DNA from: Tricharina praecox
Taxonomy: Eukaryota
Assembly: GCF_024521635.1 (NCBI RefSeq)
Contig: NW_026250403.1
Span: 2,170,001 to 2,234,000, forward strand
Direction of reading: 5' to 3'
DNA: 64,000 nt
Shown here piece after piece: positions 1-64,000 of this stretch. Numbering within the stretch: the stretch's first letter is position 1; each line of letters opens with the position of its first letter. The notes beneath the pieces were generated by a model. It did no database searches. It saw nothing but the letters and a program-made list of their open reading frames with translations, and was not told the origin of the DNA. The position numbers and the translations under genes were made by a program.

Positions 1-3000
1 TATGGCAACCAAGCAGATGCGTAATAACCGATAGAAAAGAAACATACATGGATTGACGAGTGATGCCCCATGCACCTATATAAGTTGTCTAGACGGCACT
101 ACCACATCTAGCCCTCACTGAGTCACTGAGTTTCTATGGCAATTGCCAGCCCTGGGTTACTCCCTCCCCATCTCCCATCTCCCGTCTGCACCTGCAAGGC
201 TGCAACCGCCAATGCAAGGTTTCCCTCATGTGAATACGGCGTGGGCATTATAATCCGCCATCACTAGGTTTGGACTCCGGAGTAGGAATGGTGGCAGCGA
301 GATACCATCTGTCACTCGCAACACTGATTCGCTGCCCAACCTCTAAAAAATAAAAATGGCCTTGAGCATGCGCCTGTACGTAGCCGTGAAGACTTATCAC
401 CCCGTCCGAGGGACGGCCTAGAGGACCTCTTAGGCCTTTGGTCGTCGGGAGTCTCTAGATACCTAGGTAGTAGAGAAGCATTTCCAGAATTAGTTGCGAG
501 GAAGGCCGCGCTATGTACCTACCTAGCTGTATTTCTCTCTCTCTCGGGCGGTACGGTATCGTCAAAAGAAGTAGGTAGACGACTATACATAGCAAAAAAA
601 CCCCAACTAAGTATGTACCAGGTTGCCTACGGACACACAGACAGGAGTCACCATTCATTCATCCGGCCGAGTGCTCGTATGTACATACGGTTTCACGGGA
701 TACCGCGATCAATCATGAATGGCAAACTTTCACCCGTAATCACATAACATGTGTATCAAAGTCTGAACTGCATGTGAGAGTTGTTTCCGATATGTTATTC
801 TAGGTTATCCGAGTGTCCTGGACGTGGATTCAAAGCCCATGGACGATACTGAAGTGTAATGCGAGATCGGTGAGCTAATGGTTTGAAGTGAGAAGTATGA
901 TACCGGGAGGCCCCGAGAATACTCGTGGAATGGCCAACGTGCCGTACTCGTACTGCGGCACGTGCCAGCCTGCCAGGGCGACTCCGTACCAACATACATA
1001 GCCCTACCAAGCTCCAACGACGCATATGCAGTCCGAACCCATACTAGCCCTAGACGCGAAGAAGACCGAGTGAGCTTCAAAGTTCATTCCAGTCTTTTAG
1101 GGAGTCGCGGCTCATGCCTACAACCAGGCCTACGACCCAGCCCGATGGGACGTGCCATGTCTTTGTTCTTGTCTGGGGAGGCACTCCAGAACCGCATCCC
1201 ATCCAGACCCCCACGCCTTTATACGTAGTATGTAGAGCAAGATAGTAGGTAGCTCCGTGGGGGCCGGCTCGGGGAATTCATGGCGTCTTGTGGGATTTGC
1301 TTTTTTGTCGGGATTCACCGGTGCATACATACGGTATTCCGGCCGTTAATACTAGTAGTCAAAGGTCCGAGCGCAGGGCAACGTGAATCGCCGTTCTGTT
1401 CTCGGGAGATGAAGTCTAAAGACCGTCCTTTTGTTTAAAATCTCCCCACGTTTATTCTCAGCAGGGAACGACACACGGGCGAGTACACGAACTATGTACC
1501 GAGCCTCGTGTCGGCTGAGAGCGGGTAGGTAACATGTACACATCCAGATGTACGGTAGAGTACCGGCCGTTGTGTCAATCGGTGCAGAACGCCTACGGTG
1601 TTCTACTCGCGGTACGAACCGGAACACCTCGCCTCGTCCGCCCTTTTGAGGACAATACCAGAGCAGCGCAAAAAACGCAAAGCCCCCCGTGGAACTCGAT
1701 CGATGCAATGTACATTCCCGACGGCGAGAAGGAATAGGATAAATACTTTCTCTACATAACTTTGGCATAACTTACGGTCTTCTAACCGCGACTCTGCGCG
1801 ATTTAAGCGTATGTATTGTACGTAAGTACACACAACCTGCTGTCGTTGTAGAGCGTTTGAGCTTATGCCGGTTTCAGTGACAGTGTCAGGAACGCCGATG
1901 TTGGCTGTTGGTGTTGGGCTGGGTATAGGAAATCCTTTGTTTACATACGGTTTCCGGTCCGTCGTCGTCGTTGTCAATCGGGATCGCCAGACCCCGCAAC
2001 CGTGGGTAGGTTTTGCCAAGAAACTGTCGATGCAGCCCACCAGGCCGACGTGAAGCAGAGAACCAGACAGCAAAGATGCAACTAATCAAAGCCGCCACAG
2101 TACCGGACCTTGCCGAACCAGACCACGACCACGACCACACACCCCACCCCCATGCTTATTTTTTACTCAGGCCATGGTCGCGATGATAACAGCACATGCG
2201 AAGTTGTTCCACGGCAGCCTATCGATATTAAAACCAGCCCCGCCCACATCGGGAATCCGGTGGCTTTGGAAACCACCCCCCAGCCCATTGGGCGTAGCCG
2301 ACAACAATAGCCATCATCTACCGGCGGGAGCTTGCCTTGGAAGTTGGGCACCCAAAAAGACAGACTGTGTGCCGTGAGCGGCAAGTTTTGAATGATCTTG
2401 ATCGGTCTTATCACCCAGGCCGTAAGAGATGCAGGGGATGGAGCTGATCAAGGGGAACTTCAGCCGCGAATGCCTGGTTCACCGTTCATGCGTTCTGCAA
2501 TCGATGAGGCCGACGAGGATGCGCGACGGAGTACATACGGGCGCAGTCGGTCTTCACGGCGAGAGGTTTGTGGTACTCTTGCCAGCCGCAGAATTATGGG
2601 GCGATGCTCCTCTGTATCTGTCTCTGTGAACTCTGCAGAGTTGGGTGTCTCGGCTGTCCAATGTCTATCCATCATGTAAGCGCTGCAACTCCCGCTCAGC
2701 CCCGTCCATGTCGTTGTTACGTTGTTGCGCGAAACGATGGGGATGGCCTGGGCAACCCCGCTCTTGGCCTGTTTGCGTGCGCGGGTTAGGCTTGGCCGGC
2801 CATTGGGCAAGCGGTCGATCACGGCCACTCCAAACTGCACGCCGGAATATGACGGCGATGAAAGGACAGGAAAGCACCGGCGGGTGTCTGCCCACCTGGA
2901 ACAGTGGACACATAAATGTGGCGGCATCGCTTGGGAACAAAGGATCCATCTCTCGCACGCGACACCTCTGCACACGAGTCCATCCCATCCATCGACATCG

Positions 3001-3434
3001 GCCATCTCTCGGGCGCCTTCGTGCCATATGTAGGCAGGTAGTGTGTTCATCGGACGGCAACATACCTGCGACAGGGATCACCTACATACATCATCATCTT
3101 CACGAACGGCGGCGTCTCAGCCGTTGAGAGTGCACCTTAACATAGCTACCCCGTTCGCCTTCTAGTTTCGGGCGACCTTATCACCACGCCTCTTGCGCAA
3201 ACAGCTAGTCGGTATTTCCCCCCAACCCCAACCCCCATCTGCTGCGCTTTGCAGGCAGGTCCAGAACATCGCAGAGAGCTAAACGGAATCGCTAATAAGG
3301 AACCCACTTGATCGCCGCCTGCTCGCCGAAGGCTAAAGGTGATCACGCTTAAATACAAAAACGAAGCTCCCTCCACCACATGTCCGGCCTCTGCGACGAC
3401 GACGAGCCAGCTGCTACACTGGTGCCTCCGAACG

Positions 3435-5052
3435 ATGTCAGTCCCGCGGGGACTGTTGGCTTCCTACTACGACGCTCCGGACCGCCGCACCATCGACGAT
3501 GACCGCCCGACGCTGCTGGTGACTTGGTGGTGCACTGGCTGCTGTATTGCGCTCATTGGCATGCGCTTGCTGGGCCGCTATATTCGCGTTGCGAAGCTGT
3601 TCCGAGACGACAAGTTTATGGCCCTCTCGATCCTGCCGTTGTTGGGGCATCAGGCGCTTGTGCACATGGTACTTCTCTACGGAACGAACAACACGACCGG
3701 TACCGAGGCAATGGGAAAGGAGGAGTTACGGCGGAGAAGAATCGGCAGTGGAATGGTTTTGGGCGCGAGAGTGATGTACGCCGCATTGTAAGTCACATGT
3801 TGGCAATCCTCGTTTGTGCGGTGACGTTTGGAGCCCGGGATTCAAACTGACCTGACAGGTAGTCTCTGGTCGCAGAAGTTTTGCATCACTGAGTTCTATG
3901 TGAGACTGACGGAACACTTTTGGGAGAAGGGCTATGAATTGGGACTGAGGATCATGAGGTGGAGTCTCTTGGTCACCTTCCTTGCCGCTACTATATCCGT
4001 CTTTGGAGAGTGCCGGCCCGGTCACAAGTCAGTTGCTGTCCCTTTCGCGTGTGAACTTCTCACCTGGGATTGAATCTAACTTGTCGTCTTATTAGGTTAT
4101 GTGAGTTACATACCCTCGATGTGTCTCTCGTTCATAGTGGCACGGGAGATCTCCTTAATCCATCCACTAACGTAATGTAGGGCAGGTGCATCCATCTCCC
4201 GGCCCGCAATGTCGTTCCGGTTTTGCACCTCTCATCACGATCTCGACATTCAGCATAGTGACGGACCTATTCCTCGTGCTCTACCCGATCCCGATGATAA
4301 TCCGCTCATCGTTCACAACGCTCAAGAAGCTCCGGCTCATCCTGACAGTGTTCAGCCTGTCCCTCCTCTGCGTCGCCTTCGCCAGCTACCGAGTACCGGC
4401 CGTAATCCGCACGCACGGCTCGCAGCAACTACGCTCGCTCCTCGCCGCCTTCGAGATCCTCGTCTCCACCATCGTCAGCAACGCAATCATCATCAACTCA
4501 TTCGCGCGGGGGAAGGGGGAAAAGAAGCGCAAATTCTCTGGGGCGAGCGGGGTTGACGACGCTGAGGCGGGCCAAGTGAGGATGGCGTATTGGGGCAGCG
4601 ACGACGATATTGCGCGATATCTGGGCGTCGGAAGGGTTCCCGGGGTCGCCCCGGTGCAGAAGGGCTACGGCTTTACGAGACGGTCCGAAGAGGCGCCGAG
4701 AAGCGATGAGCGCTTGCAGCCGAGAGCGGTGTTGCATGGCGCGGCGGTATCGGCCGAGATGGAGGAGCAGCAGCAGGCGAAGGTGGATTCCTGCGAGCTG
4801 ATGGATTTTGGTAAAGACACGACGACGATAACACCACCACCGCCGCCGCCGTCGCCAGATGATGGGAAGGAACACCCGGTGCTGTGCGATGCTGGCGGGC
4901 TACTAACTCTCGCACGGGTCGACGAGAATGAATCTACCACTGAATACTCTGACGATGACGACTACGATCTCCGGCCGCGGACTTCGGTGTCTTCGTCGTC
5001 GGTGGGACTGAAAGATACCATTGCGGAAAGGGATCGCGAGGTGCGGCGCTGA
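3435..5052 (+). CDS. Pth11-like / rhodopsin-domain integral membrane protein (4 exons: 3435-3787, 3863-4027, 4096-4100, 4181-5052)
   Basis: Several hydrophobic segments. Family-like motifs: RLLGRYIR..KLFRDDKFMALSILPL, VHMVLLYGTNN, IGSGMVLGARVMYA, ECRP..WQV.P.PGPQCR, SIVTDLFLVLYPIP. Introns GTAAGT 3788..TAG 3862, GTCAGT 4028..TAG 4095 and GTGAGT 4101..TAG 4180, each with a CTGAC/CTAAC branch site, join all pieces in frame. Confidence 0.85.
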
Positions 5053-6169
5053 TTTTGATTTTGATTTAAGCACATGTACGCTACATACATACATACCAGG
5101 CACTTTGGATTTGGGATTTTGGAGTCTGGGATTGGCGTTTGGGGCATACATTGTATTCGGGTTGTTGGAACTTGGGGGTTTTAAATGTTGATCTGCGGCG
5201 AGGCGAGGTACGTTGGAGTATTGTATTTTTTTGCGCGTGGGCGTTGGGTATATTTATATGTACAATGCTGATAATTGATATTGAGAGACTGAATCTGTCG
5301 ACAACATGGAGGATTAACGAAGATTCTTGCAAGGATGGAAGGCTTTCTGAAGATAATCACGATGGTTAATCGCAACTTCAACGGCAGACCGCAACTTGGC
5401 GTTCGTCACAAGCCTGCGACCTATCCATGCTACCACTAGCGCTTTCACGTGTTCATATTCACACGGTAGTGTAGAGTACATTTGATTGATTGATTGTTCA
5501 TACAGCATGGAACCCTAAGGTTATGGCCGATAGAGATATCTACAATACAACATTTCGACAAAGAAATTCCACCACCGAATCCATACAGAAATGACAAGCC
5601 GAATCCCTTCGCCTCGCAATATTTGAAAGTGAGCCTCTGAAGAGGTTCGGGTTGTCAGTTTTGCGCTGTAGCGGCGCGTCGTAGCCCTCCTCTTCTCCTA
5701 AAGGTACCTCCACTCGGTACTACCCTCAACATAACCAGTCTAGCGCACACGGCATGGTGCTCGAAAGGAATTGTCGTCTCGGGGTTTGCGTAGCTGTCAA
5801 GGCCGGGGCCCGAGAATAGCAGCGAAGATATTTGGATCGAAGGCGGGATTGGCAAAATGCCGGTTGTCATGGTCGACGTTGTCCTGAGCCAAGCCCTGAG
5901 CTCTCCCCCTGGAGTTCACTCTCCTCCCCGCCGTCGCCATATCGCCTGCTAAACAGGCCACCTATGGCGGGCGTATTCAGGACCTGATTAGGTGCAGGGC
6001 GCGGACACACACCCTGGACCAAACCAGGTCTCAATCAGCAACGCCGCGCCCCGCTGACATGTTACTGCGCTGTAATGATAGGTAATGCAGAGTACTGACC
6101 AGTACCACTGGCTTTCTGCTGTTAGATAGCCGTACTTTCTGGTACCGGACCCACAGTAGGGGCGGCCAG

Positions 6170-6450
6170 GGCGGGCAGGAAGCTGGGGATCATATAGGTC
6201 TGCAACCGTCAGTAATGCTCAGTAATGGTCAGTACCGAGCAGTACCGCTATCGCCGCACCGCCGCCGGATGTAGTACTGACGAGTACTAGCTGCGGCCAT
6301 GGCGGGCAGGAAGCTGGGGATGATGTAGGTCTGCAATCTTCAGTAATGCCCAGGAATTATCAGTACTGGTAGGCACAGAGCGGTACCGCTATCGCTGCAT
6401 TGCTGGGCGCAGAATTGACGACAGCTGCCTACGGCCACGGCGGGCAGGAT
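6170..6450 (+). repeat. Left subterminal tandem repeats of the TIR element (unit about 130 bp)
   Basis: GGCGGGCAGGA recurs at 6170, 6301 and 6439; TACCGCTATCGC recurs at 6243 and 6384. Confidence 0.8.
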
Positions 6451-7479
6451 CCTTTGGGCAGTACAGCTCAGGAATCGTCATTACTGCACGGTACTGAGTG
6501 GTACTGCGAATACTGTCTGATTGCGGATCGCACATGTGGTTACAGCTTCTCATCCTGGACAATGGCTCGTAGCGGGGTTATGCTCTGATAGTAGCACTTC
6601 CATACACATGGTCTTCATTTTACATGTGCGGTGGTGTTCACAGCAATATCCTAATCTGGTCGGTATTTGCCATTAATAGAACTTCATCGTATATGGCAAA
6701 TAGGTGATTTACTGGCCGACAACACAAACTCCGATACTAAACCTGCGCGAGGGCCTCAAGACTTTCATATTAGCTGTGGGAACGCTAAAACTATCATCCA
6801 ACAACTTTTGAGACGTATCCCACCAGGGCTGAAGGTGTCAGATCAATTCAGCTCTCCACAATGATAGAGAGTATCTGGTGGGCGCTGTCAAGTACTTTCC
6901 GATACCGATGTGTACCAGTCTGCACTGGATCTGTCAACATAAAAAATCGGTTGAGAAATGATGATCCTTTCGAGGGCCGGGTACCTTGTAATGCTGCCCT
7001 CGAAATACTGAGTAGTCTCGCCTGGAGACGGGAAACAGCATTCATTCTCAGCGCTAGACATGGAAAGCTGCTTGCAGCCATCCCGTTCTTGCCAAATGCA
7101 GCACCCGTCATGAATGGCGGGATATTTCATTCCCGGACGATGTTGACATAGCTGAAGAATCTTCAATAGTGGTGATGTATGCTAATATATAGTCACAGGT
7201 GCTACTACTACAGGCCAGTATGGTTGAAGGCACGTTGGCGGCAGTAAGACTGCTTAATGCCAAGCGGTACTGAGCCCACACTACGCCAAATCATGGCATG
7301 AGCTCATTCCAGGGCGCCGCCAGAGGACACTTCCTGTATGTAAGGGTTCGGTGGCACATCAGTCGTCTGTTGCAGTACTGCTAGGTACCGGCAGGTACTG
7401 AAGACTACACTGCGCTGCCATTAGAGTACAACCTGACTTCAGGACAATGTCTGAAGCCAGATCCTATACCCACCAGTAT

Positions 7480-7960
7480 TGTGTCCGACGATACGGCGAT
7501 AGCGGTAACAGTCAGTACCCAGCAGTATTGACGGTTGCGGGTTATACCACCCCCAGCTCAATGCCCGCGCCGGCCGCATGGCGTACTCGCCAGTACTGCT
7601 CCCGCTGATACGGCGATAGCGGTACCGCTCGGTACCGACCAGTACTGACAATTACGAACCTATACCGCCCCCCGTATCATAGCCGTCCGGCCGCCTGCAG
7701 TACTAGTCAGTACTGCTCCCGGCGATGCGGTGATAGCGGTACCTCCTAGTACTGCTTGGTAATGATCATTGCTGATGATTGCAGACCTATATCGTCCGCA
7801 GCTTCCTGCCCGCCCTGGCCACAACCAGTACCTGTCACTACTGCACCTGGCGGAGCGGTGATAGCAGTACTCCTCGGTACCGCTGAGTACTGAGCATTAC
7901 TGACGATTGCAGACCTGTATCATCCCCAGCTTCCTGCCCGCCCTGGCCGCCCTGGCCGCC
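7480..7960 (-). repeat. Right subterminal tandem repeats of the TIR element (unit about 117-130 bp, at least 4 copies)
   Basis: CGGYGATAGCRGTA at 7494, 7611, 7728 and 7856; CAGCTTCCTGCCCGCC at 7799 and 7927. These are the reverse complement of the left-side units. Confidence 0.8.
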
Positions 7961-10064
7961 GCTACTGTGTGTCCGGTACCAGACAGTACAGCTGTCCAAC
8001 AGCAGAAAGCCAGTGGTACCGGTCAGTACTCTGCATTACCTTTCAGTACTGCGCAGTAAAATGTGAGCGGGGCGCGGCGTTGCTGATTAAGACCTGATTA
8101 GGTGAAGGCGCGGACACGCACCCTGGACCAAACCAGGTCTTGAATATGCCTGCCATTGGTGAAACAGGCTCTCCTAGAGTGATAAAATCGATGATGATGT
8201 GCAGGGAAGCGATGGTGAGACTTCTTCAGAGGTTCGGACGTAGCACCCGTGGTGGTGCAATTTTCCGGCCAGGGACCGAGGCTCGATTGATCTCTATCGC
8301 TTCATGCTCATCGTCGTCGAATTCGTCGGTCGGGGCACTCAATCCGTGGTCGAAAAGAGTGGACATACACACCACATGAATCCTGAAGCCAAAGTGAGCG
8401 GGGCATTTGGTGTGCCAAAGCATAATCTTGGCATTTTTGGAAGGTTGGTGTGGTTGTCGGAGGTGTGTTGGTGTAGAGTACAGTGAAGAGCTGATGTTGT
8501 GAAGCCAATTAACCTGATAGTGAACTCCACCATGACTAGGACCCCCACAGAGGCCAATCGCACGTTTCAAATACAGCCCAGGGTCAGGTCAATTCCAGGT
8601 CGTCCAAAAAGATTGTGCAGTTTAGCGCCAGTTGCGGGCATACATAGGACCGGCGCCGCATCCATGAGAATTCCTAAGTCCTGACTGTAGGCAGTATTTT
8701 CTGCTTCTGCTGCGTCTTCCACGGTAGGCAGATGCACTCACGTGCCTTCGCGATGCACAGACTACCGCCTCGGGAACTTCCGTTGCACGAGTGCGATATC
8801 ATGATAATCACGTGCACGAGTTGCCAGTGATGACGTAGAGTGGGTAGCTGGAAGTATGTATTGGAGAAACTCTACCAGCAATAAGCATAGACATTATCAA
8901 CCGCGGGCCTGCGGCAGTATAATCTCCCGAGAGCAAGAAGGCTCCAATTGTGGTGCACTCTGCACGGAAGAGCTGGTTGATGGAAGGGCGTTCCACTCGT
9001 TGGCACCGTTGCTGGAAGCGGGAAAGTGCGGCAACGCGAGGCTACTCTAGGTGCTCTCTGGGACACTCTAGACTGCTGGGCTTGAGGATACTGTCGTCTA
9101 TCTGGACCTGCCAAGCGCGAGCTCCGGGCCTCAGAGCGGATCCCAGATTCTGGTCAGGTAATCCCGTCTGTGTCTCTTGCGGGCTGTAGCCTCAAAAACA
9201 GGAAGACATCCCGATACCTTGACCGTTCAGAAAATTGATCTGACAAGCAATGATCAATCCGAGATTTCCCCATCATGTGTGGGATGGAGAGTGGTTTAAT
9301 GCAAGCAATTCGTACCGAAACGGCTGTTCCCGCGTTCTAGTCAAACTCAAAATCTGGAGCATCGGCAAACAGAACTAGAGACCCAAGCTACCCAAGTTAT
9401 CTAGGCTCCTCTCGAAGAGAACTGTTGCTAGAAAATCGGAGGAGAAGGAAACGAGGCCCTAATTCGGCGTGCAAGACTATGTTTTCCGCCAATGCACGTG
9501 CTGCGAGGTGATACGGCCCTTCGGAAGTTGCAGCCCAATCCATCAAGCTTCGAAGCGGAAAAGCAGATAGTGCTGTGGACGGCACCTTCCGGCACCGTGC
9601 TTGCCTGACGGACTGATCCCATCGGCAGTAACTCTAGATTCCTACCATCGAAGACCATACATCACTACCACCTAAGTGGTCGACAGCATATGTGGATTGA
9701 GCATAGATCTATACTCCACGAGCACTGGCCAGATTCTGAATGTGCTGCGTGTGTGCAGAGTCCTACGAAGCAGCAGTAACCCTACTGCTTGGGGACCGTC
9801 CGCAAAATCATGAGGACGATCCGAAGGACTTAGGAAAACCCGGCGATAATATGGAGAGCTGGAAGTCTTTATAACCCCCACCAATCCGCCCCCAATCTCA
9901 TCCAACATCAACACATTCACTCTTCTCCTCTCATCACCTCTACAACTTTCTTTCACTTCTTACTTCAAAAGTTTTCAAAAGTTTCATACGTTTGTGTTCC
10001 CTACTCCTTCTCTCAGCATCTTCAGCCGCTAACATCTCCACAGTTTAGATACCATTTAGACAAT

Positions 10065-11774
10065 ATGCAGATGCAGATTTGCCACTCTCTCGTCCTCGCC
10101 GTCGTCGCCCTTGGCGGTCTGGCTCAGGCTGCGCCTGCTGGCGGCATCTACGCTGGTGCCGATTGCGCCCCCGCAGTCTTGCCCGTCGCTTGCGATGCTG
10201 GCGACAACATCACCGCTTCCACCGTCGTTGACACCACTGGTTGCGCCTGCCCCGTCGGTGCCTGCGGCTGTCCTGCCCGCACCGACGTCGTCGAGCCCAC
10301 CGTCACCCAGGTCGCTCCCGCCATCGTCAACCAGTCTGAGGATGTCCAGCCCGTCGACATCATCCAGCCTTACCAGGACGTCGTCCAGCCCGTCGTCGAC
10401 ACCCACATCCGCCCCGTTCACTCCGAGGTCGTCAACTCTCCCATCGTCCAGACCACCACCGAGCCTTGCTGCTCTGCTCCTGGGGCTTGCGGCTGCGGTA
10501 CCGTCGCCGGTTACGGCACTTACGCCAAGCGTCAGTGCGGATGTGCCGCTCCCATCTGCGGATGTGCCGCCCCCGTTGTTCAGGCCACCGCCTGCGACTG
10601 CCCTACCAGCCCCTGCGGCTGTCCTACCCGCGTCGATGTCGTCGAGCCCACCGTCACCCAGGTCGCTCCCGCCATCGTCAACCAGTCTGAGGATGTCCAG
10701 CCCGTCGACATCATCCAGCCTTACCAGGACGTCGTCCAGCCCGTCGTCGACACCCACATCCGCCCCGTTCACTCCGAGGTCGTCAACTCTCCCATCGTCC
10801 AGACCACCACCGAGCCTTGCTGCTCTGCTCCTGGAGCTTGCGGCTGCGGTACCGTCGCTGGTCCCGTCGCCGGCTACGCCGCCGGATACGGCACTTACGC
10901 CAAGCGGCAATGCGGATGCGGCGCTTCTAACTGCGCATGCCCCGCCCCAGTCAAGGTCGTTGAGGTCGCCGCCCCTGTCGACCGTTGTGGCTGCAACGAC
11001 GCCATCTGCTCTTGCGAGCAGGTTGACCCGTGCCCCTGCCGGGAGACCGTCTGCACCTGCGAGGAGGTCGTTTCCTGCGATGACCGCATTGGCGGTGCCG
11101 ACCGTTTCTCGTACGGATCCTACGGTGGCGTTGGTGCCGACCGTCTCTCGTACGGATCCTATGGTGGCATTGGTGCCGACCGTCTCTCGTACGGCTCCTA
11201 CCCGACCGTTGTCGGCCCGACCACCGTCTCTACCTGCCCGTGCGACGATGTCTGCACCTGCCAGGAGATCGTCTCTTGCGGCTGCGTAGACGACTGCAGC
11301 TGCGACTCGGTGATCGCGCCGGTCACCACCGTCGTCGCCGCGCCCGCCTGCGGCTGCGACGCCTACAAGGCCAAGCGCCAGTGCGACTGCGGCTGCCCCA
11401 CCCGCGCCAACACCGTGCAGCCCACCGTCGTCGAGGTCGCCCAGCCCATCGTCCACAACTCGCAGGACGTCCAGCCCGTGCAGGTCATCCAGCCCTACCA
11501 GGAGGTCGTCCAGCCCATTGTCGACGAGCACATCCAGCCCGTCCACTCCGAGGTCGTCAACTCGCCCATCGTCCAGACTACCTGCGAGCCCTGCGCTAAC
11601 GCTGGCAACGGCAACGGTTACAACGGCGTCAACGCTGTCAACGGCAACGGCTTCATCGCCGCTGACAACGGCTTCGTCGCCGCTGACAACAACGGCTACA
11701 ACGGCGACAACAACGGCGAGGTCATCGTCGACACCGACATCCAGGCCGCCGGCGACTGCGTCTGCCGCAAGTAG
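10065..11774 (+). CDS. Secreted Cys-rich repeat protein (569 aa) with three Kex2-type KR|Q sites; function unknown
   Basis: Intronless ORF with a strong C-ending codon bias. Hydrophobic N-terminus (SLVLAVVALGGLAQA) resembles a signal peptide. Three copies of a Val/Pro/Gln-rich module, many CGC/CxC motifs, YAKR|QCGC twice and KAKR|QCDC once. Pyrimidine-rich leader and T-rich trailer. Confidence 0.9.
   Translation: MQMQICHSLVLAVVALGGLAQAAPAGGIYAGADCAPAVLPVACDAGDNITASTVVDTTGCACPVGACGCPARTDVVEPTVTQVAPAIVNQSEDVQPVDIIQPYQDVVQPVVDTHIRPVHSEVVNSPIVQTTTEPCCSAPGACGCGTVAGYGTYAKRQCGCAAPICGCAAPVVQATACDCPTSPCGCPTRVDVVEPTVTQVAPAIVNQSEDVQPVDIIQPYQDVVQPVVDTHIRPVHSEVVNSPIVQTTTEPCCSAPGACGCGTVAGPVAGYAAGYGTYAKRQCGCGASNCACPAPVKVVEVAAPVDRCGCNDAICSCEQVDPCPCRETVCTCEEVVSCDDRIGGADRFSYGSYGGVGADRLSYGSYGGIGADRLSYGSYPTVVGPTTVSTCPCDDVCTCQEIVSCGCVDDCSCDSVIAPVTTVVAAPACGCDAYKAKRQCDCGCPTRANTVQPTVVEVAQPIVHNSQDVQPVQVIQPYQEVVQPIVDEHIQPVHSEVVNSPIVQTTCEPCANAGNGNGYNGVNAVNGNGFIAADNGFVAADNNGYNGDNNGEVIVDTDIQAAGDCVCRK
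10288..10860 (+). repeat. Intragenic near-identical duplication (351-bp offset)
   Basis: About 10288-10508 is nearly identical to about 10639-10859. A diverged third copy lies at about 11410-11585. Confidence 0.9.
11094..11201 (+). repeat. 3 x 39-bp coding tandem repeat (GADRxSYGSYGGx)
   Basis: GGTGCCGACCGT starts at 11094, 11133 and 11172. Confidence 0.9.
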
Positions 11775-12819
11775 AGCGGATCTGTGGGATATTACTTAGG
11801 GGGGATGATTAGAAGATAGATATGGAGTGGCTTGTGATTTTCTTGTATTTGATTATTTTTTTCCACAGAGACTTGCATACGATGTATGTTATCGTGTCTC
11901 TAGATACTCGTCTATAGAATTTGGTTCGGTTTTTGGCTTTTTAGGAAGTAACTAGAGAGAAGGGGCTGAATTCAGACAAGAACAGGATTTGTTCTATTTT
12001 CAACATGGCCTTTCTTCGTAATTTCAACATTGATCTCAGCCTTTCGGTTCTCGATTTCCCCACTACCGATAATGGCTAATGGGCGTTCACTGATAATTCA
12101 CAGTCTTCGAGACTTTGTTTTCTCTATTAGAATCTTGGGAAGATTGATCAGCCACTTGAAGGTAGTAGCATCTCCGGGAGAAGTTACAAACAGTATTCCC
12201 AAATTGTAGCAGTTCTACTTCGGTCTAACTAGTGAGAATACTTGTACCAAAATCTAGGATCGAGCACGCGCTGAGGTTTCCGACTGGGAACTCAGGGAGA
12301 GGGTGGAGAGACCGGCAGGAACGCAGGAAGCGAGGGGAAGAGGAGGAGGAGGGCGCTTAGGATGGCTGTTCCTCCTACACCCTCCGTCATGCTAGCATCT
12401 CCTGGAGAAGAGGCAAGGGTCAAGGCGGAGTGCGGAGCGGAGGGTATGAGAAGCCACATCGGACAGCTTGGTGAAGTCGGGCGGGTGGGTGTAGTGGAAA
12501 CGGAGTGTGTATTGCCATGATCTAGATAAGTCGCATGTAATCAGTGAATAGACCAAAAAAATGTGACGTTCAAGTTCCGATCTTGATTCGGTATCTCTCA
12601 AAAGTGCCATATCCAGCAGTTTCTACGCGTTTCTTTGCAGATCTGATTGTTAAAATAGAAGGGTCGATGTTGATTGCAACTAGGTATTAGGGCTAATGCC
12701 TTCGAACTAGTGGTTCACAGAATCTCACACGAGGTGGGTCGTGCGTCGATTCAACTATAAATTGCTTTCACTTCAACCCCCACTTCCACCACAACCATCC
12801 TTCACACTTCACATCTAAG

Positions 12820-13190
12820 CCCACGAGCTCAGCTCCATAATCCGCAACACCATTAATCGTCTACAATGTAAGTCCTCGCTCTCGATCCCGCATATTCTCT
12901 CGTCCTCCCTCTCTCCGAGTCTCAAACCTATTTCTAACATCCCGCAGAGACCTCCATCACCATTGCACATCACAATGTCCTTACACCCGCTTGCCCCGGG
13001 CCCCGGCCCGGAGCCAACCTCTGAGTTCAACCCACGGGCTAACCACCAAAATCCGCAACACCATCAAACTTCCACAATGTAATCCCTCCCTCTCTCCGAA
13101 TCTCTCTGAATATTTTCGAGTCGTAAACCTGTTTCTAACACCCCTAGAGACCTCCAGTACTCTTACACATCACGATGTCGCTACACCCGC
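12820..13190 (+). repeat. Diverged tandem duplication (about 210-bp unit) containing an intron-like segment, upstream of the MULE relic
   Basis: AATCCGCAACACCAT..ACAATGTAA..CTCTCCGA..TTTCTAACA..AGAGACCTCCA..CACATCAC..TACACCCGCT occurs at about 12838-12991 and again at about 13050-13191. Confidence 0.7.
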
Positions 13191-13448
13191 TATCCTTGCG
13201 GCATATCACATCCTCGGACGGGCAATAAGCCAGCCAGCCGGCCAGCAGGCCAATACCGCTGGCCTGCTCCCGGCAGAAACTTTTCGATGACCTGATCAAC
13301 TATCCTCCGGGCCCCGGCCCGGAACCAATTACCTTTTGGCCCTCAGCAGTACACAGATGGTCGAGAGCCCTACCATGTCCTTGAGAACAGAGAGAGGGCG
13401 GAAGATGCACGATTCCAGGTTCCGAATGCGTTCGGGAAGCGGAGGAGA

Positions 13449-13970
13449 GTGCGGTTAAGCCGCGGTGCTGGTGGCCGCAGAGTGCCTGAAGAGCTGGCAG
13501 AGGTGGTCGATAGACTGTGGATTGAAATGCACCGCTACGACCACCTCTACCACGAGTTCGAATTTCGAGTCCGAGCACAATGGAAGAAAGCGGCCGAATG
13601 CGTGGAAGTCACCATACGGTCTGCTTGGGGAATGGACAACCGAAACGGAAGCCAGTCAACGCCATGCATATCGATAAGTCCACGACACCGAAGGACGTCA
13701 TGAATGCGGTCCAGCACCACTTCGGAGAATCGACTGGATACCTGGCCGCATACAGAGCGCTGAGCTCCCTGAACAACGGCGATATCGAGACAGAGAGGAA
13801 GCAGTTTACACAACTACCAATGTATATGGAAGCGATGAAGAAGCTTGATCCTGATCGGCTTTACTCGCTCTCCATAAACGTTGAGACTAAGGAATTCTAA
13901 CGGCTATTCATTTGCCCATCTAGCAGCGTTTCACGTTACAAACATGCCATCAAGATGGTAGCGTTGGATC
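13449..13970 (+). pseudogene. Degenerate Mutator/MULE transposase fragment
   Basis: The fragments FEFRVRAQWKK..VEVT and HHTVC..TPKDVMNAVQHHFGESTGYLAAYRAL..FTQLPMYMEAMKKLDP..EF*RLFICP..MVALD resemble the region of MULE transposases leading into the catalytic domain. Frameshifted, with an in-frame stop at 13898-13900. A short local duplication lies at about 13847-13893 vs 13971-14020. Confidence 0.7.
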
Positions 13971-16900
13971 GATCCTGATCGGCTTGACTACTCGCTCTCC
14001 CTCAACGCAGGGACTAAGGAGCTTGAAGGCAGCCGCATAGGTGGAAATAAAATATGTTTTGTTGTGGTGGAGAATTACCCTCCGTCAAACTAACGGTGAG
14101 ATTTTGTGTGGGGTCCATCGACTCCACCGTGGATAGAGGGGTCCATAGGGGATAAAAGCCGTGCAAAAATTGAGCAGATTCTGGCTGCCCTTTGTGAGGA
14201 GGAGGATCTGGTGTAGTGGTAGCGATAGTCTATACCAAATCTGAGTTGCTTCAAATTACCGTTCCGCACGGCGTACTGAACTTTTGTGCCAAATCAACAT
14301 TTCGTAGCCAGTCGTATCCCGACGTTTGCAGACATCGGGCCCGCCCTTGGTTGCTCGGTCTGGATATAGTTATCCCGACCAATCCCGACCGTACCCAGAA
14401 TTGTTCTAGACTAGTCTATGCAGAACACTAGGCCGATCAGTTCCCCCATATTTGATCTCCTGAGAACCGGAAGATCTCTTCGGTATGTGTAGTCCCGCAA
14501 CTCTATCTCGCAGGAAGGAAGTATATATAGCTCATCCCTCCAGAGTCCAGCTCCACCGGCCGAGCCTGCAAGCTTAACTTAGATACATGAGAGGCAGGTA
14601 GGTTGATCCGCAGCGATGCAATCGCTGGTACATGCATCATAGGTACATAACCTTCTGCATGCCCGCCCCACAGTGTTTACGATAAACAATAAAAAAGAGC
14701 GAGATCTTGTTACCAAGGACGAAACATCTCTTGCAGAATATACATATTACAGGCTCCGACCGACCGGCATCCCGAAATAAAGGCACCAGCCTGAGGCCTC
14801 CAGGAACCTGGCTTGTGCATTGTGTTGTGGCATGGATCCGGCCCGGAAACAATCCCGAACGTTGGAACTTGGAGCTTGGGCGAGAGTCTACAGCTACGGT
14901 ACATATCTGCAGTGCAGTGCACTCAACTACCTGGTTGCCACAAAACGAACTCACGCAAATAGATAAACCGGTATCAATATCGGTACAGAAGTCAATGGAA
15001 AAGTCTACGCAAATGCCGGAAAAGGTGTTTTCCGACGATTCCCTGGCTCGGAGGTTCCACTTCGACTTCAACTTCGGAAACAAAGACTAAAGATCACACC
15101 GACGCATCCGAGACAGGACTACGCATTCGGCGATCTGACATCCCCTGCACGGTCTCGGGACCCTGGCTCGCCCGATGATATCTACCACAGAAACTCAACT
15201 TTGACTCCTCCACTTGGAAGCCCGAACGAAGGCTGAGGGGATGGTTCTACGAAATGAGGGAGACAATCCGGGCGTGCAGAAGGATTATTACATCACAGAT
15301 TTGCAACTCTTAACTAATGCCTCCAGATGGAAATTATCTTTTTTTTTGTTATCCATTCCACTCGGCCTTGGTGGATCATGGCAGCCACACAACGGTTCCT
15401 CCCCACTGTCCGTTCACGCAATAGGCGGGAGCACGATGTGGTTTCCTTTCGCCCTCCGCCTTGGCCTGCCCCGATAATCTCAGAGCACGCTTAGGTAAGT
15501 TGCCTACATGAAGCAGACGCAGAAGCAAAACAACGAGTTGCATGAGGCAGAAGCAGACGAAACCGGTAAGTTACATAAAGCGCATAGTAATCAAACGAAT
15601 CGGCCCGTATCAAACAAGCCGAAGACCGCCGGGGGGGCCGGATGAGGACCCCGCAGGATCCCTCGCCCGAACCCCCGCCCCCGCACAGCTGCAGTTGGTT
15701 GCTGATTTTTTTCACACATGCGGGTGACGAGTGGTGATTTCACACTGACAATCCCTACACAAAAGTGCTGCCGACTGAAAACTTGCCCTCGGTATGTAGC
15801 CAAGAGATCGTGCAGAAGACCTCCGTGGCGGCCCAGGCTCCCGCCCTGTAATCTATGTATTAGATCTACTTTACGCGGTCGTCGAAGATCACGCAGCTTC
15901 TGATACTACCGTACCACCTTTCTGACATCGCCCGTGACCGCCTTCAGGACGCACCGCAGAGTCTAGAAGGTCCACCTTACCTCGGCATATTATCACCGAA
16001 CGATTTAATCAGGACGCAGTATACGCAAAGTTTTGTCACATTTGCGAGGAGAAGGGCGAACAAACAACAGCTAAGCCTCGCTGTGCGCGTCACGGAAAAC
16101 GGTGCCTCAGATTCCGGAGGTCGGTCGAACGTTCTTTTTCTCGCGGGGGGCGGATGGTTGTCTCCGTAGCCATAGTTATTCCATTTGTGTACCCATACCC
16201 ATCCCATACTTGCTCCGCGTGAGCATGCCACGGGGACAGCAATGTGCCGGAACACCTGTCCCCCGGCACTCACTCCCTTCCTCAGTTCATGAAGAACATC
16301 CGTCATTCATACGCGGCAGGACATAGCTGAACGGAACGGAGAAATTCGAAAGGCGAGACGACGGGGTTATAAGCGGGCCCAATCTCGTCCGGACCACTAC
16401 AGCGACGACCGGCTAGAGTAACTGCTACAGCGTCATTACTCTTCCGCGTCGTCATCCTGCTCTCTGGACCACTCGATGGGAAGGGTCGCCCTATGCCTGA
16501 AACACGGGTGTTTTACATCCATGGTGGCCCACCCCTGCAGATGTCTGACATTCAGCACGTCAATCCCGTCTTGGCTCACATAACCATCGCTCTTCTCGCT
16601 ACAAACAACACCCAAGCAACCCAACATCAATATATGTGACATAGCTATGTACCCCGCTCGCACTGTGGCCTTTGCTCCATTTCCGGCTCATATCAGTTAA
16701 TTGGTCTTCTCTCTCTGAGTTTTGCCGATGTCGCCGCCGCCCGGACCCGAGTACTGTTGGCTGCGGTTGCGATTTATTCGATCTGCTCGGATGATTGGGT
16801 ATCAGGGAATCAGCCGTTTCATCCTGGCAAGGCTTCCTCACATGGAGACCACCAGTCGAAATTGTGGGCACAGAATCCAAAACCTGTAGATAGCCGACCA

Positions 16901-17304
16901 CCACCCCCCTTTCTCCCTTCATTCCTTCTCCCTTCACTTCCCTCTCAGCTCCATCACAGCCTTCTCGCCCCGGAGGCCCCCACATGATACTTTCACTACG
17001 TTGACCGTCCCCTCAGCTGGCCCTTGGCGGCACTTCTTGCTACTAGGAGACCTTATAGACGATTACTTTCCAATATCACCATCACACAGACTGGATCTGC
17101 ACTTGTCCTGCCTACGCAGCCTTGTACACGGAATACGGCGTTCGCTTCCGAGCTGAAGCACCAGCTCCTCAGTGGCCCTTGCCCCTTCAACCGATATATC
17201 CACCCACGGGCCCCCACCGATCCAAGTCGAACTTCTCTACCTGTTCCATCCCTCTCACCTCGAACGAAACTTTGCGAGGAACTCACAGCCAGCTGTACCT
17301 CACG

Positions 17305-19307
17305 ATGTCTTCGACATACAGCCAGTCGGGTCGGAATACGCCCGTCGAACAGCGGATATACACATTGTCAAGTGTCAACTCGGAGGAGACGATAAACACG
17401 ACTGCCGTCATTCCCACCCTCAACCCAGCCATCCCCAGGATCCGGATCCTTTTGGCCCCTTATATGGTAGGAAACCCTTTCTTCGAGTCTTTCCATCGTT
17501 ACTGACTCTTTCCAGTCCCCATATGTGGTTCCAGCACACAAGGTCAAAACTTGGGAGGTAAGCATCGATCTGATTCCCCTTTGGCATGAAACCCAACTGA
17601 CCCTGCCACCTCAGAACCTCCACCGAACCCTAGCAGGGCTTTTTGGCACGGACGTATTCAACGGCAGGCCGGTGAGGATAACTGATATCCGGGGCAACAC
17701 TATTCTCCCAGGCGTTTGGAAAGATCTCGTGGAGCCAAACATGACGATCATCGTCGACACATGCGCCTATATACCAGAGAGCTCCGAGGTTATGTTTGGG
17801 TCCCCGGAGGCGGAGAATACACCCGTGTCTTGGGACAGTCCTCACATGGAGAGGCCTGTCTCTCAACGTCACGAGTATGACGATCATCACGATGACTCCG
17901 GTAACATTGAAAGTGCTACTGCTTTTATTCTCGAAGAACATGACGATGAGAATGCTTCGTATGATGAGGCACATATTGTGTCGCCGCTTGGCCAGGTCGG
18001 GGATCTTGCATCGACGGCACCGGTGCCGAAGTCGTGGAAAACCCGACCGCCGCCGCCGCCACAACACCGACACGAGCAACATGGAAGGTCCACGAGCATT
18101 TTTGATAAGCGCGCCACCTCCATCAGCATGTTCGTGGGAAGACGGGCGGTTGGCGACAAGATTGATCACAACATTACAGTCAAACCCCTGGTTATAGAGA
18201 AGAAATCGAGCAAAGCAGAGCTACGTTCGACCAGGGCTGAAGAAGCAAGGCGGCAAGAGAATATCAACGTGGCTGCGAATCGGCGGGAGAACGAGCTCCG
18301 GGGACAGTGTGTTGATCGTCGCGCGGAGGTATCCCATGGGGAAATGGGTCGGTATCGCGAGGAGGACGATAGAGTGGAGTATAGGTACGGAAAGACGGAG
18401 AAGAAGGTAAAAAAGTCGGGATGGTCGAGGGTGGCCAGGGCTCTGATGTTTATTCTTACTGCTGGTCACGCACATCATCACCATCAAGACGTGAATGCAA
18501 AACGGAACCACGAAGAGTTCAGAACGAATGAGTACGGGCAACATGGACGCTGGCACACGGTATCGCCACGGGCATCACAAGCGCCTCCTATGCGACGTGC
18601 TGCATCTGCACGACCCTTGCAGAATCGCAAAGGTATCACGCCGCCAGCACCCCTCACCTCGGGGCGTGTAGACGCCAAATACCACCGTCGCTCAAGGTCT
18701 TTGGGGGCTTTTCCGGCTATGAATAGTCCTGTGCGACCGCCCGATCGGACTCACTCTACGAGGCGGCAACCCAACAAGCTCCAGCGGTCGACATCGGAAA
18801 GGAAGGTCCCGGGCTACCAGAAGCCGTTGTCTCGAAGCGCATCCTTGAATCAACACCACCAGTGCGTCATTTCACCGCCAATTCCTCGAAGACCCAGCGG
18901 CGACTTGGGATTAAACGCACAATACGTCTTGGCAGATGATCTCGATATCGATGAGTTGAGAGAAATGGTCCAGGACCAGCTGGACGGCAGTACTTTGGGG
19001 GGAAGGAGTCGAAGAGGGACTGGGAGCACCGGGAGAACCGCCGTTGATTCGACTATCGAGGTGAGCATATGCGATTCCATTCCCATTCTTTCGGCGGTTC
19101 TAACGATTTCACAAGCCTCCGCAAAGAGTTATCCCGAAGCTTAGTGCTTTCCCGCCCAGAAGTCCTCCCCGCTCGCCGGTGAAGAGACCAGAAATGCATC
19201 CTCTACCGGAAGCGGACCGCCGGCCGCCAACAGCCACACCCCTGATCGCAAGAAAACCGGGAATGTCACATACAATTCGACGAATCGCATCCGTCGATGC
19301 ACACTAA
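17305..19307 (+). CDS. Hypothetical protein with a probable N-terminal ubiquitin-like domain and a long disordered Arg/Ser/Pro-rich tail (exons 17305-17466, 17516-19060, 19116-19307)
   Basis: 539-aa ORF extended in frame by introns GTAGGA 17467..CAG 17515 (CTGAC branch) and GTGAGC 19061..AAG 19115 (CTAAC branch). ITDIRGNTILPGVWKDLVEPNMTIIV resembles the G..ILP..W...V.P signature of fungal ubiquitin-like domains. Confidence 0.7.
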
Positions 19308-20448
19308 GTGATGAGCCCTTGAGTTGAGGACCAATCCACATCCTCGAGCCGCAAAAATCGCGATTCCTTCGTTTCTCTCCCTCCTTATTTTCGTTTCTGG
19401 CCGATGTTTCGTGTCCTTCGATTACGGCAAAGGCGCCGACCCCCTCTCTCGCTTGTTCGTCCTATCTAGACGTTCAAGTTTATTTACTTCCTATGTACCT
19501 CAAGGCGCCATCCTACGCCACACACACCTGCTGTTGCTTTTTCCAGCTACATACCAGACAGACATTTCCCTTTATTGTATCTTTCCTTGGGCTGGTTTCT
19601 TTGGGGGACTTCCAAAAAATTTCCTATGTGGGCTACTATCTACCTATTTGTACATGCAACGGCGTATTGATTTTGGGGCATGAGCGTCGGGCGTATCTGG
19701 TTTTTGGCGTATTTTGGAGGAGAAAAGTACGCATGTATATACAGACGGGCGGGCAGCCATAGCTATTGTATGGTAACTTATTTATCTGGTTATCATGAGG
19801 TTCTATGGCATACAAAGCTGCGTTCTTTTGGCTCTGGGCAGTCACTAAATGTTGGACGTCGCTTCACAGATGTTGCTTTTGACTGTCCGCTCCCATGTCA
19901 GCATAGTTGTTTTCTCACCTACGGTGGCGCTGGACGTCAGGTATTCTTGGGCTTCTTCTCCTATCTGCATATGTGTCTTCGGATGGAAGGGTCTGGGGGT
20001 TTGGGAGTTTCAATTACTTTATCAATCACATCCTGCGACTCTTTGCTCGAGTGATATTATGTACACAGCTGCCACAAATCCACGAACAAAACCCGTCCAT
20101 TCCAAGCCCGCGGGATGTGGCTCGGGAGACCAGGAGAGAGAGCCGGCATGCCTGAGAGCTGCTCAGACTAGCTGTAGGAAGATTCCTACTCGTTAGACTG
20201 CGTGCCTTGCCTTAGAGTGCTACGTACGGAGATAGCACCAAGCTTCAGCGGTATCATTCTAGGGTGGTCAAGTTCTGAAAGGTCCGCGCAGGCAAAGGTG
20301 TAGGCTCCCAAAGGCGTGCTAGTATGACTGACTTCTGTCCTTCTTCTTTTACGAGTACATGTCCAACAGGCACTACTGCCTCCTACAATGCTCATAGATC
20401 AGTAGTGCTGTAATATATATTTGGTTTTATTTAATTAACATCACAGAC

Positions 20449-20544
20449 GGTCGCATGGTGTAGTGGTTATCACATCTCGTTTACAGTGATGTAAAGGTTT
20501 CAACAGCTCCGAGAAGGCCGCAAGTTCAATCCTTGCTGCGATCA
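20449..20544 (+). tRNA. tRNA-Val(TAC) with intron (about 20486-20508)
   Basis: Acceptor stem GGTCGCA/TGCGATC, A-box TGGTGTAGTGG, anticodon stem TCTCG/CGAGA with TAC at 20482-20484, T-loop GTTCAATC, followed by a T-run terminator. Confidence 0.93.
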
Positions 20545-20687
20545 ATTTTTCTCATTTTTTAATGATGGACACTGGTGACTGGACAGCAAACATCGCGTTG
20601 CTTTTGGATCCATTTTTTGAATGGCTTATGCAACATGGTCTGTGAGATAAGATTAGATCATCAGCTCCCTGCCGTAACCGATAAGCT

Positions 20688-20704
20688 ATGCTTATCCACC
20701 CACC

Positions 20705-20741
<37 letters not shown>

Positions 20742-22073
20742 AGCTACCGATCACACGTATACCTACCAAACATTGTGCACGCTGACCCCACGCCCACGAG
20801 CTCAACCATGGCGTCCCCACCCTCATCACCCGACCTGCATCCCCCAGACTACCTCCAAAGCGCGAGCTCACCACCGTCCGAGTCCGAACGCACACCACGG
20901 ACGACGATGCGCTCGCCGGACCCATCGACCTCATCGCCGCCAAGCATGTTCCTCCCGCCGCCCATCGTCCCAGCTACCACCTCCACATTCTCTGTCAAGT
21001 CCGCCCTCGAGCTGCAACGTAGTCCGCTGCAGCAGCTGCAGAACCAGGGCCGCCGCCTCACCGCTGAGCTCCAGGACCTGCTCGATGCGCAGTCGCTCGC
21101 GCTGATGTCGCCCAGCACCCCCAGCGCCGCTACCACCAGCAGCAGCGGTGGGTGGGAGCGGAGGAAGAAGGGGCGGAAGAAGCTTCCCGTCGACCTATCC
21201 GCAGCGCGAACCGGGATCCTGACAGCGATGCGCGAGCTCTCTGACGTCAAGGAGCGCGAGGCATTGCTGTACTCGTCGATGGTGGTGGAGCGGCAGCAGC
21301 TGCTTACAACGGTGACCACGCACGCTTCGAAGACGGCGCAGATACGGCAGCAGCTGGGGAAGATGGATGCTGAGGCCGAGGCCAGGGAGGTGGAGAAGCT
21401 GCGGAATGTCAAGATGGGCTTGGCGGAGGAGATCGATGCCAAGAGGTGGGAGCTGCTGCAGCTCGAGAGGGAAATGAAAAGTGTGAAGGCGAGGCTGGCG
21501 GGGTTGGAGAATGTCGTCGAGGCTAGACAGAGTAGTTATAAGGGCGCGTTGGAATCGTCGGGACGGCGCATGTCGCAGTTCTTGAAGACGCAGGGGCAGG
21601 AGAGTCCTCAGGCGGCGGCGGAGACTTGGAAGCTGGAGGCCCAGGCGTTTGCGGGGAAGAAAGAGGCGGCGGAGAAAGAGCATGAGGCGCTGTGTGAGGG
21701 GATGGAGCTGTGGGAGAGTGCTATGGACGTGGTATCGGCGTTTGAGGAGCGCCTGGCGACACGGCTACAGGAAGAGACTGGCAATAGGCAGGAGTTGGGG
21801 AGGTGGATCTCGCAAGAGCTGGACAAAGCTGTGACGGAGCTCGATGAGAGGGTGCAGAGGGCAGAGACCGAGGGGTGGAAGTTGTTGATTGTCGCGATCG
21901 GCGCGGAAGTTCAGGCTATGCGGGAAGCGGGCGAAGTATTAAAGAGGAGCTTCGGCGGTGGCGGGCAAGTCGGTCAGCTTGTGGAGCACGACGAGGAGGA
22001 GGGCCGGCCAGAGATGGTGGGGCTTGTCGAGAGGAAGGGAAAGAGGAATAGTTATTCCCCTTTGGATGATTAG
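20688..22073 (+). CDS. ATG28: Atg28-like coiled-coil protein (autophagy-related protein 28 family)
   Basis: 461-aa intronless ORF. LQDLLDAQS, ARTGILTAMREL, SSYKGAL, EHEAL.EG.ELW and GWKLLIVAIGAE recall filamentous-fungal Atg28 annotations. The start could instead be 20808, after the (GAC)n poly-Asp tract. Confidence 0.72.
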
Positions 22074-22454
22074 CGGGTTCTTTTTGGGTTTGCGTGCTGC
22101 TTTTTGTTAATGGGTATATGGTGTTACACATGGGATTATTGATGTTTATGATCCGACTTCGAGATAGTTTCATAGGAGACTTGGGATGGTAGATTCATGT
22201 AGGCGCAAAGTTAGTCCTCGGACGTCCAATACAATAGTTTGTCTTTAGGGCCGCAGCAGCAGTCAGGCCTGTAAGTAAGCAAAGAAGATGAGACACTCTA
22301 GACCGGCGACTGGAGAATGGACATCCCATGCTACAGTCCCTCACGATTCCTCACTCGTGAAATGAAGGAGTCGAACTTCCTCAACTGTAAACGCAGCACA
22401 TGACTGCACTCCAATTACTCGAAAGCTCAAATTACATCAGTTCTTTTACTGCTG

Positions 22455-23649
22455 GCGCAACCTAATTAGGTTGTGACCAGCCACATTGACCGAACAGTTT
22501 CTATCCACGGTCCTAGTACATACTACATACGATCCACCGAATGCCGGCATGTCTGCATATGCTCGCTTCCACCACAACCAAAGTATTGAACACAGGTGTG
22601 GTAGAAGGGTGCATTTTGATATACGTCCATTGATCTTCGTGGGTTCGGTTGGTGTCCGCCGGATAGTCGAGTTGCTGGTTTGTTGATCCGTCGTGATGTC
22701 GCCGGGTACGTGATCCCAGTTGTTGTCTTCTGTGCGGCCTGCGTTACGTCCGCACTCCCTCCCCACAAAATTCCCTGAATGAAGGCTGTAGGTTCATTAG
22801 TATCCGCCGCGTAAGGTGTTGTCCAGTTGGTCCCCAGGTTCCCACCGTAAACGTCCACATGTTTGCTACCAAGGTTGTCACAGTCAAGGTATTGAGAACC
22901 AAGATGTGACGTGTGGACGATTGTTGGTGTACTTCTTTCGATCCGCGCTGGTAGTGACGTCCTGGTGCTCGTCGGATGGTTCCTTTCTTGGTAGAAAGAG
23001 TATCTACCAAGAGTGGTGTTGATGTTGGTGATCGTAGTGAGGAAGAGGAAGAGGAAGACGAAGAGAAGGAAGGAAGGAAGGTAGTAAGTAGGATGTGTGC
23101 GGTGGAAGAAGGAGCCCTAACTAGGGCTATCATTCAAAGGGTGGATAGAAACCGATACTAGCCAGCAGAACGACCCTTCAAAAGACAAGACCCACTTTCC
23201 AACTTCCAAGCCATCCGGCGATAGCTATAAAACCCCCCCTCTCCCCTCTCCTCCCATCTTTTTTCTTCAAGCACAGGCATGAGCAAAGCACAACAGCAGT
23301 GGCAAGAGTAAAGAGCAAACACATAGCAGTGGCAAGAGCACAGCGGACTGACATAACGCCCCTTACGTGGTTGAGGTTTTTTCCCTTCGGATTTCCTCTA
23401 AAAAAACATCACCTTCCTGGCTGCAATGCGAGGAGACGAGGTTTTTTGTGGTCCATTACTACATAGGCTCCGTGCGAGGAAAGCACATCATGCCTGGTGG
23501 TAGTTATGGGGCCGATAGAAACCAGCATTGCTCGCTCGTCTGTTTCCGACTGCGTAGGTTGACCGATGGATTGGAAAGTAGCAAGGTCAACATAAGTATG
23601 TATAAGACCATTCAACTCGCGAGTGGCAGATTTGGCGGCAATCCACAGA
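22455..23649 (-). mobile_element. Dispersed repeat of about 1.2 kb, copy A (unclassified, probably TE-derived)
   Basis: Reverse complement of 50954-52168. The stretch about 23270-23570 is almost identical, and the remainder is diverged with indels. Confidence 0.85.
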
Positions 23650-26600
23650 TCGAACATTCCGGTATGCCGTATGACCTTCTTTCTAGATTGCTACTCCAAA
23701 GTCACAGTGACCTTTATAGTTAGGGAATTCTGTAGTTTTCTCTTCTGCGGGCTCCAAATCCTTTCCTCCTCAGCTGACCTCTGAATCGAGTGACGGATTG
23801 GACTGTTTGAACGAGGAAACAAAACCCGAGAGATAACTTTAAAGTACCAGGTCAGGTACTCTTCTTATTTCTCTGTGTACCTATACCACCGCAGTGCCCA
23901 TTTACTTTCCATGTCATAGGGAAATGACACGGAAATGTTGCCACCGCTGGCGTCCACGAACAGACCATTCGATGGGTAGTTCATGTTCTTGCACGACAAA
24001 CACTGGTTCTTCGGATCGCGGACCGAGAAAGAGCGCGCGGATGACTACGTAAGCAGGCTCTGGGTGGATACCCGGGAGCGTGTGAGGGGGAGTGAACCGT
24101 CGGCTCATGACGGCGGACGCTCGTGGCATCATTCAAACGTGTTTCGACCGGGAGTGCGTGTTCACGATCACGAGCACTCATCCGGATTCCACCCAATACC
24201 TGCGGCATCGTGGTGGTACTTACATGGTATCGATACATGGTACATACCAGCCCGTAGTTAGCGGTCACGATCCGTGAGGCTGTGACCTCCCCTCCCCCTC
24301 CTTCCCATAAGCCACGCGAGCAGCGTCGCCTGTGGCGGGTGCGGTGGGTGCGGTGTCATTTCGGCGCGGCCTCAGTTGATTGATTGACCAGCCTCCAATT
24401 CCAATTCAATCTTCAATTCCGATCCCAATTGCAATTACAATTCCAAATACCAATTCAAAGCCCATGCCTCCGGAGGACCAGCCGCGGCACTTGACACGGG
24501 CTTTGTTTTCTTCTCCTCCTGGAGACGATTAACCGAATGCCCTACCCACCTATGTACATATACCTGCAGAGTGCGGCAGCGGGAGATCTGCTGACCAGGT
24601 TAAAGCAAATAGAGTAGCTGTCCCGGACGTTTCCGATACAGCTTGCCGCTGTTACATGCCGGAACCTGCGGTGCGGAGATATCTTATTCCGGCGGAGTTC
24701 CGGTATACTTTCGAAGGCTGTTTCATCGCCTGGGCCCTCCGCACCCGCACCCGAGCGCCTCTGTTTCTACGCGATGGGCTTCGTGTCGTTGTTATGTACT
24801 CGTCCAACCGATCTGTTTGGAGTGTATGGGCTGTTTGTTTGATCGTCAACTACGTCCCCCCTACCGTATCCAGATCGTAGCGATATACTACAAGTAGTAT
24901 AAACTCCGTTTCCATATCCACTGGAGGAGGGTGTGAGTGACCACTCATGCATAGCCGAAACGACAACCACGGTGGTCTCAGGGAAGATCCCATACCATCC
25001 CATACCATACCGTCCCATTCCATACCATCCCGTCCCATCCCGTCCGCATTTTGCAAATCCATACATACATCCCAGCTTTACGCCGGCAGCTGTCAACTAT
25101 TTTGGTAGAGTAACACCACCGGGCCGAGCCGATAAACAGCGGTAGTTATTTAGTTGACCTCTGGAGACGAACCATAGATCAGCGTAATTACGTACGTATG
25201 TAGAGTATGTATGGATGTACGTATGTATGTATAGTACAACCGCGAGCCGGGAGATAACCTCCTCCTCCTCGTCGTCGTCGTTATATATTGGCTGTTACTA
25301 CCGTAACGAGCATCTGCCGCGCACACACAAGTGACAAGTCCGACTCCCGAGAACCGTCCCGTACCGGCCGCTCATATGTAGCCATATCCATATACGGTAC
25401 CTCTCGGCTAACCGACTGACTGGCGGTAAGGCTGTGGCTGTGGCTGGGGTGATGAGGCGGTCAATGGCCGTTCCCGAAGGCCAATCTCCGCCCGTTCCCG
25501 CACCACCATCACCATCGCCGCCGCCTCTGGCCGGCTGGCCGTGACATGACACGACATGATCCGATGCGATCCGCCAGGAACCCCCCCGCCGCGGATCCCG
25601 CCCCATGCACGCCACTCGTTATGAAACTGTACACGTGCGGGCATGATCCCATCATGCTCATCACCGCCTGCCGCCGCCGCCAGCTTTGGGAGCTGCTCGC
25701 ATGGGACTGACTGGCCAGTGTGCGCTTCCCGCTTCCCGCTTCCCCGTGTATAGTTACAGCATGATACCTGCGTGGTTCGAACTTCGGAGATCATTGCCCT
25801 TTCGCTCGCTGTACCCTTTCTCTCCCCGCCCGCCGAGCGTCGAGCGTATACTACCTACCTACACTATAGTAGGTACAGCAAGCAACCGACCGCCCGACCA
25901 CCGCCCCAGCTCCCCGCCGTTCCGGTGGGTTCAGTTTCACGGCACATCACTCACGTCGCTTCGGACAACAGCGGGTCTTTGTTCCATGTTCCATGCCCCC
26001 CCGTTCGTTCGTCGTTCGTCGTTCGTCGTCCGATGGCAGAGGAGCTCCAAGCGGAACTCGGATCGGAGAATTAAAAGAAGGTGTGCCCTGCCCTAGTAGG
26101 CACCAGGTACCTACCTGGGCATATTCCACCTAGCTAGGTATTCTATTCCCCCCCCCCCCCCCCCCAGGGCAGGGCAGGGCAGGGCAAGGTTTGCACATGT
26201 TGTTCGCAGTACCTCCCCCCAACACCCCACCCCACCCCTGGTCGGATCTACGGGCTTGAGTAGAAAATGGCCTGGGTACATATGGAGGTATGGGCGACCC
26301 CCTTGTAGGAAATACTCAAACTGCCGCACAGAACTGCGCTGCACTGCGAGGCGAGGCTCGGAGGGATAGAAGGTCCGGACCCGTGGGTGCTGGTACTGGC
26401 GGAGGGAGGAAACATCCGGGCGTTGACGCATGTATGTACCAAGTATGTATGTATGTGTGTGATGTATGTAGGTATTTACGGCTGGGCTGGGCTGGGCTGA
26501 GGTGAGGGCATGTATGTACCTACGTCAACATGTATCATGTATCATGTATCATCGGACATGCCTTATGTACAGGGCGTGATGAGTAACATGTACATGAAAA

Positions 26601-29600
26601 GCAAGTAATCCGTTCAGCCCGGCCCCAGAGCAGGGACGATCATACATATCAATCCTGTGAGCACATTGGACATTGGGGTCCCTTCTGCTGACAAACAAAC
26701 AAAACACAAGCCGGAGGCCCGGAGTTTGAAGCTCGAACGAATCGATCACACGACCATCCAGCACTCACCGAGTCACCGTAGAAAAACTATCTCCGCAAAC
26801 CCCGTACCCTACTCTCCTCTAGAGTACCGGTAACTACGGTATGTACGGTATGTACGGTATGTATGTGCGGTATGTACATGTCGAATTGACTCGATTTCGA
26901 ATCGAACAGAATTGTGAATTGAATTGCGAATTGGGGATCTTATTGCCGGGGGGGAAGGCAGGCGGCAGGCCACCAGGCACCACCTCCTCTCCTCTGGGCA
27001 CCGGTGCGTTTCGGAGTCCATACGATACGATATGATATGAGAACAGTGGCAGTGGCAATCACAATGCACCGTACTGTACGGTACTGTAGAGCACCGGTAT
27101 GTACGGTACCTACCTACCTACTTCCTACCTACGCCCGCCCTGAAACGCGCCACCCCCCCCCCCTCTTCCCCCACGCCATAATCGCCAGAGAGGAAAGGAA
27201 AGGTAAGGAAACAGACGCTCGGCAAACAGACCCGTAAACATCCGTACGTATGGTGGCTGGATAGGCATCTATGTATATAGTATTATCTACCTACATATGT
27301 ACTCTATCTCTCGGATCTCCCATCAAAACAATCAATGCAAAGCCTTCTTCTTTTCTCGGCGTGGGGGGTTCGGGGGTTCCTTCGGCCCTTCGTCGTAGCT
27401 CGCCTACCTACTGCTCTAGTAAATCCCCCACGCACGCGCTGTAATCTGAGAGCAGGTAGGTACATAAAGGAGATATATGAAATGTATGTACACCATCGGC
27501 TGGATCTGAACAGTGGACGATGCGGAGTGTAGAGTAAAGTGCTCAGTATTCACAGCCGAGACTAGAGGAGGCGCTTTAATCCGTATTAGAGTAAGTTTTA
27601 CCAGCCAGCCAGCCTTGTGTCGAGAAAGCACAGTCCGGGCAGGGGAGTACGGTAGGCAGTTAACTATAGAAAGAGGCCAGATAGAGAGTCTCAGGAAGCC
27701 CCCGTAAAGGTAACCAACGCCCGCTAGAATAGTTACAGAACTAACCTAGCATCTCACATTCAATTTCACCATCGTCAGCCGCTGCAGAATTGATGGCTCG
27801 TGAATTCGTCCCTGGCTCCCAGCGAAAGAAGAAGAAAAAGGAAGGAAAAAAGGTTCTCGAACGCTCGCCTCGAGCTGGCCAATGGGCGTATGTCCGGGAC
27901 ACGGGCTGTGACAGCCTACAGGCCACGCCACTCGGCCCTGGCGCCACCATTGCCACTGCTCGGATGAATGATTCCGCTCCACTCGATTTCCTCCCCACTC
28001 GACGTCCCCGGTGGCGCGGTCACCGACGACGACGGCAGAGAGCTGCGAGCTGCGAGCTGCGATACGACATATTGCTAACTAACGTCGAACTAAGCCTCGT
28101 GGCTTCTCGTGTGCGACGTCATGCACGGGATGAACACCTGTAGGAGGATGAATCGTGGGAGTGAAGTTTTATCTGGGTATCTAGAGCCTAGAGTATCCAC
28201 ATATCTCGGTGGTTAGCTACGGTAATAGGTAAGTAGATGTAGATACCGGTACATGCCTCGATGGTGCTCTGTGCGAGCGCGTGCTGCCCCCCACTCGGAC
28301 CGTCGTGCCTATCGAGCCCGACGCTCGCGCCGGATGTTCTTCGGAACTTTGGCAGCCATGCGGGTTCTATGAGCACCGTACATCATAGGTACATACTAGT
28401 GCATACTCTACCTGAGAGAACGAAAGCGCGCCAGCGACGGTAGTTGCTTGCATTGAATCATCGGTGGAGACGGCAGTCGTTCCCATCGTATGGTACGGTA
28501 CGGTACATACCGCCGTTGCCACTCAAGGTCCAATCTGCGAGGGATCGATCCAACAACGCGCGCTCCCGCAGGAATGCAGCAGCGACTGCACAGTGCAGCG
28601 GCATTTGTTCTTTCTGGGAAACCCATAGAGTAGATAGTAGGTTATGCACGCACGCACGGCTTCTAGGAGGCGTCTAGGGGGACCACGGTACCGAGAAAAG
28701 AAAAAACCCGTGGGGGGTCGCCGTCGTGGTGCAGAATCCAAAGCCGTCAAGATCATCGCCACGGAACCGTCCGTGCAGTGCAGTACGACGAGATCAGCCT
28801 TAAATCCTTGATCGGTGCGTAGGTAACCAAGTAGATATGCCCTCTCGATCGACAGCGGTCTTCCAAATGTCTTTCCGAATCGGTTTCATCATCAATAGAG
28901 CGCCCATCCATTGCCGGGGATAAGTTGTTAATCAGAGTGAGCTCCGAACTTCGACGACGTACATAGATACGGCAGTTAGGTAGACGAACTGCAGGACAAG
29001 ATGGCTGTGATAGGTATCCAGCCGCACTTTCCAATCATGACAAAAAGCGGCCCGGGAAGAATCAGCACAAAGTTGCCTTTCTCGGCCCTATCGAAAAATA
29101 TTCACCTGCCTACATTCCGGGTGGGCGCGTGCTTTTTTTCACGTAGAGTGGAGCGGTTCATCTGACGCATCATCATCAATCGTTTTCGCGGTTAGGATGC
29201 TCGGTACGCGAGATCGATCGATCGGGATCCCCTTCCTTTTCCTCCTCCCTTTTTCCTTCGACTTTCTTCTTTGCTGTTGCCTTATTTGTCCCTGGGCAAA
29301 ATAAGCATAGACTTGCCGCATCCAGGCAAGGTTTCATCGCGAAGAAGGCAGGCTAGAACTTCAAGGCAGAAATTGGATCACTCATGAACCCCGGGGTTTG
29401 ATTCAACGCCCGCGGTGCCGAACAACCATCATACTAGACAGGTTTCGCAGGGCCTGAGGGATCTCTGTGAGCCGTGTTTTTAGCGCGCCGAGCCCTCACG
29501 TGAAAAAAAAACACCTTTCGCAACTTTGCGGTGCGGTGCGGTGTGGGCTGAGCGAAAGTGGACTACTCTAAACATTAGCGGCTTTTCTAGTATAGACTCA

Positions 29601-30370
29601 GTAAAAATTCTCCGGGACAGGGGAGAACAGAGTACAGCGGCGGCGAGAGGAGAGCAGAGCACGACAGTATAGAGAGGAGTACTCCAACATCTCTGCGATG
29701 CTCATAGCGAAGGCCAGCGTCGTCGCACTGTCGACATGAACTTCAATGCGGGTTGGAGAGACTCACCGCGCGGTATCTCTAGCGTGAGGGATCTCAAATT
29801 TAACCTGTAGCGCTTTTTTGTCACCTCACTAAGCCTAAAACGATCCCGCAAACCATCCCTCACGACCTGCGAAACCTGTCTACTAAACCATATCTACCCA
29901 TCATCCGTCCACAACGGAATCGCATTCCTCGTGTTCGAGAACATGCAGGGTACTCCGCCTCTCCACCCCCCACAGAAACGTGTGCTCTCAACACGACTGG
30001 ACTGGATAGGCAGAAGTTGCTGCATCATCTTCTTCTCAAACCTACGCGGAATCCCCTAGTGGCCCTTGGTCGCCCACTTTTTAGCGCCTCTCGTTCCGAG
30101 TCCATGTGAAGAGTGACTCGATGATAAACGTTGAGCACGCAGGCTACTGTATCGTTGGGCACATGTGGACCCTGGGGTTGCTCGCATACACCGGTCATAT
30201 TGCTTCCTTCCCTCCCCCCACCCCCTCCGCCGTGCCCTATCTGACTCGGCTGATACCCCATGTTTTCACTGCCTCGCAAAATACAGTGAAAGAAAGGGAC
30301 TCGTCGCAAATAGAGTGGTAGGTCATGGCATTATCGGTGAACGAACGAACGGTAGGTCCCAGATCCTCAC

Positions 30371-31424
30371 TCATTCGTTGCCGTCAGGCTCTCCGCCATC
30401 CCGCGCAGCCTGACTCATAGTGATCCAGCGATCAAACAAGTCAACCGTATCTCCGCCAGTCTTGTCCCCAGCCTTTCCTTTTCCCTTCTCCTTCCTCTTC
30501 TCTTTGCGTGTGACCACGAGGCAGAGCACCTTGTCGTAGATGGTGAAGCCCTCGTACTCGGTCCGAAACTTGACCTTTTCCTTCTTGTCCTCCGTTCCTG
30601 GCTCTCCCAATTGCGTCTCAGCTCGCCGACCCCGTGATGGAGGAGGAGGAGAACGACGGGGAACGAAATCGTCATCCGAGTCGGAATCGCCAGGTCCAGG
30701 GAGGAATAGCGGTTCCTCCTCCACGCCGGCCGGCGGCGGCGGCGCCTCGGGAATGTCCATGATTTGCATCTCGTCATCCGCATCCTCCTCTTCGCGGATC
30801 TGCACTACGGGCGAGGACCTCGCCGCGTCGGTAAGAGCTGTGGAATTTGACCTTATGGGAAGCGTCTTGACCTCGACGTCGCGATCCTTGCGGAGCACGG
30901 CATGCAGCGAACCCGCACCGGTAAGGTACATGGCGGCCTCGAAGTCCTCTATTACAGTATCATTAATTAGAAACAACCGGTACATACATATGGGATGTGG
31001 GGGTGAGCATGTGTATGTGCGTGGGGGGTGAGCTCCACGTACCGCCGACGACGACCTGCTTCTCCTTCGCCTTTACTCTGGCGGCGCCGCGCAGATTGCG
31101 CGCCTCCGACAGCATCGGCAGCACCAGGTGCTTAATCTCGGCAAAGACGCGGTCGATTGCGCCGGCACGCGTGAGCCACAGCACGTCTGCAGGATTGGGC
31201 ACGAAGACGCGGGCTTCCAGCACTCTGTGATCGATCGGCTCGTGGGTGAGGTTAGCTCGCTTTCGGGTTCGGTTCGGTCTCTCCCTCTTCCTCCCCTCTC
31301 TCCCTCACTCCCCCCACCCCGCTCAGCCCTGCGGGCGTGCGCGGATATGTACGATACATGGGGGGCTGTATGTAGCTACATACGTGTATTTGGAGACGCG
31401 GACATAGCGGCGGAGAATTGGCAT
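30371..31424 (-). CDS. Conserved ascomycete hypothetical protein (exons 31424-31384, 31224-31043, 30948-30371)
   Basis: Spliced product begins MPILRRYVRVSKYTVLEARVFVPNP..LVLPMLSE..EDFEAAMYLT..HAVLRK and ends ..KFRTEYEGFTIYDKVLCLVVTRK..WITMSQA. Introns GTATGT..GCTAAC..CAG (31383-31225) and GTACGT..CTAAT..TAG (31042-30949) keep the frame. Confidence 0.82.
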
Positions 31425-33761
31425 CGTGCACGTGTGCGTGTGTAGTGCGGTATGTAGTGGAGTGTCTTCACCGTTTGCTCTAGATATAGCACCTCGCTGC
31501 CGGTGTAGAATGATTGGTGTATGGTAGAGTAGTGCGACCTTTCCGAAGCGAAAGCGAGGAGCCGAGGCGAACGTGGTGGGCTTCACTGGGGAGCGAATAC
31601 GTTGGCGAAGTCACCATGTCTCGATGCGTACACGTGTGCAAGTGTTAAAGCCGCAAATAATAATGTGGCCTCGCCTCGAGCTGACACCCACCACCAAGCC
31701 TGTCACGCCGTCATGAACGCTCACTCACCCGGGCTGCTTACCTCGGCTGCGGTCTCGATTGTAATCCCGAGAGTGCGTGCGTGCGCCGAACTTCGCGGAA
31801 GCTGAGAAAGCAAGAAAGCGTGGGGGGTAAGTGGCGTGACGCCTCTCTCACTATTTTTTTGAATCTATTTCACGGAGCTGCGGACGCAGGATTCATCCGT
31901 AGCCGTAGATGTGTGTGCTATGTAGAGTAACGATTACAGAGCGCCGCTCAGGTAAGCTGGATGGATAGACATCAACCGAACGTTAGTAATGTACTGGCCC
32001 GCGACGATATGAATCGTGCATTATCTACAGACATCCATCAGAGCTCTATACCACCAACACCCCACGCTGAACCGACCCTGCCTGAAGGCTGAGTGTCAGT
32101 TAACGTCGACGTTACAGATTGATTTCAGCAATCTGCTTTGCTACCGGCGGCAGCGGGAGAAATGCGATAGTTATCCCGCGTATGTAGAGTCGCGGAGCTC
32201 AGGGCTGGACTGTCGCAGGTATGTAGGGAAGGGAAGGGAAGGCAATGGGCTGAGCTGAGCTGAACGGAGCTGAACTGAACTGCTTGCCATGCGCTGCGTC
32301 GTCGTCGTCGTCGTCGTCAGCCCCGACAGGTTGTAATGTAAACATGTAGGATCGAAGTATGAGGTATGTACACAAATATGATTGCCTATGTAGAGTACAC
32401 ATGGGGGGTGGAGCATCGCGCGGGGGTAGCAGCCGTTAATGTTCCTGGCGTCCGACTGCTAACATAGCGGTGCCCATCTCTTACTGTAGTAGTTAGTGGT
32501 AGTACTAATAGTGGTAACACGGAAATAACATCCGTGCATCACTCTTTTTTCGAAATAAAATCGCGGTACCGAGTTACCCGCGACCACATATTCATACATA
32601 GCGGCCAGTGAAACAAACAACTGACACCACCACCACCACACCATCACCGAGCTTACATATGTCCCTCCGAATCGCGCACGGCCGCGAATTCGCTGGTGCG
32701 CGTCGTCTTGGGCCCCCCGACCCCGACCCTTCATCTGTAGGATCGTCAGGAGCCGAGTTTCAACTCAACACGAGGGGGCACGGACTGCATGTTGCAACAC
32801 CGCCACCACCTCTACAAACGTGGTGTCGAGTGAGTGAGTGCGTCGATCGAGAAGGGGGTTGCTCACTGCTCGGAAAAGACGGGCTAAGGAACGTGATTTG
32901 GAGGGACCGACTTTCGAGCCCGCCAGCATCTTTGCACGGGCACCGTTCTCACGATCGAAACGGCGATACCCGCTCAATCACCGAAAGGCGGCCATTTCCC
33001 TGCCTCTCTGTATGTATGACGAGCCCTGCTTCCACGTGGATCTTGGACGATCAACTCGAGCTGTCCACAACTACCCAGGTACTCAGCTACGAGAGCTCCA
33101 CTCGACGGCCAGCAGTATTCCCAATTACTTCATTCGATCCCCCGCCCCATGTACCTCAGTACCTGAGTATGTAAGACTCAGCTCGGCCATCCCCAACTGA
33201 TCACCGGTATCCATAGCACTTAATACCTATACGGCAGTCGACTCCAAGTTTCTATTACGGTACCGCCAGTGTACTCTGTAGTAGAGTCTCCTCGGATACG
33301 ATCGTAAGCCGTGGGGTCCGAGACTCGCAGTTTCGCATATCCAGATACCAATTAGTAGAATACCCATAAGAATAGGGTGCCGGAGTAAATCAGCTCCGCG
33401 TCGGCGAGGACACAGTGTTTGCTTGCCGTAATGCTGCCGTTCCTACTTTGTATGTATTGTACCTGTTCCGGGCAAGCCGTCCACCCGCCTGCGGTCCTTT
33501 ACCCCAAATCGCCGGGACGAAGCCGTACCCATCGGGCGTATGTACCTAATGCATATGGGCACAGTATGTATGTTTTTTTGGCCACAGCTTCCAGCTCCTC
33601 CGAGTCCGACTCCGAGTCCGGACATGAGACGGCGCTACCGTATGTTGGTACTCTAGAGGTAGGTATCGCGTTTATCTGTAAGGCGCGACGACGCCTCTCA
33701 TGGATTGAGGGGGGGGGGGCTGTGCAGTTCACGTCTGCCTGACTTTGTTCCAGGGGAGAAG

Positions 33762-33808
33762 GGGATAGGGATAGGGATAGGGATAGGGATAGGGATAGGG
33801 ATAGGGAT
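33762..33808 (+). repeat. (GGGATA)7 microsatellite
   Basis: Seven perfect hexamer units plus a partial unit. Confidence 0.95.
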
Positions 33809-36800
33809 GAGGATGCAATTATCTACCTATTGGGTAGAGGGAGCTGATACATATCATACAGAAATACATACGAAACTTGGATTCACCGTGCCGTTGCATG
33901 CATTGCATGCACTAATACATAACCTCCCTATGTATTGCATTATTGCACGAGTTCCGTGTCTTCAAGTAGAGATTGCCATAGCCCAAAAAGCTACATGATC
34001 ACCACTCTACGCGTACGCGAGCTGTAAGTAGAGTGTGCATCAAAGTAGAGCATCTCGCCGCCACCACCGCCGTCGCCGCCGCCGCGCGCATCCTTCATAC
34101 ATGGCAAATTATGTAACTCCCTAATGAAGTTTGACCTGAGCAGCCCCTAGGAGGTACTTTTGTATGCATAAAGTACTTTCCCTATGCACGTTTTGGTTTT
34201 TTCTTTCTTTTCGCGGAGACATTGTGTAGAGTACTAGCACTTATACCGTATGTTCTCCATATAGGAGTTACATACAGGAGTTACATACACGAGTTACAGA
34301 GCAGCGCAGAGCAGAGCAAGGGATGGACGAACGAACAAACGTCAAAAAAGCCCGTGCATCTCCCTCTCCCCATTTCCCAAAGCCCATCTCCCCACCCATT
34401 TCCCCAATACGCATCTCTCCCATCTCCCCCATCCCCAGGGCCCATCCCCTCCATCTCCCCAGGGCCATCTCCGCAAAACCAAATTCGACGCGACACGACA
34501 CGTGTGACCCCTGGCATACTTACACAAAGGAGAGAGGGAGGGAGCCAGGGAAACCCACCCCTAAAAAGAAAACGTAAAAGGAAAGCCGAAAAGGAAAAGG
34601 AAACTAAAAAAGAAACGAAAGGAAAGAGAAAAAAATATCCCAACAGCTTTGAGCTCACGCTTTCCATGCGTGTGTGCGCGCCGTGCGTGCGGGCGAACGT
34701 GCGACAGAAGTAAGGGATAGGGCCAGTGGGCCACGATGGGTTGGGAATACCACGCGAGTTGCCTTGGTACCTTGGTATCATACTTGCTTACCAGTATGAT
34801 ATCCCGTCCCTCGTGGAAAGAAAAAAAAAGGGACTGCGGTGGGGAATTCAACGTGGACCTCCTTTCCAATCCAGTCCCGTCCTGTCCTGACGATTCCTGT
34901 CCTGACGATTCCTGTCCTGACTAGTCCAGTCCTGCATCGAAAAAGCAAAAAGAAAAGAAGCCAAAAAGAAAAAGGGCCAAAAGAAAAAAGGGCTAAAAGC
35001 AGAATAGCTAAAACAAAAAAAAGAAAAAGAAGGGGCGTGAGTGGCCAATGCCATGGTGTTCCCACATGGTGTTCCCACCACATGGCACATCGTAGCGGGA
35101 TAGATATCGATTTCTTCGATGCTCTCACATCGCCTCAGCGACGGGTGTGGAGGGACGGACGGATATGGACGGGCCAGTGGGTGTGGATGGATGGATGGAT
35201 GGCCCAGTGGGTAGGTATCAATGATCAGCCTATCCATACACATACACATACGTCCAAGCTGAACATTGATTCCAGCTGCAAGTCCCATCTGCAAGCCCCC
35301 AGCTGCAATCCTGCAATCCTGCAAGCCTCAATGTCTGCTCAGTGCTGCATCAGTGCATCTTTCTCGTCTGAGTCTTGACAAAGGCCTTCGGCGGACCGGA
35401 ACGCTCGTGGCTGTCTGCATCTATGCGCATCGTGATCGTGGTTCTCGGCTGGTCTTCAAACACCGAACCGGGGCCGGAGCGGAGCCGGAGCCGGAGCCGG
35501 AGCGCCACCCTGATGTGTCCGACGGGAACATACTTACGGGCTACGTGGTAACCAATGACGATCTCTACATATCATATCATACATACCGTAGTACCGTAGT
35601 ATCTACCGTAGTATGTCTGTACCTATCCCGCGTCACGATCGAGAAAACGAGACCCTCAGGTTCTCCAACCAAGGTCTCCGTGGAAGTAGAAGTGGACTTC
35701 TTCTCTGAACTTTCAGGGTACATCTCATTGGTAGGTACAAACCGTACCTGCATGCGGTAGTTCGTCCCAACTTTTACAAAATTGCGGAGAAGATCTAGAG
35801 CTACATATCCACGTTCCCAGTCCCCACTTGCAACCCCCCAGAACACGGAGTTCCTGAGAGCGCGCAGGCTAGAGTAAAACTAGAGTAGCAAACCGGTGAA
35901 CCTGAACCTGACCTGACCATCATCAGGATTGCGGTTTCTGCGTGCGAGCGAGCGGTCCGCACTAGGAAACTAGGCACGATGTGTACTAGACAGGTACATA
36001 GATACTCCAAGTCCAAGCAGAGAAATTTTGCCGCGCCGTTCACGGATATACCTTGGTAACTAGTATGTACCCGTACTTAGTGCCAGTTATGTATCATAGG
36101 GCTTCACGTCTCTGGTTCGTTCTGGTCGGCGTCCAGGCCAAGTGAAAGTGCCCTTTGAAGGGCAAGGGCAAAAGGCAAAAGGGCAAAAGGGAAGCTGATG
36201 GGAATTGCTTTTGTTTTTTTCTCGCGTGGAACATGCAAATGTCGAACGACGCCCCCCAATCCCATCCCCCCCTCCAAGCCCCCCTCACTTGCTTGCTGCG
36301 CCGTTCTCAGCTTGCCTGCTTGTTGTTTGCCCTTTGTGTGCCTTACCGGACCCGAGGAACCGACACGACTCCGCTGCCAGTAGGTATGTGGGTAGGTGTA
36401 TGTACCGTATGTATGAAGGAGTGCATGAAGCACGTCTTTTCCCGATGATGCTGCTGCGTTATAGTGACTAGATCGTACCCACAGCTCGGGTCTGCCAGCT
36501 GTAGCGGTGGCCGAGAACGTCCTCGCGGGCTCCCGGGCTCCCACGACGATGATGACGGTGCATACCCGAGGAAGGTAGGTCGGTATGCATAGGTGCCTGA
36601 TCGAGAAGTTCTCTCTTCGGTACTGGATGTGCTCAGCAGCAGCACGGAGTGTGCATAAAGTTTGCCTCCGTGTATGTATGTAGAGTACACACGATACATG
36701 AGGAGCTCATTTGCCACTCGCGTCGAACGGTCTCAAATAGGTGGATGGGCAGAGAAACCAAGCTGCCGACCGAAGACGCTGGACGCAGCCGCTGGTGCGG

Positions 36801-39800
36801 TGCGGTACGGTGCAGTGCAGTGCGGATTACTCGCCATCCCGAGGTGCTGGGTGGAGCAGAGCCAGAATGATATGTAGTTGCGTCGGGGTTCCCGTGGATG
36901 TTCGGCACGGCGCGCAAAGATAAGAGCAGGTACTAGAGTAACTAGAGCAGATACTAGAGTTTAGAGTAACCAGCGTCCGCAGCAAGCTAAATTTCACGGT
37001 GATGGATCGGTCGGTCTCGAATCGATGGCCGATTCTGCCGCCGACGCCGCGGCCGACAGCCCCACGAGACCACCACCACACGTCTTTGTTTTCGTTTTCG
37101 TTTCGCTGAGAAGGTGCTGATCCTGCAGCCCTGTCCGCTTGCCTGCGCGCTCCGACCAGATGCCTAATCCAGATATCTCGGTCAGATCGGTGACCGACAG
37201 AGGCGAGCGAGTTCGTCCGAACGAACGAACGAACCGTCTGGGTCCGCGGAGGGCGGCTATGAACCACCACCCACCCATCCACCCACCGGGGCACGGGAGC
37301 CTTGTTTGGAATATTTTGGCCGCGGAATCGCACTGCACTGCCTATGGATTGATGCCCCATATCTCGCAAGAGCCGACGCGATGTCACGATGGACTGACGC
37401 CCACTTCGGGTGGGCGGCTGGCTGGCCAGCTCCGAGTGGTTCCCAAACGACGAGGCTGAGAAGAAATGTGACGATAGCATAGCTAGCGAGCGTCGGTGAC
37501 GCCGACGGTGGGGGGGTTTTTTTTAACCACGGATGACAGGACTGCGCAGTGCGAGCACTAGGCAGCTAACCCACCAGCTAGCACATCATGCAGGTCCTGA
37601 TGAATTTGCTATACAAACTCACTTGCTCTACAATCACAAACATCTAGCGAGAGATTGTGGCGTTTCTTTGACGATTTCTTCATCCGCAGTTGCGAGGGGG
37701 AGGGGGATCAAAGAGTGGTCTGGGCGTCATCGCGTCCTGAAGAAACGTGGCAGCCACAAGTTTTTTCTTTCCTTTTTTTTGCTGGCGCACGGGCGCAGAG
37801 GGCCATTCGGTTGGTGTTCCCCTGTTGAGTAGGAGCAGGAAGGGAACGCGAAGTTGAATCTGAAGATCCTTCGTTTGGTTTGCTAGAGTAGGCAGAGTGG
37901 AGTGGAGTGGAGTGCCGCGGAGCAGATATGCGAAGACCGATTGCGTTTAGTTGATGGTCCGTAGAGTGCCTGCATATTGTGAACTGTGGGGTTCCCTTTC
38001 GTATTCTTTCGGACTGTCTAGAGTATGCAAGTAGGTTACTTGGGTATGCACATACATCATACATCATACATGCTGTGGTCGGTCGACGGCGATGGTGAGG
38101 ATGCGCTGCTTACCTTTTGGATCCAGCCGGATATTTCGGATCGGCGGGATCGCTACCCTTCTGAAGGCCTGCCTGACGTAACTAGAGTAAGTGCCTGAGG
38201 ATGGGATGACGATTTTGCGTGGGCCTTTGTTGGGAGCGTTTCAGGTACCAGCCCGTCGCGGTTAGTAGCCGAGCCATGAGGAGATGATTCGTGAACCCGT
38301 GATGCCCGATAGCTTGCTCTTCTTCTACATGTGTACCTAGATTGGTTTCATGTTTTCTCTGTGATTTGTTTGCAAGCAGAGGGCAGCGGACGGGCTTGGA
38401 CATTCCCGATCGAGGCAAGTCGAAAGAATACGGGCGGAAAGGGGGGGGGGGTCAAGTCGCACTGGAACGACCAGGCAAACGCGGGCGATCAACGGACAGA
38501 ACAACAGAGGTTTTCCTTTTGGAGGGGGGCCTTTCTCCTGTTTCGTCAGGGCCAACACGTCAGTCCGAAATAGGCTCCGACTCTGGGGGAGGCGCGCTAC
38601 GGAGTTTTCACTTTTTCATGCCTGCCCGCCTCGTGTCTTGTCAGTTGTCTATCGTACGAGGCTGCCAGGTGCGAAGTGAGGTGCGAGTTGCGCGGTGCGC
38701 GGGGCGATGATAAAAGCCAATCTCGAGGTATCCGGGCCCCGCAAGGGTGTTTCGCTCTCACTCATCGTTCTCTCCCCCTTCCCCTTCACCCCCCTCCCCT
38801 CCCCCTTCCACCACATCCGCTGCATGAAGACATGCTTCTGCAGTCATATTCGCACGCGAAGTGTTGTCCGGATTGTCGGGAACCAGCATCGAGTGCCAGG
38901 GCCAGGGGCAGGTCTGGTTCTGTGACCCGGGTCCCGCCCCGTTCATGTCCAGCTGATGGTGGGAAAAACAGCTCGCGCGCTTCGCGTCGCCGACCGGCAG
39001 AGCGAAGGAACGAAAGAGTAAGAGTAATACTCTACATACTCTAGCTGCGAGTGATGTCCGCCTGCAGTGTGCGATACAAACCTACATACTCCCTGGTCCT
39101 CCGTGAGGCTCTCCGATCGGACGAGGCCTAGCAGAGTAGAGTAAAGTAAAGTATCGGGGCCCGGGGGGTGATTGTCGTCGGGGGAGGGCACTTTGCTTGT
39201 TGCCTACATACGCACATCGAAAGGACCGCGAGTGCATGTCTCGAATACCGTAGCGCTGCTCGATATGGGTCAGGAATAGATCAGAGACACTACAGAGGAG
39301 GAGGGGGGGGGCATCTCCGAGTCCGAGGGTTGGAAAGGGAGTGGGACTGTGGGGAGTGCTATAGTTACCGTAGTATGATACTCCAGGGGATTGAGTGCTG
39401 TCGGACGCGAGAGAGAGAGACGAGGCGCGGTGGCTGAGATCGGAGTCGTCGTTGGTTGGTTTCGTTATGGACGTCGGCCATTCAATCCGCGTGGTGGCTG
39501 AGATCGATGTCGTCTGTTGATTTCGTTTTCGTTGTGGACGCCAGGTCCGGTTGCTTCATTCGATTCGCGTGGCCTGCGGATCAGGCCGGGGGGTTTCGTG
39601 CGCAGCCTCGTGCCTTTCTCGATGACTCTCTCTCTCTTTCTCTCGCGCAAAGTGCGGTTTGCCGTCCTGCCCACTACTCGAGGCACTCCAGCCTGGCCTG
39701 GCCTGATGAACGGCGGCACCCGTAGCGTGCGACAAGGGAATATCCTCTTCCGTGCCCGCAGCCCGGCCGGCTAGACAAACAAACGAACGCACGCATTCCG

Positions 39801-40467
39801 CACAGCCTGGCCCTCCCCCCCTCCCCTAACCCAGGCCTCCTCCTCCACCACCACCACCTCCTCCTCCTGCTTCAGGTGAAGCGGACATGTCCAGTAGTAC
39901 CTAGAGCACTCTGCTTTCACGTAGCCACATGTAGACGCGCCTTCCACCCCCCCCCCCCTTGCTCGGCTTCCCAGACCTCCCACCCTCACCCTCACCCTGT
40001 CCCCCATCCCCCAAGCTGCTTAGTCCCCTCACAGCAGCAATAAGTGTCGGGAACGATGTTTAGATGTCGTCAGTGCTGCGGGCTGTTTGCCAGGGGTACC
40101 ATGCCCTCGACCCACCCAACTCACCCCTTCCCCTTTCGTCTCATCATACCCTTTTCTTTCCTTTTCTTTTTGCTGGGCACTCCGAGACAGCTCGAGCAAT
40201 CGTCGTCAGATGATAAATACTTTGGCCTCCTCCCCCCCTCAGACTTCCTATCACTCATCCAACAAACACAAGCAACTCACAGCATCCCACTACCACCTAC
40301 CACTACAACACAGAACATCCACATCCGCTTATAGCATCCTCGAAGTTACCCATCAGGATCCCCTCTTAAGAACCCTCCCTCCACCCACCTCAACGACTAC
40401 CAAACACCCAAACACCACCACAACCAAACAACCAAACAACCAAACAACCAAACAACCAAACATCACA

Positions 40468-40635
40468 ATGCCTGCTCCTTCGCAAACCCTCCACAACCCC
40501 AACGACATCCACTGCCTGAGCAGTCTGGGATACAACTTCAACGGTCCTGTGGCCACTTCGACTCTTCCTCCGCGGCCGGGACCTCCCCCGAACCGCCCGC
40601 TGCCCCCGACTCCCACTTCCGCCGGCGGCAAGTAA
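40468..40635 (+). CDS. Candidate 55-aa proline-rich microprotein MPAPSQTLHNPNDIHCLSSLGYNFNGPVATSTLPPRPGPPPNRPLPPTPTSAGGK
   Basis: ATG in fungal consensus context (CACAATG) after a CAA-rich leader, mostly C/T-ending codons, and a T-rich 3'UTR-like tract at about 41000-41340. No homology evidence available. Confidence 0.55.
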   Translation: MPAPSQTLHNPNDIHCLSSLGYNFNGPVATSTLPPRPGPPPNRPLPPTPTSAGGK

Positions 40636-43600
40636 AGAGCGAGCGCTGTCCACCCCACCACCACTACCCCTCGGATCGATTTCTGTTGCGATTTCCAAAG
40701 AGCCTTCGAACTACGATGTATCCTTATCACTACTACCACTACTATTGTCCGCCATGCTGTCGATTCCGCATCGTCGCTGTCACTGCGACGACCCTCGAGC
40801 ATGCGCGGTGAGGGCCATCGCTCCTGCCCCACCACCACCACCTCGATAACATCTCAACTCAATTCTCTGCGGCGTCGTTCAACGAATCCATCGATACGGA
40901 CTCGACTCCACTCCGCCGCATCTCCTACCGTCGACGAAAGTGCTTCGAACACCGGCAAGGACTGGCTCTTTCACATCGGACGCGGCTCGGGATCTTTCCT
41001 CTGTTTCCTATTTTATTATTTTATTATTCCATTTTCGCTGCACTTCTCTGCATGGTCTGGTTATACAAACTTTTAATACTGGGTTCATTTCCTTTGTTTT
41101 CTTTTTTTTTTTTAGTTTTTCCTTTTTAGTTTTGTGTATCGCACTACACATCGGCGTTTGCTGTGTATTATGTTTTCTACGATGTCATGGGTGCGGGCTG
41201 GACGGGGGTTAATAAAGGGGTGTGGGCGTACTTGCTTGGGCTCTTGTTTTGCAGCATTCTCTGTATTTGTTTTTTTTTGCGGCGGCGGGGAGGTTTATCA
41301 TGGCTGGGGAATATTCGCATTTTAATAATTCATCACAATATTTCTGTGCTGCCTTACAAGACGCTCTCTTTCCTTGCCTTGAATTCCCGGTGACAATAGT
41401 ATGCAATCCGTTCCTCCACTGGTCAGCCAGCCAGGCAGCACAGCATTGCGCACGACTTGCGACTATCATAGAAGGAAGTGGATAGTAGGCACGCTGGGCT
41501 GATGGATGGCTAAATGGCCACGGTCTGGCTGACTGGCCTGTCCTGGCTAGGGACGTCCTGGCTGTCCATGCTGTCCTGGCTGGCCTGTCCTGGCCACGCA
41601 GCTGTACGACAAGGCTGAGCCTACCTACGCAGATCCGAGGAGAGCCGCTGCTCGATGCTCGGTGCTCAGTACCCAATGCTCGGTGTGCAGTGCAGCGCAG
41701 TGCAGTGCAGTGCAGCGCAGTACAGTACAGCGCAGTATGTCCAGAGCAGAGCGGAGTCCGCAATGTACGATCAGGCACGGAATCGGCGTTGAGCTGTGAA
41801 CACAAGCGCCAAGCATGTCCTAAGTTCGCCCGAGTAACCACCGCTCCAACTAGAGTATTATGATACCTGCTGCTCAGCGCTCAGCGCTCGGTAACTATGG
41901 TATGGTATGTGTGTCCCCGACTCCCCGGCAGCCACATGCACTGCACTGCTACCTATTTTCCTGCGCGTCTCGCGCGCCGTGTCACCCCAGGGTGGGTTGG
42001 GTAGGGTAGGTAGGGGCCCAACAATCGTCGCACGCTTTCCAGTGTCAATCAATGTGGTCAATGTGGTCAATGTGGTCAATGTGGGTCGCATACCCCAACT
42101 GGGTGGCGGGTGCGCTGATCGGACGGAGCGTGCTGGGTAGGTGGGTAGGTGGGTACGAATGTTGGAACTTAACTTGGTGGAACTTGGGGTACCTGGGTGT
42201 GTACCTGAGTGCGTAGGACTGGATTGGGGTGCATTGGTTTGGGTTCCGTCCCATTTCTGGATCCTGGGTCGGGACTCGGGATCGAGGGAATGAGGGAATG
42301 GTGCGGAACCCGGCGGACGCTGGATATCGCGGGCTGGACTGGTTCCGTCTGTCTGTGGGGCACTGGTGCTGTCTACGTTGAGGAGTGAGCATACCTACTC
42401 TAGCCACTCGACTTTAGTACCGCCGGCCCCAGAGTCCCAGACCACTGGTGTGTTGGAACTTGGAACTTAATGGAGATCTCCACGGGTTGCCATGTGGAGA
42501 GCTCTCGGGGGGCACCATCACCGCTCGCCGGATTCGGTTGGCCCGCGTACCTACCTTGTACGGCGAGTGCGATTGGGGGCGGCCCGACGGGAGGCGCGCG
42601 CGCTCTCGTCTCTCTTCTCTCTTCCGTCTCGCGGTACGGCGACAGTTGGTGTCCAGTCCACTTCCGCTTGGTTAGTTAACTACATGCTTGTTTTATGCTT
42701 CGCCTCGTGGGTGGTGAAGACTTAAAACTGTGCAGTTTTTCAAAAGTTCAAAGTTCAAACGCGATGATCGCCACCAGCACCACCAACAGCACCACCACTA
42801 CGTATCATCCCACCACCACCACCATACGCCTAGACGGTGGTATAGGCGGTGGTATAGGCGGCGGTAGGACCGAATTCCTCGCTCGCTCGCTTGCTCGATC
42901 TGCGTTCGCCAATTCCTTTGCGATCGGCGGCGGTGCGCGTGTGGTGCGGCCAGAAGGGGGTGTCTCACAGTGAAGTGCATGACTGGCGGGCTGGCCAGTG
43001 CGCCGTCGTCGTCGGCTTGCAGTCGAGGGGTCGTCGCCGTCGTCGGCCCCACTACAGAGCATACATAGGATGGATGCATTGCCATTTGCGGTGGCCCGGT
43101 GGGGCGGCGGCACTCTACGTACCTACGTAAGCATACTTACCTACCGCAGGTACTCGGCGGTACCTGCCTCAGCACTGGTGTAGGTACCGTACCTGGCATT
43201 GGTTACCGCCGCCGCTGGCGAGGCGGCTGGGCTTTGGCGCCCGTCGCTACCCCCCTCTCGCCAAATCACAACTAAGGGTGCCTGCCAATCGCTTCGCCGG
43301 TCAGGTAGGGCTGGATACTTACTTCCCACCGTCCATCCAGTCCGGTCCGGTCCTGCTTCTCGACGTTACGATTATCTACACACCTACATCTATACATTAT
43401 GCATCGTCTGTATGTAATACTGTGATGCAGGTCGATGGCGGACGAAATGCGGCTGCGACCACGCGCGGCATTCTGTCCGTGCCTCGAAACCCTCGAAACC
43501 CTCGCTAACAACATTTTTTCTTTACCCCACGCCTACTGATCGCAGCCGCACTGTCTCGGGAACCGGACCCGACCCGACTCCACAGCTCAGATTTTTGCCC

Positions 43601-45501
43601 GGGAGGTAGGTATGGCATGGTATGGTTTGTGATGAACTCTAAACCCCCCTCCCCCTCCTTCCCCCCCCGTTCCCCCAGTCTGTCTGCCTGTGCATCTATC
43701 TACTCTACGGATTGTCTCTCTGGTCCGGTAATAATTATCTAGGCACCTATATCTGAAGTATCTATCGTATCTTCGCGCGAGAGAGATGTGGAGAACGCCC
43801 GATAAGACCTCTGAGAGTGCCCGATTGCTGCTGCACAGTCTGCACAGTACTGTCTGCACTGGCACTGGCAGGTCGGCTGTGCAGTGGGCAGTGGGTAACG
43901 GGTTATCGTGATGCCCCCCAGCTGCCCCCCAGCTGCCCCCCACGGATATCGGACGGTATGTATGATACCAAGACGCACTACGGTATCTAACTAACCACTG
44001 GAATATCCAAATGCCCAGACCAGAGCAGACCAGCCATGTGCGAAGCCTCCCCCTCACCCCCCCCCGCTCCCTCCCAACGGTGGCATGGCAGAGAGTGCTC
44101 TAGTTGACATCGCTGATGATGGATCAGCAATCCGCCGAGAGACGAGGCGAAAGAGTATCGGTCAGCACCGCTGCACCGAGGACGAGTGGGGAATGGGGTG
44201 GTGGGCGCGGTGGTGGGCTGCGAAGTGGAAGTGAGGGGAACATCCATATCATACGCACGCACGCACCAGCCCAAAGACTACCTGAAAGACAGCAGAAGGA
44301 AAATATGACCGGCACGGTGCGATACGTCTATGATGGCCGGCATTGCCGGATTCTCGTATCAGTGGGATGAACCCTCCCCCCATCCACCCTCATCACCCCC
44401 AGATCAACGAAGCATACGTCCACCCATGACCCCAATGCCCATGGAGCTATGGATTCACCCACGTTTATTGTCGCAAGAGTGAGGGGAAGTACCTACCTAG
44501 TACCTAGGTCGGTACATAGCTAGATCGGACTTGCGACACCCGCGGCTTTGTTCGCAGTTCGCAGTTCGCCTTGTCGAGCAATAGTCATGGATGGATTGAG
44601 GGATGGATGGAGGGATGGATGGGTGGATTTAGGATCGGTATTGACCGGGTTTCCGGAGTCGGTATGTAAACTGGGAGAGTGGGTGAGTGGGTGAGTCGCG
44701 ACTGGGTGACTAGGGCCCAGCAGCAGCCACAAGGCAAGAGCGAGAAACTGCGAAGGCAGGCAGGCAGGCAAGGCAAGGCAAGGAGTCCGGTCGGTCGCAC
44801 TCGCCTCGCCTCACCTCACTTCACTTCACTCACTCATGGAGGCGGATCCGGCGCGCGCCCGCGGAGCTCTTCATACCGAATCCGAGGTCCGACTACATAC
44901 GAGAGGCGGAGTGAAGGAGGCACCCTTGGCCCACATACATACGATGCTTGGCCAGTCAGTCAGTCAGTCGAAGCCGGTGGTCTCGACCGTTTGCAAATAA
45001 TGGCTGCCGGTCAGCCGGCCGGCAGGGCCATGGTTTTTTGGTGCACCCACTCTTCAAGCTAACTGAGAGAGTCGAGACGAAGTGCCTACTCTAGAGTGCT
45101 CTACATGCTCTACATGCTCAAGTCTCCATCATACCGTATGTACCTAGGCGACGCTGTTACTCTAGAGTAGTTATCTGCAAGGCACCGCGCGCCGCAGGAA
45201 GTTAAGGTTGATCAATCAACTCTCCAATCTCCCCACAAGACCACATGACGCCCTTTTCACACGCACAACCCTCCCCCCGTACCCCATCCCCCATCCCCCG
45301 GACGCAATATGCGCGTACTCATGTCATGTACGGATATATATCCAGCTAGCCCCAGGCACCATCATGCTGCCTATGTTGGCCTATGATTCACTCCCCATTT
45401 GGCGGGGAGGGGGGACAGACGCACTAAACATCCCACGACAGGCGCGGGAACTAGGTTCCGAGTCCACTAGTCGTTTCAAATTGGTGGCCTATGATGCTGC
45501 T

Positions 45502-45549
45502 GATGGTGATGATGGTGATGATGGTGATGATGGTGATGATGGTGATGAT
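45502..45549 (+). repeat. (GATGGTGAT)n tandem repeat
   Basis: About five 9-bp units. Confidence 0.9.
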
Positions 45550-48151
45550 TATGACGATGATGCTGCTGACAATGGTGAGGGATGGGCTGCTCGCTCCACA
45601 GTGCATATAGTACCTGAGTGTGTAGACATCATAGCATACATACATTCGCTAAAGCGCGGATGCGGCCCAGCTTCACGCGAGTGCGAATATGAGATGAGCG
45701 GGGTCGGGGGAGGAACAATCCAGAGACCCAGAGAGAGACTCCGGGGAGAGAGCGAAAGATTGGTGTCACACACACGCACGTATAATGCGGAGAAGGGGAG
45801 AAAGGGACGAGCATATCGGTTCTCGCCGTGGCAGATGCCGCGGAGGTTCCTATGCAGCTGTTTTTGTGCTAAATGTTTTTTGCTTTTTGTTAATTTGGTG
45901 AAATTGCCCCTATGCTACTTTATGTAGGCTGACTAGGGAACTTTGTACTATCCTCGACACATCCCATCCCATCCATCGCCACTTTGTGTGCGTGCGTGCG
46001 TGCGCGCGGGCCGACTCCACAATTGAGAGAGGAGCCTACCTGGAGTAAGACATGCGGACCAGTATAGGTCCTACTTTCATCGGGACTCCGGCGGCGGTCG
46101 ACATGGACACTGGACATCGGACACACCGGACAGTGCGAGTGACACCGAGTGCACACCCCAGTTCGAAACACAAATAGCAGCCGTGTACTCTACTCCACTC
46201 CACCTCAAGTGAGCGAGTCCGCATGAGCTAAGCTTTTCACATACAAATACATCGGGGCAGTTGGAACTGTGAGTTATGTCCCTACTCAAGTACCGTATGA
46301 TGCATACTCTAGCTCTCGACAACGTGAAATTTGACAGCCGCGCGCGCCACCCACCGTTCGTCCGTTCGTCCGTCCGTCCGTTTATGCGTTGCGAAAATAC
46401 GTAAGCGTTCCGATTATGCAAGGGGCCCAAGACTCAAGTTCAGGGCCCATAGCTAGTGCTAGTAGTCAGCGGCACGGCATTACCATGGTCAATGCTAGGA
46501 ACCATTTTTAGGCAATCGGCCGGGCCGTCTCCGTGTCCGTCGGCGCCGGGCGGGGGCGGGGGCTTTTCTTGAATCTTCAGCAGCAGAGCGCGCGGCTTTC
46601 CTTCCTCTCTTACACCAGTTAGCTCCGGCGGCGACTTTTTAAGTTTCTAGCGACTAACTTCATCCCTCTCTCAACGAAGCAAAAAAAGAAAAGGAAAAAG
46701 GAGAGAAAAGAAAAGGAGAGAAACTTAAAGATGCATACTGTGAACTGTTTCCATGTATCGTATGTATGCAGATCCTCCACCCCCTTGGCGGTACGTATGG
46801 AGTACATACAGCGCCGAGCCGGAGGCGGAGGCGACTCCCGCTTGCTTGGATTTGACCGACCCCGACCATTCAAGAGTCAGCACCGCTGCGTGTCTCAGGT
46901 TGCAGCCCGAAAACAAGAGGCATCTTTGCGGCGTCCATGGATTTTCCTCCCATGGTGCGGATGAACCTGTTCCAGTCCGGAACGACGCTATGTATAGTAG
47001 AAAGGGGTGCGGCGGGAGCGGCGCGCAGGACTCAAGACTCAGGGGTCGTGATGGTCATAGATGGTCACTCGGCCGTCCCGCTCCTTCCGTGTTCCAGTGG
47101 TTTAGGAAAGCGTCAGCTATGATGTGGAGTATGTAGAGTAACTAGGACGTTTCCTGTCCAACTATAGTACTGTCTCGCGCGGAGGAAAAGGAAGAAGAAG
47201 CATTGACTACGGTTCTCCTATAATTTCCAGATCAGATCCCACCCGTTCCTCTAACTATAGTAAAACTGTAGATACCTACTCTCCTAGGTACTCTACTCCG
47301 GAGAGTGGGGCAACTACTCTACTGAGACTCAGTGGAGCACATCCATTCAACACACGGACCTGTCCGTATTTGCTTGCGTCCCAAACCGTCGATTAATACG
47401 ACTTCATCGGCGGAGATCGTCGCATTGGATCTCACTTGCAATAGCTTTGCCAGATTAGCGAAGCTGACACTACTGCTGCTGCTGCCGCTGCTGCCTGACT
47501 GCGCGCTTGCTTGCTTACTTCCCACATGTCAACTTTTCTCTCCTTTCCTTTCCCAAGTAACGATTGCGAGAACGAGGCCCCCAAAATATCTATTTGGCAT
47601 CCGGCGAAAGATCAACAAGCCCTCATGACCACTTGTAATATATGTACAAGGTAGTCCTCGCCTCTTGCCTCTTGCCTCTTGCCTTTACCAAACACCTCCC
47701 CGCACTGTCTCCTTCCTTTTTACATCGCGTATACAGCAGCAGGTACACCAGCAGCAGGTACAATGCAATGCATCATTTGCAACTCGCGATTGTGCATGAT
47801 CCTTCCCCCCTCCCCCGTCGTCCCTCCCGCGTCGCTCCTCCCCGGGGCCCCCGTAAACGAACACCGTTGCCAATTCTCGCAATATGTGTACTTTAAATAC
47901 ATACTCCTTTATTTTCTTTTCCTTCCCAATATACATACAGGGCCTCCGTCAACTTCCAAGCAATTGGCGAGAAAATAAATCAAAAACCGAAACATCGTCC
48001 CATTTAGGCAATACCTAGTATTTCGACCAATGCCCCGTCGTCGGTCGAGCCCGCTTCCTCGCCCGCTTCCCCGCCGCTCTGCTGTGGCTACTCTACATGG
48101 GCTAGACCCTCCCTCTGTCTCTCTCTCCCTCTCCCTCTCTCTCTCCCCCCG

Positions 48152-48184
<33 letters not shown>
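48152..48184 (+). repeat. Poly-C run (33 nt) after a CT-rich tract
   Basis: Homopolymer seen directly. Confidence 0.95.
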
Positions 48185-48187
<3 letters not shown>

Positions 48188-50234
48188 TCGTATCGTATCG
48201 TATCGTATCGATCTCCGCTTATACATACTCTACTATAATTTCACGCGCGTGATCGTGATCGTGTCGCGTGGGTGCGTGGAGTTGGGTTTAATCTGGGACG
48301 ATTATTCCTGCCTCGGACACTCCGACGAGTCTCCGAGTGCCACAGAGATTGCTACAGACTACAGACAGTGCAATGGTTCCGGCTTCAAGACTCGAGTGAG
48401 TGAGTGTCAAGTGGACGCAGGTCACGAAGCACAAAGCACAAAGCACAACGCCCATGGAGAAAAACAAAAACGGCGGCACTCTACATACTCTACTCTACAT
48501 ACTCTACATGTGTCAAACTGCAATGGGGGGTTGGAAGGGGGAACGGTACGGGGAGGCAGATTGATTGGGCGAAACACGGTTAGGGACAATCTAGAGTAGC
48601 AGGTGCCATCCGTCTTCCTCGGAGGTGGGATTATCCGGTAACTGTACTCTCCGGTGGAGGTCAGCGGGGGAGGGGGGAGGCTGGGCGAGAACTCTTTCTC
48701 CGACGGTGCATGTAGAGATGTATGTTGTATGTAGATGCAGAAGTCGCACTCGTATGTACACGAAAGGTGCTGGTTCGATGCTCCCCTGATCCCCACAGCC
48801 TACCTACATACTCAACGTGCGCCTGTGTACGGACGGGCAACTGCTTTTTCTTTCTTTCCTTTTCTTTTCTTCCTTCCTTCCCTATCCTCTCTCGGGTTCC
48901 GAGCGGTACGGTACGGTACTGTACGGTGCGGCACGATTCGAGCGGGCTTGTCCGAGCGGCCGGCTGCAGTCTGCAGATGTATGTAACGACCGCGGGCGAA
49001 ATTGGAGGGGACCTCCACATCGGCAGCGGTTGTCTAGTCTATAATACCTAGTACATAGAGTGGTTACTGCACCTATATACGCACCTATATCGATGCGCAC
49101 ATGTGCATGCGGGATGTCGTGCAGATGGATGGATAGTAAACCTCCATGGCGACAGCCAGTAGAGTGCGATCGGTCCATGTATGTATGTAGGTGCAGAGTT
49201 GTGTACTAGGTAACTAGGAGATATCTGGTCCCATCTATCCAGGTGGACGATCCCTCCTCCCCGTCCTCCTCCCCCCCTCCTCCGCATCCTCCTCCTCGCA
49301 TCCAATCCTCGTCTTGACTTGACTCGCCGCTTGTCTGTGACCCGCCTGGGGCGCGCAGAGTCGCGGAGTCGCGGTAGTTACTCTACGGGACGGGACGTTG
49401 GACGGCCGGAGGCCCGGAGCGAAAGCGCACTTGTGGTCTACCTACCGTCGCCACCCCCCACTGCCACATCGACATCGTGGCCTGATGATCCGTCATCGAT
49501 CCATCCCCACGGTTTGCGGTTTGCAGTTTGCGGTTTTCAGTGCCGGTTCCTTCCGCAACACAACTGATCGTTGCAGCACCCGATTTTCCACACCATGGAT
49601 AACCACTGCTAACTAGTGCAAAGCCACAACTGCCGCCGCCGCTACCGCTGCCGGCGCCGGCGCCGGCGCGACGCTTTTCCGGTGTCTGCCTGTCTGTCTG
49701 TCTGGCAGTCTGGCAGTCTGTCTGTCGGACATCAAAGATCAGGAGACGATCGGGAGTCCTCTGGCAACTCCTGGCGGTGAACAACGGACGAGACGAGACG
49801 AGACGCACGAGACACCGCCAAGCTTCGGCGGGCGGGTTATTCGACGCCGTACCGTACCTATGTACATGTAGGGTTTCGCGAGTGGCGACGGAGAAAAAAA
49901 AAGACTGCAGGACTGCAAGACTGTACCCCCACTTAGTTGCGAGCGGATACCTCCTCCTACATCGAGCCTTCCAGGCGAGTGATCGGATTGTCGAAATACT
50001 ATGTAAGTACTAGGTAAGTAGCTGCCGCTTCTGGCGGGCCCGGGTCCGAGTACGCTGCGTAGACTACCCGCTCCGCTGCACAGTGCTGTGCAGGCACGCA
50101 GCACGCACGTGGGCTCGCGGAGTGAGAATCCGTGTACTGTAGGACAGTGACCATGTAGAGTGTCCATCTGGTCTAGGACTCTAGGCACTTTGCAGCGTCA
50201 TGCCGGATGCTGATGATGGATCGTCCCGGCCCGC

Positions 50235-50520
50235 GTCGAAGAGTGCGAACGGGTGATCAGGAACTCCGACAGAGTCCTAGTCTACTCTAATCACCATGCT
50301 GGGTACTTGGGAGCAGAACCGTGGCCCCACGAGTCATGGACAAGACTCTGTCAGCACACTACCTACCTGGTCGAAGAGTGCGAACGGGTGATCAGGAACT
50401 CCGACGGAGTACTGCTCTGCTATAATCACCATGCTAGGTACTTGGTGATCAGGAACTCCGACAGAGTACTAGGTACTCTGGAGTAATCACCATGCTACTT
50501 GGAAGTTGGGAGCAGAACCG
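50235..50520 (+). repeat. Short degenerate tandem triplication
   Basis: GTCGAAGAGTGCGAACGGGTGATCAGGAACTCCGAC at 50235 and 50370; GGTGATCAGGAACTCCGAC again at 50444; TAATCACCATGCT three times; TTGGGAGCAGAACCG twice. Confidence 0.85.
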
Positions 50521-50953
50521 GTTCTCCACGATTCACGGACAAGGCTGGCTGCCAGCATGCTGATAGTTTCTGGCTATTCTTCCTAAACCATGTTCGGATG
50601 GTGTGGTGGGGTGCGAGGCTGTCTGTGACCACGATTGTTCGTCCTGTGATATCTCGTGAATGGGTTGGTAGGTACCTAGTTGGCATCTTAGCAGTTCGTA
50701 CATAGATGGTTTAACTTATGGAGAGAGAGAGAACATCAACCAATTTTCGTATGCGGCCTTGATACTAGACTATGGCGACCACAAACTCGATCTTTCCTGC
50801 CAGCTCCATGGGGGCAGAGAGAAAGCTCTTCCTACCGCCGCGGCCCATTGCTGCGCCGCTGGGTTCAACTTATGAGTTTTTGTTCTTTTTTGTTCGTTCA
50901 TTGATTGCATGCGACCTATCTAGATCATGACAATATTTACCCGTGCACTTGAT

Positions 50954-52168
50954 TCTGTGGATTGCCGCCAAATCTGCCACTCGAGTTGAATGGTCTTATA
51001 CTTATGTTGGACCTTGCTACTTTCTCAATCCATCGGTCAACCTACGCAGTCGGAAACAGACGAGCGAGCAATGCTGGTTTCTATCGGCCCCATAACTACC
51101 ACCAGGCATGATGTGCTTTCCTCGCACGGAGCCTATGTAGTAATGGACCACAAAAAACCTCGCCTCCTCGCATTGCAGCCAGGAAGGTGATGTTTTTTTA
51201 GAGGAAATCCGAAGGGAAAAAACCTCAACCACGTAAGGGGCGTTATGTCAGTCCGCTGTGCTCTTGCCACTGCTATGTGTTTGCTCTTTACTCTTGCCAC
51301 TGCTGTTGTGCTTTGCTCATGCCTGTGCTTGAAGAGAGAAGATGATAGGAGAGGGGGGAGAAGGGGTTTTATAGCTATCGCGGCCGGGTGGCTTGGAACT
51401 TCGTGGGTCTTGCCTTTTGAAGGGCCGTTCTGCTGGCTAGTGACGGTTTCTTTCCACCTTTTGAAGGATAACGCTAGGGCTTCTTCTTCTTCCGCGCACA
51501 TTCTGATTACCTTCCTTCCTTCCCTTCCTCTTTCTCTTCCTCACTACCAACACCAACACCAACACCAACACCAACACCACCAAGTAATATTCTTTCCACA
51601 AAAAAAGGAACCATCCGACCAGCACCAGGACGCTACTACAGTCTACCAGCGCGGATCGGACAGACGTACACCAACAATCGACCACACGTCACATCTTTGT
51701 TTTTCAATACCTTGACTGTGACGACGTGGGCTGACGCAAACCTACAGTGGGAACCTGGGGACCAACTGGACCACAACAACGCGGCGGATACCAATGGACC
51801 AGCCGGATTCCGGGAATATTGTGGGGAGGAAGTGCGGACGTAATGCAGGCTGCACAGAAGACAACAAATGGGATCACGTACCCGGCGGCCTCACGACGGA
51901 CGGATCAACAAACCAGCAGACAACTCGACTATCCGGCGGACACCAATCAACCAACCGAACCCACGAAGATCAATGGACGTATATCAAAATGCATCCTTCC
52001 ACCACACCTCTGTGTTCAATACTTTGGTTGTGGTGCAAGCGAGCGTATACACATTGCAGACATGCCTTAATAATTCATTCGGGGGAGCGTACCTATGTAG
52101 TATGTAGTAGGATAGTGAATAGAAACTATTCGGCCAATGTGGCTGGTCACAAACCAATCAGGTTGTGC
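50954..52168 (+). mobile_element. Dispersed repeat of about 1.2 kb, copy B (inverted relative to copy A)
   Basis: Begins TCTGTGGATTGCCGCCAAATCTGCC and ends GGCTGGTCACAAACCAATCAGGTTGTGC, matching the reverse complement of 22455-23649. Confidence 0.85.
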
Positions 52169-52296
52169 TGATGCAGCTACTGCCCATGGACTGGAACTTC
52201 AAACTTATGGTGTGCAACTTGGACCGCCGTGGACAACATGGAACGAGTGATCGTTCGCGAGTGATTGTTTTGGTTTTGCCGAAACAACCACATATC

Positions 52297-52702
52297 CAGT
52301 GTTCTACAAACCTAGTCCGGTCCAGTCCGTCCGGGCCCATGGACGGGACTGGACTACATACATCCGGCCCGTCCGGAGGTGTGTGTTGGATGGTCCAGTC
52401 CGCTAGTACATTCGGATGGGATGGGATGGACTGCAGTCTTCAGATGCCACCGCGCCGGGGTTGCTGATACTTGACGAAATTCCACACACGATAACTAGTG
52501 GGAAACGTTTTACTGTCATATTTGGTATCATACCTAGGGGAAGTACTGAAAAGAGGAGCATTTTTGTCACTGCCAGACTGCAGTCCAACGGTCCAACCCC
52601 GTCCAGCAAAATGGCGGTCAGGACGGGCTACTTTTATCCCGTCCCACAAAAGGAACCGACGGGACTGGTCCTGTTCGGTACGGACCAGACTAGAGAACAC
52701 TG
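52297..52702. mobile_element. Degenerate MITE-like element (about 400 bp)
   Basis: Inverted ends CAGTGTTCT..CTAGTCCGGTCC and GGACCAGACTAG AGAACACTG, with clustered GGAC/GTCC motifs near both ends. No TSD recognisable. Confidence 0.45.
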
Positions 52703-52895
52703 CGTGACATAGCCCAAGCCCAAGCCTATGCACATTGGAGTAGTATTCTACGCGGTTGAAGGTTGTGCACCCATTCGTCAACCACATCACATCGTAACAT
52801 ATCCACCAAGAGTATCAACCACGTCACCACATATTCCGAGCGTAAAAAAGTGCCCTCCATCCAACCCAGAAGGGAACAAAGACAAAAGAGAATAT

Positions 52896-52984
52896 TGATC
52901 GCAGCAAGGATTGAACTTGCGGCCTTCTCGGTTTTGATTTACATTCCTGTAAACGAGATGTGATAACCACTACACCATGCGACC
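52896..52984 (-). tRNA. tRNA-Val(TAC) with intron (52932-52947)
   Basis: Exons are the exact reverse complement of the 20449 tRNA exons; the 16-nt intron is different. Confidence 0.93.
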
Positions 52985-53830
52985 AGATGAACATCAAATT
53001 GTACTATTATAACTTTATGATCATTCGTTAAAGCGCCGACATTTCTATGTAGTCTGGTGACGACACTTCTTCCTCGGGCCGCCTCAAGGACGTGAAACGG
53101 ATTGTCTGGTAGGTAGGCCGTAACTACTGTAACTACTAGTAGTGCGGTGGTATGCATACCTTCTTCAGCTAAAATCGTCTTCACTGTCAGACTTGTCACT
53201 TGGTGATGGTGTCCGTGAGCGTCGCTCTCTACATGCTTAGTAGCGGCTGTGCGGCAGCCATTCGGCTCTTGAAAGATAAACACCGAAGTACCGACTTTGG
53301 CATTTTCTATACCCAGGGTATCCAGCAACCTCCCTTCCCTCCCTCCCGTCTTTCTTTTTTTTATATACCGAGCCCTCCCACCGGCACACACCGGCACACA
53401 CTGGCATATAGTAAGTAAGGTCATATCATACATCAAACCAGGCGTGCCTTGCATGCTGCATCCTCACACTGTATCACTCGGCCCGCATCCCCGCCCCCGC
53501 CTTGTAAACGCGTATTCCATCCCGCATATGCTCACCGGCTTCGGCCCGACCGACAACGAAAGGGCTGATCTGATCTGATCGTCATCATGCATGCAGCCAG
53601 GCGCGGGGCAGAGCTGCAGAGCTGCAGCTGGCCTAACTGTCCAACACACCACTGCGTAGAGTACATAGGTGGACTACCAAAGGTGCTGGTTAACCCCGCA
53701 CTCCCCGCAGTGCTGGGCGAGGTGGAGATATAAACCCCGAACCCCCTCAATTCCCGCCCTCAATTCCCGCCCCTCAACCGCCCCCGCCCCCCGCCCCGCC
53801 CAAGCAGCAAACACTAAAGCAAAACCAAAT

Positions 53831-54779
53831 ATGTGGTCCCCCCCCTCCCGCCGCGCCAGCGAGATCGTCCTGCCCACCGCCTCCGGCGCACCACCACCGT
53901 CGCAGTCAAACGAGTACATCAATTCGCTCTACAGTCTCGCGGGCAAGACGGCGGTCGTGACCGGCGGCACCCGCGGGATCGGCGCGGGAATCGCCGTAGC
54001 TCTGTAATCCCCCCCCCCTTCCTCCCCCGTCCCCCTCCCCGCGTGTGTGCATGGGCTGACCTCCGCCCAGCGCCTCCGCCGGCGCGAACATAATCCTCCC
54101 GATCCGCACGCCGCACAGCGGCGCCACGACCATATCCCGCATCGAGTCATTGGGGCGGCGGTGCCGGACCTTCCCGTGCGACCTCGGCAACACACCGGAG
54201 GTATCCACGTTAATCTCACGTATCACCAGTGCAGGCGAGCGCATCGACATCCTCGTGAACTGCGCGGGGTGGCACGTCCGCAAGCCGGCAGAGACGTACA
54301 GCGACGCGGAGCTGGAGGGGATCTGGCGGGTCAATCTCGGGGCGATGTTTATCCTGTGCCGTGACGTGGCGGCGCACTGGTTCGCTGAGGACCTGCAGGG
54401 CTGGGGGAATGCCAGTGGGGTCCCGAGAAAGAAGATCATTAATACTGCCAGCGTGCTGAGTTTTACCGGCGGGACGGGCCTCGCGGCCTACACCGCGACG
54501 AAGGGTGGCATCGCACAGGTCACGAAAACGTTCAGTAATGAGTGGGCCGCAAGGGGGATCAATGTCAACGCCATCGCGCCGGGGTATATCCGCACGGACT
54601 TGACGCGGGATCTGCAGGAGGACGCGGAGAAGAATGCGGAGGTGATGCGGCGGACGCCGGTGGGCCGCTGGGGCGAGACGGCGGATCTGGCGGGGCTCGT
54701 GGTCTTCCTTGCGAGTGGCGCGAGCGATTTTATGGCTGGCGCGGTCGTCCCCGTCGATGGTGGGTACACCGCGAGGTAG
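53831..54779 (+). CDS. Short-chain dehydrogenase/reductase, 2-deoxy-D-gluconate 3-dehydrogenase (KduD)-like (exons 53831-54003, 54071-54779)
   Basis: TGGTRGIG cofactor motif, IDILVNCAG, KIINTAS, catalytic YTATK, VNAIAPGYIRT, GRWG, VDGG. Intron GTAATC 54004..CAG 54070 with GCTGAC branch site. Confidence 0.92.
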
Positions 54780-55827
54780 TTTTGGTGTTGTAATGCAGAG
54801 AGAGGTCCGCTTGGAATTTCCCCGTTGCCAGATGATACACCGAGTGATAAACCATGCCCAAGTCCCTCGCACCCGCACCCGCACCCGCTCCGCTCCGATC
54901 GCGATCTTCCGATTAAACCGCATGGATCAACCAATCAATCGGGCCGCCGGGCGTCTGTATCCATCCATCCCATCCCACTTCAGCCGCTGCACCCGCGCGT
55001 CTCGTGACAACCCCACGCCAGACAGCCAGCCCTACGAGGGGCACAGTCCGGTTCATAATTCGGCACTCTCTCTCATGCGAATCTCATGCGAAATCTCATG
55101 CGAAAAGTAAATTCCCATGGTAGAAATAGAATGCGGATTTTGCATTTCTTAGAGTAGAATAGATGAGAAAAAGCGTCGAACAACGCAGAGAAAAAAGAGA
55201 ACGTCATCGCCGGGAGCAACACCAAAAGCCACAGAAAAAAAAAAGAAAAAAAACACATCTATGCCACGCAGACAGCCAGACAGTTCAAATGTGCAAAGCA
55301 TTAGGAATCCTGCTGGTTAGTCCCATCACATTTCTTATCTTTGCACATGGGGTTTCAACTGTTTAAGTAACCATCACACATCCCTTCATCCCAGGCACCC
55401 CACGTAACTCAACCCCACATACACCACGTCATAACCCTTGAAAAACGTAAAAGAAAAAAGCCCTGGAACGAGATCGAGAACGAGGAATTCAAAAATAAAA
55501 GTAACGACACACAGAAATATCAACCAAACAGATATGCAATGTTCAAGTTGCACGCCAAAGACGCCCTAGTAGAACAAAACGACCACCCCGCGCACACTCC
55601 CCAGGAACGAGCAAATACGCACAACAGGCCGGGAACAAAAAAAAAAGATAAGGAAACCGGAAAGATGGAGGTCTCTGAAAAAAGACATGGCAGAGAGCCG
55701 AGTGGTAAAGCGGACACTGCAAAAGATATCAAAAGGTAGAGATATTTAATATTTATGGACGCAGTAGTAGATGATGAGTGGTAAGTAGCTGGTGGGGGGT
55801 AGGTTGGTAGGTGGCACGTAACGTAAG

Positions 55828-57626
55828 CTAGTAACTCTGAGCGGACATGTGTGCAGGCTGTTGACCGGTTAGGAGACGTGCTTGTATGGAGTCGGGTTTT
55901 GGACTTACAGGGCTTTGGTGCATCATCGAAGATCGCCTATTACGGCTCTTCTTCATCTGCTGCTTCAATGCGGTCGAGTCCAACGGCTTCAACAGCTCGA
56001 AGCTACACAGTAATTCGCCCGACACACTCATGACAGCGCCCCAATTGTCGAATTCTCCGCAGTACTGTGGACGATCGTCAGCAAACTCTTTCCCGGGTTG
56101 GAATGGGGGGAAACTCATACGTTTGGTGCGGAGAAGACGGTAACCAATGTGCGCTCATTGAAGAACTCGTATCCGTCCTCGACCACCATGTGTGCCCTGC
56201 ACACCAAGTCGAAATCGTGCTTCGCCAAGAAGTCGACGATGACTTTCTTGCCGAAGCAGTACGACACACCCCGCTCATTCTCCTCCCAGTCGCCAGTCAT
56301 GTCCGCAGGGTCGGACCAGAGCAGGTCGTTGAGCAGTCCATAGTCCGGCACATCGGTGGGTCTCGCGATCTGGCGAATGTCATCCATGTGCTGGAGACTG
56401 GGAGACAGGCCGCCGTGCACGCAGAAGATCTTTCCAGCGACGATAGACGCAATGGGCAGTGTGTTGAACGTGTCGACGAAAGTTTTCCAGATCTTGATGT
56501 TGCATCGTCGCTTGCACTCGTCGTAGAAGCCGTACACTAGCAACGTCAACGTCAGCGAAGAGTCGGGCTGAGACAATAAGAATTAAAACATACCTCTGGT
56601 GACATTGGCGCACTCATGGTTCCCTCGCAGCAAAAAGAAGTTCTCCGGAAATTTAAGCTTGTAGCATAGCAACAAGAGTATCGTCTCCAGACTCTGCTTG
56701 CCTCGGTCGACGTAATCTCCCAGGAAGAGATAGTTCGAGTTTGGAGGGAAGCCGCACATCTCAAACATGCGGATGAGATCGGTGTACTGGCCATGCACGT
56801 CACCGACGATCTTGACCGGAGCACTCAATTCGATCAATGCAGGCTGAGAGAGAAACACCTCCCTCGCCGCCGCGCAGATCGCCTGGATCTCAGCATTCTT
56901 GAGACACACCGCCTTGGTGACCTTTCCTGCATATCCGGCATCGAGCAGCCGCGTGATCATGTCGTCCAAGTCAATCGATTTCAACGCTGACATCTGCATT
57001 GGATCCCCGCCAGGCGTCGCCGGCGCGCTGCCGTCAGCCACGAGGTTTACCGGGTTCGGAGCACCAGGTCGTTTGATCAAGATGGGTTCCTTCGGCATCT
57101 GTGAGGAGGGGGGCTGGACACCGCCAGCTCCTGGCGGCGCGTCCGAGACTTGGTCCACCTCCCGGTTGTTGCCGTTGTCCAGCGCGTGGTGACCTTTACC
57201 GATGGATCCGCTCACGACGGGAGACGGCGGTGGGATGAGGGAATTTTCGGAGTCGAAGGGAGTACCGACAGCAGTCGATGACTCAGAGACAATCTGTCTA
57301 CCCTCCCCCGTCCCGGTATTTATCGATGGTAAAGATCCCGAACCCCTACGCGGTCGTCCGCTCGGAAGTGCATCTTCGTCCTTCTTATCAGCTCCCGCAA
57401 GGAATGACGCCACATTTCCCTCGCCGGCATCGTCATTGTTGTTCTTTTCCCGCCTGTCTTTGATCTTGTTGCGAATAGATCCTCTCAGCGACCTGGACGA
57501 TCCTTGAGTATCCGACTTGATGATTGGTAAGGTGCCACTACCCTCCCCGCTCAACGAGCCCACGGAACCTCGAGCCGAGAGTTGTCCGCTCTCGCTGCCA
57601 GATCTTTTGGACGGCTGCTGTCCCAT
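55828..57626 (-). CDS. ppzA: Ser/Thr protein phosphatase PP-Z (PP1-like, fungal-specific) (exons 57626-56594, 56536-56121, 56064-55909, 55857-55828)
   Basis: PPP motifs GDVHGQ, GDYVDRG, RGNHE, HGG and SAPNY. Myristoylation-type start MGQQPSK, long Ser/Gly-rich N-terminal extension, C-terminal [12 protein letters not shown] typical of PPZ. Canonical introns join the pieces in frame. Confidence 0.93.
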
Positions 57627-59195
57627 TCTCGAACTGACGGATTAGGTTTACGTGATGGTGTTGTACCGGACGGTTGTGGAGGAGTGGTAGGTGGGGAAGG
57701 AGAGGGAGAAGGGGAGAAGGAGGAGGAGGGTGTGAAACGATGGCCTGCTTAAAATCCCCAAGCATGCAATGAGACGATGGGCAGGCGAGAATACTTTTTA
57801 AGTGTATCGGCTGAACAATCCTTGGTGGCAAGCTCTGGTTGGCGCCCCAAGGGTGAGCAGTAGGTAGACGGGCTAGCGCAACAAGGGGGCGGTCGATGTA
57901 GTGCTGGGGGGGAGGGGGGGTGTGTGTGTGAAGGAGTCTGAGAACCCAGTCTAGAGGGAAAGCTGTTCGTGGCAGTATTTAGGAAGATGGAAGCGGGAGG
58001 GAGAAGTAGGAGTCGTTATGGCGGTTCAAAGAGCGAATTTAGGAAAAGGAGAAATTGGCTCTCGTGAACAGGCGACGTTTTGGAAGCCACGCCGTGATGA
58101 CCGCCGGTGGATCTGCGAGGAAAGGGCGGTAGCTGTGCGTTAGGAGGGAGAAGGTTCGTGTGTTCGGCCGTATTGAGCAGCCGTCGCGGTCGTAGGAGCG
58201 GTATCGAGTCGTAAGACAAGACGGGGGGTGGGGGTAGGTGAGAGGGGGGTTCGGTGAGGAGGTGGGTAGCGGAAGTGGTAGTAGGTGATTGTGGTGGGAG
58301 TGGTGGTAGAGGTGGAGGTTGTGGTTGTTGGAGATGGAGGGATGCAGTGGTAGTTGTGTTGTATTGTTGGGGTGCGACTTTCTCTTTGCTCTCTCACGCT
58401 TTTGGTACCGGGCCAGGGAAGGCAAGGAAGGTGATTTAAAGCGGAGTGGTAGTTATCGTGGGAGGTGTTGGCTTGGGCTTATGGTTCGGCCTATCTACAA
58501 TCGCGAACAGGCAAGTCAGTTTTTTTCTTTCTTTGTCGGAGATCAATGACAAGTCGCAGCATAGGTGAGTTTTTATGTTCCTGAAGGGAAATATTCACGG
58601 CAAGCTTTTTTTAATTCCTTGATTCCTCGACTGTGGCGTCTGTCGGTTAGACTGGGGGGTGGAGTGAGAATGGGGAGGGGGAGTAGGCAGCGGAGTTGTG
58701 ATTGGCAGTGATTGGAGTGATGGTGGAGGTGGTGATGGTGATGTTGCACACTGAGCTTTGTGTTGCTGCTGTTGCTGGGAAAGGGAACGTGTTGTTGGAG
58801 GGTTTGGAAGAGGAAGGAAGGAAAGCTTGTAAGGAAGAAGAGGCACGGGCACAGAGACAGAGACAGACAGACGAGACGGATCCAATCCAGCACCAAGACA
58901 TTCGCTCGGGAACCCACGTACCGGGGTGTGTCTCTCCGGGTAGGTAGAGTAGAATACAGTAGACAAGTCTTTCGTTCACCTGACGATGCGCGGGAAGGGG
59001 GGGTGGAGCAGCAGAGTGACGACGTTCGTGGGTTGCTGGTGGCGGCAGATGGTTATTGGACGCCGTTGCAGTTCGCTTCGATCCAGCTCGCTCGGGTCAA
59101 CAGGCTAAAGGTCGCCGTCGTCAAGCAGGCGGAGTATGTATGTAAGTTCGTGGGATGAGAGTTGTGTATGACGCCTCCGCAGTGGTGGGAGGGGA

Positions 59196-59276
59196 GAGGA
59201 GGAGGAGGAGGAGGGAGGAGGAGGAGGAGGCGGAGGAGGAGGAGGCGGAGGAGGAGGAGGAGGAGGAGGAGGAGGG
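59196..59276 (+). repeat. Imperfect (GAG)n microsatellite
   Basis: Long GAG/GCG triplet run in the intergenic region upstream of the phosphatase gene. Confidence 0.9.
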
Positions 59277-61879
59277 GAAGATAGAAAGGTGGGGGAGGAG
59301 AAGCGGGGAGCGGGGAGGAATAAGGTTGGGAAGGGGGGGAGGGAGATGGAGAAGGAGGGAGTATGGGTTGTCGGGAAGTGAGGAAGGAGGAAGAAGGGGA
59401 CTTGCCAGGGCGACAGGTCCAAGTCAAGTTTCGGGGCGAGTGTTCTGGTGTTCTCTACTAGAGTTGCCGTGCCATTCATTCCTTTCGGCCAATCGATAGT
59501 CGCCCAGCCAGCCCAGCCAGCCCAGCCAGCCACCAACGCAAGCAGCACCGAGCTATGATACATAAACCCATCTTGATATCCCCTCCCCCACCACCCACCA
59601 TCTCCTCCACCACCACGACCATCACTACCACCACAATCAACTAGCGAACCATGATGTCGCCACCACAGGAAACAACCCCTGGAAGTGCCAGCGTCGGACA
59701 GGAGAGCGAGCCTGCACTCGTCCCCGCTCTCGCTGGACCACCTCACGCTCCGTAGCCTTGTGGCGAACATACCCAGACCCCCACGCATATGTAAACACTC
59801 TGCCCGCACTTCTTCCGGAGCCCTCACCGAGCCTTGTAGACCCCCCTCTTGGGCTCCTCCTCCTCCTCCTCCTCCTACCAAACATTCGAGTCACCGCCGC
59901 CGCCGCGTTGGCGCATCTCGACGTCCCATATGATTCGCCTCATTCGTTTCTCGGCATGCATCCGCCGTCTCAACTGCGAAGCAGAACAGTCTGAAATAAG
60001 TATCCTAACGGTCCGCGTTTCGGGAAGGAACGGTTATTCTAATCTGGTTGGGCGACGGAGCGAGATCACCCACCCACACCACCACCCACAGTGCACACAC
60101 ACACCAGAGGCAGGCAGGCAGGCAGAGAGCCAACGGGGAAGCTGCGTGTGTGCGTGGGCTGGGCGTGTGCGTGTGCTGTGTGCGTGTGTGCGTGTGCGGT
60201 GCGTGGTGCTTGGTGGTGGTGCTTCCAGGCTTCTCGATCTATCTTATCCACTCTAACTACAGCTATCGTCTATGGTCTACCTACCTTACCTAGCTGCCGC
60301 CCATCGAAGAAGCGTGCATATCTATCACGGAACGGAATCGGAATCGGAATCGGAGCCGGAAACGGATCCGGAAACGGTACCGGAAGCGGACGAGTTCTCT
60401 GCGCTTCGCTACTCTAGATTGCTCGCTGGAAATAATAATAATATATACATGGCTCGCCGTTCTTTCGTCTGTGGTCGGTCGACTGCGTTGTCGGCGGTCG
60501 CGGCTCAAAATCCCTAGGTGCGGGGCAGAGTATGCACCAAAAGTGCTCTGTGCACATATTCTTCGACTCCAGGGCTAGGGATTCCTCACGAACACGCAAC
60601 TTGACGCTCTGCTGTGTACTCTACAGACTCTGTGCTTTTCGCCTGAATCCTGGACCTGTGGGGATATTAGCTCCCTGCGGAGCGGGGTATTGAACGGGTA
60701 TGTACGTCCGCGGGGTGTAGACGAGCAGTCAAACTCTAGAGTCAAAAAAAACGAGAAGGCCGAGTGATATCTGCAACAAGCCAGCCAACCCAACGGAGTT
60801 TGCGCGGCTCCGAGGGTTACATACGGTACATACCATCCATCCATGCTGGGGACCTGGGGCCAATACCCGGTCCTTTCGTCCCGTCCTACCCGAGGGAGGG
60901 AGGCCAGGATTCATACATACGGTACATGTGTAGCAAACTCATCATGCCATCCCATCTAACATCTCCAGCGGACCCATGCGGCATCTGCCATCGATATTCA
61001 GAGACTGTGTCTTTTCCATGCATCCATCCCCGAGGAGCAGCAGCTGCTCGCCCTTAAATAGTTCGCCGCATCCCGCTAACTCGCATCAGCACTACTGCAC
61101 CCCGCACCTGCGAGCGAGCTCCCATCTCTTCTCCTGCTTCCCCGTGCCGGTCTTCGTTTCCTTCGTGGACGGAGGTACGTACATACATGTCATACATAGT
61201 GTTGCCTGTGGTATGTAGAGTAGAGTACCTAGCCTCCGGACGACATCCTGGACGGAGGACGATACACATATGAATGCAATGGGGAGCGGGGGGATTGTTT
61301 GGCCGGCAATGTACAGGCAAGCCTCTGGAGTCTGGCTCCGTCGGTAGCGATAGCGGATGGCGGGCTGCAACGGTACCAGGACCGGTGGCTCTTTGGCTGT
61401 TGATGTTGGTACATATCATAGGTATTCGGTCGCAGTGAAGTGACGATCCGGAACTCGCGGGACTGTATGGTGCGCTGAATGAAACCCTTCACTGTGAACG
61501 GGTTTTCCACGTAACCAGTACTGGAGGGCCGTGAGGGCTTAGTGAGGCACAATGGCGCGTCGCGAGTGCTCTTGTGCTTGGAATTCAACAGGCAAAGTCG
61601 TTAGTTAGTCGGTCAGTTGCGCAACTAAGCCAAGCCGTGAGCATCGGACACGACACGCCAAACCCCTCCAAATCACATGTGCAAGCCCAGCCCAGGGTTA
61701 GGTAGAGTGCCACCCCACCCTCCCGCCTTGGCGTACGCACCTCCGTCCCTCCACCTCCCTTCACCTGTCTCCACCTCTCACCAGCATCTCCAACCTCTCT
61801 GCAGCACCCCTCCACCACCCCCCACCTACACCCCACAACCCACAACCCAACCCACAACAACAACAACAACACCACAGCA

Positions 61880-62335
61880 ATGGAAGACAACTCACCCTTC
61901 CCCTACCTGCAATCCCACATCAACGGCACCCTCCGCGTAACAACCACCGACAACCGCTTCTTCATCGGCGAGCTGAAGTGCACCGACCGGGTGCGCTCTT
62001 TCCTCCCTCCCCATCCTCCGCGCCCCCCTACCCCACCCCCTCCTCCCCGCCCCACCAGCGCCCTCAAGCACCAGCTAACAACCCCCCAGGACCGGAACCT
62101 AATCCTGCACATGACGAACGAGTTTCGCACACCCACTGCGCCCACAACCACTTCCGCCTCCCCTTCCACCGTCAGCGGCAGCAGCAGCAGCACGGCGGAA
62201 CTAAAGAGCCGGTACATCGGCCTGGTGGTGATACCTGGACATGTCATTGTCAAGATTGAGCGCGAAGTTGAGGGTGACCGCGATGGCAGGAGGAGGCTGG
62301 CTGCGCTGGGGATTGGGAGGGGTGGGTGGTGTTAG
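61880..62335 (+). CDS. MAK31: LSM-domain protein, Mak31/Naa38-like NatC auxiliary subunit (exons 61880-61990, 62090-62335)
   Basis: Sm1 motif LRVTTTDNRFFIGELKCTDR|DRNLIL and Sm2 motif RYIGLVVIPGHVIVKIE. 99-nt intron GTGCGC..GCTAAC..CAG. Confidence 0.8.
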   Translation: MEDNSPFPYLQSHINGTLRVTTTDNRFFIGELKCTDRVRSFLPPHPPRPPTPPPPPRPTSALKHQLTTPQDRNLILHMTNEFRTPTAPTTTSASPSTVSGSSSSTAELKSRYIGLVVIPGHVIVKIEREVEGDRDGRRRLAALGIGRGGWC

Positions 62336-63504
62336 CGACGTGGCTTCATACGGGGCTACGGAGGTGGTTACGGGGTTGGATAGACACGGGCTTGAGAGGC
62401 TCGGGAGTGGATGCTGCAGCGGGTGGTATGGATGTGCACCATACCTACTCTACATACAGACGTGACGACCGTGACGGCGATGGTAGTTACTCTACATACC
62501 GGTACCGGGGGCTTGCACTCCGACTGTACACTGGCGCGGGCGCGCCAGCGGGTGGCTGTGTGCCGTTATCGGTTCCGCATGCAAACGGACTTTAATTCTA
62601 CGATCTACGATCCACGGACCATAACTTCCTTCGGTATTCGGTGTTCGGTGTTCGGGCGAATGTACGGTATGTACATGCAAGAGATGTAGAGATGTAGAGA
62701 CGGGGCGCGGATCGTCACGTGGGATCACTCGCGGGAGGACGGAATCGAAACGAAGTACCTACAGTGCTGGACACGGCAGAGAACTGCAGGTTTGTGGTTG
62801 CCATACCTAGTCAGACAGGCCATATGTGACAGAATCGATGCTCTCTCTATCTCTCGCTGCAGAGAATCATACGGGCCAGTACATACCTCCAATGGCGAAG
62901 AGCCACCCGCCGGAAGCCCGACGCCCGGTGCGAATGGCATCGCTCCAAGACCCAAACCCAGACCCGGACCCAAACGCGGGAGCACCCGCTCAAGTACTAC
63001 CCCAAGTGTACGAGCCAGGAAAAGATCCTATGGGCAAAGCCGCAGAGGTTCGGAAGGAGCAGTCGAGGAGCTTCCGGAGCTGAGCAGGCGTTTCCACTGT
63101 CCACTATCCAGCGGGATTCCGTGTATGTACATATGTGCACCGTGTCGAGCGGTGACGATACTTGTATAGTATAATAGCTTAAAATCGTTCTTTCGTTTTG
63201 GTAGAAGTAAGTATGTAGGCTGTGGCGCCGCAATGAATCGGAACTTTACGGTAGGTAGCTGGGTCTCCACCGAGACTGGGCAGGATAATCCCCCGCTGCA
63301 GAGAACAGTCCTATAGTAGAGATATGAAGCCACCCTCTCCCCGCATGCATTCGATTAACTATATCCAACCCTCCAACCTCCCCTCACCTGTGCGATGCGA
63401 TGCAACAGAACCAATCACCAAAGCAGACAACAAGTAAACAAGAACGCCTCCCAAATTCCAATCCACACCACTATGTACATGATATGCTAGAATTACATAC
63501 CACC

Positions 63505-64000
63505 CTACCCCATCAGCACCTGACAACCACAATCCTTCATCGCCTTCCTCCAATGCACCTCCCTCTCGCCCTTCCCAAACTGCATATCCAGGTGGTCCCT
63601 GACGTCCCACACCTCGCGGAGTATCCTCTCGGCAAAGCTCAGGACGCCATATGGCTCTAGATGCTGGACCCGGCGCACAAAGAAGTCCCTATGCTCCCTC
63701 GTCTCGGCGAGCGACCCGCCCACGAGCAGTGGCCAAACGATGCAGCGATCGCAGCCTATGGATCCAGTCGGTATCGTCTCTATCACCGCAACCAGCTCGC
63801 TTACGAACCCGCGGAACAGCTCCAGGTGCGGGCGAAAGCCGAGGCTGATACTCCAGATATGTATCCTAGTGGCGAGGACGAACGCGGCCGTGATGGCCTC
63901 GTGCGGCAGCAGCAGCACGCCGTACGACAGCGGCTCCGGCTCGGGCGTGCACGACGGCGACGGGTACGATATCACCGCGAGCGCGGCCGACGGCTTTGCC
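63505..64000 (-). CDS. 3' end of a fungal-specific transcription factor domain protein (Zn2Cys6-associated), truncated by the window edge
   Basis: C-terminal pattern IVWPLLVGGSLA..RDFF..ILREVW..VHWRKAM..VLMG typical of Fungal_trans_2-type proteins. The ORF stays open to the window end. Confidence 0.75.
   Translation of the reverse strand, partial: AKPSAALAVISYPSPSCTPEPEPLSYGVLLLPHEAITAAFVLATRIHIWSISLGFRPHLELFRGFVSELVAVIETIPTGSIGCDRCIVWPLLVGGSLAETREHRDFFVRRVQHLEPYGVLSFAERILREVWDVRDHLDMQFGKGEREVHWRKAMKDCGCQVLMG

Follow-up and report, generated by a model that had tools for sequence, protein, structure and literature searches.

Foldback elements of the MULE and P type, such as Muta1 of Aedes aegypti, carry long terminal inverted repeats (TIRs) composed of subterminal tandem repeats, with a palindromic motif within the TIR, and are flanked by 8–9-bp duplications (PMC5499845). 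In Muta1, both the subterminal repeats and the palindromic pattern affect transposase binding; the repeat units measure 12 bp, and the 10-bp palindromic motif lies at the very tip (PMC5499845). An 8-bp target-site duplication is the norm for hAT transposons (PMC5499845, PMC12730594), and fungal hAT and Zisupton/Dileera (KDZ) elements combine it with 5'-CA...TG-3' termini (PMC12730594, PMC5499845). During hAT and MULE transposition it is the flanking DNA, rather than the element, that forms hairpins (PMC5499845).

Intermolecular template switching inverts the spacers of inverted repeats in yeast (PMC8604942), and the hairpin inversions of plastids represent the classic recurrent case (PMC3123225). 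A template-switch inversion is a segment with short inverted-repeat borders that is flipped in place with its length kept, which leaves a cluster of apparent substitutions (PMC8604942, PMC8794818). The inversions reported there involve 2–8 nt between perfect arms; in the inverted yeast spacers just 2–5 bases are substituted and the arms exceed 9 bp (PMC8604942). A literature search returned no paper treating flip-flop and palindromes in transposon terminal inverted repeats together. In parvoviruses and poxviruses, terminal palindromes are the physical termini of a linear DNA, their two isomers occur in comparable amounts at each end, and the virus encodes or depends on a nickase or resolvase.

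The element considered here occupies positions 5959–8161 of the window, i.e., of the whole 64-kb stretch of Tricharina praecox DNA that was analysed. It is an old non-autonomous foldback-type cut-and-paste DNA transposon, 2,203 bp long, which was integrated like a DDE transposon. Its host is a Pezizales fungus close to Tricharina, with about 93% identity to T. praecox in one protein. The coordinates and general description of the element in the initial annotation hold, and it is flanked by an 8-bp target-site duplication, AAACAGGC, at 5951–5958 (left copy) and 8162–8169 (right copy). Contigs of an empty site join 5950 to 8162 or 5951 to 8163, skipping exactly 2211 nt with 8 shared letters that fit either side of the joint; such contigs come from all four of the soil-metagenome runs compared (X1, X2, X3 and X5). 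Terminal inverted repeats, a target duplication with a precise empty site and several copies at differing sites are found together, in agreement with a class II cut-and-paste TIR transposon. The assignment of the whole element is based on its arms, the empty site, the flanks of other copies and the finding of no coding capacity. No second copy was found in the 64-kb window, where the cassette arms and the tip match only the two ends.

The left 22-bp tip (5959–5980, + strand) begins with 5'-CACC and matches the right tip (8140–8161, − strand) as an inverted repeat at 18 of 22 positions, three of the four differences being transitions; contigs of other copies end exactly at 5958/5959. Each tip is followed inward by a quasi-palindromic cassette of 50 bp at the left (5981–6030, +) and 49 bp at the right (8091–8139, +). 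The left subterminal arm (6031–6520, +) comprises repeat units of about 120–130 bp with (C)AGTA(C/A) motifs, recognised from internal direct and inverted repeats. According to the repeat comparison, the right subterminal arm (7440–8090, −) is the left arm inverted, with one extra repeat unit. Over the first 150 bp inward of the cassettes, 135 positions match in inverted orientation, and inverted similarity reaches about 500 bp (blocks of 167 nt at 89%, 104 nt at 88% and 115 nt at 77%). The outer tips and the inner several hundred base pairs are inverted repeats, as originally described.

The central segment (6521–7439) is unique and non-coding, with no Pfam match and no homologue of its 120-aa open reading frame (ORF) among 1.84 billion representative proteins. 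None of the 13 ORFs of the element (40–120 aa) matched Pfam at E ≤ 1, and no domain of a transposase, Rep/nickase, HUH nickase or telomere resolvase was found by Pfam in these or in the 121 scanned ORFs of the window. A 76-aa ORF inside the left arm and a 41-aa stretch translated from the tip towards the interior, both used as queries aimed at called ORFs running through the TIRs of other copies, gave no protein homologue. Rfam returned nothing at E ≤ 0.1 over 5300–8700. A degenerate 19-mer that fits three of the four cassette arms, the exception being the first one of the right cassette, hit 20 loci in JGI metagenome contigs, all sharing only the 19–23-nt pattern with the element; a 19-mer cassette arm gave 0 matches in IMG/VR and GTDB genome contigs.

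The superfamily may be hAT, MULE, P or Zisupton-like. The element resembles fungal hAT and KDZ transposons in its 8-bp duplication and 5'-CA...TG-3' termini, and the duplication length agrees with hAT. TIRs of about 500 bp are unusual for hAT, and hAT-like tips start with CAG or TAG, while the tip of this element reads CACC. TIRs made of subterminal tandem repeats agree with MULE and P foldback elements, and the resemblance to Muta1 extends to the palindromic motif within the TIR and the duplication length. The palindrome of the present element differs from that of Muta1 in its size (50 bp) and position (22 bp inboard), and its repeat units are of about 125 bp with 10-bp phased motifs. This family represents an undescribed foldback-type element of Pezizales.

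The left cassette consists of 23-nt arms, complementary at 18 of 23 positions, around a 4-nt loop, as the initial annotation stated, and it is the sole site in the 64-kb window with such complementarity at loops of 3–6 nt. As single-stranded DNA it folds to −12.3 kcal/mol (+ strand) or −14.7 kcal/mol (− strand), with z-scores of −3.4 to −5.6 and with none of 200 shuffles as good on either strand. The left terminal 94 nt, flanks of the cassette included, folds further, to −22.3 kcal/mol (z −3.4), its first 7 nt being unpaired. The tip is also partly complementary to the first 22 bp inward of the cassette, but this was rejected as evidence, as the right end does not share it (z −1.5; 18 of 200 shuffles folded equally well).

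The direct orientation of the cassettes between inverted flanks was also reported originally, and it stands. In direct alignment 5981–6030 and 8091–8139 show 47 matches, 2 mismatches and 1 gap column, versus 37 matches, 11 mismatches and 3 gap columns in inverted alignment. Comparison of the left cassette with its own reverse complement yields 14 diagnostic positions; at 13 of these the right cassette has the letter expected of the direct orientation and at one that of the inverted orientation. The switch in orientation coincides with the edges of the palindrome, and the cassette length is kept (50 versus 49 nt). The inverted tract is bounded by perfect 6-bp outer stems, GACCTG/CAGGTC, with about 38 nt between them. 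Identity between the cassettes (96%) is higher than between the tips (82%) or arms (90%), a difference that is not significant at 50 nt; recent direct copying between the ends would also account for it, which counts against an inversion in place.

The right cassette was probably turned around once, in place, by a replication or repair accident in the lineage of this copy. A family end would consist of the 22-bp tip, the 50-bp quasi-palindrome and long subterminal arrays of 10-bp-phased (C)AGTAC-type motifs, and in the normal state of the family the two quasi-palindromes would be oriented alike with respect to their tips, as in ordinary inverted repeats. The break points would lie inside the perfectly complementary outer stems of the right cassette. 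During replication or repair the polymerase could change strands within one arm and return to its first template within the other, i.e., perform an inter-strand template switch. Such a switch between the outer stems is the most likely cause of the inversion, a mechanism suggested by a tract that is bounded by complementary arms, has kept its length and has 13 of its 14 asymmetric positions swapped. The likeness to reported template-switch inversions includes the short inverted-repeat borders, the unchanged length and the cluster of apparent substitutions. Against it stands the size, about 38 nt including imperfect stem parts between 6-bp stems, compared with the few nucleotides and longer yeast arms of the cases cited above; a further difference is the site, which, unlike those reported, is a functional-looking module of a transposon end. 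The cassette and its reverse complement share about 76% identity, so that a flip, which alters just 14 of the 50 positions, would have almost no effect.

The choice of the right end as the derived one is inferred from the skew between the ends in other copies. Loose contig ends that stop just before the element, at 5958/5959, number at least 8 in X1, at least 7 in X2 and at least 1 in X5 (at least 16 in total); their consensus agreement is only 0.55–0.61, so their flanks differ. At the right boundary, 8161/8162, no loose ends were found among the matches listed. Depth over the tip and cassette, obtained by arithmetic on summed contig depth, a measure that in metagenomes may combine several organisms and does not equal copy number, is about 73 (X1) and 41 (X2) at the left end and about 8–15 (X1) and 4 (X2) at the right end, i.e., 5–10 times higher at the left. 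Contigs of the window type have a depth of 8.3–8.5 in X1 and 4.75 in X2. The runs are metagenomes, hence the other copies may come from several related fungi. The orientation of their cassettes is read from the end to which their termini were assigned and not from their letters; it points to the left type as the usual orientation of both ends in the family, with an in-place inversion of the right cassette in the lineage of this old copy. The left cassette is accordingly assigned the usual family orientation from its arms, fold, depth and the flank-bearing contigs.

Variant sites in the arms are consistent with such a private change. Among the well-supported variants listed, sites 6032, 6056, 6061, 6075 and 6127 have in other copies the letter of the right arm, whereas sites 7997, 8042 and 8050 have that of the left arm; at 6042 and 7992 they differ from both arms. 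Where polarity is readable, other copies thus mostly match one arm against the other, so the divergence of about 10% between left and right would have arisen privately, as this old copy decayed, and the inversion may be a further change of this kind. No well-supported variants were found in 5959–6031 or 8051–8161 among the matches listed.

The right-end arrangement is present in assembled reads. A 240-nt Logan contig of X1 spans 7923–8162 with zero differences from the window. A Logan contig of X2 spans 7749–8136 with the same right-type cassette and is about 99% identical over 388 nt; relative to the window it lacks a 127-nt repeat unit and has a 9-nt gap and four differing letters. As this structural variant carries the right-type cassette, the flip is not limited to one molecule. 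The variant may stem from the corresponding locus of another strain, or it may be a second copy within a subfamily; its identity of about 99%, against about 10% divergence between the element's own arms, is more in line with an allele of this locus than with a paralogue. Among the matches listed, the right-type orientation in placed contigs is limited to the window's own contig and this variant. Inversion of the right cassette in place is identified from the alignment, the diagnostic positions and these two contigs.

Alternatively, a single inversion in a master copy could have given a subfamily in which all descendants have one cassette in each orientation, and the cassette may signal left and right to the transposase. 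Unequal ends are usual in several transposon families. The X2 contig, structurally different and still right-type, agrees with fixed asymmetry, as does a contig from a different study (X5) that lacks the same repeat unit; moreover, the C at 6042 is common to both arms while most other contigs have G, which places this copy in a distinguishable sub-lineage. However, fixed asymmetry is disfavoured: the two end types should then be equally frequent, whereas a skew to the left is seen in both flank-bearing contigs and depth, and the near-identity of the X2 variant suggests an allele more than a paralogue. Fixed asymmetry is therefore considered unlikely, and the initial suggestion of a built-in left/right signal loses ground with it. 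Of the origins initially proposed, a one-off hairpin-associated micro-inversion gives the best fit, as judged by the end skew, which relies on the placement of termini and not on their letters; a single accident is also what the initial annotation had named as a refutation of its proposal.

A one-off inversion would make this element a clean natural case of a large (about 38–50 nt) palindrome-bounded inversion inside a transposon end. It mimics the flip/flop isomers of viruses and could mislead scans based on sequence only. The flipped copy could also serve to show whether transposition depends on how a nearly symmetric TIR module is oriented.

Recurrent flipping in place, with the quasi-palindrome as an inversion hot spot at either end and both isomers segregating in the family, is rather improbable. 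In plastomes and at inverted repeats of yeast, small inversions associated with hairpins arise repeatedly and also switch back (PMC3123225, PMC8604942). The favourable fold of the cassette is consistent with such a hot spot, and two contigs of X1 end inside the left cassette at 6020. Against it, the right type is rare in placed contigs, and no well-supported cassette variants occur among the matches listed. It is equally doubtful that the cassette functions as a recurrent inversion switch, with two end isomers whose orientation modulates the use of the end. If this were so, the element would be a nuclear, transposon-borne counterpart of the plastid hairpin flip-flop, and foldback elements would have a route to create or erase left/right asymmetry. 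Recurrent flipping would also connect mutagenesis by template switching with the way in which transposon ends become asymmetric.

An assembly or sequencing artefact at the palindrome, which the initial annotation named as a refuting case, is very improbable. Palindromes can disturb assemblers and polymerases, but the same right-end arrangement is found in the independent Logan contigs of X1 (0 differences) and of another sample, X2 (4 differences), and at 6 bp the perfect stems are much shorter than the 31-letter words on which the run index is based.

Hairpin-resolution replication of the rolling-hairpin or telomere-resolvase type, which yields flip and flop terminal hairpins and would make the cassette the hairpin-resolved or invertible module proposed initially, is extremely unlikely: in its favour there is only a resemblance to parvovirus and poxvirus ends, in that both ends of the element contain an imperfect palindrome whose orientation to the flanking DNA differs between them, and the folding of the left terminal 94 nt, while the palindrome starts 22 bp inside and not at a DNA terminus, the first 7 nt are unpaired in the fold, the right end lacks the extended fold (18 of 200 shuffles do as well there; z −1.5), an 8-bp duplication and a precise empty site show ordinary integration, scans of the element and of window ORFs revealed no Rep/nickase or other transposition gene, and the isomers, judged by contig placement, are far from equal in number. 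Of the viral features, the palindrome as physical terminus does not hold for 5959–8161, no nickase or resolvase was found in the ORFs scanned, and the isomers seem unequal in amount. The hAT and MULE elements, which share the 8-bp duplication length, form hairpins on their flanks, which also counts against hairpin resolution on the element itself.

The arms inward of the cassettes show a further regularity. Their repeat units measure about 117–131 bp, and the right arm has a 128-bp period in two copies at 7698–7948. The (C)AGTAC-type arrays are likely a multi-site landing pad for the transposase, and their 10-bp spacing suggests cooperative, helically phased binding. GTA[C/A] sites number 18 in the left arm, with 9 pairs exactly 10 bp apart, and 26 in the right arm, with 14 such pairs, which gives 23 pairs over both arms.

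The element (5959–8161, 2,203 bp) is bounded on both sides by an 8-bp direct repeat, AAACAGGC (5951–5958 and 8162–8169), representing the target duplication. Its left end aligns over ~500 bp with the right end taken in reverse complement, and a repeat finder returned three inverted arms, I1–I3 (167, 104 and 115 nt, at 89%, 88% and 77%, respectively). Each arm of the element includes three parts: a 22-bp tip (18 of 22 positions are identical between the two ends), the cassette (50 bp on the left, 5981–6030; 49 bp on the right, 8091–8139) and a subterminal region built of repeat units of ~117–131 bp, with a period of 128 bp at 7698–7948. The architecture, in which terminal inverted repeats are made of subterminal tandem repeats, is shared with foldback-type elements. 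The element shows no coding capacity: no homologue of its longest stop-free frame (120 aa) was found in 1.84 billion representatives, and 13 ORFs of its central part gave no Pfam match at E ≤ 1.

A Pfam scan of 114 of the 155 window ORFs of at least 110 aa, together with 7 long ORFs, revealed no transposase family. The window is fungal, with Fung_rhodopsin, Fungal_trans_2 and a PP1-type phosphatase, and one of its ORFs (557 aa) shares 93% identity with a Tricharina praecox hypothetical protein. In a 2-kb stretch (9834–11795; 62% G+C), long open frames of 646, 579 and 409 aa overlap one another, with both strands represented; the 646-aa and 579-aa frames were scanned and had no Pfam match.

This is a genuine transposon insertion, and related copies exist. 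Part of the stretch is contained in eight soil-metagenome runs, and Logan contigs of four of them (X1, X2, X3 and X5) were compared with the window. Empty-site joints were found at 5950→8162 (X1, X2) and 5951→8163 (X2, X3, X5); these contigs omit exactly 2211 nt, and 7–8 letters fit both sides. The joints represent an empty site, precise and with the 8-bp target present once, which confirms both the boundaries and the duplication. The flanking DNA is multi-copy (up to 10 contigs over it, loose ends at 5482 and 8468), so that these empty sites probably represent paralogous copies of a host repeat. Contigs with unlike flanks stop at 5958/5959 (eight in X1, seven in X2 and one in X5; consensus agreement 0.55–0.61); other copies of the family are located elsewhere. 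Two X1 contigs depart from the element at 6020, within the left cassette, and run on for ~172 nt in unrelated sequence; they may belong to another family with only the terminal 60 nt in common, or to a rearranged end.

An 8-bp duplication is described as predominant in hAT, with 8–10 bp in MULE, and is also given for Zisupton and for an element of the Dileera lineage classified as Zisupton (PMC5499845, PMC12730594). The duplication of the element is thus compatible with hAT, MULE and Zisupton/Dileera. The P superfamily has 8-bp duplications as well, and the element could also belong to this group. Termini of the 5'-CA...TG-3' type are reported for Kyakuja (KDZ group, 7-bp duplications) and the CMCT clade (PMC5499845, PMC12730594). 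In Muta1 (8–9-bp duplication), transposase binding is described as being affected both by the subterminal repeats and by a palindromic motif at the terminus (PMC5499845).

The direct orientation of the two cassettes, pointed out in the initial annotation, is genuine and far beyond chance: direct alignment gives 47 matches, 2 mismatches and 1 gap column, versus 37, 11 and 3, respectively, for the inverted one. The imperfect palindrome reported for the left cassette was also recovered (23-nt arms, 18/23 complementary, 4-nt loop); it is the sole site in the 64-kb window with at least 18/23 complementary positions and loops of 3–6 nt. Fourteen positions distinguish the left cassette from its own reverse complement; the right cassette has the direct state at 13 of them and the inverted state at one. 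The change of orientation coincides exactly with the palindrome edges, where GACCTG pairs perfectly with CAGGTC. Folding energies of the single-stranded cassettes range from −10.2 to −14.7 kcal/mol, equalled by none or one of 200 shuffles; the minus-strand fold is stronger because most arm mismatches there become G·T pairs. An assembly artefact at the right end is excluded, since X1 and X2 contigs share the right-end arrangement (the former is identical to the window over 7923–8162; the latter spans 7362–7621 and 7749–8136, from which it departs by 4 differences plus a gap of 9 nt).

The usual orientation was assessed from contig placement and depth. The two possible placements of a tip-plus-cassette contig differ by 11–14 letters. 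Among the 23 loose-end rows listed, all 16 flank-bearing termini lie at the left end and none at 8161/8162. Tip-plus-cassette depth, obtained by our own arithmetic after subtraction of the flank and inner-arm parts of boundary bins, was ~73 on the left and ~8–15 on the right in X1 (window-type contigs 8.3–8.5), and ~41 and ~4 in X2 (window-type contigs 4.75); because metagenome contig depths, once summed, do not represent a copy number, only the left-to-right ratio was used. The value of ~73 is that expected from the 8 extra X1 contigs at single-copy depth plus the window's own copy. In the low-share runs X3 and X5, where no contig fitted two places, two more termini were placed on the left, one with 17 differences in 140 nt (X3, record 17) and one, next to a foreign flank, with 11 differences plus 1 gap over 82 nt (X5, record 25). 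Contig placement and the depth ratio argue that the left-type cassette is usual at both ends of other copies and the right-type is rare.

Among the well-supported variant sites listed in the arms, other copies match the right arm of the window's copy at 6032, 6056, 6061, 6075 and 6127 and its left arm at 7997, 8042 and 8050, and are unlike either arm at 6042 and 7992. Since other copies side with one arm, the divergence of 10–18% between the two ends is attributed, where polarity is readable, to private post-insertion decay. The window's copy is old, and an in-place inversion of its right cassette fits in as a further change private to it. With the inversion private, the X2 variant contig (~99% identical to the window) is most simply read as this locus from a different strain; the two might instead form a small subfamily.

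Among the readings proposed initially, the best supported, by placement skew and private decay, is a palindrome-mediated micro-inversion that affected a decayed copy once or is restricted to its lineage; this reading is rather probable. Inter-strand (intermolecular) template switching between short inverted-repeat arms is described as inverting the spacer in place (PMC8604942); here, the two switches would fall within the 6-bp perfect stems of the cassette. The inverted tract, ~38 nt, is larger than in the published examples, with spacers of 2–8 nt. Recombination between the palindrome arms, or direct copying between the two element ends, would yield an identical product. A cassette asymmetry across the whole subfamily is unlikely. 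Recurrent flipping is more doubtful still; spacer inversion by template switching is described as able to recur and revert (PMC8604942), and plastid hairpins are given as the classic recurrent case (PMC3123225). Hairpin-type flip/flop replication is not supported, as the palindrome lies 22 bp inside the element rather than at a terminus of the DNA, a target duplication accompanies the integrated element, the isomers appear very unequal in number by contig placement and depth, no nickase or resolvase was found among the ORFs scanned, and in hAT and MULE elements, of equal duplication length, hairpins are described as forming on the flanking DNA instead of the element itself (PMC5499845).

The element is nested in a ~780-bp repeat (5481–5958 and 8170–8470), multi-copy in the metagenome runs, with no Rfam match. 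This repeat is bounded by a 12-bp direct repeat, GTGTAGAGTACA (5469–5480 and 8471–8482), has a short TTGA-type simple repeat at one end and resembles a small retroposon or some other non-autonomous element.

The element contains 51 GTA[C/A] cores, 44 of them within the two arms. Successive cores are spaced by exactly 10 bp in 9 pairs on the left and 14 on the right, and runs of 2–4 cores so spaced form helically phased arrays. The cores at 6072–6501 and 7375–8056 mostly lie inside CAGTAC, AGTACT or GGTACC; CAGTAC density is 7.3 per kb in the element versus 0.24 per kb in the remaining window (~30-fold enrichment). One repeat unit is missing in X2 and X5 contigs from different studies (joint 7621→7749), and the 9-nt gap of the X2 contig would lie in the CCTGGCCGC triplet array (7933–7960). 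The right arm is thus polymorphic in its number of repeats.

Follow-up and report, generated by a model that had tools for sequence, protein, structure and literature searches.

A Conserved 55-Residue Microprotein with a Candidate SH3-Ligand Motif in Tricharina praecox and Related Cup Fungi

Genes for very small proteins are usually missed in fungal annotation, and a 55-codon open reading frame (ORF) that stands far from any other recognizable gene raises two questions: does it encode a protein, and, if so, what might a protein of that size do? The ORF studied here lies in a 64,000-nucleotide (64-kb) stretch of Tricharina praecox DNA, referred to below as the window. A sequence-only reading had presented it as a lone, heavily regulated micropeptide with a class I SH3-binding motif, acting as a competitor or adaptor of SH3 domains.

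An isolated, unspliced transcription unit

The ORF runs from the ATG at 40468, in the context ATCACAATGC, to the TAA at 40633-40635 on the plus strand (Table 1), and the translation of 40468-40635(+) is MPAPSQTLHNPNDIHCLSSLGYNFNGPVATSTLPPRPGPPPNRPLPPTPTSAGGK. Start, length, and stop, re-read from the sequence, agree with the earlier description, as does the CAA-rich leader, which contains eight ACCAAACA units at 40399-40462 and reaches 82% A+C over the 200 nt that precede the ATG (A, 0.40; C, 0.42; G, 0.06; T, 0.12). As described, a T-rich trailer is present, at approximately 41000 to 41140, but it starts about 370 nt past the stop codon; what follows the TAA directly is C-rich DNA. Many ORFs of comparable length overlap one another around the microprotein ORF, in every frame. 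The frame of the microprotein ORF itself is open from 40024 onward and contains an ATG at 40210 that would yield 141 aa. So many frames are open here because the local DNA is poor in T and G; an open ORF alone therefore proves nothing, and comparative evidence is required.

The isolation of the ORF, put at about 9 kb upstream and 13 kb downstream without another protein gene, stands according to a Pfam scan, the transcript contigs, and a tRNA. In the Pfam scan, which took in 150 of the 155 stop-to-stop ORFs of at least 110 aa in the 64-kb window (those up to 62.8 kb), four ORFs had matches, none of them between 5.05 kb and 54.06 kb, and no SH3 protein was recognized among the 150. The exon at 56583-57641(-) of the PPZ-type phosphatase is most similar to that of Trichophaea hybrida (82% identity), followed by Pyronema omphalodes (74%), Geopyxis carbonaria (72%), Tuber borchii (68%), and Morchella snyderi (67%), which places the window in the Pezizales, near the Pyronemataceae. 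High depth at 49677-51000, seen in all four sequencing runs, was considered as a further gene and rejected, as it stems from short fragments that fall on simple repeats, (TGTC)n among them.

Table 1. Positions of the microprotein gene, its conserved elements, and the nearest recognizable features in the window
Feature	Position	Strand	Basis or remark
Fungal rhodopsin-like ORF	4171-5049		Pfam
Spliced transcribed unit, nearest transcribed gene upstream	31043-32346	-	Contigs of runs X3 to X5
Conserved upstream element GATGTCGTCAGTGC	40063-40076	+	405 nt 5' of the ATG; invariant in window, L001, and L002
Conserved promoter block CCCCTTCCCCTTTCGTCTCATCATA, with two CCCCT words	40124-40148	+	Invariant columns in alignment A2
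TATA-like box ATAAATACTT	40213-40222	+	Invariant in window, L001, and L002
Inferred 5' leader, C/A-rich, ATG-free, including (ACCAAACA)x8	40250-40467	+	5' end inferred
CDS of the 55-aa microprotein P0001, stop included	40468-40635	+	Homologs, dN/dS, alignments
N-terminal block, residues 1-27, MPAPxQTLxNPNDxxxLSSLGYNFxGP	40468-40548	+	21 of 27 columns invariant in alignment A3
C-terminal block, residues 38-49, GPPPxRPLPPxP	40579-40614	+	Class I SH3-ligand consensus +xxPxxP
3'UTR to the end of the X3 and X4 contigs	40636-41082	+	Unspliced contigs
Conserved downstream block	41083-41357	+	X5 contig 40402-41348; second GATGTC element at 41181, AATAAA at 41211
tRNA, nearest recognizable downstream gene	52896-52984	-	
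Short-chain dehydrogenase, nearest recognizable downstream protein gene	54060-54776	+	Pfam
PPZ-type phosphatase, two exons	56118-57641		Pfam

Transcription was followed in four sequencing runs compared over 31001-51000, one of which (X1) is a DNA run. In the neighboring upstream gene, contigs of X3, X4, and X5 skip 159 nt at 31224/31384, with the ends CT..AC (GT..AG on the minus strand), and X3 additionally skips 95 nt at 31956/32052; in X1, a single contig is continuous through 31001-33751. Because these contigs skip 159 nt where the X1 DNA reads through, X3 to X5 hold spliced, RNA-derived sequence, their RNA content being read from the spliced contigs alone and the run kind of X3 and X4 being a guess. 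Over the ORF, the same runs yield unspliced contigs at 40433-41082 (X3), 40434-41082 (X4), and 40402-41348 (X5), with no joint inside and, for X3 and X4, with 0 other letters. With no joint in these contigs, the ORF does not form part of a multi-exon gene, and the objection that it might not be transcribed falls away, as RNA-derived contigs from three runs cover it.

The contig starts at 40433/40434 coincide with the ACCAAACA repeat. They are assembly breaks rather than a transcription start, since a DNA contig begins there too; the run bin 39672-40338 carries depth, with the contigs breaking at the repeat. At the other end, the contigs of X3 and X4 share an end at 41082, with about 31 letters per record unaligned, which gives a weak hint of the 3' end of the transcript. 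Contig depths for the microprotein and the neighboring gene are 1573/152 in X3, 1688/377 in X4, and 111/5.8 in X5, values that cannot be used to rank genes.

Homologs, selection, and conserved flanks

We observe homologs of 50 to 57 aa, all intact, across database proteins and metagenome loci. Five database proteins (P0002 to P0006) belong here: a word-indexed search gave P0002 (57 aa; E value, 2.1e-16) and P0003 (50 aa; E value, 4.6e-13), which were both of its 2 candidates, a search for longer proteins gave P0004 as 1 of 59 candidates, and P0005 and P0006 were added through cluster look-up. P0003 is the sole homolog found with a source name, Morchella sextelata XP_044695420.1 / KAH0610225.1, "uncharacterized protein H6S33_011752," and matches the family profile with an E value of 5.7e-21. 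It shares with the window protein the start, both conserved blocks, and a stop directly after the motif but differs in a shorter tail, PPCP for PPRP, and Ser for Cys16. Lacking functional annotation, it extends the distribution of the family and says nothing on function. The earlier suspicion that such a gene lies below annotation cutoffs is a fair one in view of this record, the only named relative, and by the absence of the window's exact protein from a collection of 15 billion proteins.

Some gene models in the family are longer. P0004 and P0005, as called, carry long extensions at the N terminus, and similarity begins exactly at MPAP; by this comparison, both are over-called upstream, as the extra residues are unconserved. 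A profile search of 1.84 billion representatives returned P0003 and P0007 alone, the latter a 130-aa model that resembles the family over its first approximately 30 residues, diverges afterwards, and is most likely a wrong gene model. Neither this profile search nor the search for longer proteins found a longer protein carrying the module.

Among JGI metagenome contigs, 72 pattern matches led to 11 confirmed loci (L001 to L011), and the ORF is intact in every one, with 52 to 57 codons, the same start, and a stop shortly past the proline motif. L001 to L003 encode 55 aa with 0 to 1 amino acid change relative to the window, L004 and L005 encode 57 aa, and L006 to L011 are Morchella-like, encode 52 aa, and carry an in-frame stop five codons 5' of the ATG. 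Together with the five database proteins, these loci answer the doubt whether the ORF is conserved at all. The microprotein family is conserved across Pezizales (cup fungi), and in the collections searched it was seen in Pezizales-like sequences only, whereas SH3 scaffolds are, to our knowledge, universal in fungi, a contrast that speaks against the SH3-ligand reading. A literature search that included Pezizomycetes small ORFs found no published description of it, judged by the titles among the matches listed. We conclude that this is a new, uncharacterized microprotein family which belongs to no described family.

The substitutions indicate what has been kept. By Nei-Gojobori counts, the window differs from L002 by 16.0 synonymous and 0.0 nonsynonymous changes (dN/dS, 0), from L001 by 16.0 and 1.0 (dN/dS, 0.017), and from L004 by 26.3 and 10.7 (dN/dS, 0.075), and L006, L007, and L008 differ pairwise by 5 to 6 synonymous and 0 nonsynonymous changes (dN/dS, 0). 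The probability under neutrality that all 16 of the 16 changes between window and L002 are synonymous is approximately 8e-10. Compared with the Morchella-like group, the window shows saturation at synonymous sites (pS, 0.78 to 0.86) and a pN of 0.20 to 0.21. The low dN/dS that the sequence-only reading had named as a check is thus observed, at 0.02 to 0.08 where measurable, and points to strong purifying selection. In a six-frame comparison of the whole transcription unit, the microprotein frame alone is kept, at 92 to 98% between relatives, with the other frames at 35 to 70% identity and switching frame between species. On this comparative evidence the ORF is almost certainly a real coding gene, and the selection acting on it suggests that it is translated. 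Comparative data could hardly make the coding status firmer; the mechanism discussed below is plausible.

The start codon is conserved along with the peptide. Between the TATA box and the start, the window and all eight loci tested (L001 to L008) are free of ATG, L006 to L008 have no ATG within 450 nt upstream, and the start context C(A/G)CAATGC is conserved throughout. As the leaders are ATG-free and the start context is kept, we conclude that translation starts at MPAP, with the first AUG of the mRNA. A role as an upstream regulatory ORF was considered and rejected: no other frame is conserved across 40040-41400 in the window, L002, and L001, so that the transcript holds no second conserved ORF in these three sequences, and the peptide itself is under selection.

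Conserved blocks in the promoter and 3'UTR lend the proposal of heavy regulation indirect support. The 14-mer ATGTCGTCAGTGCT is also present upstream of the ORF in L006, L007, and L008, and a variant, GATGTCATGGG, lies at -359 in L004. The pattern GATGTC(A/G)T(C/G)(A/G)G has two copies in the 64-kb window (either strand), at -405 and +713 from the ATG, both of which are kept in L002. CCCCTTTCGTCTCATC is found again at L004:1676, 325 nt before the L004 ATG; the CCCCT words of the promoter block look like cores of the stress-response element (STRE), a lead only. The distance from ATAAATA to the ATG is -255 in the window, -219 in L001 and L003, -183 in L002, and -235/-231 in L004 and L005. Downstream of the ORF, GGGCGTACTTGCTT is common to the window and L004:2633.

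Identity of the window to L002/L001 varies by region. Without gaps it is 0.80/0.77 in the promoter (40040-40212), 0.66/0.57 in the leader, 0.90/0.90 in the CDS, 0.81/0.77 in the 3'UTR to 41082, and 0.86/0.78 in 41083-41360; counting gaps, the corresponding values are 0.68/0.66, 0.40/0.43, 0.90/0.90, 0.70/0.58, and 0.72/0.57. The block at 41083-41357 belongs either to a longer isoform of the 3'UTR or to regulatory DNA downstream of the gene. A conserved 3'UTR structure was also sought and rejected: RNAalifold on three sequences gave a covariation contribution of only -3.28 kcal/mol, and the hairpin at 40749-40808, with a z score of -2.6 in the window, scores +1.15 in L002 and +1.84 in L001. In the absence of a convincing conserved structure, the constraint on the 3'UTR looks like that of primary-sequence sites.

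These flanks bear on the reading in which the RNA is the chief functional product, with a 3'UTR and downstream blocks kept more strictly than neutrality would predict, and the small ORF is secondary. In its favor, the 3'UTR and downstream region are more alike between relatives (ungapped identity, 0.77 to 0.86) than the leader (0.57 to 0.66) and share words even with L004; the UTR may have a dual role, such as in stability or localization. We nevertheless consider an RNA-centered explanation very unlikely, as the low dN/dS and the saturation of synonymous sites between groups speak for selection on amino acids, the covariation is weak, and the one hairpin is unkept in L002 and L001. Slimmer still is the chance that the 55 residues are the C-terminal part or the first exon of a longer protein, be it the 141-aa form or a spliced form. 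Although the open upstream frame with its ATG at 40210 and the longer calls of P0004 and P0005 would fit such a protein, that ATG overlaps the TATA box and is replaced by ATA in L002 and by CTC in L001, the upstream residues are unconserved, L006 to L011 have their in-frame stop 5 codons upstream, the contigs are unspliced over 40433-41082, and the stop keeps its place among the homologs. The open frame is explained by the base composition of the leader, which has 6% G and 12% T. The many similar-length overlapping ORFs nearby, in all frames, could likewise suggest a chance ORF in C/A-rich intergenic DNA, but the near-exclusively synonymous change among homologs in distinct lineages, with this as the sole frame kept at 92 to 98%, has already refuted that reading, and the probability we leave it is negligible.

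Two conserved blocks and a class I SH3-ligand consensus

In the seven-sequence alignment A3, 34 of the 55 positions are invariant and fall into two blocks (Table 1), connected by a linker at 28-37 that is variable and has indels; the tail past P49 measures 2 to 9 residues. AlphaFold2, run on the seven-sequence alignment, gives a pLDDT of 66.4 and a pTM of 0.19. As the model contains no strand and just one helix, of 3 residues, the protein is predicted to be disordered, without a detectable fold. The pLDDT is 77 over residues 41-50, with the helix located elsewhere. Pfam returned 0 families at E values up to 10, no sequence relative was found in the PDB (best E value, 1.5, to a repeat protein), and the ESM Atlas held no usable match with P0001 or P0003. 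The N-terminal block, to which no known motif could be assigned, matches or exceeds the PxxP block in conservation, so that the main activity of the protein may lie there.

The C-terminal block is the part that can be compared with described motifs. Passages in two papers give class I SH3 ligands as +xxPxxP and class II ligands as PxxPx+ (PMC5823434, PMC2756588), and R43-P-L-P46-P-(T/L)-P49 fits class I exactly, with basic R43 three positions before the first core proline and the core prolines P46 and P49 spaced PxxP. In this block G38, P39, P40, P41, R43, P44, L45, P46, P47, and P49 are invariant and position 48 is T or L; R43, P44, L45, P46, P47, and P49 are invariant in all sequences of three alignments (6/6, 7/7, and 12/12). 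The assignment of RPLPPxP to the class I consensus therefore holds, the motif being invariant in every homolog seen (6/6 and 12/12), while the second PxxP-type site proposed at PPRP has to be given up, since it is not kept: the Morchella group has PPCP, and the other members have APR-G or PPR-G. By inspection, neither R43 nor R36 allows a class II reading. The motif lies in a segment that AlphaFold2 predicts to be unfolded (a prediction only), and it shares with generic class I ligands an invariant basic residue, the PxxP spacing, hydrophobic intervening positions, and a predicted-disordered context.

One study counts eight class I SH3 domains in yeast and locates about half of the specificity of SH3 domains outside the core (PMC2756588). 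As yeast alone has this many, the motif does not name its partner. From the motif and its conservation, we lean slightly, if at all, beyond an even chance toward the view that the microprotein acts via an SH3 domain. Among the matches listed, no fungal paper on RPLPPLP with SH3 was found, and a full-text search for microproteins in connection with SH3 domains and PxxP gave only an unrelated paper on human proteomics, judged by its listing.

A near-identical motif is found in yeast Pbs2, whose proline motif at residues 93-99, a ligand of the Sho1 SH3 domain, appears as IVNKPLPPLPVAGSS in the relevant passage of PMC5823434 and as VNKPLPPLPVAG in that of PMC4904012. L004, L005, P0002, and P0006 have NRPLPPLP, one K/R change from the Pbs2 motif; the window, L001 to L003, and P0003 have NRPLPPTP, L006 to L011 have TRPLPPTP, and P0005 has TRPLPPLP. 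Orientation is class I in both cases and the letters are nearly the same, with PPNRPLPPLPA in L004, L005, P0002, and P0006 and PPNRPLPPTPT in the window. However, the Pbs2 motif sits inside a large kinase, whereas here the motif belongs to a stand-alone peptide of 50 to 57 aa; the residues before N are IV in Pbs2 and PP in the microprotein family; and Pbs2 residues 85-92, which according to a passage of PMC12505296 also contact Sho1, have no visible counterpart in the microprotein. Membership in the Pbs2 family was rejected, as no kinase or longer protein carries the module, and the resemblance is that of a motif look-alike only.

Other known systems were compared as well. Classical microProteins are truncated paralogs of the proteins they inhibit. 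The present protein resembles microProtein and micropeptide regulators in being very small, in consisting of an interaction module only, and in that it could titrate a larger complex, but it differs from microProtein regulators in having no detectable parent protein. A fungal RiPP precursor was rejected: the peptide has no repeats, there is no Pfam-recognizable enzyme within 13 kb, and a signal peptide is absent by eye.

A candidate mode of action and its alternatives

The explanation we put forward, with an even chance of being right as a whole, is that of a stand-alone SH3-ligand microprotein that serves as a bivalent adaptor or occupancy regulator. An unspliced, stand-alone, TATA-driven gene would give rise to a disordered cytosolic microprotein of 55 residues that amounts to two short linear motifs and a variable linker. 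GPPPxRPLPPxP would adopt a polyproline-II helix and occupy an SH3 groove in class I orientation, where Arg43 would pair with the acidic RT loop. Residues 1-27 would contact a further surface, which may belong to the same SH3 protein, away from its canonical pocket, or to a different protein. In this way the peptide could serve an SH3-scaffolded process as a small bivalent adaptor or occupancy regulator, with a Sho1-type membrane scaffold and the SH3 proteins of actin patches and polarity as candidate scaffolds, and its dose may be set transcriptionally via the conserved promoter and 3'UTR. We favor this over the plain competitor that had been offered as an option, because a competitor needs no conserved block of 27 residues elsewhere; a pure competitor role would leave the N-terminal block unexplained. 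If the SH3 reading is true, nature would here provide an example of a scaffold tuned by a free-standing linear-motif peptide. R43, P46, and P49 offer a precise, mutable handle for partner finding.

The alternative that we take most seriously, a possible though doubtful one even with all its variants taken jointly, is that of a real microprotein in which the proline block does not serve as an SH3 ligand. WW domains and other modules recognize proline-rich motifs too, and the block might be bound by one of these; or the N-terminal block might be the main one, as an enzyme inhibitor or pseudosubstrate, or as the mark of a short-lived regulator with a proline N-degron. On a Met-Pro N terminus, removal of Met exposes such a proline N-degron, and M1, P2, A3, and P4 are invariant here. 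With 21 of 27 positions invariant, the N-terminal block is at least as strictly kept as the PxxP block, some members carry PPLP, which we take to fit a WW class, and SH3 binding is itself only predicted. Thr48-Pro49, in its PxTP context, is also a possible proline-directed kinase site, with Thr replaced by Leu in several members. Against a reader other than SH3, PPLP is missing from the window, L001 to L003, and the Morchella group, which have PPTP, so a PPLP-type WW site is not a feature of the family. The R-x-x-P-x-x-P spacing, with Leu and then T/L, is moreover the preference of the class I groove as set out in passages of PMC5823434 and PMC2756588.

Returning to the SH3-ligand reading, Sho1 is the most specific partner that can be suggested, and one that we rate as unlikely: in filamentous ascomycetes, the peptide would supply in trans the ligand that the SH3 domain of Sho1 is missing, with the second block of the peptide recruiting or blocking another effector. 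The idea is attractive because, in a review, Aspergillus nidulans PbsB is described as lacking the proline motif that docks yeast Pbs2 on Sho1 (PMC3153207), and because a passage of another review has Sho1 homologs in other fungi not contributing to osmoadaptation (PMC13452588). Were Sho1 bound, this would bear on the role of its SH3 domain in fungi whose Pbs2 has no docking motif, and it would be the dose of a microprotein that decides how a MAPK sensor is wired.

Paired element and conserved islands around the microprotein gene

The transcription unit of the 55-aa microprotein gene is bracketed by two copies of an 11-nt element, GATGTC(A/G)T(C/G)(A/G)G, at 40063 and 41181, and the flanks of both copies are alike, with ATGTTT... 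upstream and ...TGCGGGCTG downstream. No third copy was found on either strand of the 64-kb window. Of the two metagenome loci harboring the closest homologues, L002 keeps both copies, and L001 keeps the downstream copy together with an upstream copy altered at the first base only, its core ATGTCGTCAG being intact. In the more distant locus L004, the upstream position is occupied by the “downstream” variant. Approximately 1.5 kb upstream of the gene, we observe a non-coding island (38867-38962) with 83.5% identity to L002:1-96. This island and the smaller ones listed in the table may be distal regulatory elements.

Leader, 3′ untranslated region, and a related database protein

A contig from run X5, which contains spliced RNA-derived sequence, covers 40402-41348 and lacks 8 nt at 40420, equal to one ACCAAACA unit, with 16 unlike letters before 40402. 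Together these differences indicate that the leader repeat number varies between strains or close species. Within the 3′ untranslated region of the window sequence, an imperfect inverted repeat (40749-40808) has a predicted fold of -27.5 kcal/mol (z, -2.6); the equivalent stretches in L002 and L001 fold no better than shuffles. The family profile search also returned a 130-aa protein, P0007, which has its first ~30 residues in common with the Morchella-type microprotein, followed by low-complexity sequence without the proline block. P0007 appears to be a model of the microprotein gene from a different Pezizomycete that is frameshifted or wrongly spliced.

Genomic surroundings

Among stop-to-stop open reading frames (ORFs) of at least 110 aa, none matched Pfam over the ~49 kb from 5050 to 54060. 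The long ORFs of this stretch may encode disordered proteins or proteins restricted to the lineage. At 10-11.8 kb the open frames overlap one another, which suggests composition effects there. ORF 30374-31072 of the spliced upstream neighbor is likewise without a Pfam match. The two Rfam tRNA genes are long enough to contain introns. ARAGORN labels the anticodon of the minus-strand gene, TTA, as “Stop,” which is probably a misreading caused by an intron; its further tRNA-Met prediction at 37202-37289(-) was not confirmed by Rfam.

Features annotated around the microprotein gene
Feature	Positions	Strand	Source or remark
Long ORF, 646 aa	9834-11771		no Pfam match
Long ORF, 557 aa	17471-19141		no Pfam match
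tRNA gene, 96 nt	20449-20544	+	Rfam; missed by ARAGORN
Long ORF, 462 aa	20685-22070		no Pfam match
Spliced transcript, upstream neighbor	31043-32346	-	run contigs
Its intron 1	31225-31383	-	GT..AG; contigs of X3, X4, X5
Its intron 2	31957-32051	-	GT..AG; contig of X3
Smaller conserved island	39093-39131
Smaller conserved island	39224-39301
Smaller conserved island	39696-39727
Smaller conserved island	41601-41632
Smaller conserved island	41955-41987
tRNA gene, 89 nt	52896-52984	-	Rfam; also ARAGORN

In all four runs, unrelated contigs give very high summed depth on simple repeats located at 49683-49726 and around 50886-50936. Between them, at 50240-50500, a unit of ~60-70 nt (…GGTGATCAGGAACTCCGACAGAGT…ATCACCATGCT.GGTACTTGG…) was seen by eye in 3-4 copies.
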